Positions 1-64,000 are shown, numbered from the stretch's first letter. The stretch is DNA of 64,000 nt from an uncultured Acetobacteraceae bacterium (GCA_964235615.1 CAXSEE010000001.1:200-64199), one strand, 5' to 3'. The notes: a model not told the origin generated them from the sequence alone. Numbers and translations: made by a program.

Positions 1-100
1 CCATGGCGTCAGAACTCCAGCCGACGGTCAAACAGCAGCTTGATTCCGTTCGATCCCGGAGGCAATCCATAGTCGGAGACGTCCAGTTGAAAGAGGCACC

Positions 101-1360
101 ATGTTAGAGCAAGCCGATCGCGCGGAGCCCTCGCGCGGCATCTACTGGGCAGTCCTTCGCCAACGTGACTTCGCCCTGTTCTTCGCCGCGACCACGGCCT
201 CGACATTGGGCTCGGCCGTCGTCCCCGTGGCGCTTACGTTCGCGTTGCTGGCGCTCGGATATACCGCCACGACCATCGGATTGGTGCTTGCGGCCCAGAC
301 GGCGCCGACCGTCATCCTGATGCTCGCGGGCGGGGTGGTCGGAGATCGTTGGCCGAGGCGTCGTCTGATGATGGTCGCGGATGTCCTGCGCTGCATCGCC
401 CAGGGACTGTTGGCGGCCCTTCTCGCGTTCGGTCATCCGCCTCTGCTGGCGCTCATGACCTTGGCCGCCTGTGTCGGAGTCGGCAACGCGTTCTTCGGGC
501 CCGCGGAAAGCGGTCTGATCCCGCAGGTTGCCGGCCCCGAGCGGGTCAAGCAGGCAAACAGCCTGCTCAGCATCTCAGGCTCGCTGTCGGCCGTGCTGGG
601 ACCTTCGATCGGCGGGTTGCTGGTCGGTCTCGGCGACGCTCCCCTGGCGATCGGCATAGACGCATTGTCGTATGCGGCCAGTGCGATATGCCTGGCCCTG
701 ATGCGGGTTGCCGAACCGTACAAGCCTCCCAGGACTTCGTTCACCGCCGACCTTCGGCTCGGTTGGCACGAGTTCCATCAGCATCGCTGGCTCCAGCTCG
801 TCACCATGCAGTATGGCCTCCTGAACCTCGTTGCGTTCGCTCCCTTCTTCGTGCTGGGTCCTGTGCTTTTCGCGTCCTTGCCGCACGGGGCCCGCCTGTG
901 GGGGCTGGTTGCCTCCGCGACCGGGGTAGGGGGCATCGTCGGCGGTCTGTTGATCCTCCGCTTCCGCCCGCTTCGTCCCCTCGTGGCGTTCGAGCTGGCC
1001 GCGGCCTTGCTCACGACACCCCTCGTCCTGCTGGCCTTCCACACCCCTGTCCTGCCTCTGGCAATCGGAAGTGCGATTTTCGGCGCGGCGCTGGCGGTCC
1101 TGAACGTGACGGTGCAGACGACCATCCAGGAGCGCATTCCCGAGGAGGTGCTGTCTCGCGTCAATGCTCTCTTCAGCGTGGTTGCCATGAGCCTGGGTCC
1201 GCTCGGTTTCGCGCTGTGCGGTCCGATCGCCCACGTACTCGGGGACAGGGGCTGGCTTGCGATCGGTTCGGGGATCGCCCTGCTCAGCACCGTGTCGCTT
1301 CTGGCATCGAAGGCCATACGGCATCTGAAGAATGAGCCGCAGCTTGATGCGAAGGCGTAG
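101..1360 (+). CDS. MFS transporter (DHA3 / macrolide-efflux-like)
   Basis: 419 aa with about 12 hydrophobic segments; motif A-like GGVVGDRWPRRR; C-terminal LSRVNA; RBS AAAGAGG upstream. Confidence 0.85.
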   Translation: MLEQADRAEPSRGIYWAVLRQRDFALFFAATTASTLGSAVVPVALTFALLALGYTATTIGLVLAAQTAPTVILMLAGGVVGDRWPRRRLMMVADVLRCIAQGLLAALLAFGHPPLLALMTLAACVGVGNAFFGPAESGLIPQVAGPERVKQANSLLSISGSLSAVLGPSIGGLLVGLGDAPLAIGIDALSYAASAICLALMRVAEPYKPPRTSFTADLRLGWHEFHQHRWLQLVTMQYGLLNLVAFAPFFVLGPVLFASLPHGARLWGLVASATGVGGIVGGLLILRFRPLRPLVAFELAAALLTTPLVLLAFHTPVLPLAIGSAIFGAALAVLNVTVQTTIQERIPEEVLSRVNALFSVVAMSLGPLGFALCGPIAHVLGDRGWLAIGSGIALLSTVSLLASKAIRHLKNEPQLDAKA

Positions 1361-1380
1361 GTGTCTTTGCAAGCGACCCG

Positions 1381-3378
1381 TCAGGCGTTCGCGGCGAGCG
1401 CTTCCCGAAGCGGTGCCAGCCAGGGCTCGAAGCGATGCCACTGGTCGAGGCCATCCCTGAAGATCGGCCGGCGCACCTGCTCGGAACTTGCGGTGCGCAC
1501 GCTGCGCTCGGTCTTGTGGAACTCGAGGCATCGCTGGTCGAACGGCAACCCGCAGAACTCCAGGATGCTCCTGACGCTGCCTTCGAGGTCGGTCACGACG
1601 TCCTCATGCTGGATGCGCAGGATTTTGCCCGGCAGCACTTCACTCCAGTGCGCCATCAGCTCGACATAGCTGCGATAATAGCGCGCGATGTCCTCAAGAC
1701 CGTAGGTGAATTCCTGCCCGGAGGCGAACAGCTGCTTGAAGTTGCTGAAGCAGCAGGCCATCGCCTCCCGCCGCGCATCGATGATCCTGGCGTTCGGCAG
1801 GATGAGATGGATCAGCCCGAGATGGCGGAAATTATTCGGGTTCTTATCGATGAAGAACGCCCGCCCGGTCCGATAGACCTGGGTGTCCGCCAGATATTTT
1901 TCGCCGAACTTGCGCAACTGGTCGCCCGAGATGTCTTCGAGCACCGCCGGATAGCGGATGGCGCTCTCGTCATGATTGCGGCCCTGCAGGCGGACGGCCA
2001 GCCTGGAGATGTCGGCGAGCTCCATGGTGCCGTCGACCTCGGGATGCGATGCGAGGATCTGCTCCAGCAAAGTGGAGCCGGCGCGCGGCAGGCCGACGAT
2101 GAAGATCGGATCAGGGCGGTCGCAGCCGTTGCCCGCGCGCGCCGCCACGAACTCCGGGGTGAATAGCGAGATCTGCCGGCGCGCATTCTGCTCGATGGTT
2201 TCCGGACGATACTGCGTCTCGCTCTTCTTCAGCGCGTTGCCACGCTCGTAGTAGGAGAAGGATTCGGCGTATCGCTCGCGGTCCTCGAAGGCTTTGCCAA
2301 GGGCGAAGCACAGGTGATAGCGATCGACGAGCCGGGTCGCGTCACCTGCCTCCTCCTTACGCATGCGCTCGATCTCCGCGTCCAGGAAGCGGTAGGTCTT
2401 GAGGTTCGCGAGACTCCAGTAGGCATCTCCCAGGACCGGCACGATCCCTGCCGCGGCACGATACGAGGCGATCGCCTCCTGCTGGCGGCCGAGCGTCTTG
2501 AGCGCATGACCGATCGACAGATGCAGGTCGGCCGATGCGGGCGCCTCGGCGACCAGCTCCCGATAGGTCCGAAGCGCCTCGTCGTAATCGGCAAGCGACA
2601 GGCAGGCGCTCGCATACACCGCCCGATAATCGCGGTTGTCCGGCTCGGCCTGCAGAAGGATCCTGGATTGGTCGAGCGCTTTCTGATGCTGGTGCCGTTG
2701 CAGCAGCACCCGGACATAATCGTAGCGTGCCAGATGATAGCTTGGCGCGAATGCGAGCACGCTTTCGAGCAGGAACTCCGCATCGTCCAGCACATCGAGC
2801 TTGATCCCGATCCGCGCGAGCAGGCGCATCGCCTCGACGTCGGTGGAATGGGTCTGCAGGAACTGCCGGATGACCCGCTCCGCCTCGTGCACCTCGCCGT
2901 CGGCGAACAGGCTGGACGCCGTCACGACGGCAGGGGGCAGGCTCGCGAGCTTGGCCACGTGGCTCGCCGCCGTGTTTGCCTCATCCGGCTGACCCGCAGA
3001 GCGGAACAGGACCTGCAGCGCCTTCCAGCTTGCCGGCAACGCGGCGTTGAGGTTCACGGCCTGCAGATAGGCTTCCAGCGCCGCGGCCGGGTTGCCGGAG
3101 GCGACAAGGCAGTGACCGCGCTCCTGGAACAGGCGGCTATAACCCGGATGCGTCCGCTCTAGGCGAGCCAGTATCGCAAGCGCCTGTTCCGTCCGACGCA
3201 AATAACGCTCGCTGACCGCGATCATGTACAGCACGTCGCGATTCTCGGGAACACGCCACAGCAGCACCTGGCCCGTCTCCAGTGCCGCGGTGTATTTCGC
3301 CCCCTCCATCAACCGGCGGATATGGAGAACCTCTGCTTCCACCGCCGACGCAGTAGACCCTGCGTGAGCCATGCTCAT
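1381..3378 (-). CDS. TPR-repeat protein with C-terminal PAPS-dependent sulfotransferase domain
   Basis: N-terminal helical repeats; IFIVGLPRAGSTLLEQIL (5'-PSB loop), DKNPNNF, RREAMACCFS (3'-PB); ATG 3378 follows GGGAG, ORF can extend to GTG 3384. Confidence 0.9.
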   Translation of the reverse strand: MSMAHAGSTASAVEAEVLHIRRLMEGAKYTAALETGQVLLWRVPENRDVLYMIAVSERYLRRTEQALAILARLERTHPGYSRLFQERGHCLVASGNPAAALEAYLQAVNLNAALPASWKALQVLFRSAGQPDEANTAASHVAKLASLPPAVVTASSLFADGEVHEAERVIRQFLQTHSTDVEAMRLLARIGIKLDVLDDAEFLLESVLAFAPSYHLARYDYVRVLLQRHQHQKALDQSRILLQAEPDNRDYRAVYASACLSLADYDEALRTYRELVAEAPASADLHLSIGHALKTLGRQQEAIASYRAAAGIVPVLGDAYWSLANLKTYRFLDAEIERMRKEEAGDATRLVDRYHLCFALGKAFEDRERYAESFSYYERGNALKKSETQYRPETIEQNARRQISLFTPEFVAARAGNGCDRPDPIFIVGLPRAGSTLLEQILASHPEVDGTMELADISRLAVRLQGRNHDESAIRYPAVLEDISGDQLRKFGEKYLADTQVYRTGRAFFIDKNPNNFRHLGLIHLILPNARIIDARREAMACCFSNFKQLFASGQEFTYGLEDIARYYRSYVELMAHWSEVLPGKILRIQHEDVVTDLEGSVRSILEFCGLPFDQRCLEFHKTERSVRTASSEQVRRPIFRDGLDQWHRFEPWLAPLREALAANA

Positions 3379-3406
3379 GCCCACTCCCGATCGACTGCCG
3401 GTCAGA

Positions 3407-6049
3407 TTATTTGAAGGTGTAGGAAAGCTTCAAACCTGCTGTCAACGGGCGGGTGACGATGATGGATTTCACGAACTGGGCCGAGCTGATGAATTGCTGG
3501 CCGCGCTCGTCGGTGAAGTTCTCGCAGAAGATCTGTGCCCTGAAATCGCCCTTGGAGACGCCCATGGAGGCATCGGCGATCGTGTACGGCTTCATGAAGT
3601 AGTTGTTGAAGGTCGCCACCGCCGAGTGCGAGCTCGAGGTGTAGGTCACGCCGATCTGGAAGAACGGAAAGAAGTCGTGGAACTCGAACTCGTAGCGGCC
3701 GCGGAGATTGCCCTTGAAGGCCGGCGACAGCGCCAGGGTGTCGCCATCCTGGCCGAAGATGCCGGCCGAGCCCGGCAGGATGGTTCCGGTCGGACTGGTC
3801 ACCGGTGGTGAGTTCAACTGCGTTGTGTCGTTGGCGGCAAATCCTCCGGTCAAGGTCAGACCCAGGATCGGCCGGAGCGTTGCCTGAAGCTCCGTGCCAC
3901 GCACGCGGTAGTTCGGACCGTTGACGGTGAACGCCAGGTTGCCGAACGCCCCGGGGTCGAACAGCCGGTCCTGAACATTGTCCCAGTTCTCCTGGTAGAT
4001 GGCGCCGTCGAGGGTCAGGCGATGATGCAGGAACTGCATCTTGTAGCCGATCTCGTTGTTCGTCAGGCCATCCGACGTGTAGGCGATCGGCCCGACGAAG
4101 TCGCCGGACTTGGGCGCCCGTCGATTGAAGCCGCCCGGCCGGTAGCCTTCCGAGTAGGTGTAGTAGACCATGATGTCGGGCGTGACCTTGTAGGTCAGGT
4201 TGGCCCGGTTGCGGAAGCCGTAGGACGCGGACTCCAGATGCTTGGCGTCGAGGTTGGTGGCGTCGGCGAGGCAGGGGGTGGGACCGCTGTAGCCGACGCT
4301 GCAGCCGAAGCTGCTGACCGCCGAGCCCACCTCGAAGTTATGGAAATCGAACCAGCGGGTGCCGAACGTCGCCGTCAGCCTGTTGGGGATGATGTCGTAG
4401 TCGGCGGACCCGAAGATCGCATACTGGGTGTAGCCGCGGGTGACGTCGTTGAAGAAGCCCGTTTCGGCGGCTCGCGTGTTCGGATCGATCGCGGTCGAGC
4501 CGGGTGGCGGTCCGATCGGCGTGAAGCCGGGTGCGGTGAGATAGTCGAAGTTCGTCCGGTCCTGGACCTGGAACTTTTCGTAGAAGAAGCCGCCGATGGC
4601 GCGGAACCGCCAGTTGTCCGGAGTGCTGACGCGCAACTCCTGGCTCAGATGGTTGTCGTGCTCGATGTCCTGCCAGGTGCCGCCGGGCGAATAGCATTGC
4701 GACTTGGGAAAGCCCTTGGCTGGATTGGCCGGCTGGCACTGGTAATAATCCGCATAGAGGCCGCGGGCGTAGTTGGTGTAATCCTGAACCTGCGTCGCAT
4801 CCCGAACCAGGTAGGCGCCGTCATAGACGACCTTGAGGAAGCCGACGCGTCCGTTGATGGTCAGCGCGGTGTTCTCGAAATAATCGTGGTCATAGGACGG
4901 CTCGAAGATCTGGGCGGAGAGATCCGGCAGCTTCACCGGAGAACTGCCGGACGTATAGGGCATGTCGTAGAAGACGCCCTCGGCATCCAGCCTCTGGGCG
5001 GACTCCGACAGCAGGACGTTCCAGTCGTCGTCGAATTGGTAGAGCACCTCGCCCCGGATGCCCTGGTAGGTGGCGGGATTGATGTTCTTCTGGGCGATAT
5101 TGAAGTTGTTGATCGAGTTCGTCGCGGTTGCCGGGCCAGGCGTGTTGTTGGCGTAGTGGGCGTAGTGGATGCCGAGATCGGTCTTCTCGCGCACGAAGGT
5201 GCCGGGGGCATTGTCGATATAGCCGCCGCGTCCGTCGTCGTACATGACGAGACGCGCGGCCAGCTTGTCCTTGATGATCGGCGCGTTGATGATGACGTCG
5301 GCATTCTCGTTGCCCGCGCCATGGGCGGTGCCTCCGGCACCGGCGTCGACGGTCACGTAGTATTTGTCCAGATCGGGTTTGTTGGTGATATAGCGCAGCA
5401 CGCCGGCCTGCGCGCCGGATCCGAACAATGTTCCCTGCGGGCCTTCGAGCACTTCGACCCGCTGCAGGTCGACCGCGTAGATATCGAGGTTCCGGCCGGG
5501 GATCTCGGCGGACTGGTCGTCGAGATAGATCGCGACGTTGGGGAACGAGCCGACGCCGCCGCCGCTCTGGCCGCCCTCGTCACCGCCGATGCTCAAGCCG
5601 CGCATGTAGATGTTCTGCTGGCCCGGCCCGAACCCGCCCGCCGTCACGTTGGGAAGCTGGCGGAGCATGTCGTCGAAATTCTCGATGTTCAACCGCTTGA
5701 GCGTCTCGCCCGTCAGCACCTGGACCGAAACCGGCACGTCCTGGAGGTTCTGGCTGCGCCGTTGCGCCGTCACCGTCACGACTTCGCCGTTGTCCGCAGC
5801 ACTGGTGGGTTTGGCGGGTCTGGTGGGTGTCGCAGGCTTGGTGGCCGGCGCGCCGCTGCCGCTGAAGGGGATCGCCGGCGTGAGTGGCGCGTTCGTCGTG
5901 CTGCCGGTGCTCTGGGCCCGGGCCGCCGAACCTACCAGGACGCCAAGGGCGATTCCAGACAGCAGTGTCTTCCTGAAGTCGCGGCGCCTGGAGCCGGGAG
6001 CCGCCGCGACAGAAGGAAGCAGAAGGCGTTTCGCGGATAGCTGCCTCAA
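3407..6049 (-). CDS. TonB-dependent outer-membrane receptor
   Basis: TonB box/plug VVTVTAQRRSQNLQDVPVSV, RVEVLEGPQGTLFG, YSEGYRPGGFN, terminal beta strand LSYTFK; TTG start. Confidence 0.93.
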   Translation of the reverse strand: MRQLSAKRLLLPSVAAAPGSRRRDFRKTLLSGIALGVLVGSAARAQSTGSTTNAPLTPAIPFSGSGAPATKPATPTRPAKPTSAADNGEVVTVTAQRRSQNLQDVPVSVQVLTGETLKRLNIENFDDMLRQLPNVTAGGFGPGQQNIYMRGLSIGGDEGGQSGGGVGSFPNVAIYLDDQSAEIPGRNLDIYAVDLQRVEVLEGPQGTLFGSGAQAGVLRYITNKPDLDKYYVTVDAGAGGTAHGAGNENADVIINAPIIKDKLAARLVMYDDGRGGYIDNAPGTFVREKTDLGIHYAHYANNTPGPATATNSINNFNIAQKNINPATYQGIRGEVLYQFDDDWNVLLSESAQRLDAEGVFYDMPYTSGSSPVKLPDLSAQIFEPSYDHDYFENTALTINGRVGFLKVVYDGAYLVRDATQVQDYTNYARGLYADYYQCQPANPAKGFPKSQCYSPGGTWQDIEHDNHLSQELRVSTPDNWRFRAIGGFFYEKFQVQDRTNFDYLTAPGFTPIGPPPGSTAIDPNTRAAETGFFNDVTRGYTQYAIFGSADYDIIPNRLTATFGTRWFDFHNFEVGSAVSSFGCSVGYSGPTPCLADATNLDAKHLESASYGFRNRANLTYKVTPDIMVYYTYSEGYRPGGFNRRAPKSGDFVGPIAYTSDGLTNNEIGYKMQFLHHRLTLDGAIYQENWDNVQDRLFDPGAFGNLAFTVNGPNYRVRGTELQATLRPILGLTLTGGFAANDTTQLNSPPVTSPTGTILPGSAGIFGQDGDTLALSPAFKGNLRGRYEFEFHDFFPFFQIGVTYTSSSHSAVATFNNYFMKPYTIADASMGVSKGDFRAQIFCENFTDERGQQFISSAQFVKSIIVTRPLTAGLKLSYTFK

Positions 6050-6338
6050 AAGTCCCTACTCCCTGGGTCGTGAAACCAGCACGCATCGAGTGGCGTTGCG
6101 TCTTGGACCGTTACGGCTCGCGAAATCTGAATTAAGATTATCTCGCAGGGTAACCAGTAAATATCACGGGCCGGCTCGGTTATTGCAGAATCGCGTCGCG
6201 TTACAGAACGTAAACGACAACCATAAAGACCAAGGCTTTGCCCTGGCCCCCACCCGGCGAAGCCTTGAGACTCCAATCATGTCTACAAATTGGTTTCCAA
6301 AGGCCGATGCCTTTGGCGGGTCTGGGCAGAGCCCAGCC

Positions 6339-7445
6339 TTACCCGGCGGCCCAGGCGGCAAGCTCGTCAGGATCGCGCTCTCCGGCGATGGCGGCTGCGA
6401 GCGCTTCGCCCATGAGCGGTCCGAGCTTGAAGCCGTGGCCGGAGCAGGCGCTGCCGAGCCAACCTTTGTTGCCTTCGCGCCGGACCAGGAAACGCTCGTC
6501 CCTGGTTACCGTGTAGAAACAGGCGCGACGCTCCAGCACCGTGTATCGGTCGAAGTCGCGGTACGCCAAGCGAGCGGCGTCGACGAGGCGCGCGACATCC
6601 GCATCGGTGCCGGCGCGGTCGCCATCGGGATCGCCCTGGCGGGTGAACTGGTGGTCGCCGATCTTGAGCCTTGTGCCCGGACGCGGCGGCAAGGTGTAGC
6701 TGCCGCTCTGCAATCCGATATCGATCAGGACTGGCGCCTGCGCCCAGGCTGCCGCGAGCTCGGGCGGCGCCCCCAGGTACATGACAGCTTGACGCGACGG
6801 CACCGCGACACCCTCCAATGCGGGAAGCAGCCGGCTGGCCCAGGCGCCGGCGGTCACCACCACCATGTCGCCGCGGACCGTGCCGCCCGCGGTGCGCAGC
6901 GTACCGGCTTCGAGATCGACCGCTTCGACCAGCGTGTTCGGATGCAGCACGACGCCCCGGCCCGGCAACAGATTGGCGAGATCGGTCAGGATGCGTATCG
7001 GGTAGAGCATCCCGGCCCCCTCGGTGCGGACGACGCGTGTCAGGCCTTCGGTGCGTATCATCGGATACAAAGCGGGGATATCGGCCAGCGGCACTTCCTC
7101 GCAGCCGATCTCCATGCGCCGCATCGAACGCTGCGTGGCCGGATACCAGTCGCTGTCGCCGCGCATGAAATAGATCGCAGGCATCGGGTCGTAATGCGTG
7201 GCGCCGAGATCTTGCCAGAGGGCATCCCAGACCTTGAAGGCCTGCGGCATCAGATAGGCGTAGCCCTCCATCTCGCCATAGGCGTGACGGATGATCCGGT
7301 GCTCGTCATAGGAAGAGGCGCGCGGATGCGGCAGCGGTCCCTGCTCGAACAGCTCGACGGAAAATCCGCGCCGGTTCAGCGCCCAGGCGGTGCTCATGCC
7401 GGCGATCCCGCCACCGACGATCAGGATTTTTCCTTTTGGCGACAT
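6339..7445 (-). CDS. FAD-dependent amine oxidase, monomeric sarcosine oxidase / N-methyl-amino-acid oxidase family
   Basis: GGGIAG FAD motif, RASSYDEHRIIRHAYG, ACFYT, SACSGHGFKLGP. Confidence 0.8.
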   Translation of the reverse strand: MSPKGKILIVGGGIAGMSTAWALNRRGFSVELFEQGPLPHPRASSYDEHRIIRHAYGEMEGYAYLMPQAFKVWDALWQDLGATHYDPMPAIYFMRGDSDWYPATQRSMRRMEIGCEEVPLADIPALYPMIRTEGLTRVVRTEGAGMLYPIRILTDLANLLPGRGVVLHPNTLVEAVDLEAGTLRTAGGTVRGDMVVVTAGAWASRLLPALEGVAVPSRQAVMYLGAPPELAAAWAQAPVLIDIGLQSGSYTLPPRPGTRLKIGDHQFTRQGDPDGDRAGTDADVARLVDAARLAYRDFDRYTVLERRACFYTVTRDERFLVRREGNKGWLGSACSGHGFKLGPLMGEALAAAIAGERDPDELAAWAAG

Positions 7446-7466
7446 CGACGAATACCTTGTGATTGA

Positions 7467-8621
7467 TCAGGCAGCCAGGCTCGCCGGCGTGACCCAGCCC
7501 TGGACCCGGCGCCAGTCCGGATCGAGATCGGCGAAGCGGGCAAGCGACAATTTGCCGATATCGGCAAAGGAACAGCGTCCGTCCATGACCAGATCGCGCA
7601 AGGCGTGGCCGGTGGCGGGCGAAAGACCGAAACCCACGCCCGACATCGTCGCGATCGTGACGTTGCCGGGATTTGCCGGCCGGTCGAGCACCGGGCGTCC
7701 GTCCGGCGTGTTCTCGACGATGCCGCCCCAGGAGCGGATGACGCGAACATGCGCCGCCTTCGGAAACAGTTGCGCCAACCGGCGCGAGAGATGCTGCAAC
7801 ACCGGCGTGGAGGGACGGCTCAGTACGCCTTCCAGCGGCGGTTCATCCATCCATTCGTGCCAGCCGCCGCCATAGGCGAGGTTGCCGCGCAGGGTCTGGC
7901 GGCCATACAGGCCATTGCCGTCGACGCCGCCGATCGGCATCAGCGGCAGCGCCTCGGTGACGATCATCTCCGCCCGCGCCGGCGCCAGCGGCAGCTCGAT
8001 CCCGATCTCGCGCAGCAGACGCCCCGATTGCGGTCCCGCCGCCACCACGAGCTGGTCGCAGCCGATCACGCCTGCCGCGGTGCGTACGCCTGACGCACGG
8101 CCGCCGGCCATCTCGATGCCCTGGACCGGGCAATGCTGCAGGATGCGCGCGCCATGATCCTGCGCCGCCCAGGCATAGGCCTGCACGGTTCGCTGCGGGT
8201 TGGCGTGGCCGCCGGTATGGATATGCACCCCCCCGATCGCGGTCTCGCCGGCGAGCGGCACCGCATCGCGCACCTGCCTCGCGTCCAGCGGCGTGGCGCG
8301 ATAGCCGAGCCGGTCGAGGATCGCGGCGGTGCGGCGGTAGCGCGCCAACTGCGGCTCCGACACGGCGACGATGATGCGCTCCGGCCGATGCTCGGTCGGA
8401 TAACCGAGCAGGCGGTCCATCTGCGGCCAGAGGCGCTGCTCCTCGTCGAACAGCGGGCTCTGGTAGTGGGTCGCGCCGCCGCCGTTGCGGCTCGACGCCT
8501 CGTAGCCGATCACGCCCTTGTCCAGCACGATGACGTCCACGCCCTCGCGCGCCAGCCACCAGGCGGCGCTCAATCCCGTCACGCCGCCGCCGATGACGAC
8601 GACGCTTGCTCCATTCGACAT
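7467..8621 (-). CDS. DAO-family FAD oxidoreductase (OoxB/SoxB/HcnC-like subunit)
   Basis: GGGVTG, EASSRNGGG, RSWGG...TPDGRP, GVGFGLSP. Confidence 0.8.
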   Translation of the reverse strand: MSNGASVVVIGGGVTGLSAAWWLAREGVDVIVLDKGVIGYEASSRNGGGATHYQSPLFDEEQRLWPQMDRLLGYPTEHRPERIIVAVSEPQLARYRRTAAILDRLGYRATPLDARQVRDAVPLAGETAIGGVHIHTGGHANPQRTVQAYAWAAQDHGARILQHCPVQGIEMAGGRASGVRTAAGVIGCDQLVVAAGPQSGRLLREIGIELPLAPARAEMIVTEALPLMPIGGVDGNGLYGRQTLRGNLAYGGGWHEWMDEPPLEGVLSRPSTPVLQHLSRRLAQLFPKAAHVRVIRSWGGIVENTPDGRPVLDRPANPGNVTIATMSGVGFGLSPATGHALRDLVMDGRCSFADIGKLSLARFADLDPDWRRVQGWVTPASLAA

Positions 8622-8636
8622 CGGGTGCGGGCCTCC

Positions 8637-10199
8637 TCAGAGATGCATGTCGTCGCCGAGCGCTTCGGCTTCGCGCGGCGTGCCGATGTCGGCATAGGGC
8701 ACCCATTGCGCCGCGATGCCGAACCACACGTCCCAGCCGGCCTGCGACGCCGCGTCGTCGGGCGCCGATAGGGCCTGGAGCGTCAAGGGCCGCACCGGGG
8801 CGCGATAACCGGCCAGCCGGACCCCGCCCGCCTCGATCCCTGCGCCGATCGCCAGCAGCATCGCCACCTGCTCGCGACAGCGGCGCGCCTGGCAGGGACC
8901 CATCGAGACCCGGGTCAGGCGCTTGAGCTGATCGTGATCGACCGGACCATCCCGCAGCAATGTGGCGAGGTCGCGTGCGGCGCCGGCATCGGGCGCGCAT
9001 CCCAGGTAACGCGGCGGGCGGACGCCGAGCAGTTCGGCCCGCGTCACTTCCTCGCAGGTGCAGGCCAGCACGTCGGCGCCGCCGGTCGCGAGCAGGAGCC
9101 GCATCCAGTCCATGCGGCAGGAGAAGCTGCCATCGTCGACGCCAGGCGGGATCGCGCGGCCGTATCCGGCTCCGAGCAGCACCGCTTTTGCGGCGCGCGC
9201 GCCCTGGGCCGCCGCGTCGCCACCCAGGCCCGCGCAATCCCCGGCCACCGCGATGCCCGCGACGGGTGTGAGGCCGTTCTCGTCCTGTGTCGGCACGTAG
9301 CCGCCGCGTCCGGGGTCCATCACCAGGGGCACGCCGAGCACGTCGAGCAGCTCCACCGACGGCACCACTCCCAACGCCAGGCAGATGGTGTCGCACTCGA
9401 TGCGGCGGCCCTCTCCCGCGCCGACCGGCATCGCATGCAGCGCGACAACTCCCTCGACATTGCATTCGGCGCGCAGGGGAACATGGCCGCAGATTACCTC
9501 GACGCCACGCGCCCGCAAGGCAGCGACCAGCGCGTCCGGTCCCTGCGGCGTGTCCCGCGCCTCGATCAGGGCCGCGACCTCGATCCCGTGGTCCAGCGCC
9601 AGCAGGGCGGTCTCCAGCGCCAGCCGGCCCGAACCGAGCAGGATCACACGCCGTCCGGAGAAGGCCTGGTAGCGCACGAGCAGAGCCTGCAGCGCCTGCG
9701 CGCCCATGACGCCGGGCTGGTCGGAGCCCGCGAACGAGAGCACCAGGTCACGCGCGCCCGCGGCAATGACGGCGGCATCGAAGCCGCACAGCCAGGATCG
9801 CTCCTCTGTGGCGAGGCCGGCGATCGGGCAGGGCAGGGATTGCAGCCCAGGAGCGCGCGTCCAGGCGCCCCAGACGCTCACGCCGAGCATGACCTCGACC
9901 CCGGCCTCGAACACGGCTTCGAGTCCAGGGATCGCGGAGGCGATCTGCTCCATCATGCGCGCCTGGTTGGCGATCGCGGGGCTGGCCCGGCCGCCGAAGC
10001 AGAACGGCACGTCCAGCGCTGCCATGCCGGCCGCGACCGGATGCTCGTCGACCAGCAGCACCGACTGCCCGCGGCGGGCTCCTTCGAGTGCCGCAGCAAT
10101 GCCTGCGGGGCCAGCCCCCACCACGAGCAGCCCGACATGCTGCTCCGGCCGGGGGAACTTCCCCGCCACCGACTTGGGATCGATTATCAGGCTGTCCAT
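8637..10199 (-). CDS. FAD/NAD(P) oxidoreductase with C-terminal BFD-like [2Fe-2S] domain (OoxA/HcnB-like subunit)
   Basis: GAGPAG, GARD...PGV, VAGDCAG, CTCEEVT ... LKRLTRVSMGPCQARRC. Confidence 0.75.
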   Translation of the reverse strand: MDSLIIDPKSVAGKFPRPEQHVGLLVVGAGPAGIAAALEGARRGQSVLLVDEHPVAAGMAALDVPFCFGGRASPAIANQARMMEQIASAIPGLEAVFEAGVEVMLGVSVWGAWTRAPGLQSLPCPIAGLATEERSWLCGFDAAVIAAGARDLVLSFAGSDQPGVMGAQALQALLVRYQAFSGRRVILLGSGRLALETALLALDHGIEVAALIEARDTPQGPDALVAALRARGVEVICGHVPLRAECNVEGVVALHAMPVGAGEGRRIECDTICLALGVVPSVELLDVLGVPLVMDPGRGGYVPTQDENGLTPVAGIAVAGDCAGLGGDAAAQGARAAKAVLLGAGYGRAIPPGVDDGSFSCRMDWMRLLLATGGADVLACTCEEVTRAELLGVRPPRYLGCAPDAGAARDLATLLRDGPVDHDQLKRLTRVSMGPCQARRCREQVAMLLAIGAGIEAGGVRLAGYRAPVRPLTLQALSAPDDAASQAGWDVWFGIAAQWVPYADIGTPREAEALGDDMHL

Positions 10200-10202
10200 C
10201 TC

Positions 10203-11450
10203 TCAGATCTTCTCCAGCGCCTGCGCAAGATCGGCGATCAGGTCCGCCTCATGCTCGATGCCGACCGAGATGCGCATCGTCGCATCCGTCACCCCGGCAG
10301 CCTCGCGGCGATGTCTCGGCACCGAGACATGCGTGGTGGTGGCGGAGTGGCAGATCAGCGTCTCGGTGCCGCCGAGGCTCACGGCAAGATGCAGCACGCG
10401 CAGCGCATCGAGCATGCGGAAGGCTTCCGCCTCGCCGCCCTCGATGTCGAACGCGAAGGTGGAGCCGGCGCCGGCGCATTGACGCCGGAACACCTCCCGC
10501 GCCCGCGAACCCTCCGGCAGCAACCCGGCCCAGGTCACGCGGGCGATCTTGGCATGGGAGGCGAGGAAACCCGCCACGGCCGCCGCATTGCGTCCCGCGC
10601 GTTCCGTGCGCAGGCCCATCGTCTCGATGGAACGCAGCAGCAGCCAGCATCCATGCGGATCGAGGTGGGTGCCGAGCAGGGTGCGGACCTTGCGCAGCGG
10701 CTCGATCAGCGCGAGCCTGCCCGACACCGCGCCGGCCAGGAAGTCGCTGTGGCCGGCCGCGTATTTCGTCATCGACGTGATGCAGAGATCCGCACCCTGC
10801 TCGAGCGGATTCTGCAGCAGCGGACCCAGGAAGGTGTTGTCCACCACCAGCACGGGACGGCGGCCCTGTCGCAGTTCCAGCGCCCGTGCGAGGCGCGCGA
10901 GCAGGGCGATGTCGGCGATTGCCGCGGTCGGATTGGCCGGCGTCTCGGCCATGATCACGCCGACCGGGCCATGGCGTAGCGCTTCCTCGGCGGCGGCGAA
11001 CACCGCGCCCTCGTCGAGTGCATCGCGGATCGCAACCGGGGTCACGCCTTGGACGGGCAGCAGCAGCAGGTTCATCAGCCCGTCGGTGCCGCCGTAGATC
11101 GGCGACGTATGCAGCACGCTGTCGCCCGGGCGCAACAGCGAGAGCAATGTGGTCGAGATCGCCGCCATGCCGCTGTTGAACACCGCGCACGCCTCGGCGC
11201 GATCGAGTGCGGCCATGCGGTCCTGTATCATCAGCAGGTTCGGATGATCGAGGCGGGCATAGATGAAGCCGCATTCGGCGTCGTCGAGCGGCGAGCGGCC
11301 GGCGGCATAGGCCTCGTGTGCCGTCTTCGCGTGCATGGCGTCGCGATAGACGAACGTCGAGGTCATGTAGATGGGCGGCTTGGCGGCACCATGATGCGCC
11401 TGCGGATCATAGCCGTGACTGACCATGATCGTCTCGGGGTGCAACGTCAC
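10203..11450 (-). CDS. PLP-dependent Cys/Met metabolism enzyme, methionine gamma-lyase / cystathionine gamma-synthase-like
   Basis: SHGYDP...KPPIYMTSTF, YARLDHPN, ETPANPT, VVDNTF, PLP lysine in SMTKYAAGHSD, AVSLGGTETL; GTG 11450 overlaps the upstream stop (GTGA), so the listed ORF start 11894 is too long. Confidence 0.85.
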   Translation of the reverse strand: MTLHPETIMVSHGYDPQAHHGAAKPPIYMTSTFVYRDAMHAKTAHEAYAAGRSPLDDAECGFIYARLDHPNLLMIQDRMAALDRAEACAVFNSGMAAISTTLLSLLRPGDSVLHTSPIYGGTDGLMNLLLLPVQGVTPVAIRDALDEGAVFAAAEEALRHGPVGVIMAETPANPTAAIADIALLARLARALELRQGRRPVLVVDNTFLGPLLQNPLEQGADLCITSMTKYAAGHSDFLAGAVSGRLALIEPLRKVRTLLGTHLDPHGCWLLLRSIETMGLRTERAGRNAAAVAGFLASHAKIARVTWAGLLPEGSRAREVFRRQCAGAGSTFAFDIEGGEAEAFRMLDALRVLHLAVSLGGTETLICHSATTTHVSVPRHRREAAGVTDATMRISVGIEHEADLIADLAQALEKI

Positions 11451-12670
11451 AGCACCTCGGCCCCCACCTGCCGCACGTACCAATCGGTGAAGCGCAGGGC
11501 CAGCGATTCCGAGGCGATGCAGTAGGGGCCAGGCGTGTAGCCCAGCGAGTTGACGCCGCGCTGGTTGTTCTCGACCAGTTCGCGATCCTGCAGGTTGGTC
11601 TCGTTCCAGAGCCGCATCAGGTCGTCGCGGTCGTAATCGACACCCTCCTCGGCGTCCTTGTGCACGAGCCACTTCGCGACCACGACCGTCTCCTGCGGGC
11701 CGACCGGGAGTGCCGAGAACATGAACAGGAAATCCCCGAGCGCATGGAAGAAGCTGTGCGGCTCCAGCCCCAGGCGCAGCGAACCGACGGCGCCCCCATT
11801 GATGGAACACATCGGTTTCTTCACGCAGGGCTCGCCATCGACGGTCATCGAGGTGAAGCCCCGGCGCAGCGGAAAGCGCACCGCCTGCCACCATTCGCCC
11901 TCGACCGCGCCGTGCGGCAGATCGAGCCGGTCCATGCGGGCCCTGAACGCCGCCGCATCCTCGTCGCTCATCAGGTTGAAATGGCCGCCGGCGTCGATCG
12001 GAAAGGTCAGCGACAATTCAGGATGCTTGGCCGCGCAATGATAGCATTCGCGGCCATTCTCCATTACCAGCTTCCAGTTGCAGCGCTCGGTCAGCGTATA
12101 TTCCGCGGCCACCTTGGCGTGGAGCAGGTCATGCGGCGCCAGCAGCGGAGACAGCTTGTCGTGGAAATCGTCGAACTCCGGCGCATCCTCGGCCAGGCAG
12201 ACGAACACCGCGCCGGCGACGGTGCGGACATGGATCGGCTTGAGGCCATGCGTGGCCTTGTCGAAATCCGGCTGCATCTTGCTGGCCCCGCGCAGGGCGC
12301 CGGTGTCGTCATAGCTCCATTGGTGGTAGGGGCAGACCAGCATGCGCGCGCTGCCGCAACCATCCGGCAGGATCTGCGCGCCACGGTGCCGGCAGGAATT
12401 GAAGAAGCCGCGGATTGCGCCGTCCCGTCCGCGCATGAGCAGGATCGGCGTGCGCCCGATGGTGATAGCCATCGTGCTGCCAACCTCGGGAAGCTCGATC
12501 TCGAAGCCGATCAACAGCCAGGAGCGGCCATAGATCTGGCGCAGATCGAAATCGAAGATGTCCGGATCGGTATAGAAAGCCTGCGGCAGGTTATGCCCGG
12601 GACGGCGCTTGGCCAGCAACGTGGCCACCTTCGACGCGGTCCGGTCCGGTATCAGGCCCTGGTCAAGCAT
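11447..12670 (-). CDS. Rieske non-heme iron oxygenase alpha subunit (GbcA/Stc2-like)
   Basis: Rieske CRH...CPYH; mononuclear Fe ENGRECYHC...HPEL and QD. Confidence 0.9.
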   Translation of the reverse strand: MLDQGLIPDRTASKVATLLAKRRPGHNLPQAFYTDPDIFDFDLRQIYGRSWLLIGFEIELPEVGSTMAITIGRTPILLMRGRDGAIRGFFNSCRHRGAQILPDGCGSARMLVCPYHQWSYDDTGALRGASKMQPDFDKATHGLKPIHVRTVAGAVFVCLAEDAPEFDDFHDKLSPLLAPHDLLHAKVAAEYTLTERCNWKLVMENGRECYHCAAKHPELSLTFPIDAGGHFNLMSDEDAAAFRARMDRLDLPHGAVEGEWWQAVRFPLRRGFTSMTVDGEPCVKKPMCSINGGAVGSLRLGLEPHSFFHALGDFLFMFSALPVGPQETVVVAKWLVHKDAEEGVDYDRDDLMRLWNETNLQDRELVENNQRGVNSLGYTPGPYCIASESLALRFTDWYVRQVGAEVL

Positions 12671-12833
12671 CTCGATGCTCCGTTTGCACCTCCAGAGTGG
12701 CAGATCCAGAACGACATGGCGTAATCGTATTTGTTCATGAGCCTATGTGTTTTTAGGATTGGCTATGCGTCTATCGTAGGTCTAACGTGCGCAGGAAACA
12801 TGGCAAGCTTCGGCGATAGGGACCTGGCTGGAC

Positions 12834-13760
12834 ATGATCAACCGGCGCTGGCTGCCGCTTAATGCACTGCGCGCCTTCGAGGCGGTCGGCCGCCATCTCA
12901 GCTTCACGGCGGGCGCACAGGCGCTCAATGTTTCGCAGAGCGCCCTCAGCCGGCATGTGCAGACGCTCGAGGACCTGCTCGGCTGCCAGTTGCTGCAACG
13001 CCGTCCGCATGGACTGGAGCTGACGCCGGCTGGCCTGTCGCTGCTGCCTGCCGTCAACCGTTCGTTCGACCGGCTGGAGCAGGAACTGAACGAGATCATC
13101 CGCAACCGGGGATCCCAGCCGCGAACGTTGCGGGTGCATATGCCTCCCTCCTTTCTGCAACAGGTGGCGATCCCGGTGCTGAAGGGTTTCCACCGCGAAT
13201 TCCCCGACATCCTCGTCGACATCTCCTCTTCCTACGACACCGGACTGCCGGCCGGAGAACTCGATATCGCCGTCGTCTATGACCGGCCGCAGGTGAGCCA
13301 GACCGTGACCGACCTGTTATGGATGATCCGTGTGGCACCGGTATGCGCGCCCGAAGTCGCGCGCGCCCATGCGGACAAACCGTTGGAGCGGTTCCTGCGC
13401 GACAACGAGTTGCTGCATGTGAAGCTGCAGGGTCAGGCGCGCGAGATGCTGTGGGCGAGCTACACGCGCCAGCTCGGATTGCAGATCGACACCAACCGCG
13501 GGCTTGCCTTCGAGACCGGGATCCTCGCTGCCAGCTACGCCATCTCGGGGGGTGGCGTGGCGCTCGCCGATATCGATCTCTTCGCCGCCGAGATCGCATC
13601 CGGGACACTCGCCATGCCCTATGAGATCGCTGTCGAGGAGGGACACGGCTATTTCCTGACCCTCCATGCCGAGGATCTGGCGGACCCGGCAGTGGCGCTG
13701 TTCAGAAGCTGGATGATCGAGCATTGCGCCAAGGCCGGCGCGAGGGCGGCAGCGGCATGA
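12834..13760 (+). CDS. LysR-family regulator, GcvA/AmpR-like
   Basis: LPLNALRAFEAVGRHLSFT...VSQSALSRHV helix-turn-helix; divergent from the Rieske operon. Confidence 0.92.
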   Translation: MINRRWLPLNALRAFEAVGRHLSFTAGAQALNVSQSALSRHVQTLEDLLGCQLLQRRPHGLELTPAGLSLLPAVNRSFDRLEQELNEIIRNRGSQPRTLRVHMPPSFLQQVAIPVLKGFHREFPDILVDISSSYDTGLPAGELDIAVVYDRPQVSQTVTDLLWMIRVAPVCAPEVARAHADKPLERFLRDNELLHVKLQGQAREMLWASYTRQLGLQIDTNRGLAFETGILAASYAISGGGVALADIDLFAAEIASGTLAMPYEIAVEEGHGYFLTLHAEDLADPAVALFRSWMIEHCAKAGARAAAA

Positions 13761-15364
13761 TCCGCCGGGATGCGGTGCATCCGGGCGTGCGGCCGTTGCA
13801 GGACGCCTATCGTCGCGGCCAGCTCGCGCGGCGGGACTTCCTGCGTGCCGTCGCGTTGCTCGGCGTTCCGGTGGCGGTCGCGGGCAGGCCGGCCCAGGCT
13901 ATGGCGCCGGTAGCGGGGGCGCCGGTGGTGCCGAAATACGGGGGCAGCCTGCGCATGGCCTGCCGGGTGGAGCAGATGGACAACCCGGCCATCGTCAGCT
14001 GGTTCGAAGTCGCCAACGTCTTCCGCAACAGCCTCGAATATCTGACCCGGATCGATGCCGACAACATCACCCGGCCGTATTTAGCCGAGAGTTGGCTGCC
14101 ATCCGCCGATCTGCGTGTCTGGGAGTTCCGCCTGCGCCGCCGCGTGCGCTGGTCCAACGGCGACCCTTTCGACAGCCGCGACGTCGCGGCGACCATCGGC
14201 ATGTGGCTGGCGCCGGACTCGGAATCTGTCAACAAGACCAGCTTCGCGATGATCTCCGGCGTGGAGATCGTCGACGCATGGACCATCCGGCTGCATCTCT
14301 CGCGTCCGACGCTCGCCCTGCCGGAGATGCTGTTCGCGCCGACCTGTCCGATGCTGCATCGTTCCTTCGCCACCTCGGGCAGAAACTGGCCCGAGGCGCC
14401 GATCGGCACCGGACCCTATCGGCTGGCCCGGTTCCTGGTCGGCGAGGAGGCGGTCCTTGCCCGCCGCGACGATTACTGGGGTGCCAAACCCTATCTCGAC
14501 ACGCTGCGCTTCATCGACCTGGGCACCAACGTGTCCACGCATCTCGCCGCACTCGATGGCGGACAGCTCGACCTGCTCTACAAGATCGACGCCTCCGACC
14601 TGCCGCTCGCGACCCGGCTGCCTGGCGTGCAGATCATCTCCGCGCACGCCGCCCAGACCGTCTGCATGCGCATGCAGGTCGACCAGGCGCCGTTCCACGA
14701 TATCCGCGTCCGCCGCGCGGTGCAGGCATCGGCCGACCTGGAGGCCATCCTGCGTCTCGGTTATGCCGGCGCCGGCACGATGGCGACGAATTGCCACGCG
14801 GCGCCGTTGCAGACGGATTACGTGGCCATTGCGGCACCCAAGCGCGACCTGGATCTCGCGCGTCATCTGCTGCGCGAGGCCGGACACGCGGAAGGCATCG
14901 ACCTGACCTTGATGGTCGGCAACACCCAGGGCGTCTGGGAGCAGAACACGGCGCAGGTGTTCCAGCAGAATTGCGCGGAAGCCGGCATACGTATCCGGCT
15001 CGACGTGATCCCCCCGAACGAATACATGACGATCTGGAACAGGATGCCGTTCGGGCTCACCTTCTGGGCGCATCGTCCGCTGGCGATGATGACGTATGAC
15101 ATCGCCTACCGCTCGAAAGGTCCCTGGAACGAGACCCACTTTGCCGACCCGGCGTTCGATGCCGCACTCGATCGCGCCATGAGCACGACGGATCCGCTCC
15201 TGCACGACACGGTGATGCGACAGGCCGAGACCATCCTGCAGCAGGCGGCCCTTTTCGTGCAGCCGTTCTGGATGAACAAATACACCGCCGCTTCGGCGCG
15301 GGTGCGGGATTACCGGCTGAATGCTGGCGACTGCTTCGATCTGGCGCCGGTATGGCTGGCATGA
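13757..15364 (+). CDS. ABC substrate-binding protein family 5 (DppA/OppA-like) with Tat signal
   Basis: RRDFLR twin-arginine motif, PYLAESW, PIGTGPY; ATGA overlap with LysR stop. Confidence 0.9.
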   Translation: MIRRDAVHPGVRPLQDAYRRGQLARRDFLRAVALLGVPVAVAGRPAQAMAPVAGAPVVPKYGGSLRMACRVEQMDNPAIVSWFEVANVFRNSLEYLTRIDADNITRPYLAESWLPSADLRVWEFRLRRRVRWSNGDPFDSRDVAATIGMWLAPDSESVNKTSFAMISGVEIVDAWTIRLHLSRPTLALPEMLFAPTCPMLHRSFATSGRNWPEAPIGTGPYRLARFLVGEEAVLARRDDYWGAKPYLDTLRFIDLGTNVSTHLAALDGGQLDLLYKIDASDLPLATRLPGVQIISAHAAQTVCMRMQVDQAPFHDIRVRRAVQASADLEAILRLGYAGAGTMATNCHAAPLQTDYVAIAAPKRDLDLARHLLREAGHAEGIDLTLMVGNTQGVWEQNTAQVFQQNCAEAGIRIRLDVIPPNEYMTIWNRMPFGLTFWAHRPLAMMTYDIAYRSKGPWNETHFADPAFDAALDRAMSTTDPLLHDTVMRQAETILQQAALFVQPFWMNKYTAASARVRDYRLNAGDCFDLAPVWLA

Positions 15365-16317
15365 GCGGCGTTGCCGCAAGGCTCGGGGGCATGGCGCTGA
15401 AGCTGCTGGCGGTGTCGCTGCTCGTCTACGCCGTGCTGGAGGTCAATTCCGGCGAGGTCGCGGCCAAGGTGCTCGGCCAGTTCTCGACCGAGGCGCAGAG
15501 GGCGCGATGGCTGCAAGCCCACGGCTATGACGCGCCCTTCATGCTCCGCTATCTGCGCTGGCTCGGCGACTTCCTGCGTGGCGACTGGGGGATCTCGACG
15601 CATTACCGTGTTCCCGTGATCCAGATCGTGCCGCGCCGCCTGCTGGCGACCCTGTGGCTGGCATTGCTGACCTTGCTGGTCATGGTCCCGTTGGGCCTGG
15701 GTCTCGGCATCCTCTCCGGCGTGTTCGCCGACAGGCCGCTCGACCGCGCGATCTCGACGCTGAGCATCGTCACCACCTCGATCCCCGACTATGCGAGCTG
15801 CGCCTTTCTCTCCGCGATCTTCGTGGTCGGACTGCGCTGGCTTCCCGGCGCCAGCACCATGACCGACGGCCTGTCCCTGCGTCAGATGATACTGCCGGTG
15901 CTGGTGCTGTCGCTCTATTCCACGGGCTACATCGCCCGCATGACGCGTGCCTCCATGCGCGAGGAATTGCGCCGCCCCTATATCCGCACTGCCCGGCTCA
16001 AGGGCGCCTCCCGCGCGCGCATCGTGCTGCGGCACGCGTTGCGCAACGCGCTGCTGGCGCCGGTCACGGTGATCCTGCTGCAGATCCCGTGGCTGCTTTC
16101 CGGCGTGATCGTGGTCGAGGTCTTCTTTGCCTATCGCGGCTTCGGGTCCCTGCTCTACGAGGCGGCGCTGAACAGCGACCTGCCGGTGATCGAGGCCTGC
16201 ACCATGCTGAGCGTGATCGTCGTAGGCATCACCCAGCAGGTATCGGACGGGTTGAACGCCTTGCTCAACCCGCGCCTGCGCTCCCTGCGCGTGGCACCCC
16301 GCATCGCCGCGACCTGA
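15361..16317 (+). CDS. ABC permease (DppB-like)
   Basis: GDWGIS, EAA loop ARLKG, RHALRNAL; ATGA coupling. Confidence 0.9.
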   Translation: MSGVAARLGGMALKLLAVSLLVYAVLEVNSGEVAAKVLGQFSTEAQRARWLQAHGYDAPFMLRYLRWLGDFLRGDWGISTHYRVPVIQIVPRRLLATLWLALLTLLVMVPLGLGLGILSGVFADRPLDRAISTLSIVTTSIPDYASCAFLSAIFVVGLRWLPGASTMTDGLSLRQMILPVLVLSLYSTGYIARMTRASMREELRRPYIRTARLKGASRARIVLRHALRNALLAPVTVILLQIPWLLSGVIVVEVFFAYRGFGSLLYEAALNSDLPVIEACTMLSVIVVGITQQVSDGLNALLNPRLRSLRVAPRIAAT

Positions 16318-16318
16318 G

Positions 16319-17155
16319 ATGGCCGGATCCCGCGGGCCTCCGCTCGACGCGCAACTGGTGATCGGCAGCACCATCATCGGCTTCTGGCTGATCTGCGCAT
16401 TGTTCGGACCGTGGCTGGAGCCTTTCGATCCGCTGCGCAGCAGCGTGGCGTTGATGCTGCCACTGTCGCGCGACTTGGCGGGCCTGCATTGGCTTGGCAC
16501 CGACATACTGGGACGCGATATCCTGTCCCGCCTGATCGGCGGCACCCGCGCGGTGCTGCTCTGGTCGGTGCTGGCGACGTCCTGCGCCTATATCGCGGGC
16601 GTCTCCTCGGGCATGCTCGCGGGTTATCTCGGACGCGCCACCGACCGCCTGCTGTGCTTCCTGGCCGACGTGATGCTGTCTTTCCCCGTCCTGGTGCTGT
16701 ATCTGCTGATCATCGTCCGGCTCGGCGCCTCCGGGATCAACATCATCCTGGCCGTGACGTTCGCCAGCGCGCCGGCCATCTTCAGGATCGTCCGGGCCTT
16801 GGTGATGGGCGAACGCGAGCGCGACTATGTCCGCGTCTGCGTGACCCAAGGCGAGCCGCTGTGGCGCATCCTGATCAGCGAGATCCTGCCCAACGTGACA
16901 CGGCCGCTCGCCGTCGATGCCTGTCTCCGGCTCGGCTATACCGCAATCACCATCGGCCTGCTCGGCTTTCTCGGGCTGGGCCTGCCGCCACCGGCGCCAG
17001 ACTGGGGCGGCATGATCAACGAGGGCCGCGGCATGGCCATCGCGTTCCCGCACCTCATCGTGTTTCCGTGCCTGGCCATTTCCACGCTCATGCTCGGCCT
17101 GTCGATGATCTCGGACGGCCTCGCTCTGCGTAGCCAGAGACTGCGCCAAGTATGA
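16319..17155 (+). CDS. ABC permease (DppC-like)
   Basis: HWLGTDILGRDILSRLIGG, EILPNV, LGLGLPPPAPDWGGMI. Confidence 0.9.
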   Translation: MAGSRGPPLDAQLVIGSTIIGFWLICALFGPWLEPFDPLRSSVALMLPLSRDLAGLHWLGTDILGRDILSRLIGGTRAVLLWSVLATSCAYIAGVSSGMLAGYLGRATDRLLCFLADVMLSFPVLVLYLLIIVRLGASGINIILAVTFASAPAIFRIVRALVMGERERDYVRVCVTQGEPLWRILISEILPNVTRPLAVDACLRLGYTAITIGLLGFLGLGLPPPAPDWGGMINEGRGMAIAFPHLIVFPCLAISTLMLGLSMISDGLALRSQRLRQV

Positions 17156-18771
17156 GGCAGCCGGTGCTCTCGATCGAGGCGCTGAGTGTCACGTTGCCGA
17201 GCGACAGCGATCGCCGCTTCGCCGTGCAGGATGTCAGCCTGGATGTGGCGCGCGGCGAGATCCTCTGCATCGTCGGCGAGTCCGGCTCGGGAAAATCCGT
17301 CCTGACCAGCGCCATCATGGGCGCGTTGCCGGATGGATTGGCATTGTCCGGCGGCAGGATCCTGTTCGAGGGCCGGGACATCAGCCGGCTGCCCGAGGCG
17401 GCGATGCGCAGGCTGCGTGGTGCTTCCATTGCCATGATCTTCCAGGAGCCGATGTCGGCTCTCAATCCCGCGCTCACGGTGGCCGACCAGATCGAGGAAG
17501 TCTTCGAGCTGCACCGCCCCGCCATGCCCCGGGAGGAAAGACGCAGGCGTGTGCTCGCATTGCTGCACGATGTCAGGCTGCCCGATCCGGAAACCCTGTC
17601 GCGAAGGCTGCCGCACCAGCTTTCCGGCGGGCAGTGCCAGCGGATCGTGATCGCCATGGCGCTGGCGCTGGATCCGGTGCTGCTGATCGCCGATGAGCCG
17701 ACCACGGCGCTGGATGTCACCACGCAGGCCCAGATCCTGCGCCTGATGCGCGAGTTGCGTGACGAGCATGGCCACGCGATCCTGTTCATCACCCATGATC
17801 TCGGCGTGGTCGCCGACATCGCCGACAACGTGGTGGTGATGCGTCAGGGGCGGATGGTGGAGCAGGGACCGATGCTGCAGGTCCTGACCGATCCACGTGA
17901 TCCATACACGAAGATGCTGGTGGAGACGCTGCCCGGAACGGTGCCGAAGCATGATCTGCCGCCGCGGGCCTATCCGGCGGTCTCGGTGCGCAATGTCGTG
18001 AAGCATTACGGCCGCAACCGCGCGCTGGACGATATCAGCTTCGACCTGGCGCGCGGCTCGACCCTGGCGATCGTGGGTGAATCCGGTTGCGGCAAAAGCA
18101 CGCTGGCGCGGGCGGTCATCCGTCTCGCGGAAGTCGACTCCGGCCAGGTGGTCATCGACGGCGTCGATTTCGCGACCCTGTCCGGCCGCAGGCTGCGGCA
18201 GATGCGCCGGACCGTGCAGATGGTGTTCCAGGATCCGTACGGCGCGCTCAATCCGAGGCGCAATGTCGGCAAGATCCTGCGCCGGGCCGGCAGGCTCAGC
18301 GGATTGTCCGCAGCCGACGCGCGAGCGCAGGCCCTGGCGTTGATCGACATGGTTGGTCTTCCGCCCGAGGCCTTGCTGCGTGGCGTCGATGCATTTTCCG
18401 GCGGACAAAGGCAGCGCGTCGGCATCGCGCGCGCGCTCGCCATGCGCCCAGGCGTGATCATCGCCGATGAGATCGTGGCGGCGCTGGACATGTCGATGCA
18501 GGCGCAGATCCTCGACCTGCTGGCGCGCCTGAAACGCGATGCCGGCCTGACCTTGCTGTTCATAACCCATGATCTGCGCGTGGCCGCCGAAATCGCCGAC
18601 ACCGTTGCCGTGATGCACAAGGGGCGGATCGTGGAGATAGGGCCGGCGTCGAAGGTGTTTGCATCTCCCGTGCATGATTACACGCGGCAGTTGCTTGCAG
18701 CGATACCGGGGCAGGCCCTGCGCGGTGCCGCGCGATCGGCCATCGTCGCGCATCAGCCTGCCTCATGGTGA
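17152..18771 (+). CDS. ABC ATPase with two fused domains (DppD/F-like)
   Basis: Walker A GESGSGKS and GESGCGKS; signatures LSGGQCQR and FSGGQRQR. Confidence 0.93.
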   Translation: MRQPVLSIEALSVTLPSDSDRRFAVQDVSLDVARGEILCIVGESGSGKSVLTSAIMGALPDGLALSGGRILFEGRDISRLPEAAMRRLRGASIAMIFQEPMSALNPALTVADQIEEVFELHRPAMPREERRRRVLALLHDVRLPDPETLSRRLPHQLSGGQCQRIVIAMALALDPVLLIADEPTTALDVTTQAQILRLMRELRDEHGHAILFITHDLGVVADIADNVVVMRQGRMVEQGPMLQVLTDPRDPYTKMLVETLPGTVPKHDLPPRAYPAVSVRNVVKHYGRNRALDDISFDLARGSTLAIVGESGCGKSTLARAVIRLAEVDSGQVVIDGVDFATLSGRRLRQMRRTVQMVFQDPYGALNPRRNVGKILRRAGRLSGLSAADARAQALALIDMVGLPPEALLRGVDAFSGGQRQRVGIARALAMRPGVIIADEIVAALDMSMQAQILDLLARLKRDAGLTLLFITHDLRVAAEIADTVAVMHKGRIVEIGPASKVFASPVHDYTRQLLAAIPGQALRGAARSAIVAHQPASW

Positions 18772-19653
18772 AGCCGGTATGCCGGCCATCCAGCGCCGCG
18801 CAAGCTCCGGATGTCGCGCCAGCGCCGCGCGCGCTGCATCCGGACCGGCTTCGTGCCGTTCGGTCATCGCATGCATCATCTCGGTCTCGAGATTGGTGTC
18901 GAATGACACGTTATGCAGGAGCTTCCCCAGGATCGGGCATTCCTGGCTCAGCCCGTGCCGGGTTACCGTGTAGACCGTGCTGCTGCCGTAATCGGGTCCA
19001 ATGAAACCCTGTCCTCCCGATAGATAGACAAGACTGACCTGCGTGTTCATGGGATTCGGTTCCCAGGCGAGGAACACGATCCAGGCGTTTCGCGCCACCT
19101 CCCGCTGCATCTGCGCGCGCATGCCGAATTCGCTCGATTCGACCAGACGCCAGTCCTTGAGACCGTAGTTGCCGGTTTCGATCATGCGCCGGAGCCTCTC
19201 ATTCCCGGGCGATCCCGGGTCTATGCCGTAGATGCGGCGGTCGAACCGGTCGGCGAACCGGCTGAGATCCGCGATGTCATGCACCCCGGCCGCGGCGACA
19301 TAGGACGGGACGGCAAGCGTGAAGCGTGCGTGGGCCAGATTGGCCACGATCCTGTCGATCCGATGGGCGGCCAGCAGGGTATCGGCGAAATGCTGCTGTG
19401 CCGGCATCCAGTTGCCGAGGAACACGTCCAGCCGTCCGCTGGCCAGCGCCTGGAAGATGATCGGCACAGCCAGGGTCTCGATCTTCGGTGTGTATCCCGC
19501 ACGACGCAGGGTCTCGTCCAGCAAGGCGTCGGTGGCGGCGATGTCGCTCCAGCCGGGCTCCGCCACGCGCACCGTCCGGCAGGCTTGCAGGTCGTCGGCC
19601 ATCACCGGATGCGACGCCATCAACACCAGCCATGCCGCGAACATGGCTCTCAC
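18763..19653 (-). CDS. Orphan choline/betaine-family ABC binding protein (ChoX paralog, possibly choline-O-sulfate binding)
   Basis: CRTVRVAEPGWSDI, DVFLGNWMP, IYGIDPG, FLAWEPNPMN; ATGA-coupled downstream of betC. Confidence 0.8.
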   Translation of the reverse strand: MRAMFAAWLVLMASHPVMADDLQACRTVRVAEPGWSDIAATDALLDETLRRAGYTPKIETLAVPIIFQALASGRLDVFLGNWMPAQQHFADTLLAAHRIDRIVANLAHARFTLAVPSYVAAAGVHDIADLSRFADRFDRRIYGIDPGSPGNERLRRMIETGNYGLKDWRLVESSEFGMRAQMQREVARNAWIVFLAWEPNPMNTQVSLVYLSGGQGFIGPDYGSSTVYTVTRHGLSQECPILGKLLHNVSFDTNLETEMMHAMTERHEAGPDAARAALARHPELARRWMAGIPASP

Positions 19654-21185
19654 GGGCCTGCTGGCCGATCGATTGCCGGGAACCGTGCCCGCGCCTCGAT
19701 ATCGTCCAGCCGCATATGGCTGCGGACGTAGAGCTTGGCGGCGTCGCGGTCGGGCTGGTGATCCCAGGAACGGTGCGTCCCCCGGTTCAGGGCGTCGGCG
19801 ACGAAATGGCGGCGCTTCTGGCTGGCGAGGATTTCATCCCGAAGCCGATCGAGGTCCCAACGACGCGCCACTTCCACATGGAATTCCGCGACTTGCGCTG
19901 CATGCGCGGCATCTTCCGCAAGGTTGGCCCGCTCGCCCGGATCCTGGGCGAGATCGAACAACTGATCCGGATCGGCCGGACAATGAATGAACTTGTAGGA
20001 CCCGCGCCGGATCATGACGACGGGCGCCACCGCGCCTTCTGCCGTGTATTCACCGATGACGCCGTCGTGTCCGGCAACACCGAGGCAATGGGGAAGCAGG
20101 CTGTGCCCATCGAGAGGCGTCGCATAATCCGTGACGTCGCCGGCAGAGGTGAGCTCCACCAGGGTCGGCAGCAGATCCACCAGAGACACGCACTCCCTGA
20201 CGCGCCGCGGCATGAAACGGTCCGGCGCGCCGATCATCAGCGGGATTCGGCAGCTGCCCTCGAAGAAGTTCATCTTGAACCATAGGCCATGCTCGCCCAG
20301 CATCTCGCCATGGTCCGACAGCAGGATCACGATGGTGTCGTCGGCCATGCCGCTGCGATCGAGCGCTTCGAGCAGCAGGCCGGCATTGTCGTCGAAGAAC
20401 GAGCAGGCGCCGTAATAGGCGCGGCGCGCGGCTCGGACCTGCTCCGGCGTTGGGATTGTCTGGTCCAGACCGATCACGTGACGCAGGCGCCGGCTGTGCG
20501 GATCGTTCGCGGCCTCTTCCGCTGGCATGTCGATCCGCGCATCGTCGTAGCGGCTCCACCACGGGTCAGGAATGGTGAAGGGATCATGCGGATGGGTCAG
20601 GGACACCACCATGCAGAATGGTCTCCGGGCCGGATCCCCTTCCGGCGCACGCGCGATATCGAACAACTTCTGCCGCGCCGAGAACACCACTTCCTCGTCG
20701 AAGTCGATCTGGTTGGTGCGTATGCACCAGCCGGCGTCGGTCACGGACGCCATGCTGTGATACCATTCGGGCCGTTCGCGGAAGCGGGTCCAATCCGGGG
20801 TCCAGTTATAGTCGGCCGGATAGATATCCGTCGTCAGCCGCTCCTCGAAACCATGCAGCTGCTCCGGTCCGCAGAAATGCATTTTTCCCGCAAGGATGGT
20901 CTGGTATCCCGAGCGGCGCAGATAATGGGCGAATGTAGGAGTCTGCGAGGGAAACTCGGCGGCATTGTCGAACGCGCCAATCGCGCTCGGCAGACGGCCG
21001 GACATCATGACGGCACGCGACGGCGCGCAGAGCGGCATGTTGCAATAGGCATTTTCGAAAACCACCGAACGCGCCGCCAGGCGGTCGAGATGGGGAGTTT
21101 TCGCAACCTGGTTTCCGTAGACCGGTAACGCGGAAGCCGCCATCTGATCGGCCATGAGGATCAGGATGTTCGGCTGTGTCTTCAT
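19650..21185 (-). CDS. betC: Choline sulfatase
   Basis: PNILILMADQ, formylglycine motif CAPSR, GKMHF, RLTTDIYPAD, HPHDP, WFKM; 511 aa from ATG 21185. Confidence 0.92.
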   Translation of the reverse strand: MKTQPNILILMADQMAASALPVYGNQVAKTPHLDRLAARSVVFENAYCNMPLCAPSRAVMMSGRLPSAIGAFDNAAEFPSQTPTFAHYLRRSGYQTILAGKMHFCGPEQLHGFEERLTTDIYPADYNWTPDWTRFRERPEWYHSMASVTDAGWCIRTNQIDFDEEVVFSARQKLFDIARAPEGDPARRPFCMVVSLTHPHDPFTIPDPWWSRYDDARIDMPAEEAANDPHSRRLRHVIGLDQTIPTPEQVRAARRAYYGACSFFDDNAGLLLEALDRSGMADDTIVILLSDHGEMLGEHGLWFKMNFFEGSCRIPLMIGAPDRFMPRRVRECVSLVDLLPTLVELTSAGDVTDYATPLDGHSLLPHCLGVAGHDGVIGEYTAEGAVAPVVMIRRGSYKFIHCPADPDQLFDLAQDPGERANLAEDAAHAAQVAEFHVEVARRWDLDRLRDEILASQKRRHFVADALNRGTHRSWDHQPDRDAAKLYVRSHMRLDDIEARARFPAIDRPAGP

Positions 21186-21204
21186 GCCATACCCTGTAGA
21201 ATAA

Positions 21205-22332
21205 TCAGAGGTCGCCGAACAGCCGAACGCCTGCCCGCTCGGACCAGAACGGCGTAGCGGTTGGCCCACGCCCAGACGACACATGCGACGTCTCGGCCGA
21301 GGGCGGCTTCTCGATCAGCCGGGCGTTGCGTGCTTCGGTCGGGCTGTGGCCGAACACCATCTTGAACTGGCGGGAGAAATGGGCGCAGTCCGAAAACCCG
21401 GTCTCGATCGCAATCGTGGTGACGGACATGTCCGCGTTGGTCAGCAGCCAACGCCCATGGCGCAGGCGGAGCTGCCGGTAGTGGGCACCGGGCCTGACGC
21501 CGAGTGCTAACTGAAAAAGCCGTTCGAGCTGGCGTGGAGAGATATGAAGCTCGCGGGCGATTGCAGCAATGGAGACAGGAGAGGCGAGATTCTGCTCCAT
21601 CAGCAGCAAGGCCCGCCGGACGCGGCTGTCCTGCACATCGTCATACCCTCCCTGCAGGGGCGGATGCGGCTGCAGGCTGGCCTCGTCGCGTTGCATCCGG
21701 CCAAGCAGCAGCACATGGCTGGCTTTTTGCGCAATCGAGTGACCGAGGCGCTGCTCGATCAGGCAGGCTGCAAGGTCCGCGGCACCAACACCGCCGGCAC
21801 AGGTGATCCGGTCGCGATCGACCAGGAACATCCGGTCCGTCACGACGGCATGGTCGGGGAAGTTCTCCTCGAAATCGCGGCTGTGGTACCAGCTGATGCA
21901 ACTGGTATAGTCCTGCATGAGGCCGGCCCGGCACAGCACGAATACGCCGGTGCAGATGCCGATGAGCTTGACGCCGGCACGAGCGGCCTTGTGCAGATAA
22001 TCGATGGTCGCGTCATCCACCTGCCGCCGGCCATGCAACAGGCCGCCGACAATGACGATATAGTCGAAGCCGCGCGGATCGACGAAGCCGCTGGTGCGGC
22101 TTACGGTGACGCCGCAACTGGCGTTCGCCGGTTCCGGCCGATCGCTCATGACCGACCATTGGCAGAGGATCTGCCGGCTGCGGTCCCCCTCGTCGGCCGC
22201 CAGTCTCAGATGATCGACGAACAGCGCGAACGCCGACAGTGTGAAATTCTCGGCCAGGATGATCCCGACCGACAGCTTGGCGCGCGGCGAACGCGGTGCC
22301 TGATCCGAAAACGGGTGATGCGTGCGGGTGAT
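21205..22332 (-). CDS. GlxA/GbdR-like AraC regulator (DJ-1 domain + HTH); start codon non-canonical or disrupted
   Basis: In-frame upstream extension LSVGIILAENFTLSAFALFVDHLRLAADEGD, GICTG, TCAGG, SPRQLERLF, GFSDCAHFSRQFK; frame open to 22359 with no ATG/GTG/TTG before internal Met 22149; ATC at 22332 lies 7 nt after AGGAG. Confidence 0.8.
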   Translation of the reverse strand: MTRTHHPFSDQAPRSPRAKLSVGIILAENFTLSAFALFVDHLRLAADEGDRSRQILCQWSVMSDRPEPANASCGVTVSRTSGFVDPRGFDYIVIVGGLLHGRRQVDDATIDYLHKAARAGVKLIGICTGVFVLCRAGLMQDYTSCISWYHSRDFEENFPDHAVVTDRMFLVDRDRITCAGGVGAADLAACLIEQRLGHSIAQKASHVLLLGRMQRDEASLQPHPPLQGGYDDVQDSRVRRALLLMEQNLASPVSIAAIARELHISPRQLERLFQLALGVRPGAHYRQLRLRHGRWLLTNADMSVTTIAIETGFSDCAHFSRQFKMVFGHSPTEARNARLIEKPPSAETSHVSSGRGPTATPFWSERAGVRLFGDL

Positions 22333-22530
22333 GCGCGATCTCCTGGTGAGGATGCCTGCTCATCTGGCGGCGGAACATCACCAGCGCCAGCGCGAGGTTC
22401 ATTGCGAAACTTGTGCCGCTCCGGGCACTGCTTGCTGTTTCCAAAAAAGCGATCCGCCGATCTGCCTGCTTGCCCAACGATCGCGCATGACGGTTGCGTC
22501 CCTGCCTTGAAAACGTGCTTCCCGAACAGT

Positions 22531-22791
22531 CTTCCTGCCAAGGTGTGGCTGGCGATCCTCGATCAGGAGCTTTCATCGGATGATCTGCAGGCGACATTGC
22601 CGCGTCTGAGCGAGCCGGTATTGCCGATCTGGGGTGGCACGGACCCGATCATGCTGCCGGAGAACCGACAGACGCTGCGTAACGCTCTGCCGAAGGCGCA
22701 GGTGAAGATACTGCCCGATTACGGCCATAACCCGTTCTGGAAAGATCCCACCGCGGCCGCGAAGGTCATCAACGCCTCTCTGGCTTCCTGA
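22531..22791 (+). pseudogene. 3' fragment of an alpha/beta-hydrolase gene
   Basis: IWGGTDP and YGHNPFWKDP (acid and His motifs) present; N-terminal part with nucleophile GxSxG absent. Confidence 0.65.
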
Positions 22792-22818
22792 TCCAGCCGG
22801 CGAAGGCTCGCTCCCCTG

Positions 22819-24468
22819 TCACGCTACGTAGTAGGGTACGGTCGCCCGAGGCAGCGGCGCCCGTCCGCGCACGATATCGGCGATCTTTTCCGCGATCATG
22901 ATGGTCGGTGCATTCAGGTTGCCTGTCACCACCTGCGGCATGATCGATGCATCGACCACGCGCAGCGCTTCCAGGCCATGCACGCGGCCCTGCCCGTCCA
23001 CCACGGCCATGTCATGCATCCCCATCGCATTCGAGCAGGAAGGATGATAGGCGGTCTCCGCCCTAGCCCGGACGAACGCGTCGATCTCGCTGTCCGTGAC
23101 GCAGTCGGCACCTGGCGATATCTCGCGCCCGGCATAGGGTTCGAGAGCTTTCTGAGCGAATATGTCGCGGGTGATCCGGATGCCCGCACGGAACTCCTGC
23201 CAGTCCTGCTCATGCGACATGTAGTTGAACAGGATGCTGGGATGCCGCTTCGGGTCGCGTGAGACAAGCTGGATGCGTCCCCGGCTCGGCGAGCGCATGG
23301 AGCCGACATGGGCCTGGAAGCTGTGCGTCCTGATCGGATCACTGCCGTTGTAGTTCACCGCCACCGGCAGGAAATGATACTGCAGGTTCGGCCAGCCGAC
23401 GCTGTCGTCGCTGCGTACGAAGCCGCCGGCCTCGAACTGGTTGCTGGCGCCGATGCCCGTGCCCGCGAGCAGCCATTCGGCGCCGATGCGCGGCTGATTG
23501 CGACGCTGGAACGCGGGCGACAGCGAGACCGGCTGCCGACACTCATATTGCATATACATCTCCAGGTGATCCTGAAGATTGGCGCCCACGCCGGGCAGGT
23601 CCAGGATCACCGGAATATCCAGTTCGCGCAGCAAGGTGGCGCGACCGATGCCGGAGCGCTGCAATATCTGCGGCGAGGCAATGGCGCCGCCGCAGAGGAT
23701 GACTTCGCGCCTTGCTCGTGCCACGCAGTCGCGGTCATGCACCGAATAGGCAACTCCGGTGGCGCGCCGCCCGGAGAACAGGATACGGTCCGTCAGCGCA
23801 TGGGTCACGATGCGCAGGCGCGGCCGGGCGCGGGCCTGGCCGAGATAGCCGCGCGCGGTGCTGGAACGCCTGCCGCGTGGCGTCACCGTCCGCGACATCG
23901 GGCCGAAGCCTTCCTGCCGGTAGCCGTTGAGGTCGTCGTTGCGTGGATGGCCCGCCTGTGTGGCGGCCTCGATCATGGCACGGAACAGGATATTGTTCCC
24001 GGCGTCCGGTGTCGTGACAGAGATCGGGCCGTCATCGCCATGATAGGCGTCCGCGCCGATGTCGCGCGTCTCGGACTTGCGGAAATAGGGCAGGCAGTCG
24101 TGGTAGCTCCAGTCCCCGAGACCCGGCCGCGTGGCCCAGTTGTCGTAGTCGAGCGCGTTGCCGCGGATATAGCACATGCCGTTGATCAACGAGGATCCGC
24201 CAAGACCCTTGCCACGGCCGCAATCCATGCGGCGGTTTTTCATGTGCGGTTCTGGGTCCGTTTCGTAACCCCAGTTATAGAGCCGGCCTTGCAGCGGATA
24301 GGCCAGCGCCGCCGGCATCTGCGTGCGGAAATCGAACCGGTAGTCCCGGCTCCCGGCTTCGAGCAGCAGCACAGTCACGTCCGCATCCTCGGTCAGGCGT
24401 GCGGCCAAAACATTCCCAGCCGATCCCGCGCCGATGATGATGAAATCATATTCGGACACGACGGACAC
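22819..24468 (-). CDS. betA: Choline dehydrogenase (GMC oxidoreductase)
   Basis: [53 protein letters not shown]; GTG 24468 after AGAGGG. Confidence 0.95.
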
Positions 24469-24478
24469 GAACCCTCTT

Positions 24479-25948
24479 TCAGAAGACGGAGCCAAAGCGG
24501 CCGAGCTCGACCTGGACCGACTTGATGCGCGTATACAGTGCCAGCGTCTCCATCCCGTTCTCGTGGCCGATGCCCGACTGCTTATGCCCGCCCACCGGCA
24601 TCTGCGGCGGCGACTCGCCCCAGCCGTTCAGCCAGCAGATGCCGGCCCGGATCCGGTGGATGACACGATGCGCACGCGCCAGGTTTTCGGTAACGACGCC
24701 GGCGGACAAGCCGAAATGCGTGTCGTTGGCGCGAGCGATCACCTCGTCCTCGTCGTCGAACGCCAGGATGCTCATCACGGGGCCGAAGATCTCCTCGCGG
24801 ACGATGGTCATCCGGTCGTTGCAATCGGTGAAGATGGTGGGCTCGACGTAAGCGCCCCGCGCATGTGCATCGCCGCCCACGCCGCCGCCTGTCAGCAGCT
24901 TCGCACCCTCCTCGCAGCCCCTGGCGATATAGCCCAGTACGCGATCCCGATGCGGGAAGCTCGCCAGCGGACCGAAGTTCGTGTCAGGCGACAGCGGATC
25001 GCCCATGCGTATGCGCGCCGTGCGCTCCAGCACCGCGATCTCGAAGGCGGCCAGGATGCTGCGATGGACGAACACGCGCGTGCCATTGGTGCAGACCTGG
25101 CCGGAGCTGTAGAAATTCGCCATCAGCGCGATGTCGGCCGCACGGGCAAGATCGGCATCGGCGAAGATGATCAGCGGCGCCTTGCCGCCCAGCTCCATCG
25201 TCACCTCCTTCAGCGACGAGGACGCCGCGCGCGCCATCACCGTCCGCCCGCTCGCAATACCGCCGGTGAAGGATATCTTGTCGATCCCCGCGTGATCGGT
25301 GAGTTGCTGTCCGACATCGCGGCCGTTGCCCTGGACCACATTGAACACGCCCGGCGGCAGTCCGGCCTCGCTGTAGATCTCCGCGAGTTTTTGGGCAGTC
25401 AGCGGCGTGATCTCGCTCGGCTTGAAGATCATGGCGTTGCCGGCCGCGAGTGCGGGTGCGGACTTCCACAGCGCGATCTGGATCGGGTAATTCCAGGCGC
25501 CGATCCCGGCCACGACGCCGATCGGCTCCCGCCGCGTGTAGAAGAAGCTGCTGTCGCGCAAAGGCAGCTGGATGCCTTCGAGGCTCTGGCATAGGCCGGC
25601 ATAATATTCGAGCACGTCCGCGCCGGTGGCGATATCGACCGATGCGGTTTCCGAGATCGGCTTGCCGGTGTCGAGCGTCTCGATCCGGGCGAGTTCTTCG
25701 TTGCGCGCGCGCAGGATGCCAACTGCGTGCAACAGGATACGCCCGCGTTCGGCGCCGGTCATCGACGCCCAGATTGATTGGCCATGGCGCGCACTGGAAA
25801 CAGCCCGTTCGATATCTGCCGACGTGGCGGGCTGGATCTCGGCAAGGACTTCACCATTCGCCGGATTGATGCTCTGGAACGCCTCCGCCCTCGTCGCCTC
25901 GACGAAGCTGCCGTCGATATACGAGGTCTGCAAAGGGAACAGCGGCAT
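24479..25948 (-). CDS. betB: Betaine aldehyde dehydrogenase
   Basis: [28 protein letters not shown]; adjacent to betA. Confidence 0.93.
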
Positions 25949-25957
25949 CTCGGACCT

Positions 25958-26677
25958 TCAGCTGCTGGCGACGGGCTGGATAAATCCGAGCCGGGCGAGA
26001 TGATCGAGTATGGCTTCGGCGGCGGCTTGCGGCGTGACGTCGCGCAGGAGCGTCCGCGTCATGGGTGCCGCATCCTGCGGGATGACACGCGGGCGCTTCC
26101 GGTAGGGCCGCTCCTCGATGCCTGTAGCCGGTGCAGGCGGGAGTTCACGAATTTGCGGAACCGTGTTGATCGAGACCATGCGGCTGCGCGCGAAGGTGAA
26201 GGGCGGTGGCGGTGGCGCCGCGGGATGCACCGTCGCGATGATCGGGCCGCGCAGGGTTGCGATCCGTCGCGCACCGCGTGGCCGGTATTGCGCGATCTCG
26301 AAGCCCGCATCGGTGATGTCGAGCGAGGTCGCGTCGGCGACGATGGGCCAGCCGAGCGCATGCGCCAGGCCGTAGGGGAGCACGCCGCTGTCCGTGCCGC
26401 CCATGCCGCGCCGCCCGGCCAGCAGGATATCCGGCTCGAGCGCACGGACGATCGGAAGTAGGATGTCTGTTTCAGGCGGCCCATCGAGCCGATGGATGAA
26501 GTCCACGCCGTAGCCGCCATGCTCGCGCAGCAGTTCGGTCTCGGGACCGGCATGCACGCCGATGACATGCATCGCGATACGTCGGGCCAACCCGATCGCC
26601 TGCAATTCAACCTCGACCGGCGCCGGACGGCCCGAGACAGGATGCCGGCCGGACGAGATCAGCACGACGATTCTCAT
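25958..26677 (-). CDS. etfB: Electron transfer flavoprotein beta subunit, Dgc-associated
   Basis: GRHPVSGR, LAGRRGMGGTDSG.LPY; position after dgcAB and ETF alpha. Confidence 0.75.
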   Translation of the reverse strand: MRIVVLISSGRHPVSGRPAPVEVELQAIGLARRIAMHVIGVHAGPETELLREHGGYGVDFIHRLDGPPETDILLPIVRALEPDILLAGRRGMGGTDSGVLPYGLAHALGWPIVADATSLDITDAGFEIAQYRPRGARRIATLRGPIIATVHPAAPPPPPFTFARSRMVSINTVPQIRELPPAPATGIEERPYRKRPRVIPQDAAPMTRTLLRDVTPQAAAEAILDHLARLGFIQPVASS

Positions 26678-26687
26678 GCGGGCGGTC

Positions 26688-27818
26688 TCAAGCGGGGGGC
26701 CTCATGCGGGGAGGCCTCGGTCCGAGCGCCTCGACCAAAGCTGCGGATACCGCCTGCGCATCGGCGATGACCGCCAGTTCCGCCCGCTCCACCATCGCCG
26801 CATGCAGGTCCGTGTTGACGGCGATGATATGGCCCACCCGCCCGATACCCTGGAGATGCTGTGGTGCCCCGGAGATGCCGAGCGCCATGTAGCAATCGCT
26901 TTCCAGCACTGTTCCCGAGGCGCCGATCTGGCAGGTCCTCGGCAGCAGGCCCGCATCGCAAATCATCCGGCTGCCGCCTGGCGTGGCGCCGAGGCGAGCG
27001 ACCAGAGTCCGGAACAGGTCGAAGTCCGAGACGCCATTGCCGGCGGCTACGACAAAAGCGGCGTCCGACAGGCTGAGTGTCGCCGGGTCGCCGTCCATCG
27101 ATCGGAATGCGAGGTGCGGATCTGGCGGGGCGCCAAGTTCGGGCTGCCACTCATGCAGGCGAAGCGCGTGCGGGATGCCGCCATAAGGGCGGGTCCGGTC
27201 CGGCTGCAACGAAAGCAGCACCGCCGGGGTTTGCATCTGCTCGACGCGCCGGGCATGCGCCGCACGGATCGCGCCACGCGGTGAAAGCGCTTCGATATCG
27301 GTGATCAACGTCTCTCCCGTCAGGACCGCGACGCGACGGGCGAGGTCGCCGCCATCGAGGCTTTCGGGAAACAGCGCATGACGCGGCGACAAGGCCCGTA
27401 TCACGTGCGCGACCGCTGCCGCCCGCTCCCCGGCACCGGAGTTCGCCAGCTCTGGCAGGATCACGAGCCTGTCGCCACCCGCTCTGGCGGCTTCGGCCTG
27501 GTAGGCTTCGTCTACGACCGCCGACAGGATCACCACCGCCCCCAGGGCGGCATCGGCAAGCTGCCGTGCAGCGCCCAGAAGCTGCCGGTCATGCAACGAG
27601 AGCCGGCCGCCCTCTGCATCAGGCACCACCAGGACGAGGCAGGCCGGCGCGTCGATGCTGATCTCCCGCAAGGGCGGAGCCGGACCGGGGCGATGCGTGT
27701 CGGCACCCATCGAGGATGCGACCTCAAGGCCGAAACGCGGGCGGCCAGCCTCGCCGGCAGCCCGCGCACGGGATTGCCGCGCGGCACGGGGATCAGACCG
27801 CTTGCGCCCTTCGGTCAT
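26688..27818 (-). CDS. etfA: Electron transfer flavoprotein alpha subunit, Dgc-associated
   Basis: QIGASG, GISGAPQHLQGI, AVNTD; ATG 27818 overlaps the dgcB stop. Confidence 0.85.
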   Translation of the reverse strand: MTEGRKRSDPRAARQSRARAAGEAGRPRFGLEVASSMGADTHRPGPAPPLREISIDAPACLVLVVPDAEGGRLSLHDRQLLGAARQLADAALGAVVILSAVVDEAYQAEAARAGGDRLVILPELANSGAGERAAAVAHVIRALSPRHALFPESLDGGDLARRVAVLTGETLITDIEALSPRGAIRAAHARRVEQMQTPAVLLSLQPDRTRPYGGIPHALRLHEWQPELGAPPDPHLAFRSMDGDPATLSLSDAAFVVAAGNGVSDFDLFRTLVARLGATPGGSRMICDAGLLPRTCQIGASGTVLESDCYMALGISGAPQHLQGIGRVGHIIAVNTDLHAAMVERAELAVIADAQAVSAALVEALGPRPPRMRPPA

Positions 27819-29704
27819 GACAACACCAGCGCGTCGAGAACGAACTCGGCCACGTCGCGCACCTGCGGCCGTGCGCCCGCGACGCCTTCGAGCATGGCGG
27901 TGCAGCCCGGACAGGCAACCGCGACCGCCACGGCGCCCACTTCGACCGCCATGGCCATGCGCAGGTCCGGAATGCGCGTCTGCGCATCGACGTCGCTGAC
28001 CGGATTGCCGCCGCCGCCGCCGCAGCACATGCCGCGCATGCCGTGACGCTGCATCTCGACCCGTCCCGCGCAGGCCGCGTCGAGCAGCCGGCGCGGCGCT
28101 TCGATCTCGCCATTGTAGCGGCTCAGATAACAGGGATCGTGATACGCGATCACGCCGGCGTCGCGCTGTCGCAGAGGCAATCTGCCGGCAGTGACCAGCT
28201 CGTCCAGCAGGGCGGTGTGATGCGTGACGGTCCAGTGGCCGCCGAGAGCGGGATATTCGTTGCGGAGTATGTTCAACGCATGCGGGTCCGCCGTCACGAT
28301 GCGCGTGAAGCGGCGGGCGGACAGGGTGGCCACGACTTCCTTCGCGAGGGACTGGAAGGTTGCCTCGTCGCCAAGACGCCGCGCGAGATCCCCGGTGTCA
28401 GGCTCGGCTTCGCCCAACACGGCGAAGCGCTGCCCGGCCGCATCCAGCAGCCGCACCAGCGCGCGCAGGGTGCGGCCATAACGATGGTCATAGGCGCCAT
28501 CGCCGAGCCACAGCAGGATGTCCGTCTCGCCGCCCTCCGCCAGCACGGGCAGATCCAGGCCGGCCGCGAAATCCGTGCGTGCGGACAGGTCATGCGCACC
28601 GGGCTCGGCGGCATAGCGCGACGCGCGCAGAGAGGCGTGGGTGCCGCGCGGTGCGAGCCCGAGCATCAAGGTCTGGTGCCGGCGCAGATCGATGACGGCA
28701 TCGACATGCTCGATCATCATCGGGCACTCCTCGACGCAGGCGCGACAGGTGGTGCAGGCCCACAGCGTGTCCGGGTGGATCATCGCCCCGATGCCGATGA
28801 TCGGCTGCTGCGGTCCGGCGCGGCCTGCCGTGGGCGGCGCATGCGGGGCCGGACTGCCCGCGTAGGCTATCGCGGCTTCAGGCTGCATGGCGGCGGCGAG
28901 ATCGCGTATCAGCTTCTTCGGGTTCAGCCTCTGGCCGGCGGCGAAGGCGGGGCAGACCTGCTCGCAACGGCCGCATTGAATGCAGGCATCGAAACTGGCG
29001 AGCCTGTTCCAGGCGAAATCCGCCGGCGTGCCGCAACCGAGTTGCGGCGCATCCAGGTCGATGGACCGCAGGGCGACATCACGCCCGCCGCCGAAACGCG
29101 CCGGCCGTGGGTGAGACGCCAGCGTCACCACGCCGGCAATGGCATGACGCATCGGACCGCGCCGGAGCATCTCGACCAGCCCGCCGCCGCCAATCGCCGC
29201 GGCGGCCAACCCCACGACGGATAAGCCGTGAAAATTCCTGAACAGGGCTACGACCAATCCGCCGCCGAGATAGAGCCCGAGCCAGAGCGGCAGCCAGAGG
29301 AATGCACCGCCGGAGAGATGATCCGGACGCTGTGGGATGCGCCGGCGCGCGTCCAGCAGGGCGCCGATGAGGCCCACGCCGAACAGCAGGCCAACCCCAT
29401 CCCAGTAGACCGGCTGCGCGCGCAAGGCGGGCAGCACGCCGAGCAGCAGCAGCGCGGTTGCCCCGAGCAGGCCACCGGCCACCAGCGCATGCATTCGGGC
29501 CGCCGCCGGCCTGCGCGCCACCACATCATGCACATCCACCAGATAGCGCCGCGGTAGCGCCAGCAGCCCCTGTGTCCAGTCCACCGGCGCCGCACGGCCG
29601 ATGCGCCACTTGCGCGCACAGGACCAGGCGCAGAACAACGCGGCACCCGCCATCAGCCACACCAGGACGACAAGCCAGAGGCCCAAGCTCAGAGATCCTT
29701 GCAC
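27815..29704 (-). CDS. dgcB: Dimethylglycine demethylation Fe-S membrane subunit
   Basis: N-terminal TM segments, CIQCGRCEQVCP, CTTCRACVEECP, CCG domain YHDPC...CCGGGGG; exact start uncertain. Confidence 0.85.
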   Translation of the reverse strand: MQGSLSLGLWLVVLVWLMAGAALFCAWSCARKWRIGRAAPVDWTQGLLALPRRYLVDVHDVVARRPAAARMHALVAGGLLGATALLLLGVLPALRAQPVYWDGVGLLFGVGLIGALLDARRRIPQRPDHLSGGAFLWLPLWLGLYLGGGLVVALFRNFHGLSVVGLAAAAIGGGGLVEMLRRGPMRHAIAGVVTLASHPRPARFGGGRDVALRSIDLDAPQLGCGTPADFAWNRLASFDACIQCGRCEQVCPAFAAGQRLNPKKLIRDLAAAMQPEAAIAYAGSPAPHAPPTAGRAGPQQPIIGIGAMIHPDTLWACTTCRACVEECPMMIEHVDAVIDLRRHQTLMLGLAPRGTHASLRASRYAAEPGAHDLSARTDFAAGLDLPVLAEGGETDILLWLGDGAYDHRYGRTLRALVRLLDAAGQRFAVLGEAEPDTGDLARRLGDEATFQSLAKEVVATLSARRFTRIVTADPHALNILRNEYPALGGHWTVTHHTALLDELVTAGRLPLRQRDAGVIAYHDPCYLSRYNGEIEAPRRLLDAACAGRVEMQRHGMRGMCCGGGGGNPVSDVDAQTRIPDLRMAMAVEVGAVAVAVACPGCTAMLEGVAGARPQVRDVAEFVLDALVLS

Positions 29705-31728
29705 AGGCGCAGGGCGTCGTAGATCGCGGCGTGGATGTTGCGGCCCGCCACCGCGTCGCCGATCCGGTAGAGTGCATACCCGTCATGGCCGTCCGCCGGC
29801 TGTGGCGCGCCCGCGAGCAACGCAGGCAGGTCGGTCACGCCCCTGTTCGCCGACCCAGCCTTGAGCGTGAAGAATAGTTGGTCCACCGGTGTCGTGCCGA
29901 GATCGGCGACGACATGATCGACGACACGTTCCTCTTCCGCCTCGCTCATGGTGTTGCGCAGCACGGCCACCAATCGGTTGCCTTCCGGATAGATCTCGAT
30001 CAGTTCCAGATTGGGCGAGAGCATGACGCCGAGCTTGTACAGCTCACGCAGATGCACCGGCTGGTTGGTGGTGCCGACCTCCTGGGCCACCAGCCGGTCA
30101 TGCGTCGCGAGTTCGACCACGCACCCCGAACGCGCCAGCTGCTCCGCCACCGAGGCGCCGTTATGCTGGCCCAGCTCGTCATAGAACAGCACCGTGCCGG
30201 ACAGGCTTCGGGCGCCGGTCAGTATGTCCCAGCTCGGGATCATGTGTGCGGCGCCTGGCAATTCGCCCGCGGCGGGCAGGCCGCCGGTGGCAATGATCAC
30301 GACATCCGGTTGTACGGCCCGCACCGCCGCGGCATCGGCTTCGGTGTTCAGCCGGACATCGACACCGAGCCGATGCAGTTGCCCCGACAGCCAGCGCGGG
30401 ATGCCTGACAGCGCCTCGCGCCAGCCGGCTTTGGAGGCGATGTTGATCTGGCCGCCCAGGGTGCCGCCCCGCTCGAACAACGTCACCGCATGACCCCGCT
30501 CGGCGCAGACGCGCGCGGCTTCCATCCCGGCCGGACCGCCGCCCACGACCACGACCCGGCGGGATGTCGCCGCGCGCGCGATGGCATGCGGCATCGTCGC
30601 CTCGCGCCCGGTGGCGGCGTTCTGGATGCACAGCGCGTCGCCCCCGGCATAGATGCGGTCGATGCAGTATCCGGCTCCCACGCATTGCCGGATCTCGTCC
30701 TCGCGCCCCTCCGTGAGCTTGTTGACCAGATGCGGATCGGCGATATGCGCGCGTGTCATCGCCACCATGTCGACATGCCCTTCGGCCACGGCGCGCGCCG
30801 CGGTGGCGAGATCGGTCACGCGCTGGGCATGGAACACCGCGATATCGATCTCCCGCTTCATCCCGCTGGCGAGATGCAGGAAAGGTGCGACAGGGAAGGC
30901 CATGTTGGGAAGGCTGACCGCGTGCGACAGATCGTCGCGTGCCTGGCCGCCCATGACGTTGACGAAATCGATCAGTCCGCGCCGTGCATATTCCGATGCG
31001 ATGGCGACGCAGTCGTCCTGGGTGAGGCCGTGGCGGAGCAACTCGTCGCCGGACATGCGCATGCCGATCACGTAATCGTCGCCGACTTCGGCGCGCATCG
31101 CCTCCAGCACCTCAATGCCGAAGCGCATCCGGTTCGCAAGGGAGCCGCCATAGCGGTCGGTGCGCCGGTTGACCGACGGGCTCCAGAACTGGTCGATCAG
31201 GTGGCCGTGCGCCGCAGAGATCTCGGCGCCGTCCAGCCCGCCGTCGCGGCAGCGCCTTATAGCGGCGGCGAAGTCGCGCACGACGCGGTCGATATCCTCC
31301 TGCTCCATCTCCTTGGGGATGGATCGGCTGGCGGGCTCGCGACGCACCGACGCGGACAGGGTCGGCAGCCATCCATCGGTGTCCCAACGGGTGCGCCGGC
31401 CCATATGCGTGAGCTGGATCATCAGGCGCGCGCCGTGGCGGTGGATGCGCTCCGAAAAGGAGCGCAGGAACGGCACGACGCTGTCGTCGCATACAGAAAT
31501 CTGGTTCCAGGGTGTCGCCGGACTATCGAGCGACACCGAGGACGAGCCGCCGAACATGGTCAGGCCGATGCCGCCGCGCGCCTTTTCCTCGTGATAGAGC
31601 TGGTAGCGTTCCTGCGGCTTGCCGTCCTGGCCGTAGCCGGGCGCGTGGCTGGTGCTCATCACACGGTTGCGTATGACAAGGGATTTGATGCGCAACGGCC
31701 TGAGCAGGGCTTCAGAATTGGCGATCAT
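29689..31728 (-). CDS. dgcA: Dimethylglycine demethylation flavin oxidoreductase (old yellow enzyme + FAD/Fe-S)
   Basis: RNRVMSTSHAP, HGHLIDQFWSP, CVGAGYCIDR..C, GGGPAG. Confidence 0.88.
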   Translation of the reverse strand: MIANSEALLRPLRIKSLVIRNRVMSTSHAPGYGQDGKPQERYQLYHEEKARGGIGLTMFGGSSSVSLDSPATPWNQISVCDDSVVPFLRSFSERIHRHGARLMIQLTHMGRRTRWDTDGWLPTLSASVRREPASRSIPKEMEQEDIDRVVRDFAAAIRRCRDGGLDGAEISAAHGHLIDQFWSPSVNRRTDRYGGSLANRMRFGIEVLEAMRAEVGDDYVIGMRMSGDELLRHGLTQDDCVAIASEYARRGLIDFVNVMGGQARDDLSHAVSLPNMAFPVAPFLHLASGMKREIDIAVFHAQRVTDLATAARAVAEGHVDMVAMTRAHIADPHLVNKLTEGREDEIRQCVGAGYCIDRIYAGGDALCIQNAATGREATMPHAIARAATSRRVVVVGGGPAGMEAARVCAERGHAVTLFERGGTLGGQINIASKAGWREALSGIPRWLSGQLHRLGVDVRLNTEADAAAVRAVQPDVVIIATGGLPAAGELPGAAHMIPSWDILTGARSLSGTVLFYDELGQHNGASVAEQLARSGCVVELATHDRLVAQEVGTTNQPVHLRELYKLGVMLSPNLELIEIYPEGNRLVAVLRNTMSEAEEERVVDHVVADLGTTPVDQLFFTLKAGSANRGVTDLPALLAGAPQPADGHDGYALYRIGDAVAGRNIHAAIYDALRLCKDL

Positions 31729-31732
31729 GGCG

Positions 31733-32797
31733 TCAGCGCTCGATCACGACGTCGCTGGTCGGACGCGAGCAGCAGATCAGGATCATGCCGGCGTCGATCT
31801 CGCGCTGGCGGATGCCGCCGGCATGTTCCATGACCACCGTGCCGGAAACAAGACGGCTCTTGCAGGTCCCGCACATGCCCCTGGCGCAGGAGGACGGCAG
31901 TCGCAGGCCGGCGGCGCGCGCAGCCTCCAGGATGGTCAGGCCGGGACCGCAGGCGACGCTGCGTCGCGTCCTGGTGAACTCGGCCTGGTGGGTGACCGCT
32001 TCGGTCAGCGCCTCCAGTTCCGCCGGCACTTCGGGCTGCTCGCCGGCGAGGGCATCGAAATCGAAGCTCTCCTGATGGTGGCGGGTCATATCGAAACCTG
32101 CCGCGCCAAGCATCTCGCGCACTGCCGCCATGTAGGGCGCCGGACCGCAGACATGCACCTCGCGTTCCAGCAGGTCCGGCGCAATCATGGACAGCAGCGC
32201 CGGACCCAGGCGGCCACGATAGCCGCCCCAGACCTCGACCGCGGAGTCCCCCGTGCAGATCGCAACGCCGCGAAAGCCGTGGCGGTGGGCCGTCAGCAGA
32301 TCCAGCTCCTCGCGGAAGATGATATTGGCCGGGCTGCGCGCGCTATGCACGAACAGGATGTCGGCGCCACTGGCCCGGTCGTCATGCGCGCGCGCCATCG
32401 ACATCAACGGCGTGATCCCACTTCCCGCCGACAGGAACAGCAGTTTTTCCGATGTGCGGCCATCGTGGGTGAACTCGCCCAGCGGCCCGATCGCGTTCAC
32501 CGTCATGCCCGGCCGAAGCGTGTCGTGCAGCCAGTTCGACACCGGACCGCCTGGCTTCCGCTTGACCGTGATCGACACGGGATGCGGGCGCGTCGGCGGC
32601 GAGGAAATCGTGTAGCAGCGGCTGACCGGCGTGCCATCCAGCAGGAAGGTGAAGGTCAGGAACTGGCCAGGAAGAAACACGAACAGGCAGGGCGTTGCCG
32701 CCTCGAACACGAAGGTCTTGACGTCATGGGTTTCGTGGCGAGCCTGCCGGCAGACCAGCACATCGTCGGCTTCGGGGTTCCAATACGGTAGCATCAT
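31733..32797 (-). CDS. gbcB: Rieske oxygenase reductase (FNR + [2Fe-2S])
   Basis: RCYTISS, AGSGITP, CGPAPYM, CARGMCGTC...C. Confidence 0.88.
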   Translation of the reverse strand: MMLPYWNPEADDVLVCRQARHETHDVKTFVFEAATPCLFVFLPGQFLTFTFLLDGTPVSRCYTISSPPTRPHPVSITVKRKPGGPVSNWLHDTLRPGMTVNAIGPLGEFTHDGRTSEKLLFLSAGSGITPLMSMARAHDDRASGADILFVHSARSPANIIFREELDLLTAHRHGFRGVAICTGDSAVEVWGGYRGRLGPALLSMIAPDLLEREVHVCGPAPYMAAVREMLGAAGFDMTRHHQESFDFDALAGEQPEVPAELEALTEAVTHQAEFTRTRRSVACGPGLTILEAARAAGLRLPSSCARGMCGTCKSRLVSGTVVMEHAGGIRQREIDAGMILICCSRPTSDVVIER

Positions 32798-34053
32798 GCA
32801 GCGATGTGGGCAGAGAGCCGGCCCAGGTACCAGAGCATGAATTTCTCGACCATGCCCTCGGTGAATACCGAGTAGGGGCCAGGCTCGTAGGATGGGTTGG
32901 CAACTCCCTGCTGCGCCCGCTCGACCAGCGCGGCATCCTGCGCGTTGGTGGCGTTCCAGACCGCGGTGAGGTTGTCGAGGTCGTAATCGACACCTTCGAC
33001 CGCCTCCTTATGCACCAGCCATTTTGTGCGTACCAGCGTATGGCCGGCATCGAGCGGCAACACGCAGAACGTCACCACGTGGTCGCTCATGAAATGATGC
33101 CACGAGTTGGGCTGGGTCCACATCGACAGCCCGCCCAGGCGCGGATCGGTCAGCCTGCCCAATAATTTACGCGAGGCGACGCGCGTATCCAGGGTCTGGC
33201 TCTCCCCGGCCTGGTCGATCGGCAGGCGCTGGGTGCGGAAGCCGGTGATGCAGTCGGCAAGATGTTCGAGTTCGGCGCCAGGGATGCCGGCTGCTTCCCA
33301 GCGCTCGCAGCTCTCCGCGACGAGCCGGTCATAGCGGCGCGCATCCTCCTGCGCCGCGGCATCGGTCTCGTCGGGGGCAAAACCGAAGCCGTTGGCGAAT
33401 AGCGGAATGGTCAGTTCGGGATGGTTGGCGGCGCAGTGGTAGCACTCGCGGTTATTCTCCAGCGTGAGCTTCCAGTTGCAGGCTTCCACCAGATCGACCT
33501 GATGGGCAACCTTGCAGTTGGCGACGTCATGCGGCGCGAGATAGGGGGCGAGGGCGGCGGCCATGTCGTCGATGTCCGCCGGCGGATGTTCGGCCAGGCA
33601 GATGAACAGCAAGCCGCCGATCGAGCGCAACGCCACCGGCTTGAGGCCATGGCAGCTCTTGTCGAAATCCGGCCCCATATGGTCCGCGAACAGCAGCCTG
33701 CCGTCCAGGCCGTAGGTCCAGGAGTGATAGGGGCAGACGAGGTTGCCGACCACCGCCTTGGGCTCCTGCACCAGCCGCGCGCCACGGTGGCGGCAGACAT
33801 TGTGGAAGGCCCGTATGGCCATGTCGTCATCCCGCACGATGACCACGGACCAGGGACCGACATCGACGGTCATTGCGTCGCCGGGCTCGGCGAGGTCGGG
33901 CTCGACGCCTACGCAGAGCCAGTGCCGGCCGAAGATCATCGCCATGTCGGTCGCGAACAGTCCGGGATCGGTATAGAAGGGCGCCTCCAGGCTGTGGCCC
34001 GGCTTGCGCCCGCGCATCAGCTCCAGGATACGCGCATCGGCATCATCAGGCAT
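32794..34053 (-). CDS. gbcA: Glycine betaine monooxygenase (demethylase), Rieske alpha subunit
   Basis: CRH...CPYH, ENNRECYHC..NHPEL, QPNSWHHFMSDH; ATG 34053 with GGAAAGGAG RBS; between sox and dgc genes. Confidence 0.85.
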   Translation of the reverse strand: MPDDADARILELMRGRKPGHSLEAPFYTDPGLFATDMAMIFGRHWLCVGVEPDLAEPGDAMTVDVGPWSVVIVRDDDMAIRAFHNVCRHRGARLVQEPKAVVGNLVCPYHSWTYGLDGRLLFADHMGPDFDKSCHGLKPVALRSIGGLLFICLAEHPPADIDDMAAALAPYLAPHDVANCKVAHQVDLVEACNWKLTLENNRECYHCAANHPELTIPLFANGFGFAPDETDAAAQEDARRYDRLVAESCERWEAAGIPGAELEHLADCITGFRTQRLPIDQAGESQTLDTRVASRKLLGRLTDPRLGGLSMWTQPNSWHHFMSDHVVTFCVLPLDAGHTLVRTKWLVHKEAVEGVDYDLDNLTAVWNATNAQDAALVERAQQGVANPSYEPGPYSVFTEGMVEKFMLWYLGRLSAHIAA

Positions 34054-34093
34054 CCGGCTGCTCCTTTCCGCGATCCATGATGGCGGATACAGG

Positions 34094-34112
34094 ATGGACC
34101 ATCTCTGTCCAT
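34094..34112. promoter_or_regulatory. Inverted repeat ATGGAC-N7-GTCCAT upstream of gbcA, candidate operator
   Basis: Perfect 6-bp arms 41-59 nt upstream of the gbcA ATG, overlapping a TGTCG element on the minus strand. Confidence 0.35.
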
Positions 34113-34154
34113 GCGACAAATTCTTCCGCAGATGCGTCAGGCCGTTGCGTCCGC

Positions 34155-34688
34155 TCAGGCAAGCGCCCCTCGTGCGGCCAGCCGCAGATACGTCTCGAAA
34201 TAGGGTGCGAAGGAGCGCCAGACCTCGACACGGAAGCGTTGCCCGGACAGACGCCAGAGCGTGATCTCCGCCTTGCCGAAAAGCGTGCGTGTGCACATGC
34301 CGACGGGAAAGGACTGGACCGCGAGATCCAGCGCGCAGCCGACATTGAGCACGGTCTCGATATGCAGGCCCGATACGTCGAAGCCGATCTGGCGGTCGCT
34401 GACCTCGACCAGGCTGTGCGGATGCCCGGCCATGGCGGACTCCAGCATCTCCGCGAGCGTGTCGGCTTCGCCTGCGGGCGCCAGCAGGAGATATTCCTCC
34501 GGTCCGAGCCGGAGCAGGTCCCGTCCCGCGTTCTGCCGGACGCGCAGGGCCGGCGGCTGTTCGATGCCCAGAGCCCCTCGCGCGGCGGCGAAAGCCGGCT
34601 CCCGGCCGCACAGCACGAAGCGCGCTGCATCCGCGGCCGGATGGCAGCTGAAGCCGGTCGGGCGGCCGGCGCGGGGATCGTCAGCCAT
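34155..34688 (-). CDS. soxG: Heterotetrameric sarcosine oxidase gamma subunit
   Basis: LGPEEYL, EVSDRQIG, GCALDL...FPVGMCTRT, VEVWRSFAPY. Confidence 0.9.
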   Translation of the reverse strand: MADDPRAGRPTGFSCHPAADAARFVLCGREPAFAAARGALGIEQPPALRVRQNAGRDLLRLGPEEYLLLAPAGEADTLAEMLESAMAGHPHSLVEVSDRQIGFDVSGLHIETVLNVGCALDLAVQSFPVGMCTRTLFGKAEITLWRLSGQRFRVEVWRSFAPYFETYLRLAARGALA

Positions 34689-37671
34689 CGAGGCGCACGC
34701 CTTCCGGATCATAGAACACGGGGTTGGTGACTTCGACTTCGATCAGCCCGCCCTCCATCGGCACGGACAGGCGTTCGCCGTGGCGCGCACGCCCGCCGGA
34801 CAGCATGGCCAACGCGATCGGCCGGCCGAGGGCGGCGCTGGCATAGGACGAGGTGACATGGCCAAGCGCCCGGGCTGCATCGTCGCCGATGATCTGGGCG
34901 CCTTCCTCCAGCTCGGTCCGGTCGATCGTCAGCAGCCCGACGAGCTGCTTGCGGCCGGGTGCGAGCATCGCCGGGCGGGTGAGTGAGCGCTTGCCGACGA
35001 AATCGCGCTTGAGCTTGCCGACTGCCCAGCCGCACCCGGCATCGTCGGGCGTGGCGGTGCCGTCGGTCTCCTGGCCGACGATGATGTAGCCCTTCTCCGC
35101 GCGCAGCACGTGCATGGCCTCGGTGCCGTAGGCGGTGATGCCATGCGACTGGCCAGCCTGCCAGATCCGCTCCCAGACCGCCTGGCCATGCCGGGCCGGG
35201 ACATTGACCTCGAAGCCGAGCTCGCCGGTGAAGCTGACGCGGAACAGCCGCGTGCGTATGCCGCCGATGCTGCCCGCCCGCAGGGCCATGTGCGGCAGCG
35301 ACGCGGCTGAGATGTCCATCCCGTCGACCAGGGGGGCAAGGATCTCGCGGGATTTGGGTCCCTGCACGGCGATCACCGCCCATTCCTCTGTGGTCGAGGT
35401 CAGCCAGACATCCAGCTCCGGCCATTCGGTCTGGCGGTAATCCTCCATCTGCGCCAGCACGCGCGCCGCACCACCGGTCGTGGTGGTGACGTGGAACCGG
35501 TCCTCGGCAATCCTCCCGACGACACCGTCATCCATCACGAACCCGTCCTCCCGGCACAGCAGGCCATAGCGGCACTTGCCCACGCCGAGCTTGGCCCAGC
35601 CATTGACATACATGCGGTTCATGAACTCGGCCGCATCCGAGCCGACCACCTCGATCTTGCCCAGGGTCGAGCCATCGAAGATGCCGGCATGGCTGCGTAC
35701 GGCGATGCATTCGCGTCTCACCGCCTGATGCATGTCTTCTCCAGCCCGGGGGAAATAGCGCGCCCGCTTCCACAGCGAGACATCCTCGAACACCGCCCCC
35801 TGCGCCTGCGCCCAGCCATCGATCGGGGTGCGGCGCACCGGCTCGAACAGCTCGCCACGGGCCATGCCGGCGAACACGCCGAAGGTCGTGGGCGTGTAGG
35901 GCATGCGGAAGGTGGTGAGCCCGATCTCCGGGATGGTCCGCTCGAGGGACTTCGAGACGATGCCGAGCACGTTCATGTTCGACGTCTTGCCCTGGTCGGT
36001 GGCCATCCCGGTCGTGGTGTAGCGCTTGATATGCTCGATGGACTGGAAGCCCTCGCGGATCGCGAGCGTGATGTCCTTGGCGGTGACGTCGTTCTGGAAA
36101 TCGACGAAGGCGCGGGCGCGCCGTCCGGCACCGCGACGCGGCAGGGCGCCGACGAAGCTGCTGTGGTCGGCTGCATCGGCGGCCTCGACCTGCCAGGACG
36201 ACGCCTCTGCCGGAAAGCCCGCGCGTCTGGCGGCGTCGGCGCCCGCCTCGCTGCCGTCCGCCAGCACATCCGGCAGGCCCGACACGCCACGGCAGGCACC
36301 GGCAGAGCGCTCCCGCTCGACTGACACGTCCGGCAGATAGGCCTGGCGCGCGTTGTCGAAGCGCATGCGGCCGGATGATTGCGAGAACAGATGCACAGAC
36401 GGGCTGAAGCCGCCGGACATCAGCAGCAGGTCGCAACCCACCCACTGTCCGGCTCCGACCTGGCCGGCCGCATCGACCGGCGCCAGCCGCACGCCGTGCA
36501 CATGACGCTTGCCATAGGCACGCTGAACGGTCGTTCCAGGCAGCACCGTGATGCCGGCCGCGCGCGCCTCCGCGGCCAATGCCGAGTTTGGCGCCTCGTC
36601 TGAAGCCTGGCGCAAATCGGCGATGGTGCCGACCTGCACGCCCGCCGCCTTGAGATCGAGCGCCACGCGATAGGCGCCGTCATGCGCGGTCGCGATGACC
36701 GCGCGCCGCCCCGGGATCACGCCGTAGCGATTGAGGAAGGTCCGGGCCGCACCAGCAAGCATCACGCCCGGCAGGTCGTTCTGCTCGAACACCAGCGGGC
36801 GCTCGATGGCGCCAGTGGCGAGCACCACCTCCACGGCACGCACCTGCCAGAGCCGTTCGCGCGGCTGCTCCGCGAGGGGTTCGGCCAGATGGTCGGTGAT
36901 CCGCTGCGCGAGACCCAGCATGTTGTGCGGGCCGTACGAAAAACCGGTGGTGCGCGGCAGCAGGGTCACGCCTGCCAGGCCGGCAAGCTCGTGCAGTATT
37001 CCGTCGAGCCAATCCTGCCCGCGCATCCCGTCGATCCGCGCATGCCGATCGGACAACAGGCTGCCGCCGAACTCGCAGCTCTCGTCGCAGAGCATGACCC
37101 GCGCACCGCTGCGTGCCGCCGTGAGCGCGGCGGCCAGGCCCGCGGGTCCGCCGCCGATCACCAGCACGTCGCAATGGGCGTAGCGGTTCTGGTAGTGATC
37201 CGCATCGGCCTGCGTCGGCGCGTGGCCCAGCCCGGCGGCATGGCGTATCAGCGGCTCGTAGACGCGGCGCCAGAACGAACGCGGCCACATGAAGGTCTTG
37301 TAGTAGAACCCCGCCGGCAGCAATGGTGCCAAGACATCGCCGGCGCGGCCGACATCGAAGTGCCGCGAGGGCCAGCAATTCTGGCTGGTGGCCGTCAGCC
37401 CGTCATACAGGGTGACCTCGGTCGCGCGCAGGTTCGGGGTGAAGCGGGCCTCCGCGCCCACGCCCACCAGCGCGTTCGGCTCGTCCGACCCCGACGCCAG
37501 CAGCCCGCGCGGACGGTGATACTTGAAGGATCGACCCAACAGATGGACATCGTTGGCGAGCAAAGCCGACGCCAGGGTGTCGCCGGCGAACCCCATGTAG
37601 CCGCGCCCGTCGAAAGTGAAACGCAGCGGACGCGCCCGGTCGATCCGGCCACCGCGCGACGCGCGACTCAT
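34681..37671 (-). CDS. soxA: Heterotetrameric sarcosine oxidase alpha subunit
   Basis: GDTLASALLAN, RSFKYHRPRG, KRYTTTGMATDQGKTSN, GcvT-like C-terminal half. Confidence 0.95.
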   Translation of the reverse strand: MSRASRGGRIDRARPLRFTFDGRGYMGFAGDTLASALLANDVHLLGRSFKYHRPRGLLASGSDEPNALVGVGAEARFTPNLRATEVTLYDGLTATSQNCWPSRHFDVGRAGDVLAPLLPAGFYYKTFMWPRSFWRRVYEPLIRHAAGLGHAPTQADADHYQNRYAHCDVLVIGGGPAGLAAALTAARSGARVMLCDESCEFGGSLLSDRHARIDGMRGQDWLDGILHELAGLAGVTLLPRTTGFSYGPHNMLGLAQRITDHLAEPLAEQPRERLWQVRAVEVVLATGAIERPLVFEQNDLPGVMLAGAARTFLNRYGVIPGRRAVIATAHDGAYRVALDLKAAGVQVGTIADLRQASDEAPNSALAAEARAAGITVLPGTTVQRAYGKRHVHGVRLAPVDAAGQVGAGQWVGCDLLLMSGGFSPSVHLFSQSSGRMRFDNARQAYLPDVSVERERSAGACRGVSGLPDVLADGSEAGADAARRAGFPAEASSWQVEAADAADHSSFVGALPRRGAGRRARAFVDFQNDVTAKDITLAIREGFQSIEHIKRYTTTGMATDQGKTSNMNVLGIVSKSLERTIPEIGLTTFRMPYTPTTFGVFAGMARGELFEPVRRTPIDGWAQAQGAVFEDVSLWKRARYFPRAGEDMHQAVRRECIAVRSHAGIFDGSTLGKIEVVGSDAAEFMNRMYVNGWAKLGVGKCRYGLLCREDGFVMDDGVVGRIAEDRFHVTTTTGGAARVLAQMEDYRQTEWPELDVWLTSTTEEWAVIAVQGPKSREILAPLVDGMDISAASLPHMALRAGSIGGIRTRLFRVSFTGELGFEVNVPARHGQAVWERIWQAGQSHGITAYGTEAMHVLRAEKGYIIVGQETDGTATPDDAGCGWAVGKLKRDFVGKRSLTRPAMLAPGRKQLVGLLTIDRTELEEGAQIIGDDAARALGHVTSSYASAALGRPIALAMLSGGRARHGERLSVPMEGGLIEVEVTNPVFYDPEGVRLDG

Positions 37672-37952
37672 GGGAGTTCTCCGGCGGGTCGCGGCGTGCC
37701 GGTTCGGTAGACGGCGTGGATGCGATCGTTCCTGGTGTCACGCAGCATATTGAAGAATTGTCCGCATCCGTGCGCATGCCGCCAGCGCTCCGCATGCAGG
37801 CCTTTCGGACTGCTCCGCATGTACAGGAAGTCAGACCATTCCTGATCCGTCAGCGCGGACGCATCGGCCGGCCGGGCGACATGCGCCTCGCCGCCATAGG
37901 CGAACTCGATCTCCGGCCTCGCGCCGCAGAAGGGGCATTCGATCAGCAACAT
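37668..37952 (-). CDS. soxD: Heterotetrameric sarcosine oxidase delta subunit
   Basis: CPFCGAR.E.EF.YGG, ERWRHAHGC. Confidence 0.93.
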   Translation of the reverse strand: MLLIECPFCGARPEIEFAYGGEAHVARPADASALTDQEWSDFLYMRSSPKGLHAERWRHAHGCGQFFNMLRDTRNDRIHAVYRTGTPRPAGELP

Positions 37953-37962
37953 GGGCGCGGTC

Positions 37963-39216
37963 TCAATGTGCCACGGCGGCGGCGGCGGCTTCGTCGATCA
38001 GCGCGCCATCTCGAAAACGCTCGATAGTGAAGGCGGCGTTGATGGAATGGGGCTCGTCTTGCGCGATCGTGTAGGCGAACAGATGCGCCGCCCCCGGGGT
38101 CGCCTTGAAGCCGCCGGTGCCCCATCCGCAATTGACATAGAGCCCCGGCACGGCGGTCTTCGCGGTGATCGGCGAGCGGTCCGGTGTCGTGTCGACGATG
38201 CCGCCCCAGTTGCGCAGCATGCGCAGGCGCCGGAACATCGGGAACAGCTCGCAGATCGCCTCCAGCGTGTGGCTCGGCACATGCAGGCCGCCGCGCTGGG
38301 TGTAGGAGATGTAGGCGTCGGTGCCCGCCCCGATCACCAGCTCGCCCTTGTCCGACTGGCTGATATAGGCATGGATCGTGTTGGACATGACGATGCACGG
38401 AAACACCGGCTTCACCGGCTCGGATACGAGGGCCTGCAACGGGAAACTCTCCAGCGGCAGCCGCACCCCCGCCATGCCGAGCACGACGCTGCTATGCCCC
38501 GCCGCGGACACGCCGATCTTGCGCGCGGCGATGGCGCCGCGCGTGGTCTCCACCCCGGTCACGCCGCCCTGCGGACTGCGCCGGATGGCGGTCACCTCGC
38601 AATTCTCGATGATGTCGACGCCCATGGCGCTTGCGGCACGGGCATAGCCCCAGGCCACCGCGTCGTGCCGCGCCGTGCCCGCCCGACGCTGCAGCGAGGC
38701 GCCCAGGATCGGGTAGCGCATGTTGGCGGCGATGTTCAGCGGCGGGCAGAACGCGCGCGCCTGCTCCGGGCTGAGCCACTCGTTGTCGATCCCGTCGAGC
38801 CGGTTGGCGTGGACATGCCGCTTGAACACCTGCACGTCATGCACCGTATGGGCCAGCATCATGCAGCCGCGCGGGCTGAACATGACGTTATAGTTCAACT
38901 CCTGCGAGAGGTTTTCCCAGAGCTTGAGCGAATGATCGTAATAGGCGGCACTTTCGCTGAACAGATAGTTGGAGCGGATGATGGTGGTGTTGCGGCCGGT
39001 GTTGCCGCCGCCGATCCAGCCCTTCTCCAGCACGGCGATGCGGCGGATACCATGCTCGCGGGCGAGATAATAAGCCGCCCCCAGGCCATGGCCGCCGCCG
39101 CCGATGATGATGACGTCATAGGCCGGTTTCGGCGCCGGGGACCGCCATTGCCGCTCCCAGCCGAGATGGCTGCCGGCGGCCTGGCGAAGCAGCGAGAACG
39201 CGGAGAATTTCTGCAT
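37963..39216 (-). CDS. soxB: Heterotetrameric sarcosine oxidase beta subunit
   Basis: [40 protein letters not shown]. Confidence 0.95.
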
Positions 39217-39410
39217 CGTCGTATGTCGCTCGCAAGCCCGGTCGCATCATGCGCCAGCCGGCCCTCCTATACGTGTCGGCAAAGGACATGCCTATTGAAC
39301 ATTTACGACATTTTGCACCCCTGCATATTGCCCTTGCAGGTTAGGGCGAATTCTGTCGGATATGACGGTGCCGGACAGTATATTGGATCAATTCTGTAAA
39401 GGGAGGCGAG

Positions 39411-40376
39411 ATGCGGGCGTTCGCTGTCGTCATCGCCCGTGCTGCCGTAATCGCATGGACGATCGCATTATCGGCAGCGTCTCCGGTTGCGGCGGCGCCT
39501 GCCGATCCGGCATCCTGCCAGTCGGTCCGTCTGTCCGACATCGGCTGGACGGATGTCACCGCCACCACCGCGGTTACCGCCCATCTACTGACGTGGCTCG
39601 GATACAAGCCGCAGATACGCCTGCTCTCGCTCCCCGTCACCTATCTGTCGATGAAGGCCGGTGGCGTCGATGCATTTCTCGGCGACTGGGAGCCATCCGG
39701 TGCACCGGTCATCAAGCCATTCCTCGAGGCGGGAGGCGTCCAGCGGATTTCCACGAACCTGACTGATGCCAGATACACGCTCGCCGTGCCGGACTATACC
39801 TTCGATGCCGGCCTGCAGAGTTTCGGCGACATCGCTCGTTTCGCATCCGCGCTGCATAGCAAGATCTACGGGATCGAACCCGGCAATGACGGAAATTCAC
39901 TCATCCTCCGCATGCTCAAAACCAACGAGTTCGGGCTAGGCCATTTCACCCTGGTTGAGAGCAGCGAACAGGGCATGCTCAGCCAGTTCGCGCGGGAGAT
40001 CGCGCGCAAGCGGGCGATCCTGATCCTTGGCTGGGCGCCGCATCCCATGAACCTGCATTTCCAGCTCCGCTATCTTTCCGGAGGCGATACGGTATTCGGT
40101 CCCAACTTCGGCGGCGCCACCGTCAACACCATCATCCGGCCGCATTATGCCACCGACTGCCCGAATGTCGCGCGCCTGCTGGGACAGTTGCGTTTCAGCG
40201 TGCCCGAGGAGAGTGCGATGATGGCCGCCATTCTCGATGCGCACGAAACACCCGACCAGATGGCGGGAGACTGGCTCGCGGCCCATCCGGACCAGCTCCG
40301 CGGTTGGCTCGACGGCGTCAACACCGTGGGCGGACAGCCCGCCATGACGGCGATCCATACGGCATCGAGGGACTAA
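39411..40376 (+). CDS. choX: Choline/glycine betaine ABC binding protein
   Basis: CQSVRLSDIGWTD..ATT, IYGIEPGNDGN, LGWAPHPMN; signal peptide. Confidence 0.88.
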   Translation: MRAFAVVIARAAVIAWTIALSAASPVAAAPADPASCQSVRLSDIGWTDVTATTAVTAHLLTWLGYKPQIRLLSLPVTYLSMKAGGVDAFLGDWEPSGAPVIKPFLEAGGVQRISTNLTDARYTLAVPDYTFDAGLQSFGDIARFASALHSKIYGIEPGNDGNSLILRMLKTNEFGLGHFTLVESSEQGMLSQFAREIARKRAILILGWAPHPMNLHFQLRYLSGGDTVFGPNFGGATVNTIIRPHYATDCPNVARLLGQLRFSVPEESAMMAAILDAHETPDQMAGDWLAAHPDQLRGWLDGVNTVGGQPAMTAIHTASRD

Positions 40377-40382
40377 GGGAAG

Positions 40383-41234
40383 ATGGATCATCTCAACGAC
40401 TGGATCGTCCAGCACAAGATCCCGCTCGGAAGCTGGGTTTCCGACATCGTCGAGTTCGTCAAGACTCACTTCGCCGGCCTGTTCGACGGCACTTCGGATA
40501 TCGTCGGCGCCTGCGCGGACAGCCTGACCGCCGCCCTGGTCTGGGTGCCGCCGGTGATCATGGTGGTCCTGCTCACGGCATTGATCTTCGCAATACGGCG
40601 TTCCTGGAAACTATGCGTGTTCGTGGCCCTGGCGCTGCTGTTCATCGTCAACCAGGGCTACTGGTCCGACACCATGAGCACCTTGTCGCTGATCCTGTTC
40701 GCCACCGTGATCTCGATGGCCATAGGCGTGCCGGTCGGCATCGTCTGCGCGCACCGGCCGATGGTGCAGAAATTCATGCATCCGCTGCTCGACCTCATGC
40801 AGACGCTGCCGACCTTCGTGTATCTGATCCCGACCCTGGTATTGTTCGGATTGGGTGCCGTGCCGGGCATCATATCGACCATCGTCTTCGCCATTGCCGC
40901 ACCGATCCGGATGACGCAGCTCGGCATCTCGTCGGTGCCGCGCAGCCTGATCGAGGCCGGCGACGCATTCGGCGCCACGCGCTGGCAGCGTCTGTGGAAA
41001 ATCGAATTGCCCAGCGCCCTGCCCATGATCCAGGCCGGCCTCACCCAGTGCATCATGCTGAGCCTGTCGATGGTCGTGATCGCCGCCCTGGTCGGCGCGG
41101 GCGGGCTCGGGGTTCCGGTCGTGCGTGCCCTGAACACGGTGCAGGTGGATATCGGCTTCGAGGCCGGATTCGCCATCGTGCTCGTCGCCATCATCCTCGA
41201 TCGAAGCTGCCGCCGGCGGGAGCAGGGACGTTGA
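40383..41234 (+). CDS. choW: Choline/glycine betaine ABC permease
   Basis: KIPLG, DLMQTLPTFVYLIP, SMVVIAALVGAGGLG. Confidence 0.9.
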   Translation: MDHLNDWIVQHKIPLGSWVSDIVEFVKTHFAGLFDGTSDIVGACADSLTAALVWVPPVIMVVLLTALIFAIRRSWKLCVFVALALLFIVNQGYWSDTMSTLSLILFATVISMAIGVPVGIVCAHRPMVQKFMHPLLDLMQTLPTFVYLIPTLVLFGLGAVPGIISTIVFAIAAPIRMTQLGISSVPRSLIEAGDAFGATRWQRLWKIELPSALPMIQAGLTQCIMLSLSMVVIAALVGAGGLGVPVVRALNTVQVDIGFEAGFAIVLVAIILDRSCRRREQGR

Positions 41235-42496
41235 GCATCGCCATCGAGTTCCGCGATGTGGACATCCTGTTCGGCGCCAGAAGCCGCGATGCACGCGCCA
41301 AAGCGTTGCGCATGCTGGACGAAGGCAGGACGCGCACGGAGATCAGCGATGCCGCCGGCGTCCTGGTCGGCGTCGCCGGCGCCAGCCTCGCCGTCGAGCG
41401 TGGCGAGATCAGCGTGCTGATGGGGCTGTCAGGCTCCGGCAAGTCGAGCCTGCTGCGGGCGGCGAACGGGCTGAACCGCGCCGACCGCGGCTCCGTCCTG
41501 GTCGGCAACGGCCTCGCTTCAGTGGATATCACGCGCTGCGGGCCGGACGAACTGCGCACGATGCGACGCCAGCGCCTGGCCATGGTGTTCCAGCAATTCG
41601 CCCTGCTGCCCTGGCGGACGGTGCGTGAGAATGTGGGGCTGGGCCTCGAACTGAGCCATATGCCGGCCAGGCAGAGGGCGGAGATCGTCGATGAAAAGCT
41701 CAAGCTGGTCGGGCTCGATCGCTGGGCAGACTCCTATGCCAGCCAGCTTTCGGGCGGCATGCAGCAGCGTGTCGGGCTGGCCCGCGCCTTCGCCACGGAA
41801 GCCGATATCCTGCTGATGGACGAGCCCTTCTCGGCCCTCGACCCGCTGATCCGAAGCCGGCTGCAGGATGAGCTACTCGACCTGCAGGCGCGCGCCCGCA
41901 AGACCATCCTGTTCGTCAGCCACGACGTGGACGAGGCGCTCAAGCTGGGCACGCATATCTCGATCATGCGGGACGGACGCATCGTGCAGACCGGCACGCA
42001 GGATGACATCATTCTCAATCCGGCTGACAGCTATGTGTCGGACTTCGTCGGCCACATGAACCCGCTGAGCGTGCTGCGCGCCGCCACCGTCATGAAGGCC
42101 GTTATCGACCTCGTTCCAGGTCCGGATGATCATGTCTGGATCGATACGCAACGAAACTATCGGTTGCGGCTGGACGGGCAGGGATGCGCCTCGACGGTAA
42201 AACACGGACCGCAAGACATCCCTCTCACCATCCTGGACGAAGTGCGTCCCGACCAGACTAGTCCGACCGGTATCGTCGGCGTTCCGAGAACCACATTGTT
42301 GTGCCACGTCATCCGGCTGCGCCAGACAACCGGGCATCCGGTATTGGTGACGGATAATGGCTGCATCGCGGGTGTCTGCGATGATAGCGAGATCCTCGCC
42401 GCCCTGTCGGGTAGCAAGCGTCTCGCTCCGCCCGCAATTCAGCCCGTCGGTCATCGTGCCCCGGAGCGTGTCAACCGGGTTGTCGGCCTGCCTTAG
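41231..42496 (+). CDS. choV: Choline/glycine betaine ABC ATPase
   Basis: GLSGSGKS, MVFQQFALLPW, LSGGMQQR, DEPFSALDPLIR; TTG 41231 overlaps the choW stop. Confidence 0.9.
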   Translation: MSIAIEFRDVDILFGARSRDARAKALRMLDEGRTRTEISDAAGVLVGVAGASLAVERGEISVLMGLSGSGKSSLLRAANGLNRADRGSVLVGNGLASVDITRCGPDELRTMRRQRLAMVFQQFALLPWRTVRENVGLGLELSHMPARQRAEIVDEKLKLVGLDRWADSYASQLSGGMQQRVGLARAFATEADILLMDEPFSALDPLIRSRLQDELLDLQARARKTILFVSHDVDEALKLGTHISIMRDGRIVQTGTQDDIILNPADSYVSDFVGHMNPLSVLRAATVMKAVIDLVPGPDDHVWIDTQRNYRLRLDGQGCASTVKHGPQDIPLTILDEVRPDQTSPTGIVGVPRTTLLCHVIRLRQTTGHPVLVTDNGCIAGVCDDSEILAALSGSKRLAPPAIQPVGHRAPERVNRVVGLP

Positions 42497-42546
42497 GGCA
42501 GCCGTTGCCGGTCGTACACATTAAGCGGAACTCGCTCGGCCTTGTC

Positions 42547-42571
42547 CGAACCGCCGCATCGCTACGTGGTT
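42547..42571 (+). promoter_or_regulatory. Candidate EcfG/sigma-T general stress promoter
   Basis: CGAAC-N16-GGTT versus consensus GGAAC-N16-CGTT, 50 nt upstream of a YciF-like gene. Confidence 0.35.
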
Positions 42572-42621
42572 GTCGCCGCGACGATCCGGTCAACACGACC
42601 GGCGTGCGTAGGAGAGCAATC

Positions 42622-43101
42622 ATGGCTGAAGACAACTTGAAGCAGCTGGTCGAACATGGACTTGCGGCGATGAAGGCCGGAAGCGAGGTGGCGGCGCGGG
42701 CAACGGCGGAGATCAGCAACGACGCCAAGCACCCGGCGCTCAAGGATGCGCTGGAGACGGGCAACCACACGTCCAAGCAGTGGGCCGAACGCATCGATCG
42801 CGCGCGGCAGCAGGTGGGCGAGGGTCCCGCGCATGACAATCCGATCCTGGAGGCGCATTACGAGGTCAGCCAGCGCATCCGGCAGCACGCGCCCGATGAC
42901 AGGTCGCGCGATCTCGGCATCATCGCCAATGGCCAGTTCGCGCTGCACTACTGGATCGCGGCATTTGGGACGATGGCACGCTACACCAAGCAACTCGGCA
43001 TGGAGGATGTGGCGCGCGACATGAAAAGCTCTGCCGACGAAGCCAAGCAGGCGGACGAGAAGCACAGCGCGCTCGCCGAGCAGATCTTGCAGCAGGGCTG
43101 A
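42622..43101 (+). CDS. Ferritin-like DUF892 (YciE/YciF-like) stress protein
   Basis: Helical 159 aa; ALHYWIAAFGT, EAKQADEKHS.LAE; RBS AGGAGAG. Confidence 0.75.
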   Translation: MAEDNLKQLVEHGLAAMKAGSEVAARATAEISNDAKHPALKDALETGNHTSKQWAERIDRARQQVGEGPAHDNPILEAHYEVSQRIRQHAPDDRSRDLGIIANGQFALHYWIAAFGTMARYTKQLGMEDVARDMKSSADEAKQADEKHSALAEQILQQG

Positions 43102-43172
43102 CGGCGCAGTACGCGCGCCACGGCTTGCCCGCCTTCTTCTGCCCTTGGGGCCAGCAGTAGGCGGGCGCTGGC

Positions 43173-43202
43173 CACTGTCATGCCCTCTGGCAGGGCGCAG
43201 TG
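43173..43202. terminator. Hairpin between convergent genes, possible bidirectional terminator
   Basis: CACTG/CAGTG and GCCCT/AGGGC arms; no clear U-tract. Confidence 0.3.
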
Positions 43203-43207
43203 TCCGT

Positions 43208-43747
43208 CTAACCCCCGCCCGGCTCCTTCAGCCGGGCCATGGAGTAGCCATCGACGAGCTTGCCCGCTCTGAGGAGGTGCCCGCGATGCGTGCCCTCGAT
43301 CTCGAAGCCAAACCGCCGGTAGAGGGCGAGGGCTGGAAGATTGTCGGTGTTCACTTCCAGTTCGAGCCGTCGCAGGCCCAGCCAATTATCGGCCAGATCG
43401 ACCAGTGCCGCCATAAGCGCCGTCCCGATCCCACGTCCGACCCAATCATCGTGCACGCCCATGCCGATCCGGCCGACATGGGCTCGACGGCCACTCAACC
43501 GGTCAAGGGCGGCGTTCCCGATAATTTCGCCGTCGAGAACGGCCACCAGACTACGTCCACCAGGAAGGCCCTTTTCCAGACGGCTCCTGACGTCCTCCGG
43601 TGGTTCGAAAGGAATGCGGGTCGTTCCCCAACAAAAGCCGGGCAGGTTTATCAGCATGGTAAGAGCGTCGGCGTCTTGCGCGCGAACCGCACGCAGGACC
43701 AGGCCAGGGGGCGGCCGTCTTGTCGTCTCCGATAGATCGTCAACCAT
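43208..43747 (-). CDS. GNAT N-acetyltransferase (YhhY/AaaT-like)
   Basis: IGMGVHDDWVGRGIGTALM, LELEVNTDNLPALALYRRFGF.IEG. Confidence 0.88.
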   Translation of the reverse strand: MVDDLSETTRRPPPGLVLRAVRAQDADALTMLINLPGFCWGTTRIPFEPPEDVRSRLEKGLPGGRSLVAVLDGEIIGNAALDRLSGRRAHVGRIGMGVHDDWVGRGIGTALMAALVDLADNWLGLRRLELEVNTDNLPALALYRRFGFEIEGTHRGHLLRAGKLVDGYSMARLKEPGGG

Positions 43748-43827
43748 TGGGTCTCCTTCCGGGATCTGGTGGGGAAGGGGAAATCTTCCCGGTATATAGT
43801 GACCTCTTAACGACGGCAGATTGCGCC

Positions 43828-44301
43828 ATGGAAGAGCGTTCCTACACCCACCTGCGAAAAGACTTGCGAGACAGGATCGTCACGCCGGTTTGGCCCAGCG
43901 GCGTCCGACCCGCGCCATTTGTTGCCGATCGATATTTGAAGCCAGCGCACGACCTCCTTGCCGAAGCATATGAACATGGAGGTGGTCATGTCAGGTCATT
44001 GAACGACTGGTGGTCTGCCTTGAGCGCGGACCCGGAATATGATCCAGCGGTCTTCTTCCTGGCTCTGGATGGCATGGATCACGTGATCGGACTGGCACAA
44101 TGCTGGACAGGAAGCTTTCTCAAGGATCTGGTTGTGTCTAAAGCATGGCGGCGCATGGGAGTCGGCGAGGCTCTCCTGCTTCACGCCTTTGCCGTCTTCA
44201 GGCGGCGCGGTTCGACGCATTTCGATCTGAAGGTCGAAGATGAAAACCCGTCAGGAGCTGAACGCCTCTACCACCGGATGGGAATGACGCCGGTCGGATA
44301 A
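43828..44301 (+). CDS. GNAT N-acetyltransferase
   Basis: DLVVSKAWRRMGVGEALL, LKVEDENPSGAERLYHRMG; start chosen at ATG 43828, uncertain. Confidence 0.8.
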   Translation: MEERSYTHLRKDLRDRIVTPVWPSGVRPAPFVADRYLKPAHDLLAEAYEHGGGHVRSLNDWWSALSADPEYDPAVFFLALDGMDHVIGLAQCWTGSFLKDLVVSKAWRRMGVGEALLLHAFAVFRRRGSTHFDLKVEDENPSGAERLYHRMGMTPVG

Positions 44302-44664
44302 TCCATATCCGCTGCCCGTTCACAGCACGCGCCTGACGGTGCGACTGAGCCGGAGCAGCCTCGTCTGCGTCCAGGTCAAAGCCAGTCAGCCGGTCTACCC
44401 AGCGGTAGCTCCGCCTCACATGACCGATGAACAGGCCGGCGAGTGCAACGTTGTTGTTGGATCGAACCCGAACCGATTCCCGGAGTGGGATCAATCGGCC
44501 TTCGCAGGTCTCCCGTTGGTGCGACCCGGCGGCAGCTCGGTCCTCCGCCTTGACATCCTGGGCCTGGACACCGCCCTGTCTTGCCGCATCGTTCCATGCC
44601 GGCTCCGGTAACCGCCTATGGTACTGGAGCGTTAGATTGCCCGACAGGGAAGGTTCCAGGGTTC

Positions 44665-45861
44665 ATGCGGCATATCCATCTCGATCCGCTGGGCGGCACC
44701 GCCGGCGACATGTTCGTCGCCGCCATGCTCGACGGCTTCCCGGAACATCAAGACGATGTGATCCGCGCGGTGCAGGGGCTCGCCGGGGTTGCCTGCCGGC
44801 TGGTGGCCCATGATGACGGCACGCTTACGGGCCGGCGCTTCGAGGTGGATGAACCGGTCCATGATCACGCGCATCATCATCACCATGATCACACGCACTG
44901 GAGCGAGATTCGCGGCCGTCTCGAGGTCGCCGACCTGCCGCCGCTGGTCAGGCAGCATGCGATCGGCATCTTCACCGGCTTGGCCGAGGCGGAAGCGCGG
45001 GTGCATGGCGTGTCGCCGGACGAGGTGGTGTTCCACGAGGTCGGCGCCGCGGACTCCATTGCCGATATCGTCGCCGCGGCCTGGATGATCGCCGCGATCG
45101 GCCCGGCGAGCTGGAGCATCGCACCTCTGCCGATCGGTTCCGGCCGCGTCCACACCGCACATGGCTGGATGCCGGTTCCGGCGCCGGCCACGGCTATCTT
45201 GCTGGAGGGGTTCGCGACCCATGACGACGGTGTGCCGGGCGAGCGGGTGACGCCGACCGGAGCCGCGATCCTGCGTCATCTCGGCGGCACCACTGGCCGC
45301 CGCCCGGCTGGCATACTGCGCCGGTCCGGCTTCGGTTTCGGCACGCGCAAGCTGCCCGGGCTCAGCAATTGCCTGCGCGTGCTGGTGTTCGACGCCGAAC
45401 AGGCCGAGGCTAAGGCCGCCGGGCATCGGGAGCTGGCGGTGGTCAGCTTCGAGATCGACGACCAGTCGGGCGAGGAACTGGCAGCCGGGCTCGCGCGTGT
45501 GCGCGGCATCGATGGCGTGCATGACGTCGTCCAGATGGCGGCGTTCGGCAAGAAAGGGAGATTTGCGGTGCATGTGCAGGTCCTGGCTCGTCCCGATACG
45601 CTCGAAGCCGTGATCGCGGCCTGCTTCAGCGAGACCACGACGATCGGCCTGCGTACGCATATCGTGCAGGGACGGGCATTGACGCGGCGTTTCGCCGACG
45701 TGCCGGTGGAGGGTCGCGAGGTGCGGGTGAAACTGGTCGAGCGTCCCGATGGCGTGACTGGCAAGGTGGAGGCGGATCACGTGCAAGGTCTCGCCGGGCA
45801 TGCGGCGCGAACCCGTCTGCGACGCGATGCCGAACGCCGCGCGGAGGACGGCCTGGAATGA
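44665..45861 (+). CDS. larC: Nickel-pincer cofactor nickel insertase
   Basis: HLDPLGGTAGDMF, His-rich HDHAHHHHHDHTH, FHEVGAADSIADI, TPTGAAIL, IDDQSGE, ETTTIGLR. Confidence 0.92.
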   Translation: MRHIHLDPLGGTAGDMFVAAMLDGFPEHQDDVIRAVQGLAGVACRLVAHDDGTLTGRRFEVDEPVHDHAHHHHHDHTHWSEIRGRLEVADLPPLVRQHAIGIFTGLAEAEARVHGVSPDEVVFHEVGAADSIADIVAAAWMIAAIGPASWSIAPLPIGSGRVHTAHGWMPVPAPATAILLEGFATHDDGVPGERVTPTGAAILRHLGGTTGRRPAGILRRSGFGFGTRKLPGLSNCLRVLVFDAEQAEAKAAGHRELAVVSFEIDDQSGEELAAGLARVRGIDGVHDVVQMAAFGKKGRFAVHVQVLARPDTLEAVIAACFSETTTIGLRTHIVQGRALTRRFADVPVEGREVRVKLVERPDGVTGKVEADHVQGLAGHAARTRLRRDAERRAEDGLE

Positions 45862-46679
45862 GCATGACCCCCCTGGAGCGGCTCCACGCTGAATTATCCA
45901 GCCTGGACCAGGCAGCGATCGCCGTCAGCGGCGGCATCGACAGCCTGACCCTGGCCACGGCGGCGCACCGGCTGCTCGGCGCGCGTGTAAGTATGCATCA
46001 CGCGACGTCGCCGGCGGTGCCGGGCGAGGCGACCGCGCGCACGCGAGCCCTGGCAGCGCGTGAAGGCTGGTCGCTGGACGTGTTCGACGCCGGCGAGTTC
46101 GACGATCCCGATTATCGCGCGAACCCGGTCAACCGCTGCTTCTTCTGCAAGACCAACCTGTATGGAGCCGTGGCAGGGCGGACCGCGCGGACCATTCTGT
46201 CCGGCACCAATCTCGATGATCTCGGCGAGTATCGTCCCGGGCTTGACGCGGCGCGGCGATATGCGGTCCGGCATCCCTTCGTGCAGGCGCAGATCGACAA
46301 GCGGACGGTGCGCGCCCTGGCATTGCAGCTCGGGATGGGCCAACTCGGGCTGGGGGACCTGTCGGAGCTGCCATCGGCGCCCTGTCTTTCGAGCCGCATC
46401 GAGACCGGCATCCGGATCGAGCCGCGCGTGCTCTCGATGGTGCATGAAGTGGAGAAGCACGTGATCCTGACGCTGGCCCCACGCACCGTGCGTTGCCGCG
46501 TGCGCGCCGGCGGCATGGTCATCGAGCTGGACCAGGCTGCCTTGGACGCCCTGGATGCCGGGCGGACTGCACAGCTCGGCACCGAGCTGGCGGCGTTCGG
46601 ACGCGCGGCCGGCCTGGATGGGCCGGTCGGTTTCGCGCCCTATCGCAACGGCAGTGCCTTCGTGCGCAGGCTCGCATGA
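45858..46679 (+). CDS. larE: Nickel-pincer cofactor ATP-dependent sulfur transferase
   Basis: PP-loop SGGIDS, NRCFFCK, GTNLDDLGEYRPG, PSAPCLSSRI; ATGA-coupled. Confidence 0.92.
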   Translation: MSMTPLERLHAELSSLDQAAIAVSGGIDSLTLATAAHRLLGARVSMHHATSPAVPGEATARTRALAAREGWSLDVFDAGEFDDPDYRANPVNRCFFCKTNLYGAVAGRTARTILSGTNLDDLGEYRPGLDAARRYAVRHPFVQAQIDKRTVRALALQLGMGQLGLGDLSELPSAPCLSSRIETGIRIEPRVLSMVHEVEKHVILTLAPRTVRCRVRAGGMVIELDQAALDALDAGRTAQLGTELAAFGRAAGLDGPVGFAPYRNGSAFVRRLA

Positions 46680-47326
46680 GCGATTTCACCCTCGATGAGG
46701 AGCGGACCGGCCGTATCGGCTTCGGCGAGGCGGTGTTCTGCGCCGGCAAGTCGGTGGCGCAGATCGCGTCGATCCTGTCCGCGGCCAAGGCACCGATGCT
46801 GCTGACACGGCTGGAGCCGGAGCGATTTGCCGAATTGCCTGCGACGCAGCGGGATCTTCTCGATTACGATCCGCTCTCCCGCACCGCGTTCTCCGGGGCG
46901 CCGGCCGCACTCGCCGGGCCGGCGCGGATCGCGATCGTCACCGCCGGGACCTCGGACCTGCCGGTGGCGCGGGAAGCCGCCAGGACGCTCGCCTTCAACG
47001 GCCATGACGCGACGCTGATCGCCGATGTCGGCGTGGCCGGCTTGTGGCGGCTGATGCGCCGACTGGAGACATTGCGCAGCGTGCCGGTGCTGATCGTCGC
47101 GGCTGGTATGGATGCCGCACTGCCGAGCGTGATCGGTGGCCTGGTCGCCGGCGTGATCATCGCAGTCCCCACCTCGGTGGGATACGGCGTCGCCGCCGGT
47201 GGTCACACCGCCCTGAACGCCATCCTGGCGAGCTGTGCGCCGGGTATTGTAACCGTCAACATCGATAACGGCTATGGCGCAGCCTGTGCCGCCATGCGCG
47301 TGTTGGGAATGGGATCCGGGGCCTAG
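46676..47326 (+). CDS. larB: Nickel-pincer cofactor carboxylase/hydrolase (PurE-like)
   Basis: R.GFGEAVFCAGK, AGTSDLPVA, DVGVAGLWRL, AGMDAALPSV, PTSVGYG, NIDNGYGAA; ATG 46676. Confidence 0.93.
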   Translation: MSDFTLDEERTGRIGFGEAVFCAGKSVAQIASILSAAKAPMLLTRLEPERFAELPATQRDLLDYDPLSRTAFSGAPAALAGPARIAIVTAGTSDLPVAREAARTLAFNGHDATLIADVGVAGLWRLMRRLETLRSVPVLIVAAGMDAALPSVIGGLVAGVIIAVPTSVGYGVAAGGHTALNAILASCAPGIVTVNIDNGYGAACAAMRVLGMGSGA

Positions 47327-47350
47327 GCTCCACCGATAGGAGAGTTCACC

Positions 47351-48403
47351 ATGGAAAGACGCAGCTTCATCAAGGCTACAGCCCTGGGAGTGGCGGCAGC
47401 CGCCGCAGCCAAGGTCGCGCATGCCCAGGTCGAGACCAGCCAGGGAGGGGTGGTGCGCGCCACCGGGCCGGTGACCTCGCGGATTGCCGAACATCCGGAC
47501 ATGAAATACCGCCCGCTTGGCCGCACCGGCGAGCGCGTGTCGCTGGTCGGCATGGGGGGATACCACCTGGCCAAGCCGGGAGGTGCGACCAACGCCGAGG
47601 CGACCCGGCTCGTGCATGCGGGGATCGAGGCGGGCATCAACTTCTGCGACAATTGCTGGGACTATAACGGCGGCGAGAGCGAGGTTCGGCTCGGCCGCGC
47701 ACTGACGCAAGGCTGGCGCAACCGCGTCTTTCTCATGACCAAGATCGACGGCCGCACCGCCAAGGCAGCGATGAGCCAGATCGAGCAGTCTCTCACCCGG
47801 CTGCAGACCGACCATGTCGACCTGTTGCAGTTCCACGAGATCATCCGCATGGACGATCCCGAGCGGGTATTCGCCCAGGGTGGCGCGCTGGAAGCCGTGC
47901 TCAAGGCACGCGAGCAGGGCAAGCTGCGCTACATCGGCTTCACCGGGCACAAGAGCCCGGCGATTCACAAGCATATGTTCGACGTGGCCGACCAGCATGA
48001 TTTCCACTTCGACACCGTGCAGATGCCGCTGAACGTCATGGATGCGCATTTCGACAGCTTCGAGCAGGGCGTGCTGCCGGTCGCCCTGGCGCATGGCACG
48101 GCGGTGATGGGCATGAAGGCGTTCGGCGACCCGTTCATCCTCGACACCAAGGCGGTGTCGCCGATCGAGATGCTGCACTATCCGATGAGCCTGCCGATCG
48201 CGTTGCAGATCACCGGCATCGACAAGATGGAGATCCTGCATCAGGCGTTGGAGGCCGTGCGTACCTTCAAGCCGTTCACCCCCGAGCAGCGCGCGTCGAT
48301 CCTCGATCGCACGGCCGAACTGGCGAAGGACGGACATACCGAGAAGTACAAGATTTCGCATCAGTTCGACGGAACGGTGCATAACCCGCAATGGCTGGGC
48401 TAG
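47351..48403 (+). CDS. Tat-exported aldo-keto reductase-fold protein, candidate nickel-pincer-dependent enzyme
   Basis: MERRSFIK...AHA signal; DNCWDY, FLMTK, DLLQFHE, GFTGHK, MPLN, MKAFG; RBS AGGAGAG, 24 bp after larB. Confidence 0.85.
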   Translation: MERRSFIKATALGVAAAAAAKVAHAQVETSQGGVVRATGPVTSRIAEHPDMKYRPLGRTGERVSLVGMGGYHLAKPGGATNAEATRLVHAGIEAGINFCDNCWDYNGGESEVRLGRALTQGWRNRVFLMTKIDGRTAKAAMSQIEQSLTRLQTDHVDLLQFHEIIRMDDPERVFAQGGALEAVLKAREQGKLRYIGFTGHKSPAIHKHMFDVADQHDFHFDTVQMPLNVMDAHFDSFEQGVLPVALAHGTAVMGMKAFGDPFILDTKAVSPIEMLHYPMSLPIALQITGIDKMEILHQALEAVRTFKPFTPEQRASILDRTAELAKDGHTEKYKISHQFDGTVHNPQWLG

Positions 48404-49425
48404 CCGGGTCAGGCCTCGGCCTGCGCATCTCGCTTCTGTGCGGTGGATTGATCGCAGCCAACGTTGCAGTCTGGGTCTGGGTGCTCGTTGCCTTTCACGC
48501 CTATCCGCTGCTGCTCGGAACGGCACTTCTGGCCTACGGGCTGGGACTGCGTCACGCGGTGGATGCCGATCATATAGCGGCCATCGACAACGTCATGCGG
48601 ACGCTGATGCAGTCCGGGCAGCGCCCTGTCGGCGTGGGACTGTTCTTTTCCCTTGGCCATTCGACCATCGTCGTGGCGGCTTCCATCGCCATCGCGGCTA
48701 CGGCCATGGCGTTCCGGTCACGCCTGGAAGTGTGGCACGACATCGGCGGGGTTGTCGGCACGCTGGTCTCGTCGGTGTTTCTCCTGGCCATCGCGGCGAT
48801 GAACATCGTCATCCTGCTGTCCGTGCGACGCAGCTTTCGCAGGCTGCGCCGGGGCGAGCCGGTCGAGGCAGGCGAGCTCGATCTGCTGCTGGCCGGCGGC
48901 GGACTGCTGTCGCGCATCTTCCGCCCGCTGTTCGGCAGGATTGCCCGAAGCTGGCAGATGTATCCGCTCGGCGTGCTGTTCGGGCTCGGTTTCGACACGG
49001 CGACCGAGGTCGGCCTGCTCGGCATCTCCGCGGCAGAAGCCTCGCACGGTCTGCCGATCTGGTCGATCCTGGCCTTTCCGGCCCTGTTCACCGTCGGCAT
49101 GTCGCTCGTCGACAGCATCGACAGCGTGCTCATGCTGGGCGTGTATGGCTGGGCCTTCGTCAAGCCGGTGCGAAAGCTCTACTACAATATGGTGATCACG
49201 CTGGTTTCCATCGTGGTCGCCGTGCTGATCGGCGGCATCGAGGCGCTCGGGTTGCTCGGGCAGCAATTCGCCTTGCACGGCCTGTTCTGGGACATGGTCG
49301 CCGCGCTGAACGACAACTTCGGCCTGATCGGCTACTGCGTCATCGCCGTCTTCGTTCTCGCCTGGGTGGGGGCTGCGATACTCTATCGCGCACGCGGCTA
49401 TGACCGGATCGAAGTGCAGATCTAG
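48391..49425 (+). CDS. High-affinity nickel/cobalt permease (NiCoT, HoxN/NixA family)
   Basis: GLRHAVDADHIAAID, FFSLGHST, GLGFDTATEV; multiple TM segments; overlaps the AKR end by 13 nt. Confidence 0.93.
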   Translation: MAGLAGSGLGLRISLLCGGLIAANVAVWVWVLVAFHAYPLLLGTALLAYGLGLRHAVDADHIAAIDNVMRTLMQSGQRPVGVGLFFSLGHSTIVVAASIAIAATAMAFRSRLEVWHDIGGVVGTLVSSVFLLAIAAMNIVILLSVRRSFRRLRRGEPVEAGELDLLLAGGGLLSRIFRPLFGRIARSWQMYPLGVLFGLGFDTATEVGLLGISAAEASHGLPIWSILAFPALFTVGMSLVDSIDSVLMLGVYGWAFVKPVRKLYYNMVITLVSIVVAVLIGGIEALGLLGQQFALHGLFWDMVAALNDNFGLIGYCVIAVFVLAWVGAAILYRARGYDRIEVQI

Positions 49426-50726
49426 GCTGGATCAGCCAGGGCCTGGTCGAGATCGGCCAGTATGTCGTCGATATGCTCGATGCCGATCGACAGCCGCACA
49501 TAGCCCGCAGAGACCCCGGTCGAGAGCTGCTCGTCCACGCTGAGCTGGGAATGCGTCGTGCTGGCGGGATGGATCGCCAGCGAACGCGCATCGCCGATAT
49601 TGGCGACATGGTAGAATAGCCGCAGCCGGTCGATGAAGGCGCGGCCTGCTTGCGCACCGCCCTTGAGCTCGAAGCCGAGCAGGCCCCCGCGTCCGCGCGT
49701 CAGATAGGTCTCGCTGCGCTGGCGCGCGATGCCGGCCGGATGATGCGACGGATGGATCACCCGCTGCACCTCGGGATGCCTGGCCAGGAAATTCGCCACC
49801 GCTTCGGCATTCTCGCTGTGGGCGCGCATGCGCAGCGGCAGCGTCTCGATCCCCTGCAGCAGCAAAAAGGCGTTGAATGGCGACAGGGCCGAGCCGAGGT
49901 CGCGCAGCAACGTGGTGCGGGCCTTGAGGATATAGGCGATCGGGCCCAGCGGTGCTGCGGCCTCGGTCCAGATCGCGCCGTGGTAGGAGGGTTCGGGCGT
50001 ATTCAGCGCCGGCTGGCGGTCCGGATACGCGGCCCAGTCGAAATTGCCGCCGTCGATGATCAGGCCGCCGATCGAGTTGCCGTGGCCGCCGAGATACTTG
50101 GTTGCCGAATAGACCACGATGGCGGCGCCATGGTCGAACGGGCGCACCAGCAGCGGGGCGGCGGTGTTGTCGACGATCAGCGGGATGCCCAGCGGCCGTC
50201 CGAGTGCGGCCACCTCGGCGATCGGGAAGCAGCGCAGTTTCGGGTTCGGCAGGGTCTCGGCATACCAGGCGCGGGTGCGCTCGTCGCTGGCGCGCGCGAA
50301 GGCCTCGGGATCCTCGGGATCGACGAAGTGGGTCTCGATGCCCTGGTCGCGCAAGGTGTTGGCGAACAGGTTCCAGGTGCCGCCATAGAGATCGGTCGAG
50401 GAGACGATGTTGTCGCCGGCGCGGGCCAGGTTCTGCACGCTGATCGCCGAGGCCGCCTGACCCGAAGCGAACGCCAGCCCCGCCACGCCGCCCTCCAGCG
50501 CCGCCACCCGCTTCTCCAGCACATCCGTCGTCGGGTTCATGATGCGCGTATAGATGTTGCCCAGCTTCTGCAGGCTGAACAGAGCCGCCGCCTGCTCGGT
50601 GCTCTCGAACTGATACGAGGTGGTCTGGTAGATCGGCACCGCCACGGCGCCGGTGGCCGGGTCCGCACGCCAGCCGGCATGCAGCGCCAATGTCTCGGAT
50701 TTGGGATTGCTGGAGGGCTCGGTCAT
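49422..50726 (-). CDS. metY: O-acetylhomoserine sulfhydrylase / aminocarboxypropyltransferase
   Basis: ETLALHAG, VPIYQTTSY, GNIYTRIMNPT, SATKYLGGHG, HVANIGDARSLAIHPASTTHSQL; ATG 50726. Confidence 0.92.
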   Translation of the reverse strand: MTEPSSNPKSETLALHAGWRADPATGAVAVPIYQTTSYQFESTEQAAALFSLQKLGNIYTRIMNPTTDVLEKRVAALEGGVAGLAFASGQAASAISVQNLARAGDNIVSSTDLYGGTWNLFANTLRDQGIETHFVDPEDPEAFARASDERTRAWYAETLPNPKLRCFPIAEVAALGRPLGIPLIVDNTAAPLLVRPFDHGAAIVVYSATKYLGGHGNSIGGLIIDGGNFDWAAYPDRQPALNTPEPSYHGAIWTEAAAPLGPIAYILKARTTLLRDLGSALSPFNAFLLLQGIETLPLRMRAHSENAEAVANFLARHPEVQRVIHPSHHPAGIARQRSETYLTRGRGGLLGFELKGGAQAGRAFIDRLRLFYHVANIGDARSLAIHPASTTHSQLSVDEQLSTGVSAGYVRLSIGIEHIDDILADLDQALADPA

Positions 50727-50863
50727 TGACCTCGGTCCTATGGGCTGGTGTTGCCGCGGCAGCGCTTGCGGGACGGGAGTGTGGATCTTGTCGCTGCGGA
50801 CATGCAAGTTACCGTATTCGCCGTGTCGCTCCCCGCCCGCGCCAGCCTGGCAGCCCGCTTCCA

Positions 50864-50899
50864 GGAAATCCAGAGCTTGGCGGAAACCCAGAGCTTGGC
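50864..50899. repeat. 18-bp tandem duplication in the metY / lipoprotein divergent intergenic region
   Basis: GGAAATCCAGAGCTTGGC followed by GGAAACCCAGAGCTTGGC (17/18 identical). Confidence 0.8.
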
Positions 50900-51020
50900 T
50901 CCTTCCGGCCGCCGCTGCTTACAATTCTTAAAAAACGACAGGTGGTTAAAACCGGGTGGCAGGCCCATGTCATGTCCGGCCGCCAGCCTCCTTGGTGGCG
51001 ATCCGAAACGAGCATGAGAA

Positions 51021-51752
51021 ATGTCGCATACCCGTAACGTCGTTCGCCTGACCTTTACCCTGCCGTTCCTGCTTGCCCTGGGCGCTTGCGTCACCCCGCC
51101 GCCGAGCGGGCCGAGCTTCACCGCCCTGCCTGCGGATGGCAAGACCTTCGATCGCTTCTCGGCCGAGGATAATTACTGCCGCCAGGCAGCGCTGAGCCGT
51201 AGCGGCTATTCGGGCAGCAGCGGCGCCAACTCTACCTTGGGCGGCGCTGGCGTTGGAACCCTGGTCGGAGCCGCCGGCGGAGCACTGCTTGGAGCAGCTG
51301 CGGGAAATCCTGGTATCGGTGCGGCGGCAGGAGCAGGGACCGGCCTGCTGTTCGGGTCGGCGATCGGCTCCAACAACGGCTCCTTCGATGAAGCGACCGT
51401 GCAGCATAACTACGATAGCACCTATGCCCAGTGCATAGCCTCATACGGCAACAAGGTGCCTTCCGCCGGACAGATCAGCTCCTATCCTGTCTCCTCCGGT
51501 TATGGCGGCTACGGCGGATATGGCGGTTACGGCGGCTATGGCGGCTACGGCTTCGGTTATGGCGGTTACTACCCGGGCTACGCGTTTGGCTACGGTTATC
51601 CGTTCTTCGGGCCCGGTTTCGGCTACGGCTTCGGCTTCGGTGGTTTCTATGGCCGTGGCTATGGCTATGGTCGTGGTTATGGCGGCGGCTACGGCGGCGG
51701 CTTCCATGGCGGCGGCTTCCATGGTGGTGGTGGAGGTGGTGGCCGCCGCTAG
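51021..51752 (+). CDS. Lipoprotein with glycine-zipper domain and Gly/Tyr/Phe-rich low-complexity tail
   Basis: Lipobox LGAC; GAGVGTLVGAAGGALLGAAAG zipper; (GYG)n and GGGFHGGGFH tail. Confidence 0.8.
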   Translation: MSHTRNVVRLTFTLPFLLALGACVTPPPSGPSFTALPADGKTFDRFSAEDNYCRQAALSRSGYSGSSGANSTLGGAGVGTLVGAAGGALLGAAAGNPGIGAAAGAGTGLLFGSAIGSNNGSFDEATVQHNYDSTYAQCIASYGNKVPSAGQISSYPVSSGYGGYGGYGGYGGYGGYGFGYGGYYPGYAFGYGYPFFGPGFGYGFGFGGFYGRGYGYGRGYGGGYGGGFHGGGFHGGGGGGGRR

Positions 51753-53053
51753 GCTCGGGACGCCGCGACCTCCGGATCCAGCATACGAAGGGCGAGGCTG
51801 AAGAAATCCTCGCCACCGAAATTGCCTGACTTCAGGGCGAGCGTTACACCGGGATGATGCCCCCCCAGTGTGTGCAGCACTGGCACTCCTGGTGCGATCG
51901 CCTCGCCGATCAGGAACGCTTCCAGGCCCAGGCGGTCGACCACGGCGCCGGAGGTCTCCCCGCCGGCGATGACCAGCCGGCTGACGCCGGCCGCGACCAG
52001 CGCCTCCGCGAGATCGGCAAATGCCTGCTCGATCGCATGACCGACGACGCCCGCACCGTGACGCTTCTGCAGCGCCCGCACCGTGTCCGGCGTGCCGCTG
52101 CTGGCGATCAGGACCGGTCCGGAGGACAGCCTCTCCCGCGCCCAGGCCAGTGCCGCCCCAACTTCATTGCCGTCGTCCAGCAGCTTCTCGACATCGAGCC
52201 GGAGGCACGGCATCTCCCGCTCCGCGACCGCGATCTGCCGCAACGTCATGGCCGAGCAACTGCCGGCCAGGATCGCCGCCCTGCCTCCTTGCGGCGGGGC
52301 CGGCCGCTCGACCGCGCTGGATGCGGCACGTGCGGCGCTTCGCGAAACCAGGGCGCGCGCCAGGCTCGAGCCGAGGCCGGACGCTCCGGTGGACAAAGGC
52401 ATGTCGAGTGCGGCTTCACCGATCGCGTCGAGATGGCGCGCGGCCACGGAGTCCGCGATCGCGGAACCCGCCCCCTTCGCGGCGGCCTCGGCGAGCGCCG
52501 CGCGCACGGCTTCAGCGCCGCGCTCGACCACGGCGAACGGCACCAGCGCCACCGGATGCGCGCTCTGCCGTCCCAGCACGCGGACCAGGCTGGAGTCGCG
52601 CATCGGGTTGAGCGGGTGGTCCTTCATCGGGCTCTCGTCGAGCGGCATGTCGCCGACGAACAGACGGCCCTGGAACACGGTCCGGTTGTTCTCGGGAAAT
52701 GACGGATTGACCAGCACGATGCCGCCGCCGGCACGCGCGCGCAGCGCGTCCAGCACCGGGCCGATATTGCCCGCATCGGTCGAGTCGAAGGTCGAGCAGA
52801 TCTTGAACAGGATGTGGGTGGCGCCGCGCGCGCGCAGCCATTGCTCGGCTTCCAGCGACAGCGTCACCGCCTGCGTGGCCGGGATCGAGCGGCTTTTCAG
52901 CGAGACGACGACGGCATCCGCCGCCGGGAGATCGAGGCTGTCCCGCGGCACGCCGATGGTCTGCACGGTGCGCAGGCCGTTCAGCGACAGCATGCTCGCG
53001 AGGTCCGACGCCCCGGTGTAATCATCGGCGATGCAGCCCAGCACGATCTTCAT
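51749..53053 (-). CDS. otnK: 3-oxo-tetronate kinase (four-carbon acid sugar kinase)
   Basis: LGCIADDYTGASD, KSRS, KICSTFDST..GNIGP, GGETSG, LKSGNFG. Confidence 0.92.
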   Translation of the reverse strand: MKIVLGCIADDYTGASDLASMLSLNGLRTVQTIGVPRDSLDLPAADAVVVSLKSRSIPATQAVTLSLEAEQWLRARGATHILFKICSTFDSTDAGNIGPVLDALRARAGGGIVLVNPSFPENNRTVFQGRLFVGDMPLDESPMKDHPLNPMRDSSLVRVLGRQSAHPVALVPFAVVERGAEAVRAALAEAAAKGAGSAIADSVAARHLDAIGEAALDMPLSTGASGLGSSLARALVSRSAARAASSAVERPAPPQGGRAAILAGSCSAMTLRQIAVAEREMPCLRLDVEKLLDDGNEVGAALAWARERLSSGPVLIASSGTPDTVRALQKRHGAGVVGHAIEQAFADLAEALVAAGVSRLVIAGGETSGAVVDRLGLEAFLIGEAIAPGVPVLHTLGGHHPGVTLALKSGNFGGEDFFSLALRMLDPEVAASRA

Positions 53054-53844
53054 GCGCGCGCTCCATCACCTGCGGCGGCAAACGGCTTGAACCAGCCGAG
53101 ACCGTCGAGCGTCGCGCCGCGCGGGCGGTATTCGCAGCCGACGAAGCCGGAATAACCCAGCCGGTCGAGCTCGTCGAACAGGAACGGCCAGTTCAGCTCC
53201 TCGCCGTCCGGCTCATTCCGGGCCGGCACGCTGGCCACCTGGATATGGCCGATGATCGGCATCATGCGGCGCAGGGCCATGCTCAGGTCGCCATGCATGA
53301 TCTGGCGATGGTAGAGGTCGAACTGCAGCTTGAGGTTCGGCAGTGCCAGCTCGTTGATGAGCTGCTCGGCTGCATCAAAGCTGTTGAGGAAATAGCCCGG
53401 CATGTCGCGGCCGTTGATCGGCTCCAGCACGAGGTCGATGTCATACTGCCGCAGCTCCCCAGCGCCATATTCGACCGCGTCGCGATAGGCGTTCCTCGCC
53501 GCCGGATCGTCCGCGGAGGCAATGCCCGCCATCATATGCAGCCGGCCAACGCCGGTGGCGGCGGCATATTCGAGCGCGCGCGATACACTCTGCTTCAGCT
53601 CTGCGGACCGCGCGGGCAGGGCGGCGACACCACGATCGCCGGCAGACCAGTTCCCCGGCGGCATGTTGAACAAGGCCACGGTGAGGTTGTTGCGCCGGAC
53701 CCGCTCGGCCACCCCCTCGGGAGACGCCTCGTAAGGAAACAGGAACTCGACCGCCTCGAATCCGGCGTCGGCTGCGGCATCGAAGCGGTCGAGAAAATCA
53801 TGCTCGTTGAACATCATCGTGAGGTTGGCGGCGAACTGGGGCAT
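53050..53844 (-). CDS. otnI: 2-oxo-tetronate isomerase (hydroxypyruvate isomerase family)
   Basis: MPQFAANLTMMF, EFLFPY, LEPINGRDMPGYF, FDLYH, GCEYRP. Confidence 0.88.
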   Translation of the reverse strand: MPQFAANLTMMFNEHDFLDRFDAAADAGFEAVEFLFPYEASPEGVAERVRRNNLTVALFNMPPGNWSAGDRGVAALPARSAELKQSVSRALEYAAATGVGRLHMMAGIASADDPAARNAYRDAVEYGAGELRQYDIDLVLEPINGRDMPGYFLNSFDAAEQLINELALPNLKLQFDLYHRQIMHGDLSMALRRMMPIIGHIQVASVPARNEPDGEELNWPFLFDELDRLGYSGFVGCEYRPRGATLDGLGWFKPFAAAGDGARA

Positions 53845-53847
53845 CGT

Positions 53848-54804
53848 TCAGGATCCTGGGGTCAAGTCGCCGGAAGGAAGCGACAATCCGGCGATCTGCG
53901 CATAGAGCCGCGCCACCGAGGCGTCGTCGTCCCGTCCCATCCCGGCCGCCGCGGTCATCAGGTACATCTGCAAGGCGGCACCGGCGATCGGTACCGGGAA
54001 CTGCGCCTCGCGGGCCATGTCGATGACGATGCCGAGATCCTTGGTGAAGATGTTGATCGCACTCTTCGGGCTGTAGTCGCCGTCGAGCACGTGGGGGATA
54101 CGGTTCTCGAACATCCAGCTATTGCCTGCGGACTTCGTGATGACTTCGTACACGCGCGCGAGATCGAGCCCTTGCCTCGCGGCGAACGCGATCGCCTCGC
54201 AGGCGGCGGCGATGTGCACCCCAGCCAGGAGCTGGTTCACCATCTTGAACGCCGCTCCTTGCCCCGCGTCCGGACCGAGCTCGTAGAGCGTGCCGGTCAT
54301 CGCATCCAGCGCTGGCCTGGCACGTTCGAAAGCGGCAGCGCTGCCGGATGCGAGCATCGTCAGCGTGCCATCGGCCGCGCGCGCCGCACCGCCGCTCATC
54401 GGCGCGTCGAGATACAGCCGGCCGGTAGCTCCAAGGCGCGCGGCGAGGGAGCGCGCCATGTCGGGTGACATCGTCGCCGACGAGATGAACACCGCCCCTT
54501 CCGGCATGACATCGGCGCAACCGCCGGCACCGAACAGCACGGCTTCGGTCTGGGACGCGTTCACCACCGCGGCGACCACCGCTTCCGCATCGCGTGCGGC
54601 CTCGGCCGGGGTTGCGGCAATGGTGCCTCCCGCTGCCGCCAGGCGTTCGGTCGCGGCGGGCGACACGTCGAAGCCGCTGACGGCAAAACCGCCGCGCAAC
54701 AACGACTGCGCCATGCCGAGACCCATCGAGCCGAGGCCGATCACCGCGGCGCGGCGCTTGCTGTCTGGCCGATCGGCCGGTTCGGTGCGATGCTGCTGCG
54801 TCAT
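53848..54804 (-). CDS. ltnD: L-threonate dehydrogenase (beta-hydroxyacid dehydrogenase family)
   Basis: GLGSMG, DAPMSGG, KMVNQLLAGVHI, AGNSWMFENR, IFTKDLGIV; clustered with otnIK. Confidence 0.88.
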   Translation of the reverse strand: MTQQHRTEPADRPDSKRRAAVIGLGSMGLGMAQSLLRGGFAVSGFDVSPAATERLAAAGGTIAATPAEAARDAEAVVAAVVNASQTEAVLFGAGGCADVMPEGAVFISSATMSPDMARSLAARLGATGRLYLDAPMSGGAARAADGTLTMLASGSAAAFERARPALDAMTGTLYELGPDAGQGAAFKMVNQLLAGVHIAAACEAIAFAARQGLDLARVYEVITKSAGNSWMFENRIPHVLDGDYSPKSAINIFTKDLGIVIDMAREAQFPVPIAGAALQMYLMTAAAGMGRDDDASVARLYAQIAGLSLPSGDLTPGS

Positions 54805-54848
54805 GCGGACTTCCTTCCTGGGGGGATGCTCAAGATGGGACGATCATC

Positions 54849-55514
54849 GTGACCGAGACCAAGCTTCGCGAACAGATCTGCATGTTCTCCCGTTCCCTGT
54901 TCGAGCGCGGGCTGACCGCCGGATCGTCCGGCAACATCAGCCTGCGTCTCGAGGATGGCGGCTGGCTGATGACGCCGACCAACGCCTCGCTCGGCTTTCT
55001 CGATCCGGCCAGGCTGTCGCGGCTCGATGCGCAAGGACAGCTCGTGTCCGGCGACCCGCCGAGCAAGGAGATCCCGCTGCACCAGGCTCTGTACGAGACA
55101 CGGGCAAAGGCCGGCGCGATCGTGCATCTGCATTCGGTGCATTCGGTGGCGGTGTCCATGCTGCCGGAGATCGACCAGGCCGACGTGCTGCCGCCGCTGA
55201 CCGCCTATTACGTCATGCGCGTCGGTGCCACCGCGCTGGTGCCGTACTATCGCCCGGGCGATCCCGCGGTCGCCGGCGCGATACGCGGTCTCGCCGGACG
55301 CTACTCCGCCGTGCTGCTGGCCAACCACGGACCGGTGGTGGCCGGCGCCACTTTGGAGGCGGCAATCTATGCCACCGAGGAACTGGAAGAGACCGCGCGG
55401 CTGTATCTGATGCTGCGCGGCCTCAATCCCCGCCAACTGACGCAGGCGCAGGTAGACGACCTGGTGACCCGTTTCGGGATCGAGTTGCCTGGTCATGACG
55501 GGGACAGCGCCTAG
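54849..55514 (+). CDS. otnC: 3-oxo-tetronate 4-phosphate decarboxylase (class II aldolase family)
   Basis: GSSGNIS, TPTNASLG, SKE, HLHS, LANHGPV, ELEETA; GTG start. Confidence 0.88.
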   Translation: MTETKLREQICMFSRSLFERGLTAGSSGNISLRLEDGGWLMTPTNASLGFLDPARLSRLDAQGQLVSGDPPSKEIPLHQALYETRAKAGAIVHLHSVHSVAVSMLPEIDQADVLPPLTAYYVMRVGATALVPYYRPGDPAVAGAIRGLAGRYSAVLLANHGPVVAGATLEAAIYATEELEETARLYLMLRGLNPRQLTQAQVDDLVTRFGIELPGHDGDSA

Positions 55515-56407
55515 CCGGAGGTTTTGACGTATTGGCGCCAGTTATGCTTCTCCTTGAAGTGAAGCATTTCCCGCACCTTCTTGTTCGACAGCAGCCCCTC
55601 ATACTCGCCAAGCTCGCCGCGCCCTGGGACATTGGGATAATAGCGGCGCAGCAGCTCGGCGGTCGGCAGGTCAGACGAGGTGTGGTCGTTGGCGGCGTTG
55701 AACACCTGGTAGCCGAGCCCGTCCGTCTCGATGCCGAGACGCACGATCTCGCCCAGGTCACGGGCGTCGATATAGCTCCAGGCGATCTTCTTGCGGAAGT
55801 CCGGCTTGGCGAACCAGCCAGGGAACAACGCATACTCGCTGGGCTCAACCACGTTGCCGATACGCAGCGCGTAGATGTCGGTGCCGTTGCGTAGCTGGAA
55901 GCCGCGCGCGGTGCGCTCGTTGCAGATCTTGGAGATGGCGTAGCTGTCCATCGGGTCGACCGGATATTCCTCGTCGAGCGGGAAATAATCCGGCTCGCGC
56001 GGGGTGTTGGCGAACACGACGCCGTAGGTGGTCTCGCTGGAGGCGATGATCACCTTCGGGATGCCGAACTTGGTCGCCGCGTCGAGCACGTTGTAGGTGC
56101 CCATCACGTTGATGCGATAGACCTCGTTGTCCGGCACGATCATGACGCGCGGAATGGCCGCGAAATGCACCACCGCGTCGATCTTCGGCGCGCGCAGGTC
56201 GGGGTCGAACTCATGCAGCCCGGTATAGGACGAGAATGCGTTGAACAGCTGGCCGGCATCGGTGATGTCGGTGATCAGCGTGCGCACCTTGGGATGGTCG
56301 AGCGGCTTCGTGTCGATGTTCAGGACATGGTAGCCCTGCTCCACCAGATATTGCACGACGTGACGTCCGGCCTTGCCGCTGCCGCCCGTGAACAGAATTT
56401 GCTTCAT
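55511..56407 (-). CDS. Extended SDR (NAD-dependent epimerase/dehydratase family)
   Basis: TGGSGKAG, VVHFAAIP, ASS, YxxxK (YAISK). Confidence 0.85.
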   Translation of the reverse strand: MKQILFTGGSGKAGRHVVQYLVEQGYHVLNIDTKPLDHPKVRTLITDITDAGQLFNAFSSYTGLHEFDPDLRAPKIDAVVHFAAIPRVMIVPDNEVYRINVMGTYNVLDAATKFGIPKVIIASSETTYGVVFANTPREPDYFPLDEEYPVDPMDSYAISKICNERTARGFQLRNGTDIYALRIGNVVEPSEYALFPGWFAKPDFRKKIAWSYIDARDLGEIVRLGIETDGLGYQVFNAANDHTSSDLPTAELLRRYYPNVPGRGELGEYEGLLSNKKVREMLHFKEKHNWRQYVKTSG

Positions 56408-56431
56408 GCGCTGGGTTCCTCTTTTCGCTGA

Positions 56432-57427
56432 TCAGAAGTGGTAGTTGTCGATGTTGGTCTTGTCGAACACCAGCGGCTCGCTGAACACGATCACCCGGTC
56501 CTTGGCGGTGAAGCTGCCGAGGTCGCCGGCGGTAAAGGTGCCGTCCGGCTGGATCGCATTGTTGGCCGCCAGCCGTGCCACATACATCACCAGCTCGCCT
56601 TCCTTGACCTCGTCCCAGAGCGGGCTCTCGCGGATGATGCCGGACTTCACGTACTGCCGGATCGAATCCGGATCGCTGCAGCCGGTGACGAAAACCTTCC
56701 CGGTCATGCCGAGTTTCTCGACCGCTGCCGCCGCGCCGACTTCGGCGGCACCATCCGGGGCAATGATGCCGGTCACCTGCGGGTTGGCCTGCAGGATGTT
56801 CAATCCGGCGGTCAGCGACTGTGACGGGCTGGACTGGCCATACTGGGTGGTGACGATCTTCATCTTCGGATAGGCGCTGGTCATGTAGGTCTTCAGCGCG
56901 CCGATCCACTCGTTCTGGATGGTCGCGTCCGGCGTCGAGGACAGGATCGCGACCTGTGCGTCCGGGCCGGTGTATTTGGCGACCGCGTCGACCAGAGCCT
57001 TGCCGTGTGCGGCATAGTTGGTGTTCTGGATGAAGAAGTCGCGGGCGTCGGCGGCGACGTCGCTGTCATACGACACCACCTTGATCCCCTGCTTGCGCGC
57101 GCGCCTCAGGGCAGGAGCGAGCTGGGTCGGGTTATTCGAGGTGGTGGTGATCACGTTGAAGCGGCGGGCGATCAGGCTGTTGAACACATCGACCTGCCCC
57201 TGCGCCGACGCCGTGACCGGTCCGGTGTAGAGAAAGTTGATGTTGAGCGACTTGGCAGCCGTCTGGGCGCCCTGCTCATTGGCCTTGAAGACCGACAGCC
57301 CGACCAGTTTCGGCACCATGGCAACCTTGATGGCCTTGCTGGTATCGATGTCTGCGGCATTGGCTGCGGCGACGCTGCCGAGCAGCAACGGCAACGCGGC
57401 GATGCCGGCTTTGGTAATCCTGTTCAT
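56432..57427 (-). CDS. Sugar ABC binding protein, LsrB/RhaS-like
   Basis: Signal peptide to ANA, MVPKLVG, GIKVVSYDSD, ILSSTPDATIQNEW, LWD; ATG 57427. Confidence 0.85.
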   Translation of the reverse strand: MNRITKAGIAALPLLLGSVAAANAADIDTSKAIKVAMVPKLVGLSVFKANEQGAQTAAKSLNINFLYTGPVTASAQGQVDVFNSLIARRFNVITTTSNNPTQLAPALRRARKQGIKVVSYDSDVAADARDFFIQNTNYAAHGKALVDAVAKYTGPDAQVAILSSTPDATIQNEWIGALKTYMTSAYPKMKIVTTQYGQSSPSQSLTAGLNILQANPQVTGIIAPDGAAEVGAAAAVEKLGMTGKVFVTGCSDPDSIRQYVKSGIIRESPLWDEVKEGELVMYVARLAANNAIQPDGTFTAGDLGSFTAKDRVIVFSEPLVFDKTNIDNYHF

Positions 57428-57462
57428 GGCTCCCGATCTTTTCTTCTGTTTGTGAAGGGTGA

Positions 57463-58449
57463 TCACGCCGGCTTGCGGCGCGTGAGACGGCCGAGCAGCA
57501 GGGCGAACCCGGTGCCTCGGCCGGCAAGGGTATTCTTGATGGCGATCGCGGCGAGCAGGATGGCGCCCGTCAGCATCGTGGTCAGCATGTCGGAGAAGCC
57601 GGCGATCAGCATGCCCTGGCGCAGGAAGCCGAGCACCAGCACGGCGATCACGACGCCGAAGATGCTGCCCTCGCCGCCGAAGATGCTGACCCCGCCGAGC
57701 ACGACCATGGTGATCGTGCTGAGCAGCAGCACGTCGCCCATGTCGGCGCGCACGGCGCTGTAATAGGCGGCGAGCACGATGCCGGCGAGGGCGGCCATTG
57801 CCCCGCTGATGACGTAGGCGCCGACCAGGATGCGATCGACCCGCACGCCGGAGTAGCGCGCAGCGTCCGGGTTGTAGCCGACCATGACGATCTTGCGGCC
57901 GAACTTGCTGCGCGACATCACCAGGCTGAACAGGATGGCCAGCACGGCGAACAACAGGATCTGGTACGGCAGGATGTCGGCGATGGCGCCGGCGCCGAGC
58001 TGGTTGAAGCTGTCCGGAAAGCCCGAAGGAGGCGTGTCGCCGGCGAGTGCTGTGGCCAGGCTGCCGTAGATGAAGCTGGTCGCCAGGGTCGCGATCAGCG
58101 GCTCGATGCGCAGCCGGGTGATGATCAGGCCGTTGACCGCGCCGAGGACCGCGCCCGAGACGATGCCGATCAGCGCGGACAGCCAGATCGAGAGATGCAG
58201 GCCGCTCCACAACTCGGCCATGAAGATCGCCGACAGACCCGCGGTGGCGCCAACCGAGAGATCGATCCCGCCGGTCAGGATGACGGTGGACAGACCCAGC
58301 GCCACCAGTCCGAACGGCAGGAAATTCTCGGTCAGGGCCAGGAAGCTTCCGAACCCGGAGTAGAAGCCCGGCACTGCGGCGATCAGCACCGCCAGCAGCA
58401 ACACGAGGAGCGCGATCAGCGACCGTTCCCAGCCCTTGGAACCGCTCAT
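57463..58449 (-). CDS. Sugar ABC permease (LsrD/RhaQ-like)
   Basis: GGIDLSVG, ARYSG, VVLGGVSIFGG.G. Confidence 0.9.
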   Translation of the reverse strand: MSGSKGWERSLIALLVLLLAVLIAAVPGFYSGFGSFLALTENFLPFGLVALGLSTVILTGGIDLSVGATAGLSAIFMAELWSGLHLSIWLSALIGIVSGAVLGAVNGLIITRLRIEPLIATLATSFIYGSLATALAGDTPPSGFPDSFNQLGAGAIADILPYQILLFAVLAILFSLVMSRSKFGRKIVMVGYNPDAARYSGVRVDRILVGAYVISGAMAALAGIVLAAYYSAVRADMGDVLLLSTITMVVLGGVSIFGGEGSIFGVVIAVLVLGFLRQGMLIAGFSDMLTTMLTGAILLAAIAIKNTLAGRGTGFALLLGRLTRRKPA

Positions 58450-58450
58450 C

Positions 58451-59482
58451 TCAATGTGCCCCCGCGGCTTGCTGGCGACGGCCGGCAGCCACCGTGACGA
58501 GGATCATGAGCCCTTCGCCGGCCGAGTACCAGATCGGCGGCACATGCACGAACACCAATGCCGTCAGCACCACGCTGAGGAACATGCTGCCGAGCACGGT
58601 GCCGATCATCGAGGCACGGCCGCCGGCGATCGCGGTGCCGCCGATCAGCGCGACCGCGATCGACTGCAATTCCATATGGTCGCCGGTCCCGGTGGTGACG
58701 GTGGCCGAGCCGGTATAGCAGAGGAACATCAGGCCGGAGAGTGCGGCGAGCACGCCGGACAGGGCATAGACGCGCACCTGGGTCGAGGTCACCGAGATGC
58801 CGGCGTTGTAGGCGGCGGCCTGGTTGTTGCCGATCGCCAGCACGGCGCGTCCGAACCGGGTGTGGGACAGCATGAACCAGGTCAGCAGCAGCACCACGCC
58901 GAGCACCACCACCGGGATCGGGATCGGCAGGAAAGGGGCTATGACGCCATTGCCGAGCACGCCGTATGCGTGTGGCACGCTGTCGACCTGGGTGCCGTTC
59001 GAATAGATGAAGATCAGGCCGCTATAGAGGCTGTAGGTACCGAGCGTGGTGATGATCGGCGGGATCACCAGCTTTGCCACGAGAAAGCCGTTGATGGTGC
59101 CGAGCACGAGCCCGATCACGAGTGCCACGCCGAACGCGCCGATGAGCGGCAGGCCGCTGCCCTGCGCCAGCAATCCGGTGACTACGGCGGTCAGGCCCAG
59201 CACGGGGGCTACCGAAAGATCGATGCCGCGCGTGGCGATAACCAGAGTCTGGCCCAGCGCCAGCAGCGACAGCACCACCGAGTTGAGCAGCATGAAGTGC
59301 AGGTTCTGCACCGACATGAAGTTGTGCCGGAACAGGCTGATGATCAGGATGGTCGCCGCGGTCGCGATCAGCAGCGTGATCTCGCGACGCTCGCGACGAC
59401 GGCCGCGAACCGAAACCTTGGAAGCCGCCGGACGCGACGCTGCCTGCGACAGTGCCATGCCCTGCAAGGAGGCGGGCTTCAT
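58451..59482 (-). CDS. Sugar ABC permease (LsrC/RhaP-like)
   Basis: RGIDLSV, PPIITTLG, ELQSIAVALIGG. Confidence 0.9.
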   Translation of the reverse strand: MKPASLQGMALSQAASRPAASKVSVRGRRRERREITLLIATAATILIISLFRHNFMSVQNLHFMLLNSVVLSLLALGQTLVIATRGIDLSVAPVLGLTAVVTGLLAQGSGLPLIGAFGVALVIGLVLGTINGFLVAKLVIPPIITTLGTYSLYSGLIFIYSNGTQVDSVPHAYGVLGNGVIAPFLPIPIPVVVLGVVLLLTWFMLSHTRFGRAVLAIGNNQAAAYNAGISVTSTQVRVYALSGVLAALSGLMFLCYTGSATVTTGTGDHMELQSIAVALIGGTAIAGGRASMIGTVLGSMFLSVVLTALVFVHVPPIWYSAGEGLMILVTVAAGRRQQAAGAH

Positions 59483-61008
59483 GCCGCGATCCCGGCGTGG
59501 CTGAGATAGGAGTGTCCGACACGGTCCGGCGTGATCTGGTCGCCGCTGAGTTCGGCGACGATACGGCCCTCATATACCGACAGGATGCGGTCGCAGAGAC
59601 GGACCAGCTCCTCCATCTCCGACGAGATCACCAGGATCGCCATGCCCGCCTTCGCAAGTCCTTCGATCAGCTCGTAGATCTCGTCCTTGGCGCCGACATC
59701 GACGCCGCGTGTCGGCTCGTCGAGGATCGCGACCTTTGGCGACAGGCCCATCCATTTCCCGAACACGACCTTCTGCTGGTTGCCGCCGGAGAGCTGCCGC
59801 AGGGTCTGGTCGATGCCGGCGCAACGGACGCGATACTGCGCCACGGTCTCGGTGCCGATGCTGTTCTCGTGGTTCCGGTCGATCAGCCCGAAGCGCTGAC
59901 GGACCCGGTCGAGCAGGCCGGAAGTCAGGTTCTCGGTGATGGTCATCGGCAGCACGGCGCCATGACGCGCGCGGTCTTCCGGCGCATAGACCAGACCCTT
60001 GCGTATGATCGCGTTGGTGGACAGGCCGGAGATATCCTCCTCGCCCAGGGTGATGCGCCCCGCGTCGCGCGTGCGGATGCCGAAGATCGTCTCGGCGATT
60101 TCCGTGCGTCCGGCGCCGACCAGCCCGGCCAGGCCGAGGATCTCGCCCTTGTGCAGGGTGAAGCCGATGTCGCGGAAGCGTGGCTCGTGTTGCAGGCCTT
60201 CGACACGCAGGGCGGCCGTGCCGGTGGCCGAACTCCACGTGCGTCGGGGGATCACGCGCATCTCGCGCCCGACCATCTGCGACATCAACCGGACCCGGTC
60301 GAACTCCGGCCGCTCGACGCTGTCGACCAGCACGCCGTCGCGCAGGATGCTGATGTCGTCGCTGATGTCGAGCACCTCGTCCATGCGGTGGCTGATGAAG
60401 CCGAGCGTGCAGCCGTCGTCACGCAGACGGCGCATGATGCCGAACAGATGCTCGACCTCGTGCGTGGTCAGCGGCGAGGTCGGCTCGTCGAACAGGATCA
60501 CCCGGCAGCCGCGCAGCAGGGCCTTGGCGCATTCCACCTGCTGCTGCTGGGCGATCGACAGATGCCGGGCCTGCTGGTTCACGTCGATGTCGAGATTGAG
60601 CGAGGCCAGCGCGTCGGCCGCGCGCTTGCGGGCCTGCGCCCAGTCGATGCGCGGGAGCAGGCGGCCGGCGGTCGGCAACTGGCCGACGAACATCGTCTCG
60701 GCCACGCTGAGCTCCGGCATCAACGCCGGTTCCTGCGGCACCAGATAGATGCCGTGGGCATGGGCGACCTGCGGGCTGTCGAGCGAGAGCGGGGCGTCGC
60801 CGAGCAGAAGCTGGCCGGCGGTGGGACGCACCAGCCCTGACAGGATCTTGAACAAGGTGGATTTGCCGGCGCCGTTCTCGCCCATCATCGTGTGCACGCG
60901 GCCAGGACGTAGCGACAGGCTGACGCCGCGCAGCACCGCGACGCTGGCGTAGTTCTTGGTGATGCCGACTGCCTGATAAATGCCCTGTGTCGTCATGTCA
61001 TGCGGCAT
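59479..61008 (-). CDS. Sugar ABC ATPase (RbsA/LsrA-like, two domains)
   Basis: GENGAGKST, DEPT, LSGGNQQK, DEPTRGVDVGAK; ATG 61008 after GGAG. Confidence 0.92.
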   Translation of the reverse strand: MPHDMTTQGIYQAVGITKNYASVAVLRGVSLSLRPGRVHTMMGENGAGKSTLFKILSGLVRPTAGQLLLGDAPLSLDSPQVAHAHGIYLVPQEPALMPELSVAETMFVGQLPTAGRLLPRIDWAQARKRAADALASLNLDIDVNQQARHLSIAQQQQVECAKALLRGCRVILFDEPTSPLTTHEVEHLFGIMRRLRDDGCTLGFISHRMDEVLDISDDISILRDGVLVDSVERPEFDRVRLMSQMVGREMRVIPRRTWSSATGTAALRVEGLQHEPRFRDIGFTLHKGEILGLAGLVGAGRTEIAETIFGIRTRDAGRITLGEEDISGLSTNAIIRKGLVYAPEDRARHGAVLPMTITENLTSGLLDRVRQRFGLIDRNHENSIGTETVAQYRVRCAGIDQTLRQLSGGNQQKVVFGKWMGLSPKVAILDEPTRGVDVGAKDEIYELIEGLAKAGMAILVISSEMEELVRLCDRILSVYEGRIVAELSGDQITPDRVGHSYLSHAGIAA

Positions 61009-61087
61009 CGAGCCGTCTCCCGGATAGATCCCTGAGTGGTCTGCGCACCTCTTTATGAACGGGCGCGCTGTGCCACCGGTTGACCGG

Positions 61088-61101
61088 TGGTAGCGCAACC
61101 A
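61088..61101. promoter_or_regulatory. LacI-family operator 1, TGGTAGCGCAACCA
   Basis: Near-palindrome with central CG in the divergent promoter of the LacI gene. Confidence 0.75.
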
Positions 61102-61116
61102 TTATCGGCAAACCTT

Positions 61117-61130
61117 TGGTAGCGCAACCA
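61117..61130. promoter_or_regulatory. LacI-family operator 2, TGGTAGCGCAACCA
   Basis: Identical copy starting 29 bp after operator 1. Confidence 0.75.
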
Positions 61131-61156
61131 TGGATTTTCGGTTACGCTGCCCCAGG

Positions 61157-62194
61157 ATGATCACGAATCAAACAGCGAGCCGCCGGCGTACGCATGAAGG
61201 TGCCGTGACGCTCAAGCATGTTGCCGAGCGCGCAGGTGTCGCGCCGATCACGGTTTCACGCGCATTGAATGCGCCGCAGAGCGTTTCGGCGGCTTTGCGC
61301 ACGCAGATCGAGGTCGCGGTGGCCGATCTCGGCTACGTGCCGAACCGCTTTGCCGGCGCGCTGGCGTCCGCCGACAGCCGGATCATCCCGGTGATCGTGC
61401 CGTCGCTGTCGAACGCCGTGTTCATCGAGGTCATCCAGGGCATCCAGGAGGTGCTGGAGGCCGAGCAGTATCAACTGCTGCTGGGCAACACGCAGTATGA
61501 CCTGGCCCGAGAGGCGGAGCTGGTGTCGACCCTGCTGGGCTGGTCGCCGGCAGGGCTGATCCTGGCCGGGCTGCGTCATACCGAGCGCACCGGGCGCGTG
61601 CTGCGGAACTATGCCCGGCCGGTGGTCGAGATCATGGAGTATGGGCCGAGGCCGATCGACATGAATGTCGGGCTGTCGCATCTGCGGGCCGGGGAGACCA
61701 TGGGCGAGCATCTGATCGCGCGCGGCTATCGCCAGATCGGCTTCGTCGGCGGCCGGCTGGAAGCCGACTACCGCGCGGCGCAGCGCTTCAAGGGGCTCGA
61801 TCGCGCCATCACGCGCGCCGGGCTGCAGCGGCGTCCGCCCTATGGTCATGCGGAAAAATCGAGTGCCGGCCTGGGCGGAGACAAATTGCTGGAGGTCCTG
61901 GCGCAAACGCCGGAGCTCGATGCGCTGTTTTTCGCCAATGACGATCTTGCGGTGGGCGCATTGCTGCGCGCGCAACGCGAGGGCATCGACGTGCCGGGCC
62001 GCGTCGCCATCGCCGGGTTCAACGGCCTCGCGATCGGCGCGTTGACGACGCCCGCGCTCACCTCGATCGTCTCGCCGCGGCAGCAGATCGGCGAGACCGC
62101 CGCGCGCAAGCTGCTGGCGCGCATCCAGGGCAAACCCGCCGGACCGCTGCGCGTCGATGTCGGTTATCGCCTGGAAGTTCGTTCGAGCACCTAG
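61157..62194 (+). CDS. LacI-family regulator (GntR/IdnR-like subgroup)
   Basis: VTLKHVAERAGVAPITVSRALN, LGYVPN, FANDDLAVG, IAGFNG, LTSI; start uncertain (61130, 61157 or 61206). Confidence 0.9.
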   Translation: MITNQTASRRRTHEGAVTLKHVAERAGVAPITVSRALNAPQSVSAALRTQIEVAVADLGYVPNRFAGALASADSRIIPVIVPSLSNAVFIEVIQGIQEVLEAEQYQLLLGNTQYDLAREAELVSTLLGWSPAGLILAGLRHTERTGRVLRNYARPVVEIMEYGPRPIDMNVGLSHLRAGETMGEHLIARGYRQIGFVGGRLEADYRAAQRFKGLDRAITRAGLQRRPPYGHAEKSSAGLGGDKLLEVLAQTPELDALFFANDDLAVGALLRAQREGIDVPGRVAIAGFNGLAIGALTTPALTSIVSPRQQIGETAARKLLARIQGKPAGPLRVDVGYRLEVRSST

Positions 62195-62217
62195 CAACAT
62201 CGTTGGAGGACATACTC

Positions 62218-63111
62218 ATGGCAGAGAAGATCGGTTTCATCGGCCTCGGCTGGATGGGTCACGGCATGGCGAAGAACATCGTCGAGAAGGGGTTCCCGCT
62301 CACCGTGCTCGCGCACCGCAAGCGCGATGCGATCGAGGACCTCAAGCAGCGCGGCGCCAGCGAGGTCACGTCGGCCCGGGCGCTCGCGGAAGCCTGCGAC
62401 ATCGTCCTGCTTTGCGTGACCGGCAGCGTGCAGGTCGAGGCCCTTCTTACCGGACCGGAAGGGCTGGCCTCCGCGGGCAAGAAGCTGCTGGTGATCGACT
62501 GCTCGACCTCGGAGCCGGCGATCACGACGCGGCTCGCCGGCGCGCTGGCCGAGACGGGCATCACCCTGATCGACGCCCCGCTCAGCCGCACCCCGAAGGA
62601 AGCCTGGGCCGGCACGCTCGACGTGATGGTCGGCGGCGCGCCGGAGGATGTCGAGCGTGCCCGTCCGGTGCTGGAGACGTTCGCCGGGCGCATCGTCGAG
62701 ACCGGCGGCACCGGGACCGCGCACATGATGAAGCTGCTGAACAACTTCGTCTCGCTCGGCTACGCGGCGGTCTATGCCGAAGCCCTGATGATGGGGGCGA
62801 AGGCGGGCGTGTCCGAGCAGACCTTCCACGACGTGGTCCGCGGCGGGCGCATGGATTGCCCGTTCTTCCAGACCTTCTTCGAGTATGTGGTCGGCGGCAA
62901 CCGCGACGCGCACAAGTTCACGCTGAACAACGCGCTGAAGGACCTGACATACCTGTCGAACTTCGCCAATGCGAGTGCTGCGGCAAACCCGGTCGGTGCC
63001 GCGGTCCGCAACAGCTTTGCGCTGGCGATCGGCGCGGGTCGTGGCGAGGATTACGTGCCGATGCTGACGGATGTGGTGGCATCCGCGAACGGCGTGCCGC
63101 GGGGCAAGTAG
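62218..63111 (+). CDS. Beta-hydroxyacid (3-hydroxyisobutyrate-family) dehydrogenase
   Basis: GFIGLGWMG, DCSTSEP, DAPLSRTP, KLLNNF, KD; ATG 62218 after GGAGG. Confidence 0.88.
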   Translation: MAEKIGFIGLGWMGHGMAKNIVEKGFPLTVLAHRKRDAIEDLKQRGASEVTSARALAEACDIVLLCVTGSVQVEALLTGPEGLASAGKKLLVIDCSTSEPAITTRLAGALAETGITLIDAPLSRTPKEAWAGTLDVMVGGAPEDVERARPVLETFAGRIVETGGTGTAHMMKLLNNFVSLGYAAVYAEALMMGAKAGVSEQTFHDVVRGGRMDCPFFQTFFEYVVGGNRDAHKFTLNNALKDLTYLSNFANASAAANPVGAAVRNSFALAIGAGRGEDYVPMLTDVVASANGVPRGK

Positions 63112-63116
63112 CGGGC

Positions 63117-63620
63117 ATGACCGAACCCGAAAGCCTGCTGCTGAAGGCGAACGGCTGGACGGCGAACAATCCCATGCTGCCGGTGCTGATCTATCGGAGG
63201 GCGGTCGAAGCCGGAGACCCGCCGGCGTGCGAGGAGCGCCTCCGCCGCAATGGCTGGCGTCCGGACTGGCGCGACGGCGTGTACCCGTTCCACCATTATC
63301 ACTCGACCGCGCATGAAGCACTGGCCTGCACCGCCGGCGAGGCCACGTTGATGCTGGGCGGCGAGGATGGGCGCCAGGTCGGCATCGCGGCAGGCGATCT
63401 GCTCGTGCTGCCGGCGGGCACGGGACATTGCCGGATCGCGCTGAGCCCGGATTTCCTGCTGGTCGGCGCCTATCCGGACGGGCAGCATTGGGACATCTGC
63501 CGCACGGCTGCCGACGAGGAGACGCGCCGCCGGATCGCTCAGGTCCCGCTGCCCTCGGCTGATCCGGTCGATGGCAGGAACGGGGTGCTGTTGCAGCTCT
63601 GGCGGCACGGGAGCGCGTAG
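63117..63620 (+). CDS. Cupin-domain protein (YjlB-like)
   Basis: NNP.LPVLIYR, HHYHSTAHE, LPAGTGHCR, LVGAYP.G. Confidence 0.85.
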   Translation: MTEPESLLLKANGWTANNPMLPVLIYRRAVEAGDPPACEERLRRNGWRPDWRDGVYPFHHYHSTAHEALACTAGEATLMLGGEDGRQVGIAAGDLLVLPAGTGHCRIALSPDFLLVGAYPDGQHWDICRTAADEETRRRIAQVPLPSADPVDGRNGVLLQLWRHGSA

Positions 63621-63627
63621 AACCTCT

Positions 63628-64000
63628 CTATCCGCGACGGATGTTCGCGACCAGACGCTCCCAATTGCCGTGCGCGATGGCAGACTTGTCGGCATCGGTC
63701 AGGTCCGCATCCTGAAGGAAGCGGCGTGCCCCGCCGTTCGGGGTGAAGAGATAGGGATAATCGGTCGAGAACAGGATCCGCTCGGGGCCGAGCACTTCCA
63801 TCGCCCAGCGCAGGTAGCGCTGGCTCCACACGCCGCTCGGCGACACCGAGATGTGCTGGCGGAAGTATTCCGACACCGGCCGGGCGAGCTTGGCCGTCCC
63901 CGACAGGTTGTCGATCCGGTCGAGGTAGAACAGCACCATCTCGCCCCAGTGGCCGGTGATGAGCTGGAGGTCGGGGAAGCGGTCGAACACGCCGGCGAGC
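63628..64000 (-). CDS. Amidohydrolase-2 family (ACMSD/decarboxylase-like), 3' part only
   Basis: FDRFPDLQLITGHWGE, RILFSTDYPY, IAHGNWERL; runs off the window end. Confidence 0.8.
   Translation of the reverse strand, partial: LAGVFDRFPDLQLITGHWGEMVLFYLDRIDNLSGTAKLARPVSEYFRQHISVSPSGVWSQRYLRWAMEVLGPERILFSTDYPYLFTPNGGARRFLQDADLTDADKSAIAHGNWERLVANIRRG

Follow-up and report, generated by a model that had tools for sequence, protein, structure and literature searches.

The window, by which we mean the whole 64,000-nucleotide stretch analysed (GCA_964235615.1, from an uncultured Acetobacteraceae bacterium), carries on its minus strand an operon of five tightly packed genes (6339-12670) for a Rieske oxygenase, a PLP enzyme, OoxA-like and OoxB-like subunits and an MSOX-like flavoenzyme, and, divergent from it, a plus-strand unit (12834-18771) consisting of a LysR regulator and a family-5 ABC importer. 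The placement of all ten genes in the original prediction was borne out. The features of the cluster and its surroundings are as follows:

1381-3384, minus strand: cytoplasmic TPR-sulfotransferase, after the TonB receptor gene
3407-6049, minus strand: TonB-dependent receptor, siderophore-type, directly downstream of the MSOX-like gene
6223-6253, minus strand: terminator-like hairpin of 14 pairs past the MSOX-like gene, the strongest site of a scan that as a whole was not above chance
6339-7445, minus strand: MSOX/MTOX-like flavoenzyme, by alignment to 1EL5; 21-nt gap from the OoxB-like gene
7467-8621, minus strand: DAO-family beta (catalytic) subunit, OoxB/SoxB-like; matches 1Y56_B and TSOX beta
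8637-10199, minus strand: alpha subunit, OoxA / SoxA-N-terminal-like; Pyr_redox_2; TIGR01372 positions 165-597, 126 bits
10203-11450, minus strand: Cys/Met-family PLP enzyme; PF01053; NF005455 520 bits, cut-off 504
11447-12670, minus strand: Rieske oxygenase; PF00355 and PF00848; GbcA model 413 bits, cut-off 670
12671-12833, between the strands' two units: divergent intergenic promoter/operator region, Rieske/LysR, 163 bp
12834-13760, plus strand: LysR (GcvA-type) regulator; HTH_1 and LysR_substrate; first gene of the importer operon
13757-15364, plus strand: SBP_bac_5 family-5 (Dpp/Nik/opine type) periplasmic binding protein; Tat-like RRDFLR signal
15352-16317, plus strand: ABC permease of the importer operon
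16319-17155, plus strand: ABC permease of the importer operon
17152-18771, plus strand: fused double ABC ATPase (DppD/F type) of the importer operon
31733-32797, minus strand: GbcB-like reductase of the glycine betaine system; 361 bits to NF058606; 19 kb from the cluster

The GTG start of the PLP gene overlaps the Rieske stop as GTGA, which points to translational coupling, the OoxA-like gene starts 3 nt past the PLP stop and is followed after 15 nt by the OoxB-like gene, and on the plus strand the SBP_bac_5 gene shares an ATGA overlap with the LysR stop. The 163-bp divergent intergenic region showed no clear inverted repeat. The adjoining glycine betaine (GB) system occupies positions 18763-37671 and comprises betC, betA, betB, ETF, dgcAB-like and gbcAB-like genes and a soxA-family gene.

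Conservation was assessed over 80 loci fetched around relatives of the PLP enzyme. In about 70 of these, representing about 70 alphaproteobacterial species, the core (LysR divergent from Rieske-PLP-OoxA-OoxB) keeps the same order and strand; the carriers belong to at least six families, among Acetobacteraceae, Caulobacteraceae, Sphingomonadales, Rhizobiales and others, and a divergent LysR orthologue (51-72% identity) flanks the Rieske gene in most of the 80 loci. Because order and strand are retained in so many loci, most of them with the divergent regulator, the arrangement is not due to chance. The expectation that all five enzyme genes co-occur held for the first four, which form a fixed core, and failed for the fifth, which may be MSOX-like, replaced by the heterotetrameric SoxBDAG (about 30 of the 80) or missing, about half of the loci having no third oxidase nearby. 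The importer type also varies, being an SBP5 ABC system, an OpuAC betaine-type ABC system (instead of SBP5 in the Rhizobium oryzicola and Pseudoxanthobacter loci) or a TonB receptor with an MFS transporter, and the earlier description of the SBP5 system as a dedicated importer has to be given up, as it occurs at only about 10 of the 80 loci and other transporters replace it elsewhere.

The Rieske protein, a non-haem-iron oxygenase, has the motifs CRHRG...CPYHQW (the CxH...CxxH cluster motif) and ENGRECYHCAAKH (by alignment), together with a mononuclear-iron region with the bridging Glu and a Cys pair (RECYHC...H), and it matches PDB 3N0Q (351 bits) and Stc2 (322 bits). Characterised members of the group V Rieskes beside which it falls (the Stc2/GbcA group) N-demethylate alpha-carboxy betaines. 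Grouping with a characterised enzyme would have counted against the original prediction, but no such grouping was seen: in a comparison that included Stc2 and two GbcA-like proteins, the 72 cluster Rieskes form a single clade (support 96/93) separate from these three, and the window protein falls under the cut-off of the GbcA equivalog (NF058607). The signatures of this clade are EN[A/G]RECYHC and WWQ. Subgroup Vb is marked by an Asn aligned with CntA Tyr203 (PMC7948474), and this Asn is present in Stc2, 3N0Q, the window's GbcA-like protein and Paracoccus GbcA; the window Rieske has Gly206 there, and the 72 cluster orthologues have Ala (55) or Gly (17) and never Asn. The altered pocket, with Ala/Gly for Asn at a substrate-contacting position of CntA plus WWQ, is invariant across the cluster Rieskes, which by their sequences are a new clade beside group Vb (GbcA/Stc2). 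The enzyme is proposed to be the first N-demethylase of the operon, with the reservation that, the signature Asn being absent, it is not certain how a substrate is bound and therefore whether that substrate is an alpha-betaine.

The route for stachydrine (proline betaine) is similar in that the Stc2 Rieske of Sinorhizobium meliloti (PDB 3VCA/4QUP), from the same superclade and with the same RECYHC...H iron-site motif and Cys pair, acts first on the betaine of an alpha-amino acid, and in that flavoenzymes take the later methyls, i.e., a flavin N-methylproline demethylase after Stc2, and also the Hpb system of Paracoccus. The cluster differs from it in the separate Rieske clade, with Ala/Gly for the Vb Asn and WWQ for Q-F/Y-R, and in having as a core member a Cys/Met PLP lyase that the stachydrine route lacks.

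The replaced Asn and the Trp-Trp pair could mean another binding mode, as for an omega-trimethylammonium substrate (N-epsilon-trimethyllysine, the aminolipid trimethylornithine or 2,4-diaminobutyrate betaine), whose far end the oxidative enzymes would demethylate, the PLP enzyme acting on the free alpha-amino acid part. Genes for a BBOX/TMLD-like dioxygenase and a BADH-like ALDH adjoin the cluster in three to four loci and esterase/lipase-like neighbours would suit an aminolipid source; however, the BBOX-like gene module is found in few loci only, a Cys/Met-family gamma-lyase is not needed for lysine or ornithine, and a gamma-trimethylammonium group would be open to direct lyase attack, which would make the demethylases superfluous. 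We therefore consider such a substrate quite unlikely.

The view that the unit is distinct from the adjoining GB system stood up to comparison, the two Rieskes being 41% identical and placed in separate clades (the window's other GbcA-like gene reaches only 454 bits with the GbcA model, NF058607). Since no GbcB-type (FNR-Fer2) reductase lies inside the window cluster, the GbcB-like reductase at 31733-32797 is likely to be the electron donor in trans for the cluster Rieske; the lack of a reductase in the cluster itself weighs against the reading preferred below. Six loci (L006, L008, L018, L023, L027 and L031) have a GbcB-type reductase gene inserted after the Rieske gene and before the PLP gene, and with Fer2 and FdR inside locus L004 seven orthologous loci have a reductase or ferredoxin of their own. 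GB catabolism (GbcAB - DgcAB - SoxBDAG in Pseudomonas; BmoAB of Chromohalobacter) resembles the route proposed for the cluster in its three successive oxidative N-demethylations, in the GbcB-type reductase of several cluster loci, in a last step by SoxBDAG or a monomeric oxidase and in frequent co-location with C1 genes such as PurU; it is unlike the cluster, whose second step would fall to an OoxAB-like pair and not DgcAB, with a PLP step after it. The full choline-to-glycine pathway next to the cluster, SoxBDAG beside it in many loci and the redundant GB monooxygenases of Paracoccus would all fit a redundant second demethylation system for glycine betaine or proline betaine, with the PLP gene as a passenger (e.g., for methionine/cysteine salvage). 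This is nevertheless very unlikely, given that about 70 loci have the PLP gene between Rieske and OoxA, that it is translationally coupled in the window, that the altered pocket is invariant in the Rieske clade and that the genome already has gbcAB-like and dgcAB-like genes and a soxA-family gene.

As in OoxAB/OdhABC, a beta subunit of DAO type is encoded next to an alpha subunit of Pyr_redox_2 type. The OoxA-like subunit matches the SoxA alpha model over the model's N-terminal portion and also TSOX alpha (2GAG_A), and the closest solved beta subunit to the OoxB-like protein, archaeal proline dehydrogenase 1Y56_B, scores only 100 bits; the OoxB-like protein is 62% identical to the product of the gene after gbcAB in Paracoccus, where OoxAB-like genes also follow gbcAB. 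The same combination of subunits is found in OoxAB, NoxAB, OdhABC and D-hydroxyproline dehydrogenase (Watanabe et al. 2015, PMC4575208), and flavin opine dehydrogenase operons likewise have a divergent LysR regulator and an ABC importer (PMC4575208). In contrast with the characterised flavin opine/hydroxyproline dehydrogenases, which have a small gamma [2Fe-2S] subunit of the OdhC/HcnA type (PMC4575208), no gene for such a subunit was found in the cluster, where the intergenic gaps of 3, 15 and 21 nt leave no room for one, and neither OoxAB-like subunit gave a Fer2_4 hit. The earlier label "OoxA-like" is thus justified as a resemblance in sequence and for nothing beyond it. The pair is proposed as the second demethylase, with action on a dimethyl-amino acid as a candidate role; the absent gamma subunit weakens this step. 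In the MSOX-like protein the equivalents of R49, R52, K265, H269 and the flavinylation residue C315 of 1EL5 are conserved, as are the motifs RIIRHAYGE, LKIGDH and ACFYT (by alignment), with scores under the curated cut-offs of NF008425 (171.7 against 257 bits) and TIGR01377 (135.9 against 479.65 bits). It is the putative third demethylase, exchangeable with SoxBDAG in other genomes, and the loci that have no third oxidase nearby weaken this step.

The PLP enzyme keeps all gamma-family catalytic residues (Y64, R66, Y119, K229, S358 and R393, taking Y58, R60, Y113, K210, S339 and R374 of C. freundii MGL as the reference set), and these are invariant in six orthologues. Canavanine and methionine gamma-lyases perform catabolic gamma-elimination or replacement on amino acids with a gamma-heteroatom, and share with the cluster enzyme the fold and catalytic set (PLP Lys, Tyr, Arg); the cluster enzyme, proposed to be a gamma-eliminating lyase as well, differs in belonging to the PRK07049 branch (5IJG/7SWH), in lacking the MGL Cys and in its entirely different partner genes. 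It matches the solved structures 5IJG (449 bits) and 7SWH (400 bits). It passes the NF005455 cut-off (PRK07049, "cystathionine gamma-synthase family protein"), with which a 48% identical paralogue on another contig (C261) scores 689 bits; the cluster enzyme is therefore a diverged branch, that is, judging from its sequence, a diverged paralogue within the uncharacterised PRK07049 family.

Membership of the Cys/Met family, with methionine gamma-lyases as the best characterised solved matches (about 243 bits), would agree with a sulfur route, in which S-methylmethionine or an N-methylated methionine/homocysteine derivative gives methionine or homocysteine for PLP cleavage. The MGL-specific residues argue against it: the active-site Cys (Cys115/116) is absent from the PLP enzyme, Gly121 being aligned there, the Lys-Asp pair (Lys239/Asp240) is Arg256/Thr257, and where the MGL pocket has the hydrophobic Phe49, kept as Phe in canonical paralogues, 79 of 81 cluster PLP enzymes have His. 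The score with the MGL model TIGR01328 (312 bits) is far under its cut-off of 549.7. As S-methylmethionine has no N-methyl groups, this substrate, put forward as an alternative in the original prediction, fits poorly and gives the Rieske and the three flavoenzymes no role; we know of no methionine betaine in nature, and a sulfur route is highly improbable.

Among solved structures the SBP5 has no close relative, the best being 5U4O (115 bits) and AgaA (108 bits), and it resembles NikA, Opp5A, CntA and AgaA. At 16 loci the cluster is adjoined by a relative of the TonB receptor (with 58-71% identity in six cases) and at seven by one of the TPR-sulfotransferase; the former is possibly an accessory uptake gene and the latter possibly another accessory gene. 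The binding protein's likeness, the siderophore-type receptor and the likeness of OoxAB to opine dehydrogenases suit a metallophore of nicotianamine/phytosiderophore or opine type, made up of 3-amino-3-carboxypropyl units: the chelate would enter through the TonB receptor and Nik/Cnt-like SBP5, OoxAB and the Rieske would cleave secondary/tertiary amine links, and the gamma-lyase would take the aminobutyrate units off as 2-oxobutyrate, gamma-N leaving groups being presumably feasible chemically. The names of several cultured carriers also suggest a plant or rhizosphere origin (e.g., Novosphingobium rhizosphaerae, Rhizobium oryzicola, Sphingomonas pruni). Metallophore catabolism is distinctly improbable all the same, because the Rieske groups with quaternary-amine N-demethylases and has GbcB-type partners, an OpuAC betaine importer is present in two loci and the SBP5 in so few, the MSOX/SoxBDAG swap indicates N-methyl chemistry and the core has no metal-related genes.

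Quaternary-amine genes are frequent neighbours of the cluster, i.e., choline/GB genes here and BBOX/TmpA-like dioxygenase, BADH-like ALDH and PurU elsewhere, and about 20 loci have alpha/beta-hydrolases of three types beside it; of the most frequent type one member was read, and this has a signal peptide. The reading that we prefer, and to which we give an about even chance, is that of a catabolic operon under LysR control, whose substrate would be a quaternary-ammonium alpha-amino acid other than glycine betaine or proline betaine and in which three demethylations would precede gamma-elimination. The substrate would be imported, here via the SBP5 ABC system, and the Rieske, probably supplied with electrons by the GbcB-like reductase (31733-32797), would release the first N-methyl as formaldehyde; the second methyl would be removed by the two-subunit OoxAB-like flavin dehydrogenase and the third by the MSOX-like oxidase (SoxBDAG elsewhere), exposing a primary alpha-amine, after which gamma-elimination by the Cys/Met-family PLP enzyme would expel the gamma leaving group and yield 2-oxobutyrate and ammonia. 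This order of demethylation before the lyase, already predicted, has gained comparative backing from the exchange of the MSOX-like gene for SoxBDAG, the OoxAB-like genes after gbcAB in Paracoccus and the GbcB-type genes in six loci.

Our best guess for the substrate is N,N,N-trimethylhomoserine (homoserine betaine), either as free osmolyte or as the head group left after deacylation of DGTS, a betaine lipid; with the latter (glyceryl-trimethylhomoserine) the lyase would also cleave the ether bond and free glycerol. A gamma-substituted homoserine would be favoured in that the lyase belongs to the invariant core though plain homoserine needs no special enzyme, and the His at the MGL Phe49 position and the hydrolase neighbours may be counted for it. 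Against homoserine betaine, SBP5 and TonB importers fit larger or metal-chelating ligands too, and the free compound has so far been reported from marine samples, whereas the fetched carriers come mostly from freshwater, soil and plant-associated samples. That the cluster is a bacterial mineralisation route for the DGTS head group, through a new ether-breaking Cys/Met-family lyase, is in itself unlikely; in such a route the acyl chains would be taken off by secreted esterases, the cell would take up the glyceryl-trimethylhomoserine and remove its three methyls, and the lyase would break the otherwise stable glyceryl-homoserine ether into glycerol, 2-oxobutyrate and ammonia. No more than 8 of 51 carrier genomes encode BtaA, which is absent from the window's own genome, and the unit therefore does not serve to recycle self-made DGTS.

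Among the betaines, glycine betaine, proline betaine and carnitine have well-mapped catabolic routes. No published pathway for homoserine betaine or the DGTS head group was found in a literature search. Both compounds have been reported from aquatic environments: homoserine betaine has been measured as a dissolved and particulate marine metabolite, and DGTS substitutes for phospholipids in phosphate-limited algae and fungi. The cluster, which is conserved and occurs in cultured strains such as Novosphingobium capsulatum NBRC 12533, Sphingomonas pruni NBRC 15498 and Ancylobacter oerskovii CCM 7435, offers a concrete candidate for such a route that can be tested. It also defines a new quaternary-amine Rieske clade with a changed pocket, provides a first functional context for the PRK07049 PLP family with its two orphan crystal structures, and gives the OoxAB-like two-subunit flavoenzymes a candidate role as N,N-dimethyl-amino-acid demethylases.

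The genes named in the original prediction, a minus-strand run of a Rieske oxygenase, a PLP-dependent enzyme and three flavoenzymes divergent from a LysR regulator and an importer, were all borne out, at the coordinates given there, by the ORF list together with Pfam/NCBIfam scans of the window; the list below also gives the features that lie downstream of them:

101-1360, plus strand, MFS transporter
1381-3384, minus strand, cytoplasmic TPR-sulfotransferase
3407-6049, minus strand, TonB-dependent receptor
6253-6223, terminator-like hairpin of 14 pairs, just past the MSOX-like gene
6339-7445, minus strand, MSOX/MTOX-like flavoenzyme
7467-8621, minus strand, DAO-family SoxB/OoxB-like protein
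8637-10199, minus strand, Pyr_redox_2 protein (OoxA-like), aligning with the N-terminal portion of the model for sarcosine oxidase alpha
10203-11450, minus strand, Cys/Met-family PLP enzyme
11447-12670, minus strand, Rieske oxygenase
12834-13760, plus strand, LysR regulator
ending at 18771, plus strand, importer operon: family-5 binding protein with a Tat-like RRDFLR signal, two permeases and a fused double ATPase

The GTG start codon of the PLP gene overlaps the Rieske stop (GTGA), the remaining gaps in the minus-strand run are 3, 15 and 21 nt, and the start of the binding-protein gene overlaps the end of the LysR gene (ATGA). The 163-bp intergenic region showed no conspicuous inverted repeat or LysR box, and the scans for promoters and terminators, taken as a whole, did not exceed chance. 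The first three genes listed lie directly downstream of the operon (101-6049).

Acidiphilium and Acetobacteraceae supply the nearest relatives of the Rieske enzyme (66-72% identity); relatives at about 60% identity are widespread. In contexts fetched by exact protein, the same block of genes was found in Acidiphilium, in an Azospirillaceae MAG, in an Acetobacter MAG together with a ferredoxin and a ferredoxin reductase, in Methylobacterium organophilum with a GbcB-type reductase between the Rieske and PLP genes as well as ETF-QO, and in a metagenome contig (ENA assembly) where SoxBDAG takes the place of the MSOX-like gene. A species-level scan (one genome per species), for which the aligned PLP enzymes served as the query, gave at least 598 matching stretches, a number that includes canonical paralogues and is therefore not a count of cluster carriers. 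When the window proteins were compared by tblastn with the best 80 of these matches, about 70 showed Rieske, PLP enzyme, OoxA and OoxB in unchanged order, in most cases with a divergent LysR; carriers belong to Acetobacteraceae, Acidocellaceae, Caulobacteraceae, Sphingomonadaceae, Xanthobacteraceae, Rhizobiaceae, Aurantimonadaceae, Ferrovibrionaceae and others. Strains in culture that carry the cluster include Novosphingobium capsulatum NBRC 12533, N. pokkalii KCTC 42224, Sphingomonas pruni NBRC 15498, Ancylobacter oerskovii CCM 7435, Methylobacterium organophilum and Acidiphilium. The fifth enzyme was MSOX-like in about 13 of these 80 loci and SoxBDAG in about 30, the rest having none locally, and the SBP5 importer lay with the core in no more than about 10. 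Among 400 genomes sampled evenly from the class, only one other genome had an orthologue of more than 55% identity, so the distribution of the unit is patchy and not universal.

Among solved structures the Rieske enzyme is closest to 3N0Q and to Stc2, the stachydrine demethylase, and distant from CntA. Quaternary-amine Rieske oxygenases are split into Va, which cleave C-N bonds and carry Tyr/Phe at CntA position 203, and Vb, which N-demethylate alpha-carboxy betaines, carry Asn at that position and bind the substrate carboxylate on iron (PMC7948474). In our alignment this position is Ala or Gly in all 72 cluster Rieskes, inside the motif EN[A/G]RECYHC, and F41, G104, W260-W261-Q262, F266 and F307 are invariant among them yet differ from Stc2, 3N0Q, the GbcA-like protein of the window and Paracoccus GbcA. 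In a maximum-likelihood tree the 72 form one clade (96/93), separate from the same four proteins. Omega-trimethylammonio amino acids, a rival class of substrate to alpha-betaines, give a less simple account of the five enzymes together.

The region next to the cluster encodes the whole pathway that turns choline-O-sulfate into glycine (betC, betA, betB, ETF, dgcAB-like, gbcAB-like and soxA-family genes); its Rieske and that of the cluster are only 41% identical. An unlikely reading is that the cluster is a redundant version of this glycine betaine system with a passenger lyase, which again accounts less simply for all five enzymes than a dedicated betaine pathway. Both GbcA-like Rieskes of the genome fall short of the GbcA NCBIfam cut-off of 670 (454 and 413 bits), as does the GbcB-like reductase at 31733-32797 of its own (361 against 500; window 26688-37671), which suggests that the curated GbcA/GbcB models do not cover the alphaproteobacterial enzymes.

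Among the flavoenzymes, the MSOX-like protein scores below the family cut-offs but has kept the Cys that in MSOX carries the flavin, along with the MSOX Arg, Lys and His residues. TSOX alpha/beta and archaeal proline dehydrogenase are similar to the OoxAB-like pair, which has no counterpart of the gamma [2Fe-2S] subunit found in characterised opine/hydroxyproline dehydrogenases. Catabolism of nicotianamine or opine metallophores was weighed as another explanation and fits the complete set of five enzymes less economically. A megablast of the region against plasmids recovered fragments only, not the cluster itself, and pointed to a Paracoccus locus in which gbcAB is followed by OoxA and OoxB, the latter 62% identical to that of the window. 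On pTAV3 of Paracoccus versutus (8987-14138 of locus L001) the gbcA/gbcB-type genes are followed by this pair and a GlxA regulator. The Paracoccus pair is a candidate dimethylglycine demethylase; the Paracoccus choline paper makes no assignment for it.

The PLP enzyme scores above the NF005455 cut-off (520 against 504), and its nearest structures, 5IJG and 7SWH, are both of uncharacterised proteins, methionine gamma-lyases (MGL) reaching only about 243 bits. Like C. freundii MGL it keeps Y58, R60, Y113, K210, S339 and R374 (MGL numbering), but it has Gly for Cys and Arg/Thr for Lys239/Asp240. Sulfur compounds, a further rival class of substrate, leave a more complicated account of the five enzymes. 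Another contig of the same genome carries a second Cys/Met PLP gene (L089:3341-4600), 48% identical to the cluster enzyme and scoring 689 bits, a canonical member of NF005455 (PRK07049), a widespread family with two crystal structures. Given this stronger match, the cluster enzyme is, judged by sequence, a diverged paralogue. The surroundings of the canonical gene are housekeeping (hldE-like, gmk, a TylF-type methyltransferase, AKR) and so offer no functional clue. Two earlier comparisons yielded no specificity positions; with three canonical paralogues as the control set, Phe was found replaced by Tyr35 and by His45 in the N-terminal active-site loop of the cluster branch. His45 aligns with MGL Phe49, which we take to line the pocket for the methionine side chain.

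Other genes recur beside the cluster elsewhere:

OpuAC betaine-type ABC importer after LysR: Rhizobium oryzicola and Pseudoxanthobacter (2 loci)
TonB-dependent receptor: 16 loci, six at 58-71% identity to the window receptor
TPR-sulfotransferase: 7 loci
MFS transporter: 9 loci
PETase/DLH/PAF-AH-like alpha/beta-hydrolase: 13 loci (signal peptide and GYSMGG in the member read)
CocE/NonD hydrolase: 3 Novosphingobium loci
DUF3089 hydrolase: 4 Sphingomonadales loci
FA_desaturase-family membrane di-iron protein, XRE regulator and PhnD-like binding protein: 8-10 Acetobacteraceae/Xanthobacteraceae loci (L070:16311-17258; L036:6899-7741; L047:2718-3584)
BBOX/TmpA-like dioxygenase with BADH-like ALDH, HIBADH-like and quinone-oxidoreductase-like genes: 3-9 Caulobacterales loci
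divergent AceE-like E1: 7 loci
PurU: 9 loci

As relatives of the window's TonB receptor and TPR-sulfotransferase adjoin the cluster at 16 and 7 other loci, the two genes may form one functional unit with the operon. The gamma-butyrobetaine dioxygenase/TmpA-like Fe/2OG gene (274-278 bits; L053:4834-5952, also L035, L038 and L084) lies beside the cluster LysR in Caulobacterales and Sphingomonadales loci and, together with the three accompanying genes listed above and a second LysR, looks like another, unassigned trimethylammonium module. A patatin-like phospholipase gene 8 kb upstream of the Acidiphilium copy (L002:1-1532), sighted once only, may be a coincidence.

Taken together, a quaternary alpha-amino acid would be imported and demethylated by the Rieske enzyme, then OoxAB, then MSOX or SoxBDAG, and the PLP enzyme would cleave the demethylated product. 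Several observations support a betaine substrate: where the Rieske falls in the tree and which reductases accompany it, the exchange of MSOX for SoxBDAG, the parallel in Paracoccus, the OpuAC importer and the other quaternary-amine genes nearby. A gamma-substituted homoserine is favoured by the presence of the lyase in the invariant core, though plain homoserine requires no special enzyme, by the change of Phe to His, which would make the pocket polar, and by the recurrent esterases. To our knowledge, homoserine betaine is the sole natural alpha-betaine whose amino acid calls for the Cys/Met PLP family; literature searches turned up no published route for breaking down either this compound or the DGTS head group. 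If the substrate were S-methylmethionine, a methiopine-type opine, hypaphorine, hercynine or trimethyllysine (by a carnitine-like route), either the lyase or the demethylases would serve no purpose. Of the original prediction, which proposed three demethylations followed by gamma-elimination, a trimethylated amino acid such as homoserine betaine is the more likely substrate and S-methylmethionine fits poorly.

In conclusion, the gene cluster is confirmed and its interpretation partly supported: it is probably an operon for betaine catabolism that includes its own gamma-lyase, and its Rieske enzymes form a new clade. Of 51 carrier genomes only 8 encode BtaA, the DGTS synthase (PF11899), and the genome of the window does not, which speaks against the recycling of self-made DGTS and means that any DGTS would be exogenous. 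If the DGTS version is true, the lyase would gain an ether-cleaving role.

Follow-up and report, generated by a model that had tools for sequence, protein, structure and literature searches.

A nickel-pincer cofactor operon of an uncultured Acetobacteraceae bacterium with a putatively Tat-exported aldo-keto reductase of the NphT family

The lar operon and its gene products

The stretch of DNA analysed here (64,000 nucleotides, hereafter the window) contains a set of five genes, larC-larE-larB-AKR-NiCoT, all located on the plus strand between positions 44665 and 49425. The first of these, larC (44665-45861), specifies a nickel-inserting CTP-dependent cyclometallase in which LarC1 and LarC2 domains are fused (PF01969, 317.6 bits; TIGR00299, 183 bits; NF052512, 95 bits) and which contains a His-rich run, HDHAHHHHHDH. 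A 4-nt ATGA overlap connects it to larE (45858-46679), which encodes an ATP-dependent sulfur transferase (TIGR00268, 226.9 bits; cut-off 150) bearing the PP-loop SGGIDS and a CxxC motif plus a third Cys, and an overlap of the same length and sequence connects larE to larB (46676-47326), the product of which is a NaAD carboxylase/hydrolase (NF033503, 246.5 bits; cut-off 175). Both larC and larE are present in a single copy in the genome, while the sole other match of the larB search across the genome was a purE-like sequence scoring 23.5 bits. Signal peptides are absent from LarB, LarC and LarE.

Following a gap of 24 bp, within which a Shine-Dalgarno sequence (AGGAGA, 47338-47343, same strand) can be read 7 nt upstream of the ATG, the fourth gene (47351-48403) encodes an aldo-keto reductase (AKR; PF00248, 93.9 bits) of the NphT family, presumed to be a client of the nickel-pincer mononucleotide cofactor, NPMN. 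Its residues 1-25, MERRSFIKATALGVAAAAAAKVAHA, encoded at 47351-47425 on the same strand, constitute a predicted twin-arginine (Tat) signal peptide with cleavage predicted after AHA. The stop of this gene overlaps by 13 nt with the start of the last gene (48391-49425), which is present once in the genome and whose product is a NiCoT, i.e. a HoxN/NixA-type nickel permease (PF03824, 332 bits; TIGR00802, 397.7 bits against a cut-off of 333.05), scoring below the NicT equivalog cut-off (338 against 450 bits). Open reading frames and profile matches thus bore out the original prediction of five coupled genes, including their coordinates, overlaps and gap.

Relationship of the AKR to NphT

The best relative of the AKR in the PDB is entry 9YEB (E 9.4e-28; next match 1.3e-16), corresponding to NphT from Alicyclobacillus cellulosilyticus, a hydride transferase that depends on NPMN (Semersky et al., Nat Chem, June 2026; PMC13524815). 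The same entry was retrieved at 3.1e-31 by a clade-profile search, and hhalign comparison of the AKR clade with the NphT clade returned a probability of 99.9 (E 6.5e-35) over 257 columns. The publication on AKR-fold, pincer-dependent hydride transferases to which the original prediction referred is real, and the AKR fits the family. NphT binds NPMN covalently via K200 and H144, with T142, W218/Y219 and G248 among its further cofactor contacts, and needs no NAD(P)H to dismutate sugars (PMC13524815). Traits of the NphT type include a shortened cofactor cavity with no room for the AMP half of NAD(P)H, a +450 Da NPMN adduct, bound nickel, and hydride transfer that does not require NAD(P)H; the family was discovered through genes that adjoin larB, larC and larE in the absence of a nearby larA, and lar-linked His/Lys AKRs besides NphT were also listed (PMC13524815).

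NphT residues D47, Y52, K75, H106, T142, H144 and K200 correspond to D100, Y105, K131, H162, T198, H200 and K256 of the AKR, all seven of which are invariant in 81/81 sequences (the AKR and 80 relatives). The first four form the AKR tetrad, while H200 (codon 47948-47950) is the candidate nickel-ligand His and K256 (codon 48116-48118) the candidate tethering Lys. H200 pairs with NphT H144 in phmmer, hhalign and MAFFT alignments, M255-K256 is aligned with NphT I199-K200, and the spacing from His to Lys amounts to 56 residues in both proteins; the Lys that directly follows H200, K201, is likewise invariant. An AF2 model of the AKR (pLDDT 90.2) displays eight strand-helix units, in which predicted strands 192-198 and 251-255 immediately precede H200 and K256, respectively, and its Foldseek matches were all AKRs (TM 0.60-0.67, in a library predating 9YEB).

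Eight canonical AKRs encoded elsewhere in the genome served as an internal control: these retain the tetrad but lack the His/Lys pair, with GxSN where the His would be and WSPLA where the Lys would be, and in comparison with these eight TGH and [MI]K were seen only in the three clade members of the genome and in NphT. The PF00248 match covers positions 2 to approximately 200 of 291 in the AKR, its paralogues and NphT, as compared to 1-290 in a canonical AKR, and the C-terminal third of both the AKR and NphT diverges from the canonical AKR profile. The early end of the match, shared with NphT, is an indirect hint of a shortened cofactor cavity in the AKR. Assignment as a canonical NAD(P)H-type AKR was rejected on account of this partial match and of the replacement of SN/SPL by TGH/MK; none of the NCBIfam AKR equivalogs came near its cut-off (best 43 bits against 550). 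Membership of the LarA family was also rejected, as the AKR matched neither PF09861 nor PF21113. All sequence-level and comparative tests that were run support the prediction that the AKR is a putative nickel-pincer client.

Distribution and other candidate cofactor clients

In a sample of 201 Acetobacteraceae genomes, of which 38 are LarC-positive and 163 LarC-negative, the AKR clade was detected in 26 genomes, every one of them LarC-positive, and in none of the 163 LarC-negative genomes (Fisher p = 8e-24, uncorrected for phylogeny), so that the co-occurrence of clade and lar genes, proposed earlier as a check, is borne out within this family. In 23 of the 26 clade-positive genomes, no more than 3.5 kb separates the AKR from larC; the order larC-larE-larB-AKR is observed in 16 of the 19 Acetobacteraceae loci fetched, this arrangement being kept also in 23/26 AKR-positive genomes, and such recurrence indicates that it is not due to chance. 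Sixteen Acetobacteraceae genomes, several of them single-contig assemblies, encode LarC and the AKR but no LarA. Where larA and the AKR are both present it is the AKR, and not larA, that the lar genes adjoin, whereas they adjoin larA in AKR-less genomes (e.g. G169, G179, G180 and G187). More distant clade members are mostly not adjacent to lar genes, although LarC is encoded in 45 of 48 such genomes, and a NiCoT gene is found downstream of the AKR in 5 of 80 related loci. Overall, 470 clusters at 50% identity (E <= 1e-30) fall within the clade of His/Lys AKRs with predicted Tat export, which occupies at least 595 species-genome loci and is found in Acetobacteraceae, Acidobacteriota, Eremiobacterota, Nostoc and others.

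As originally predicted, larA is absent from the window, and the Lar_N search found none on its contig either. The genome search for larA that had been suggested did return a homologue elsewhere (C35:7332-8678; Lar_N, 180 bits, plus LarA_C), the sole Lar_N match in the 4.65-Mb assembly, yet this does not explain the operon away, since LarA is lacking from 16 related genomes that hold larBCE and the AKR. Two further His/Lys AKR paralogues are encoded on contigs C12 and C28, the former without a signal peptide. No lar genes accompany either the LarA homologue or these paralogues, so that four enzymes probably draw on the single larBCE set, and the operon does not serve its AKR exclusively. Of the "self-contained periplasmic nickel redox system" that had been proposed, periplasmic location thus stands, by prediction, for the AKR only, while self-containment does not.

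Proposed function, export and comparison with known systems

In the reading that we favour, with a probability of roughly 0.78, the operon would import nickel, produce NPMN and load its own AKR, which would then be exported through the Tat pathway to shuttle hydride in the periplasm. NiCoT would bring Ni2+ into the cytoplasm, and LarB, LarE and LarC would convert NaAD to NPMN, a chemistry that is established for these families. To judge from homology, the AKR precursor would fold in the cytoplasm and take up NPMN as NphT does, with K256 as thioamide tether and H200 as nickel ligand, and the folded, NPMN-loaded enzyme would reach the periplasm via TatABC, its signal being removed after AHA. In that compartment the tethered cofactor and the tetrad, with Y105 as acid/base, may shuttle hydride between carbonyl and alcohol substrates, of which aldoses, lactones and alditols seem likely, by redox-neutral dismutation or transhydrogenation as performed by NphT in vitro.

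It is conceivable, though improbable, that the AKR instead represents an NPMN-dependent true dehydrogenase or reductase that exchanges reducing equivalents with an acceptor in the periplasm, for example a cytochrome, a quinone-linked partner or O2. The sugar activities of NphT are slow (kcat/KM 1-10 M-1 s-1) and were termed promiscuous by the authors (PMC13524815), for which reason dismutation may not be the physiological reaction, and in three Acidobacteriaceae loci a PQQ-type glucose/sorbosone dehydrogenase with a signal peptide is encoded directly upstream of the AKR. Against this, PF00248 is the sole Pfam match of the AKR, which carries no Fe-S, haem or flavin domain; neighbour clustering of 80 loci disclosed no recurrent cytochrome, ferredoxin or membrane partner (nor, besides the lar genes, any conserved neighbour pointing to a substrate); and one-electron chemistry is not known for NPMN.

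Slightly less probable again is an NPMN-dependent AKR that remains in the cytoplasm like NphT, its N-terminal RR region being non-functional or otherwise used. Tat signals combine a motif with the consensus S/T-R-R-x-F-L-K, a hydrophobic h-region and an AxA cleavage site. The N-terminus of the AKR presents the canonical layout, with E-R-R-S-F-I-K followed by an Ala-rich h-region, ATALGVAAAAAA, and by AHA before Q, and it scores 20.1 bits with TIGR01409 (TAT signal; cut-off 16.7), whereas the Pfam TAT_signal model gave no score at E <= 0.001. The genome encodes TatC (PF00902, 236.5 bits), with a TatB-like ORF upstream of tatC. The pattern RRxF[LI]K is present in most of the 80 relatives, across several phyla, and in 36 of 54 full-length representatives at 50% identity, and in most of the relatives that it misses a variant RR motif can be recognised by eye. 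Acetobacteraceae, Acidobacteriota, Eremiobacterota, Nostoc and Verrucomicrobiota have kept the motif while both the length and the sequence of the N-terminal region are otherwise unconstrained, and conservation of this kind would not be expected of a relic. The C12 paralogue without a signal would be compatible with a cytoplasmic enzyme, as would the fact that no organometallic Ni-C cofactor is known to be exported. Synthesis and loading of NPMN, and crystallisation of NphT, were all carried out in an anaerobic chamber (PMC13524815), a counterpoint to export into a periplasm that is oxic and probably acidic. Nevertheless, a signal conserved clade-wide together with the presence of TatC argues for cytoplasmic loading and periplasmic work, and the AKR probably operates in the periplasm, where NAD(P)H is unavailable; it would be the only product of the operon to do so, as cofactor synthesis and loading must be cytoplasmic.

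That the AKR is an ordinary NAD(P)H reductase, and that the lar genes and NiCoT are there for the LarA homologue on C35, is very unlikely: although that homologue has no lar genes of its own in a genome with one larBCE set, the 16 LarA-free genomes, the adjacency of lar genes to the AKR where both clients are present and to larA in AKR-less genomes, the absence of the clade from all 163 LarC-negative genomes, a His/Lys pair invariant in the clade and missing from 8/8 canonical AKRs of the genome, and the lack of NAD(P)H in the periplasm for a Tat-exported enzyme all speak against it.

Extending the preferred reading of a Tat-exported, NPMN-loaded AKR to the clade as a whole, we lean narrowly towards a periplasmic, nicotinamide-free hydride-transfer system in which the nickel-pincer cofactor is made and covalently attached in the cytoplasm and exported within the folded enzyme. 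If this is true, the tethered cofactor would act as a stand-in for NAD(P)H outside the cytoplasm, so that sugars, lactones, polyols or aldehydes could be interconverted in a redox-neutral manner; it would be the first organometallic Ni-C cofactor found to be exported and would provide a biological reason for an AKR to trade NAD(P)H for nickel. The enzyme family itself is already published (NphT, 2026), in a paper that does not mention the Tat signal of this clade and is silent on export, periplasm and transporters (PMC13524815).

The periplasmic PQQ- or FAD-dependent dehydrogenases that act on sugars and alcohols in acetic acid bacteria offer a functional analogy without homology, in that their carbonyl/alcohol chemistry takes place in the periplasm and relies on a bound cofactor other than nicotinamide, and a GSDH-type enzyme is a neighbour in a few loci; these dehydrogenases feed the respiratory chain, whereas no such link is apparent among the AKR neighbours in 80 loci. 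Canonical AKRs (AKR14A1/YghZ, AKR11C1, L-galactose dehydrogenase) have the fold and the D/Y/K/H tetrad in common with the AKR, but they carry GxSN/WSPLA rather than TGH/MK, match the whole Pfam profile and are cytoplasmic with a diffusible cofactor. LarA lactate racemase and the LarA-family 2-hydroxyacid racemases/epimerases obtain their cofactor from the same LarB/LarE/LarC pathway and likewise tether it through a Lys and bind the nickel with a His, yet their fold is unrelated to that of the AKR; LarA gives the hydride back to the same substrate molecule whereas NphT moves it between molecules, and LarA enzymes are cytoplasmic, unlike the AKR with its predicted export.

NphT remains the closest counterpart, resembling the AKR in its TIM-barrel AKR fold, nickel-ligand His, tethering Lys, T142 equivalent and whole tetrad, and in a gene that adjoins larB, larC and larE but has no larA close by. 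The two proteins are 37% identical across the N-terminal 179 residues (approximately 30% in the multiple alignment), while their C-terminal halves cannot be aligned by pairwise search. The loop bearing NphT W218/Y219 is approximately 16 residues shorter in the AKR clade, where the W/Y pair is not conserved, and the clade possesses a conserved, specific C-terminal tail of approximately 30 residues, so that the pocket may differ from that of NphT and could accommodate NPAD, the dinucleotide form, rather than NPMN; the invariant G289 of the AKR lies close to NphT G248, yet is aligned with S246 in MAFFT. The AKR is further set apart by its Tat signal and a linker of approximately 25 residues, both lacking in NphT, by the invariant K201, by a translationally coupled NiCoT, and by its source, namely Gram-negative, acid-soil and lichen-type lineages as opposed to the thermophilic Firmicutes that harbour NphT.

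The operon and its aldo-keto reductase

The five genes of the original prediction are borne out at the stated position, all on the forward strand, by the sequence and by profile matches: larC at 44665-45861 (PF01969, 317.6 bits; the LarC1 and LarC2 NCBIfam models both match), larE at 45858-46679 (TIGR00268, 226.9 bits against a cut-off of 150), larB at 46676-47326 (NF033503, 246.5 bits, cut-off 175), the aldo-keto reductase (AKR) at 47351-48403 (PF00248, 93.9 bits) and NiCoT at 48391-49425 (TIGR00802, 397.7 bits, cut-off 333). The described junctions, namely two ATGA overlaps, a 24-bp gap and a 13-nt overlap, were all confirmed in the sequence, and the gap was found to hold a strong AGGAGA Shine-Dalgarno sequence 7 nt 5' of the AKR start. 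An Rfam scan of 43500-50000 (E <= 1) detected neither a riboswitch nor any other RNA family in or upstream of the operon, while a promoter and terminator scan of the operon gave signal at background level. The genes on either side code for two GNAT acetyltransferases, a DUF892 protein and a convergent Cys/Met PLP enzyme, none of which has an evident connection with the operon. Beyond the PLP enzyme, 2.3 kb downstream of the operon, lies a four-carbon acid-sugar kinase-type gene with SBD_N and NBD_C domains (51749-53053, reverse strand), and an ORF at 51021-51752 (forward strand) has a lipoprotein-like product that contains a Gly-zipper domain and whose C-terminal half consists almost wholly of GYGG and GFGYG repeats. 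LarE (45858-46679) possesses a CFFC pair and a third Cys (SAPCLSSR), a set of three that is characteristic of catalytic, [4Fe-4S]-dependent LarE enzymes. LarE of Lactiplantibacillus plantarum is of the single-Cys sacrificial type, and the NCBIfam label 'sacrificial' may be inapplicable to the enzyme of the window.

The original prediction had pointed to a report of AKR-fold pincer enzymes under the name NphT, and a full-text search established that this report is real: nickel-pincer AKRs were described in June 2026 by Semersky et al. (Nat Chem; PMC13524815), which makes the family a known one. In that paper 427 lar-linked (co-occurring) AKRs and 798 His/Lys AKRs were counted and one member was characterised, the cytoplasmic NphT of Alicyclobacillus cellulosilyticus (PDB 9YEB), in which K200 is the site of covalent attachment of the nickel-pincer mononucleotide (NPMN) and H144 is a nickel ligand. 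NphT keeps the AKR tetrad D47/Y52/K75/H106, ignores NAD(P)(H) and dismutates ribose, arabinose and galactose to lactone and alditol via intermolecular hydride transfer (PMC13524815).

The best solved relative of the window AKR is 9YEB (E 9.4e-28; next match 1.3e-16), which is also matched by a profile of the window AKR and its relatives, hereafter the clade (3.1e-31). Since both of these alignments end before K200, and a PDB search with the C-terminal half of the window AKR alone did not recover 9YEB, profiles were built for the window AKR clade and for the NphT clade and compared by hhalign; full-length NphT was found via a search with its N-terminal half, the retrieved numbering being that of the paper plus 2. 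This comparison (probability 99.9, E 6.5e-35, 257 columns) aligned GFTGH200 of the window AKR with GITGH144 of NphT, and AVMGMK256AF with GLMTIK200AI. In a MAFFT alignment of the window AKR, 80 relatives and NphT, the residues D100, Y105, K131, H162, T198, H200 and K256 of the window AKR, which correspond to D47, Y52, K75, H106, T142, H144 and K200 of NphT, are each invariant (81/81). An AlphaFold2 model of the window AKR is an (alpha/beta)8 barrel (pLDDT 90.2, pTM 0.88) in which H200 and K256 directly follow strands 192-198 and 251-255, respectively. Eight canonical AKRs of the same genome keep the tetrad and have GxSN and WSPLA at the two motif positions, TGH together with [MI]K being found only in the three clade members of this genome and in NphT. 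In NphT, as in the window AKR and its paralogues, the Pfam AKR profile is matched over positions 2 to ~200 of 291; in a canonical AKR the match covers 1-290. A Foldseek search with the model retrieved canonical AKRs only (TM 0.60-0.67) from a PDB set that predates 9YEB.

Predicted Tat export and putative reaction

The window AKR starts with MERRSFIKATALGVAAAAAAKVAHA followed by Q, a sequence in which a consensus twin-arginine motif precedes an Ala-rich h-region and an AxA cleavage site, and its signal matches TIGR01409 (20.1 bits, cut-off 16.7). A majority of the 80 relatives carry the pattern RRxF[LI]K, and the sequences that the pattern misses mostly show a variant RR motif by eye, the linker after the motif being freely variable in length and sequence. 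In the 150 best representatives at 50% identity, the motif is seen in 36 of the 54 full-length M-start proteins, many of the others being truncated gene calls, and the His/Lys pair in 88 of the 108 that cover both positions. TatC is encoded in the genome, where a tblastn probe located it and a Pfam match confirmed it (PF00902, 236.5 bits), and a TatB-like ORF precedes it. The proposal of a periplasmic system consequently stands for the AKR, which bears a Tat signal and is probably exported, and falls for LarB, LarC and LarE, which have no signal peptides. The Tat pathway transports folded, cofactor-loaded proteins, and cytoplasmic loading followed by export of the holo-enzyme would be the simplest reading of these signals. 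A covalent tether would make particular sense in this setting because outside the cell there is no reloading and no NAD(P)H.

The scheme that we favour, with a probability of roughly 0.78, is one in which nickel would be imported by NiCoT, NPMN would be made by LarB, LarE and LarC and bound by the AKR precursor via K256 and H200, and the holo-enzyme would be exported by Tat and serve in the periplasm as a hydride shuttle for carbonyl and alcohol substrates, Y105 being the acid/base. That the enzyme is instead a true dehydrogenase which passes electrons to a periplasmic acceptor appears unlikely, as no Fe-S, haem or partner gene is present at the locus; an Fe-S-wired AKR variant was ruled out there, with neither such a domain nor a partner present. 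Slightly less likely again is an NphT-like enzyme that stays cytoplasmic, as NphT itself does, its signal being non-functional; the recurrence of the twin-arginine motif among the relatives speaks for export.

As to what the exported hydride shuttle would act upon, we give about even odds to redox-neutral sugar, lactone and polyol chemistry, faintly hinted at by the in vitro reaction of NphT and by two kinds of neighbouring gene. The first adjoins an AKR paralogue on another contig of this genome (C28:17-1153, forward strand; Tat signal with the motif MDRRTLFRR), which overlaps by 11 nt with a downstream dienelactone-hydrolase-family gene (C28:1143-2216, forward strand; PF01738, 51.8 bits) with a signal-peptide-like N-terminus. 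Aldose-to-lactone chemistry would be consistent with a periplasmic lactone hydrolase adjoining an NphT-like enzyme; the dienelactone-hydrolase-family gene is absent from the 80 related loci. The second is a signal-bearing PQQ-type glucose/sorbosone dehydrogenase, whose gene immediately precedes that of the Tat-AKR in the same orientation and ends 30-95 bp 5' of it in three Acidobacteriaceae loci (L027:8614-9945, PF07995, 63 bits; L029:8640-9968; L068:8613-9905), with two further loci holding such a gene within 3 kb of the AKR. When neighbours were clustered across the 80 loci, lar genes alone recurred, SDR (13) and PQQ-type glucose/sorbosone dehydrogenase (5) being too few for naming a substrate.

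Co-occurrence with larC and the LarA question

In a survey of 201 Acetobacteraceae genomes, with the AKR clade called at E <= 1e-80, LarC was present in 38 genomes, the AKR clade in 26 and LarA in 20. All 26 AKR-positive genomes are LarC-positive and none of the 163 LarC-negative genomes has a clade AKR (Fisher p = 8e-24, uncorrected for phylogeny), while in 23 of the 26 the AKR lies within 3.5 kb of larC. The LarC-positive genomes divide into 16 with the AKR and without LarA, several of these being single-contig assemblies, 10 with both clients, eight with LarA and without the AKR, and four with neither. Where both clients are encoded the lar genes adjoin the AKR and LarA lies elsewhere; in AKR-less genomes such as G169, G179, G180 and G187 they adjoin larA. 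The four genomes with neither client (G104, G139, G225 and G243), two of which are small (2.0-2.5 Mb, 100% complete), may hold another kind of nickel-pincer client.

Beyond the family, a species-genome scan yielded at least 595 loci, of which 80 were fetched: 19 from Acetobacteraceae and 61 more distant (Acidobacteriaceae, Eremiobacterota, Nostoc, Verrucomicrobiota and Binatia). The order larC-larE-larB-AKR is retained in 16 of the 19, and lar genes lie within 10 kb in ~17 of the 61 (52-62% identity). LarC is encoded in 45 of the 48 genomes whose AKR has no adjacent lar genes, and the three exceptions are small MAGs, in two of which the AKR is at a contig edge. Taken with the His/Lys mapping and the same-genome AKR control, the larC co-occurrence supports the original proposal that the window AKR is a nickel-pincer cofactor client, which we regard as very probable on these sequence comparisons. 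An ordinary NAD(P)H AKR beside an operon whose real client is LarA is highly improbable, LarA elsewhere as the reason for the operon being ruled out by the 16 LarA-less genomes with LarC and AKR.

The assembly (4.65 Mb, 410 contigs, 93% complete) holds one copy each of larC, larB, larE and NiCoT, all within the operon, and one LarA homologue (C35:7332-8678), which yet does not explain the operon. This homologue comprises Lar_N (180 bits) and LarA_C domains, part of its ORF being masked (X), and shows the pattern PH...GGRK...TFH, in which LarA has its catalytic His, the Lys that tethers the cofactor and the His that binds Ni. A canonical AKR, an Amidohydro_2 (lactonase-like) gene and a KDPG aldolase are arranged divergently to it (C35:7332-11526), neighbours that suggest a sugar-acid racemase or epimerase. 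Two more clade AKRs, on C28 and C12, both have the His/Lys pair, and each shares 54% identity with the window AKR. The C12 paralogue (C12:23848-24882, reverse strand; no signal peptide) is flanked by a Zn-ADH and an SDR and stands under an AraC-type regulator (C12:23086-26922, reverse strand), neighbours that are sporadic among the 80 related loci, and has no lar genes nearby; a possible reading is a cytoplasmic NPMN-dependent AKR that belongs to a polyol or sugar cluster. A single cofactor pathway thus probably serves four enzymes, three AKRs and the LarA homologue, and the description of the system as self-contained proved too strong.

Relation to NphT and the published family

Both the enzyme family and its discovery route are already published, and the window locus is a textbook instance of that pipeline. 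Nowhere does PMC13524815 use the terms periplasm, twin-arginine, Tat, signal peptide, secreted or transporter, and a full-text literature search found no other paper that links Tat export to an NPMN-dependent AKR. Undescribed in PMC13524815 and in the searchable literature are the predicted Tat export of a large multi-phylum AKR subgroup, the translational coupling of an AKR to a nickel permease, and the apparent supply of three AKR paralogues and a LarA homologue by one larBCE set.

The window locus is part of a large and phylogenetically broad AKR subgroup, mostly with Tat signals; cultured bacteria with a clade AKR include Edaphobacter aggregans DSM 19364, Tunturiibacter gelidiferens X5P2, a Granulicella sp. 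and Lichenicoccus roseus. The Tat signals suggest that a covalently tethered hydride carrier allows AKR chemistry in the periplasm, which lacks nicotinamide cofactors, and the periplasmic setting provides a testable rationale for the replacement of NAD(P)H in an AKR by an expensive nickel cofactor. One larBCE set would supply several unrelated client folds in this genome, and the lar genes accompany the AKR and not LarA in genomes with both. These results bear on genome annotation since the clade proteins are now named 'diketogulonate reductase-like' or 'aldo/keto reductase', and they raise estimates of nickel-dependent metabolism in acidic soils, peat and lichens.

Compared with NphT, with which it shares 37% identity across the N-terminal 179 residues and ~30% in the multiple alignment, the window AKR has a W218/Y219 loop that is ~16 residues shorter, the pair itself not being conserved, and an invariant K201 where NphT has Gly. 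It also bears a conserved C-terminal tail of ~30 residues (…DGHTEKYKISHQFDGTVHNPQWLG), whereas NphT has none. Judged from the alignment, a loop and the C-terminal tail set the pocket of the window AKR apart from that of NphT, and the enzyme might bind the dinucleotide form of the cofactor (NPAD) instead of NPMN.

What the first reader, a model, noticed from the sequence alone, without database searches (positions are those of the whole stretch)
47351..48403. AKR features that fit a bound mononucleotide cofactor
Seen: strong Tat signal (RRSFIK); tetrad-like Asp/Tyr/Lys/His with an unusual Cys (DNCWDY); the region where AKRs usually have IPKS...R..EN for the adenosine-phosphate end of NADPH reads QITGIDKMEILHQAL; an extra tail EKYKISHQFDGTVHNPQWLG supplies Lys and His. 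Established: Tat exports folded, cofactor-loaded proteins; the periplasm lacks a NADPH pool; LarA tethers the cofactor through Lys and ligates Ni with His. Inference: adenosine site lost, tail acts as cofactor anchor or lid. The alignment is by eye.
Basis: partly seen in the sequence, partly recalled or inferred. Interest (0 to 1): 0.65.

Follow-up and report, generated by a model that had tools for sequence, protein, structure and literature searches.

The report
Exported nickel-pincer aldo-keto reductase
This gene most likely encodes an aldo-keto reductase that carries a covalently bound nickel-pincer cofactor made by its three upstream neighbours instead of NADPH, and is then exported fully loaded to the periplasm; the enzyme class was first described in June 2026, but the export has not been reported.

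Summary
It is the fourth gene of a tight larC-larE-larB-AKR-nicO operon.

Its closest solved relative is NphT (PDB 9YEB, Nat Chem 2026). NphT is the founding aldo-keto reductase (AKR) that depends on the nickel-pincer mononucleotide (NPMN).
- Profile alignment matches the catalytic tetrad (D100, Y105, K131, H162).
- His200 aligns with the nickel ligand His144 of NphT.
- Lys256 aligns with the covalent anchor Lys200 of NphT.
- All six residues are invariant in close homologues and differ in the five ordinary AKRs of the same genome.

Comparative genomics agrees.
- 50 of 62 related loci have larCEB directly upstream.
- In 81 genera of the family, the AKR occurs only where LarC occurs.
- 7 of the 11 genomes with the AKR have no LarA.

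Its details do not hold. The anchor and the nickel ligand lie in the barrel, not the tail. The tail histidines and the "unusual Cys" are not conserved. Only an E-x-Y/F-K tail motif is conserved.

The enzyme class is already published. The Tat-exported clade appears undescribed.

The parts
44665..45861 (+). larC, the CTP-dependent nickel-inserting cyclometallase. It has a His-rich stretch HDHAHHHHHDH. The ORF opens at 44581; the likely start is MRHIHLDPLGG at 44665.
   Evidence: Pfam PF01969 E = 1.9e-94. NCBIfam LarC1 and LarC2 both score above their cut-offs. Start checked.
45858..46679 (+). larE, the ATP-dependent sacrificial sulfur transferase. It overlaps the larC stop by 4 nt.
   Evidence: NCBIfam TIGR00268 E = 2.5e-67, 226.9 bits against a cut-off of 150.
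46676..47326 (+). larB, the NaAD carboxylase/hydrolase that releases AMP and yields the mononucleotide precursor. Its start, MSDFTL, overlaps the larE stop (ATGA).
   Evidence: NCBIfam NF033503 E = 4.5e-73, 245 bits against a cut-off of 175. Coordinates checked.
47338..47343 (+). Ribosome-binding site AGGAGA, 7 nt upstream of the AKR start codon.
   Evidence: Sequence read.
47351..48403 (+). NphT-like aldo-keto reductase, 350 aa. It is the predicted client of the nickel-pincer cofactor.
47351..47425 (+). Twin-arginine signal peptide, aa 1-25: MERRSFIK, then ATALGVAAAAAA, then KVAHA, cleaved before Q26.
   Evidence: TIGR01409 scores above its cut-off. The RR is invariant in homologues. TatC is present in the genome.
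47648..47836 (+). Span holding the catalytic tetrad codons: D100 (47648-50), Y105 (47663-65), K131 (47741-43), H162 (47834-36). They correspond to NphT D47, Y52, K75 and H106.
   Evidence: HMMER alignment to 9yeb_A. All four are invariant. Codons checked.
47942..47950 (+). T198-G199-H200. H200 is the predicted nickel ligand (NphT H144) and T198 corresponds to NphT T142. Ordinary AKRs have S-N or S-S here.
48113..48118 (+). M255-K256. K256 is the predicted covalent thioamide anchor of the cofactor (NphT K200). M255 corresponds to NphT I199, which stacks on the pyridinium ring. Ordinary AKRs have (Y/W)-S-P-L here.
   Evidence: hhalign and multiple alignment. K256 is kept in 118 of 118 close homologues.
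48206..48250 (+). The beta8-alpha8 stretch QITGIDKMEILHQAL. It replaces the I-x-G-A-S/T-R/K...Q...N motif that binds the adenosine and 2'-phosphate in ordinary AKRs. G289 and D291 are invariant.
   Evidence: Alignment with five ordinary AKRs of the same genome and with NphT. Invariance.
48323..48400 (+). Conserved C-terminal tail, aa 325-350. The core motif is E331-x-Y333-K334 (48341-48352), followed by FDGT..NP.WLG. Probable AKR 'loop C' lid. It is not the covalent anchor.
   Evidence: Invariant residues. The E-x-aromatic-K motif is conserved in distant Tat-bearing representatives. pLDDT is 75-81.
48391..49425 (+). nicO, a nickel/cobalt permease of the HoxN/NixA family. Its ORF overlaps the AKR stop.
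   Evidence: Pfam PF03824 E = 3.5e-99. TIGR00802 scores 397.7 bits against a cut-off of 333.

Best explanation
The gene encodes a nickel-pincer mononucleotide (NPMN)-dependent aldo-keto reductase of the NphT kind, made as a Tat precursor.

Proposed course of events:
1. NicO imports nickel.
2. LarB, LarE and LarC convert NaAD into NPMN in the cytoplasm.
3. NPMN is tethered as a thioamide to Lys256 of the folded TIM barrel, and His200 completes the nickel coordination.
4. The Tat system exports the holo-enzyme through its RRSFIK signal, which is cleaved after AHA25.
5. In the periplasm, where there is no NAD(P)H pool, the tethered pyridinium C4 accepts a hydride from one substrate (alcohol or hemiacetal). 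Tyr105 acts as the general base, tuned by Asp100, Lys131 and His162.
6. The hydride is passed to a second carbonyl substrate. This is a redox-neutral ping-pong reaction (disproportionation or transhydrogenation).

The substrates are unknown; sugars or polyols are the best guess.

Shown here: the operon, the homology and motif matches, the phylogenomic co-occurrence and the signal-peptide features.

Inferred: cofactor loading, export, the reaction and the role of the tail.
For: 1. Operon. larC, larE, larB, the AKR and nicO lie on one strand with overlaps or gaps of at most 24 nt.

2. Closest solved relative.
- The best PDB sequence hit is NphT 9yeb_A, E = 9.4e-28 against 1.3e-16 for the next hit.
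- With a family profile the values are 1.4e-31 against 3.4e-24.
- hhalign of the family against the NphT clade gives probability 99.9, E = 1.2e-35, over 258 columns.

3. Residue matches to NphT: D100/D47, Y105/Y52, K131/K75, H162/H106, T198/T142, H200/H144, M255-K256/I199-K200.
- All are invariant in 39 homologues.
- H200 and K256 are kept in 118 of 118 close homologues.
- 46 of 53 representatives of 50%-identity clusters keep both.
- NphT was shown to bind NPMN covalently through K200, with H144 on nickel (PMC13524815).

4. Contrast within the genome. Five ordinary AKRs carry the S-N, (Y/W)SPL and GAS(R/K)..Q..N motifs at these three sites.

5. Neighbourhood. larC-larE-larB lies directly upstream in 50 of 62 related loci with enough flank. 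NicO appears in 17 loci.

6. Co-occurrence across 81 genera of the same family.
- LarC is present in 13 and the AKR in 11, and all 11 are LarC-positive. Fisher p = 6e-12.
- LarA is absent from 7 of those 11, including four genomes that are 98-100% complete.
- Of 11 genomes whose AKR is not next to lar genes, 10 have LarC elsewhere.

7. Paralogues. The genome has one lar set and three such AKRs. Orthologues of the two paralogues sit beside lar clusters in other genomes.

8. Tat export. The TIGR01409 match, the invariant RR and the presence of TatC support it.

9. Fold. The AF2 model is a TIM barrel with pLDDT 85, and Foldseek returns AKRs.
Against: - There is no biochemical or localisation data for this protein or its clade.
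- HMMER aligns only aa 49-231 with NphT. The K256/K200 match rests on profile-profile and multiple alignment, at 32% identity.
- NphT's cofactor-contacting W218/Y219 loop is absent here.
- 9YEB is not in the Foldseek library, and model coordinates could not be inspected. Neither the cavity size nor the position of the tail was measured.
- This genome also has a LarA on another contig. The lar genes therefore have a second possible client here.
- About a fifth of related loci lack adjacent lar genes, and one genome with the AKR shows no LarC.
Confidence: 0.74

Rival explanations
1. It is a periplasmic AKR that keeps a tightly bound NADP(H), as Zymomonas glucose-fructose oxidoreductase does. The lar genes next to it would serve the LarA encoded elsewhere in the genome.
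For: The genome has a LarA on contig C35. GFOR and the Caulobacter AAOR show that Tat export of nicotinamide-loaded oxidoreductases exists (PMC4628093).
Against: The residues that bind the NADPH carboxamide, pyrophosphate and 2'-phosphate in ordinary AKRs are replaced by the NphT His/Lys motif and an invariant Asp291. The lar-AKR linkage holds in 50 of 62 loci. Seven of 11 AKR-bearing genomes have no LarA.
Confidence: 0.06
2. It is an NPMN-dependent AKR that stays in the cytoplasm. The N-terminal RR sequence would not be a working export signal.
For: NphT and one paralogue in this genome (C12) have no signal peptide. The TIGR01409 score is only modestly above its cut-off. Export was not tested.
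Against: The RR-x-F-I/L-K motif, hydrophobic region and AxA site are conserved in 117 of 118 homologues. They recur in at least 27 of 53 distant cluster representatives that have otherwise unrelated N-termini. Pfam TAT_signal is on record for several homologues. TatC is present.
Confidence: 0.1
3. It binds a different pincer form, either the dinucleotide NPAD or NPMN held non-covalently.
For: The NphT paper leaves both options open for some AKR homologues.
Against: The lysine is present and invariant. The paper links the His+Lys pair to covalent binding. A full LarB equivalog, which releases AMP, is in the operon. The adenosine-site residues are not conserved.
Confidence: 0.05
4. One reading: the C-terminal tail supplies the covalent lysine and the nickel-binding histidine.
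For: K334 in the tail is invariant, and an E-x-Y/F-K motif is conserved across the Tat-bearing clade. The NphT W218/Y219 loop is missing, so something else must contact the cofactor.
Against: H337 and H344 vary. K256 and H200 align with the experimentally proven K200 and H144 of NphT and are invariant. NPMN needs only one lysine tether.
Confidence: 0.03

Closest known systems
NphT, the NPMN-dependent hydride transferase of Alicyclobacillus cellulosilyticus (PDB 9YEB; Semersky et al., Nat Chem 2026, PMC13524815)
   Same: AKR TIM barrel. Same catalytic tetrad. T-x-H nickel ligand and hydrophobic-Lys covalent anchor at the same positions. A shared GGALEA insertion. Replaced adenosine-site residues. 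[quoted passage not shown]
   Different: - Only about 32% identity, and the HMMER alignment stops two-thirds of the way along.
- NphT has no signal peptide; this protein has a Tat signal plus a 25-aa conserved linker.
- The W218/Y219 loop is deleted here.
- This protein has a conserved 25-aa tail with E-x-Y-K where NphT ends in SPFG.
- The host is a Gram-negative Acetobacteraceae genome, and nicO is in the operon.
LarA lactate racemase and its superfamily
   Same: Same cofactor and the same binding logic (Lys thioamide plus His on nickel). Depends on LarB, LarE and LarC.
   Different: Unrelated fold (no Lar_N domain). LarA is a cytoplasmic racemase/epimerase of 2-hydroxy acids with two catalytic histidines. 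Here an AKR Tyr/Lys/Asp/His tetrad is present.
Glucose-fructose oxidoreductase of Zymomonas mobilis and aldose-aldose oxidoreductase CC1225 of Caulobacter crescentus (PMC4628093)
   Same: Works alike. These are Tat-signal periplasmic enzymes that carry their own nicotinamide-type hydride carrier. They run redox-neutral sugar-to-sugar hydride transfer (aldose to lactone plus alditol), which is also the reaction NphT performs.
   Different: Gfo/Idh/MocA Rossmann fold. The cofactor is non-covalently bound NADP(H), with no nickel and no lar genes.
Ordinary NAD(P)H-dependent AKRs (for example AKR11C1 1YNP, AKR14A1/YghZ 4AUB, and five AKRs of this genome)
   Same: Same fold and same catalytic tetrad. 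They are the top Foldseek hits (TM-score 0.61-0.66 normalised to the query, 0.66-0.79 to the target).
   Different: They have S-N after beta5, (Y/W)SPL after beta7 and GAS(R/K)..Q..N after beta8 for NADPH. They also have a 35-45-aa loop B that is absent here, and they lack a signal peptide.

Membership tests
NPMN-dependent AKRs (NphT family) | AKR (alpha/beta)8 barrel fold | tested here: met
   PF00248 E = 1.2e-26. The AF2 model has pLDDT 85 with eight strand/helix repeats. Foldseek gives probability 1.0 to many AKRs.
NPMN-dependent AKRs (NphT family) | Catalytic tetrad Asp/Tyr/Lys/His (NphT D47, Y52, K75, H106) | tested here: met
   D100, Y105, K131 and H162 are aligned residue by residue with 9yeb_A and are invariant.
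NPMN-dependent AKRs (NphT family) | Nickel-ligand histidine after beta5 (NphT T142-x-H144) | tested here: met
   IGFTGH aligns with IGITGH. It is invariant in 39 homologues and kept in 118 of 118.
NPMN-dependent AKRs (NphT family) | Covalent-anchor lysine after beta7 (NphT I199-K200) | tested here: met
   VMGMKAF aligns with LMTIKAI in hhalign and MAFFT. K256 is invariant. This match rests on profile alignment, not on structure.
NPMN-dependent AKRs (NphT family) | Cofactor cavity too small for the AMP half of NAD(P) | tested here: inconclusive
   At sequence level the beta8-alpha8 NADPH motif is replaced (ITGID..., with invariant D291) and loop B is deleted. No cavity could be measured, and 9YEB is not in the Foldseek library.
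NPMN-dependent AKRs (NphT family) | Polar contacts from the W218/Y219 loop | tested here: not met
   A 16-residue gap lies opposite NphT's ATWYEPFD loop. The paper uses this as a contact in NphT, not as its family criterion (the His/Lys motif).
NPMN-dependent AKRs (NphT family) | Genomic association with larB, larC and larE | tested here: met
   The genes share an operon here. The linkage holds in 50 of 62 loci. All 11 AKR-bearing genera are LarC-positive, p = 6e-12.
NPMN-dependent AKRs (NphT family) | Covalent +450 Da NPMN adduct, bound nickel and hydride-transfer activity | not testable with these tools
   This needs protein chemistry.
Tat substrates | S/T-R-R-x-F-L-K motif, a moderately hydrophobic h-region, a basic c-region and an AxA cleavage site | tested here: met
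   The signal reads MERRSFIK-ATALGVAAAAAA-KVAHA|Q. TIGR01409 scores 20.1 bits, above the 16.7 cut-off. It is conserved in 117 of 118 homologues.
Tat substrates | A Tat translocase in the same genome | tested here: met
   TatC PF00902 E = 5.4e-70 on contig C18.
Tat substrates | Demonstrated tat-dependent export | not testable with these tools
   This needs fractionation or reporter assays.
Ordinary NAD(P)H-dependent AKRs | Residues binding the nicotinamide carboxamide (S/N after beta5), the pyrophosphate (SPL after beta7) and the 2'-phosphate/adenine (S/T-R/K...N after beta8) | tested here: not met
   All three motifs are replaced, while five AKRs of the same genome keep them.
LarA superfamily | Lar_N domain (PF09861) | tested here: not met
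   This protein has only PF00248. The genome's one Lar_N protein is on contig C35.

The most novel reading that the evidence does not exclude
This protein would represent a large, phylogenetically broad clade of Tat-exported His/Lys AKRs.
- At least 27 of the 53 nearest 50%-identity clusters with intact N-termini carry both the His/Lys pair and a Tat signal.
- 470 clusters match at E <= 1e-30.
- At least 592 matching stretches were found in the scan of species genomes.

These would be the first nickel-pincer enzymes that work outside the cytoplasm. They would act as self-contained hydride shuttles that let bacteria run redox-neutral carbonyl/alcohol chemistry in a compartment without NAD(P)H. 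That would be a nickel-based counterpart of glucose-fructose oxidoreductase.

The conserved C-terminal E-x-Y/F-K motif would take over the cofactor contacts made by the W218/Y219 loop of NphT. The cytoplasmic NphT clade would be a derived side branch of this mainly exported radiation.
Probability: 0.55. Interest if true: 0.7.

Novelty: new variant of a known kind. Interest (0 to 1): 0.55.

Why it matters
Nickel-pincer AKRs were described only in June 2026, from one cytoplasmic enzyme whose natural substrate is unknown.

If this clade really is exported with its cofactor attached, three things follow.
- Nickel-pincer chemistry reaches the periplasm.
- It would explain why a covalently tethered cofactor that needs no recycling was selected: it needs no NAD(P)H pool.
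- It would add a new kind of cargo to the Tat pathway.

It would also account for the many genomes that have larBCE but no LarA. In this bacterial family, 7 of the 11 AKR-bearing genomes surveyed are of that type.

Practically, it offers a compact five-gene unit (cofactor synthesis, nickel uptake and client enzyme) for testing loading and export in laboratory strains. It also corrects the routine annotation 'diketogulonate reductase-like aldo/keto reductase'.

Tried and rejected
- Structural superposition on NphT. The Foldseek PDB library ends on 8 April 2026 and lacks 9YEB, so the top hits are ordinary AKRs (1YNP, 8JWN). The cavity and the position of the tail could not be measured.
- HMMER alignment to 9YEB, by single sequence and by profile, stops at about aa 231. 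The lysine match needed the full NphT sequence, recovered through a homologue search, and then hhalign.
- The supplement of the NphT paper is not held. I could not check whether this protein or its clade is among the paper's 427 lar-linked or 798 His/Lys AKRs.
- A search for further conserved neighbours that might name the substrate found nothing recurrent beyond lar, nicO and paralogous AKRs.
- The dienelactone-hydrolase neighbour of the C28 paralogue is not conserved in the related loci.
- Promoter and terminator scans gave nothing above background.
It varies C/S, and the neighbouring Cys99 varies C/F.
- The tail histidines were rejected as nickel ligands because they are not conserved.
- Literature searches for 'nickel-pincer' with 'periplasm' (0 papers), and for 'aldo-keto reductase' with 'twin-arginine' and 'periplasmic' (2 irrelevant papers), found no prior description of export.

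Full report
**The observation.** Translating window 47351-48403(+) gives a 350-aa ORF. An AGGAGA ribosome-binding site lies 7 nt upstream. Pfam recognises an aldo-keto reductase (AKR) domain only over aa 66-266, which is profile positions 2-200 of 291. So the C-terminal third, where ordinary AKRs hold the adenosine end of NADPH, really is aberrant. NCBIfam's twin-arginine model scores above its cut-off.

**Context.** The gene is fourth in a tightly packed same-strand block.
- larC: PF01969, E = 1.9e-94.
- larE: TIGR00268, above its cut-off.
- larB: NF033503, above its cut-off.
- The AKR.
- A HoxN/NixA-type nickel permease.

Neighbouring genes overlap or are at most 24 nt apart. This is the genome's only lar set. 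One LarA homologue exists on another contig.

**What is known.** A literature search found Semersky et al., Nat Chem 2026 (PMC13524815).
- By mining lar clusters that lack larA, the authors found AKRs that co-occur with larBCE in 427 instances.
- They characterised one, NphT, and showed that it binds the nickel-pincer mononucleotide (NPMN) covalently through Lys200, with His144 on the nickel.
- NphT keeps the AKR tetrad D47/Y52/K75/H106 and has a cavity too small for NAD(P).
- It catalyses intermolecular hydride transfer, disproportionating aldoses into lactones and alditols (PDB 9YEB).
- The paper never mentions Tat, signal peptides or the periplasm.

**Homology to NphT.**
- 9yeb_A is by far the best PDB sequence match: E = 9.4e-28 against 1.3e-16 for the next hit. 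With a family profile the values are 1.4e-31 against 3.4e-24.
- The HMMER alignment pairs D100, Y105, K131, H162, T198 and H200 with NphT D47, Y52, K75, H106, T142 and H144. It then stops near aa 231.
- I recovered the full NphT sequence (P0272), aligned 20 members of its clade and compared profiles.
- hhalign gives probability 99.9, E = 1.2e-35, over 258 columns. Our VMGM-K256-AF lies on NphT's LMTI-K200-AI.
- A multiple alignment adds the five ordinary AKRs of this genome. The NPMN type reads FTGH, GMKAF and ITGID. The ordinary enzymes read G(A/V/C)S(N/S), (Y/W)SPL and I(I/A)GA(S/T)(R/K)..Q...N.
- The NPMN type also shares a GGALEA insertion.
- In 39 aligned homologues of at least 69% identity, all these residues are invariant.
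- H200 and K256 are kept in 118 of 118 close homologues and in 46 of 53 representatives of 50%-identity clusters.
- The AF2 model is a confident TIM barrel (pLDDT 85). Foldseek returns ordinary AKRs, because 9YEB is newer than that library.

**Comparative genomics.**
- The scan of species genomes returned at least 592 related stretches.
- Of the 80 loci kept, 62 have enough upstream sequence. In 50 of these, larC-larE-larB lies directly upstream on the same strand. NicO appears in 17 loci and a second paralogous AKR in 10.
- Across 81 genera of the same taxonomic family, LarC occurs in 13 and this AKR family in 11. All 11 are among the LarC-positive genomes (Fisher p = 6e-12).
- LarA is absent from 7 of those 11, including four genomes that are 98-100% complete. 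There the AKRs are the only visible clients of the cofactor pathway.
- Of 11 genomes whose AKR is not next to lar genes, 10 carry LarC elsewhere.
- This genome has two paralogues at 52-55% identity. One has a Tat signal and one does not. Their orthologues sit beside lar clusters in other genomes.

**Export.** The N-terminus reads MERRSFIK, then ATALGVAAAAAA, then KVAHA|Q. That is a near-consensus twin-arginine motif, an Ala-rich hydrophobic region, a basic c-region and an AxA cleavage site.
- The RR is invariant in the alignment and present in 117 of 118 close homologues.
- Under a strict filter, at least 27 of 53 distant cluster representatives with intact N-termini carry both a Tat signal and the His/Lys pair. 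Their signal peptides are otherwise unrelated in sequence.
- TatC is present in the genome.
- LarB, LarE and LarC have no signal peptides, so the cofactor must be made and attached in the cytoplasm. This is what Tat export of folded, cofactor-loaded proteins allows (established knowledge).
- A tree separates all His/Lys AKRs from the genome's ordinary AKRs with 100/100 support. It places the long-branched NphT clade among Tat-bearing lineages, but the exact position is weakly supported.

**The tail.**
- H337, H344 and K332 vary.
- The experimentally proven anchor and ligand of NphT align with K256 and H200.

The tail is not meaningless, however.
- E331, Y333, K334, F339, D340 and T342 are invariant.
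- An E-x-(Y/F/W)-K motif sits a few residues from the C-terminus in nearly all distant Tat-bearing representatives.
- The 16-residue NphT loop carrying W218/Y219, which contacts the cofactor, is deleted here.
- In AKRs generally, the C-terminal 'loop C' closes over the active site (established knowledge).

I infer that the tail is a lid whose Tyr/Lys may replace those contacts or bind the substrate. This could not be tested, because no coordinates were available.

**Mechanism and analogues.** The most likely mechanism is a ping-pong hydride shuttle on the tethered pyridinium, with Tyr105 as the acid/base, as proposed for NphT. The closest functional analogues are Zymomonas glucose-fructose oxidoreductase and Caulobacter aldose-aldose oxidoreductase. 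Both carry Tat signals and perform redox-neutral sugar-to-sugar hydride transfer in the periplasm (PMC4628093). The substrate here is unknown, and no conserved neighbour hints at it.

**Novelty.** The enzyme kind is known from a paper published five months before this scan. This protein is a divergent member, about 32% identical to NphT. What seems undescribed is the Tat-exported clade with its own C-terminal motif. Searches for 'nickel-pincer' with 'periplasm' found nothing.

Earlier AI notes of this scan reached similar readings in other genomes. I treat them as agreement, not as evidence.

**Limits.** The paper's supplement is not held.

Noticed in passing
G000:C28:17-2216 (own genome, outside the window): A second Tat-signal His/Lys AKR (52% identical; MDRRTLFRRAAATGLL...). 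Its stop overlaps the start of a gene for a secreted dienelactone-hydrolase-family protein (PF01738, E = 1e-13). A lactone hydrolase beside such an enzyme would fit a lactone product. The pairing was not seen in the related loci examined.
   Followed up: partly
G000:C12:23086-26015 (own genome, outside the window): A third His/Lys AKR (55% identical) has no signal peptide. It lies between a zinc-type alcohol/polyol dehydrogenase and a short-chain dehydrogenase. Its orthologues (82-86% identical) lie next to lar clusters in L011, L039, L043, L057 and L066.
   Followed up: partly
G000:C35:7332-9805 (own genome; locus L001): The genome's only LarA homologue (448 aa) lies far from the lar genes. 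An ordinary NADPH-type AKR is encoded immediately beside it on the opposite strand (C35:8819-9805), and a LysR-like ORF lies on that same opposite strand and overlaps the LarA gene.
   Followed up: no
window 51021-51752 (+): A lipoprotein-like ORF with a long Gly/Tyr-rich C-terminal repeat (GYGGYGGYGG...GRGYGYGRGYGGG). A similar protein recurs about 1.2 kb downstream of the AKR in four related loci (for example L008:10488-11246).
   Followed up: no
window 46640-48526 (-): A 628-aa open frame on the opposite strand spans larB and the AKR. It is probably a shadow ORF of this GC-rich DNA, since the + strand genes have strong family matches. It was not scanned against family libraries.
   Followed up: no
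tree (proteins P0122-P0391): The cytoplasmic NphT clade sits on a very long branch (1.78 changes per column) among Tat-bearing His/Lys AKR lineages. The exported form may be the commoner or older state. Support for the exact placement is weak (85/21).
   Followed up: partly
L075 (uncultured Acidobacteriaceae MAG) and its genome G085: This is the one genome that has a 56%-identical AKR with no LarC detected anywhere. Either the assembly has a gap or this member works without the pincer pathway.
   Followed up: no
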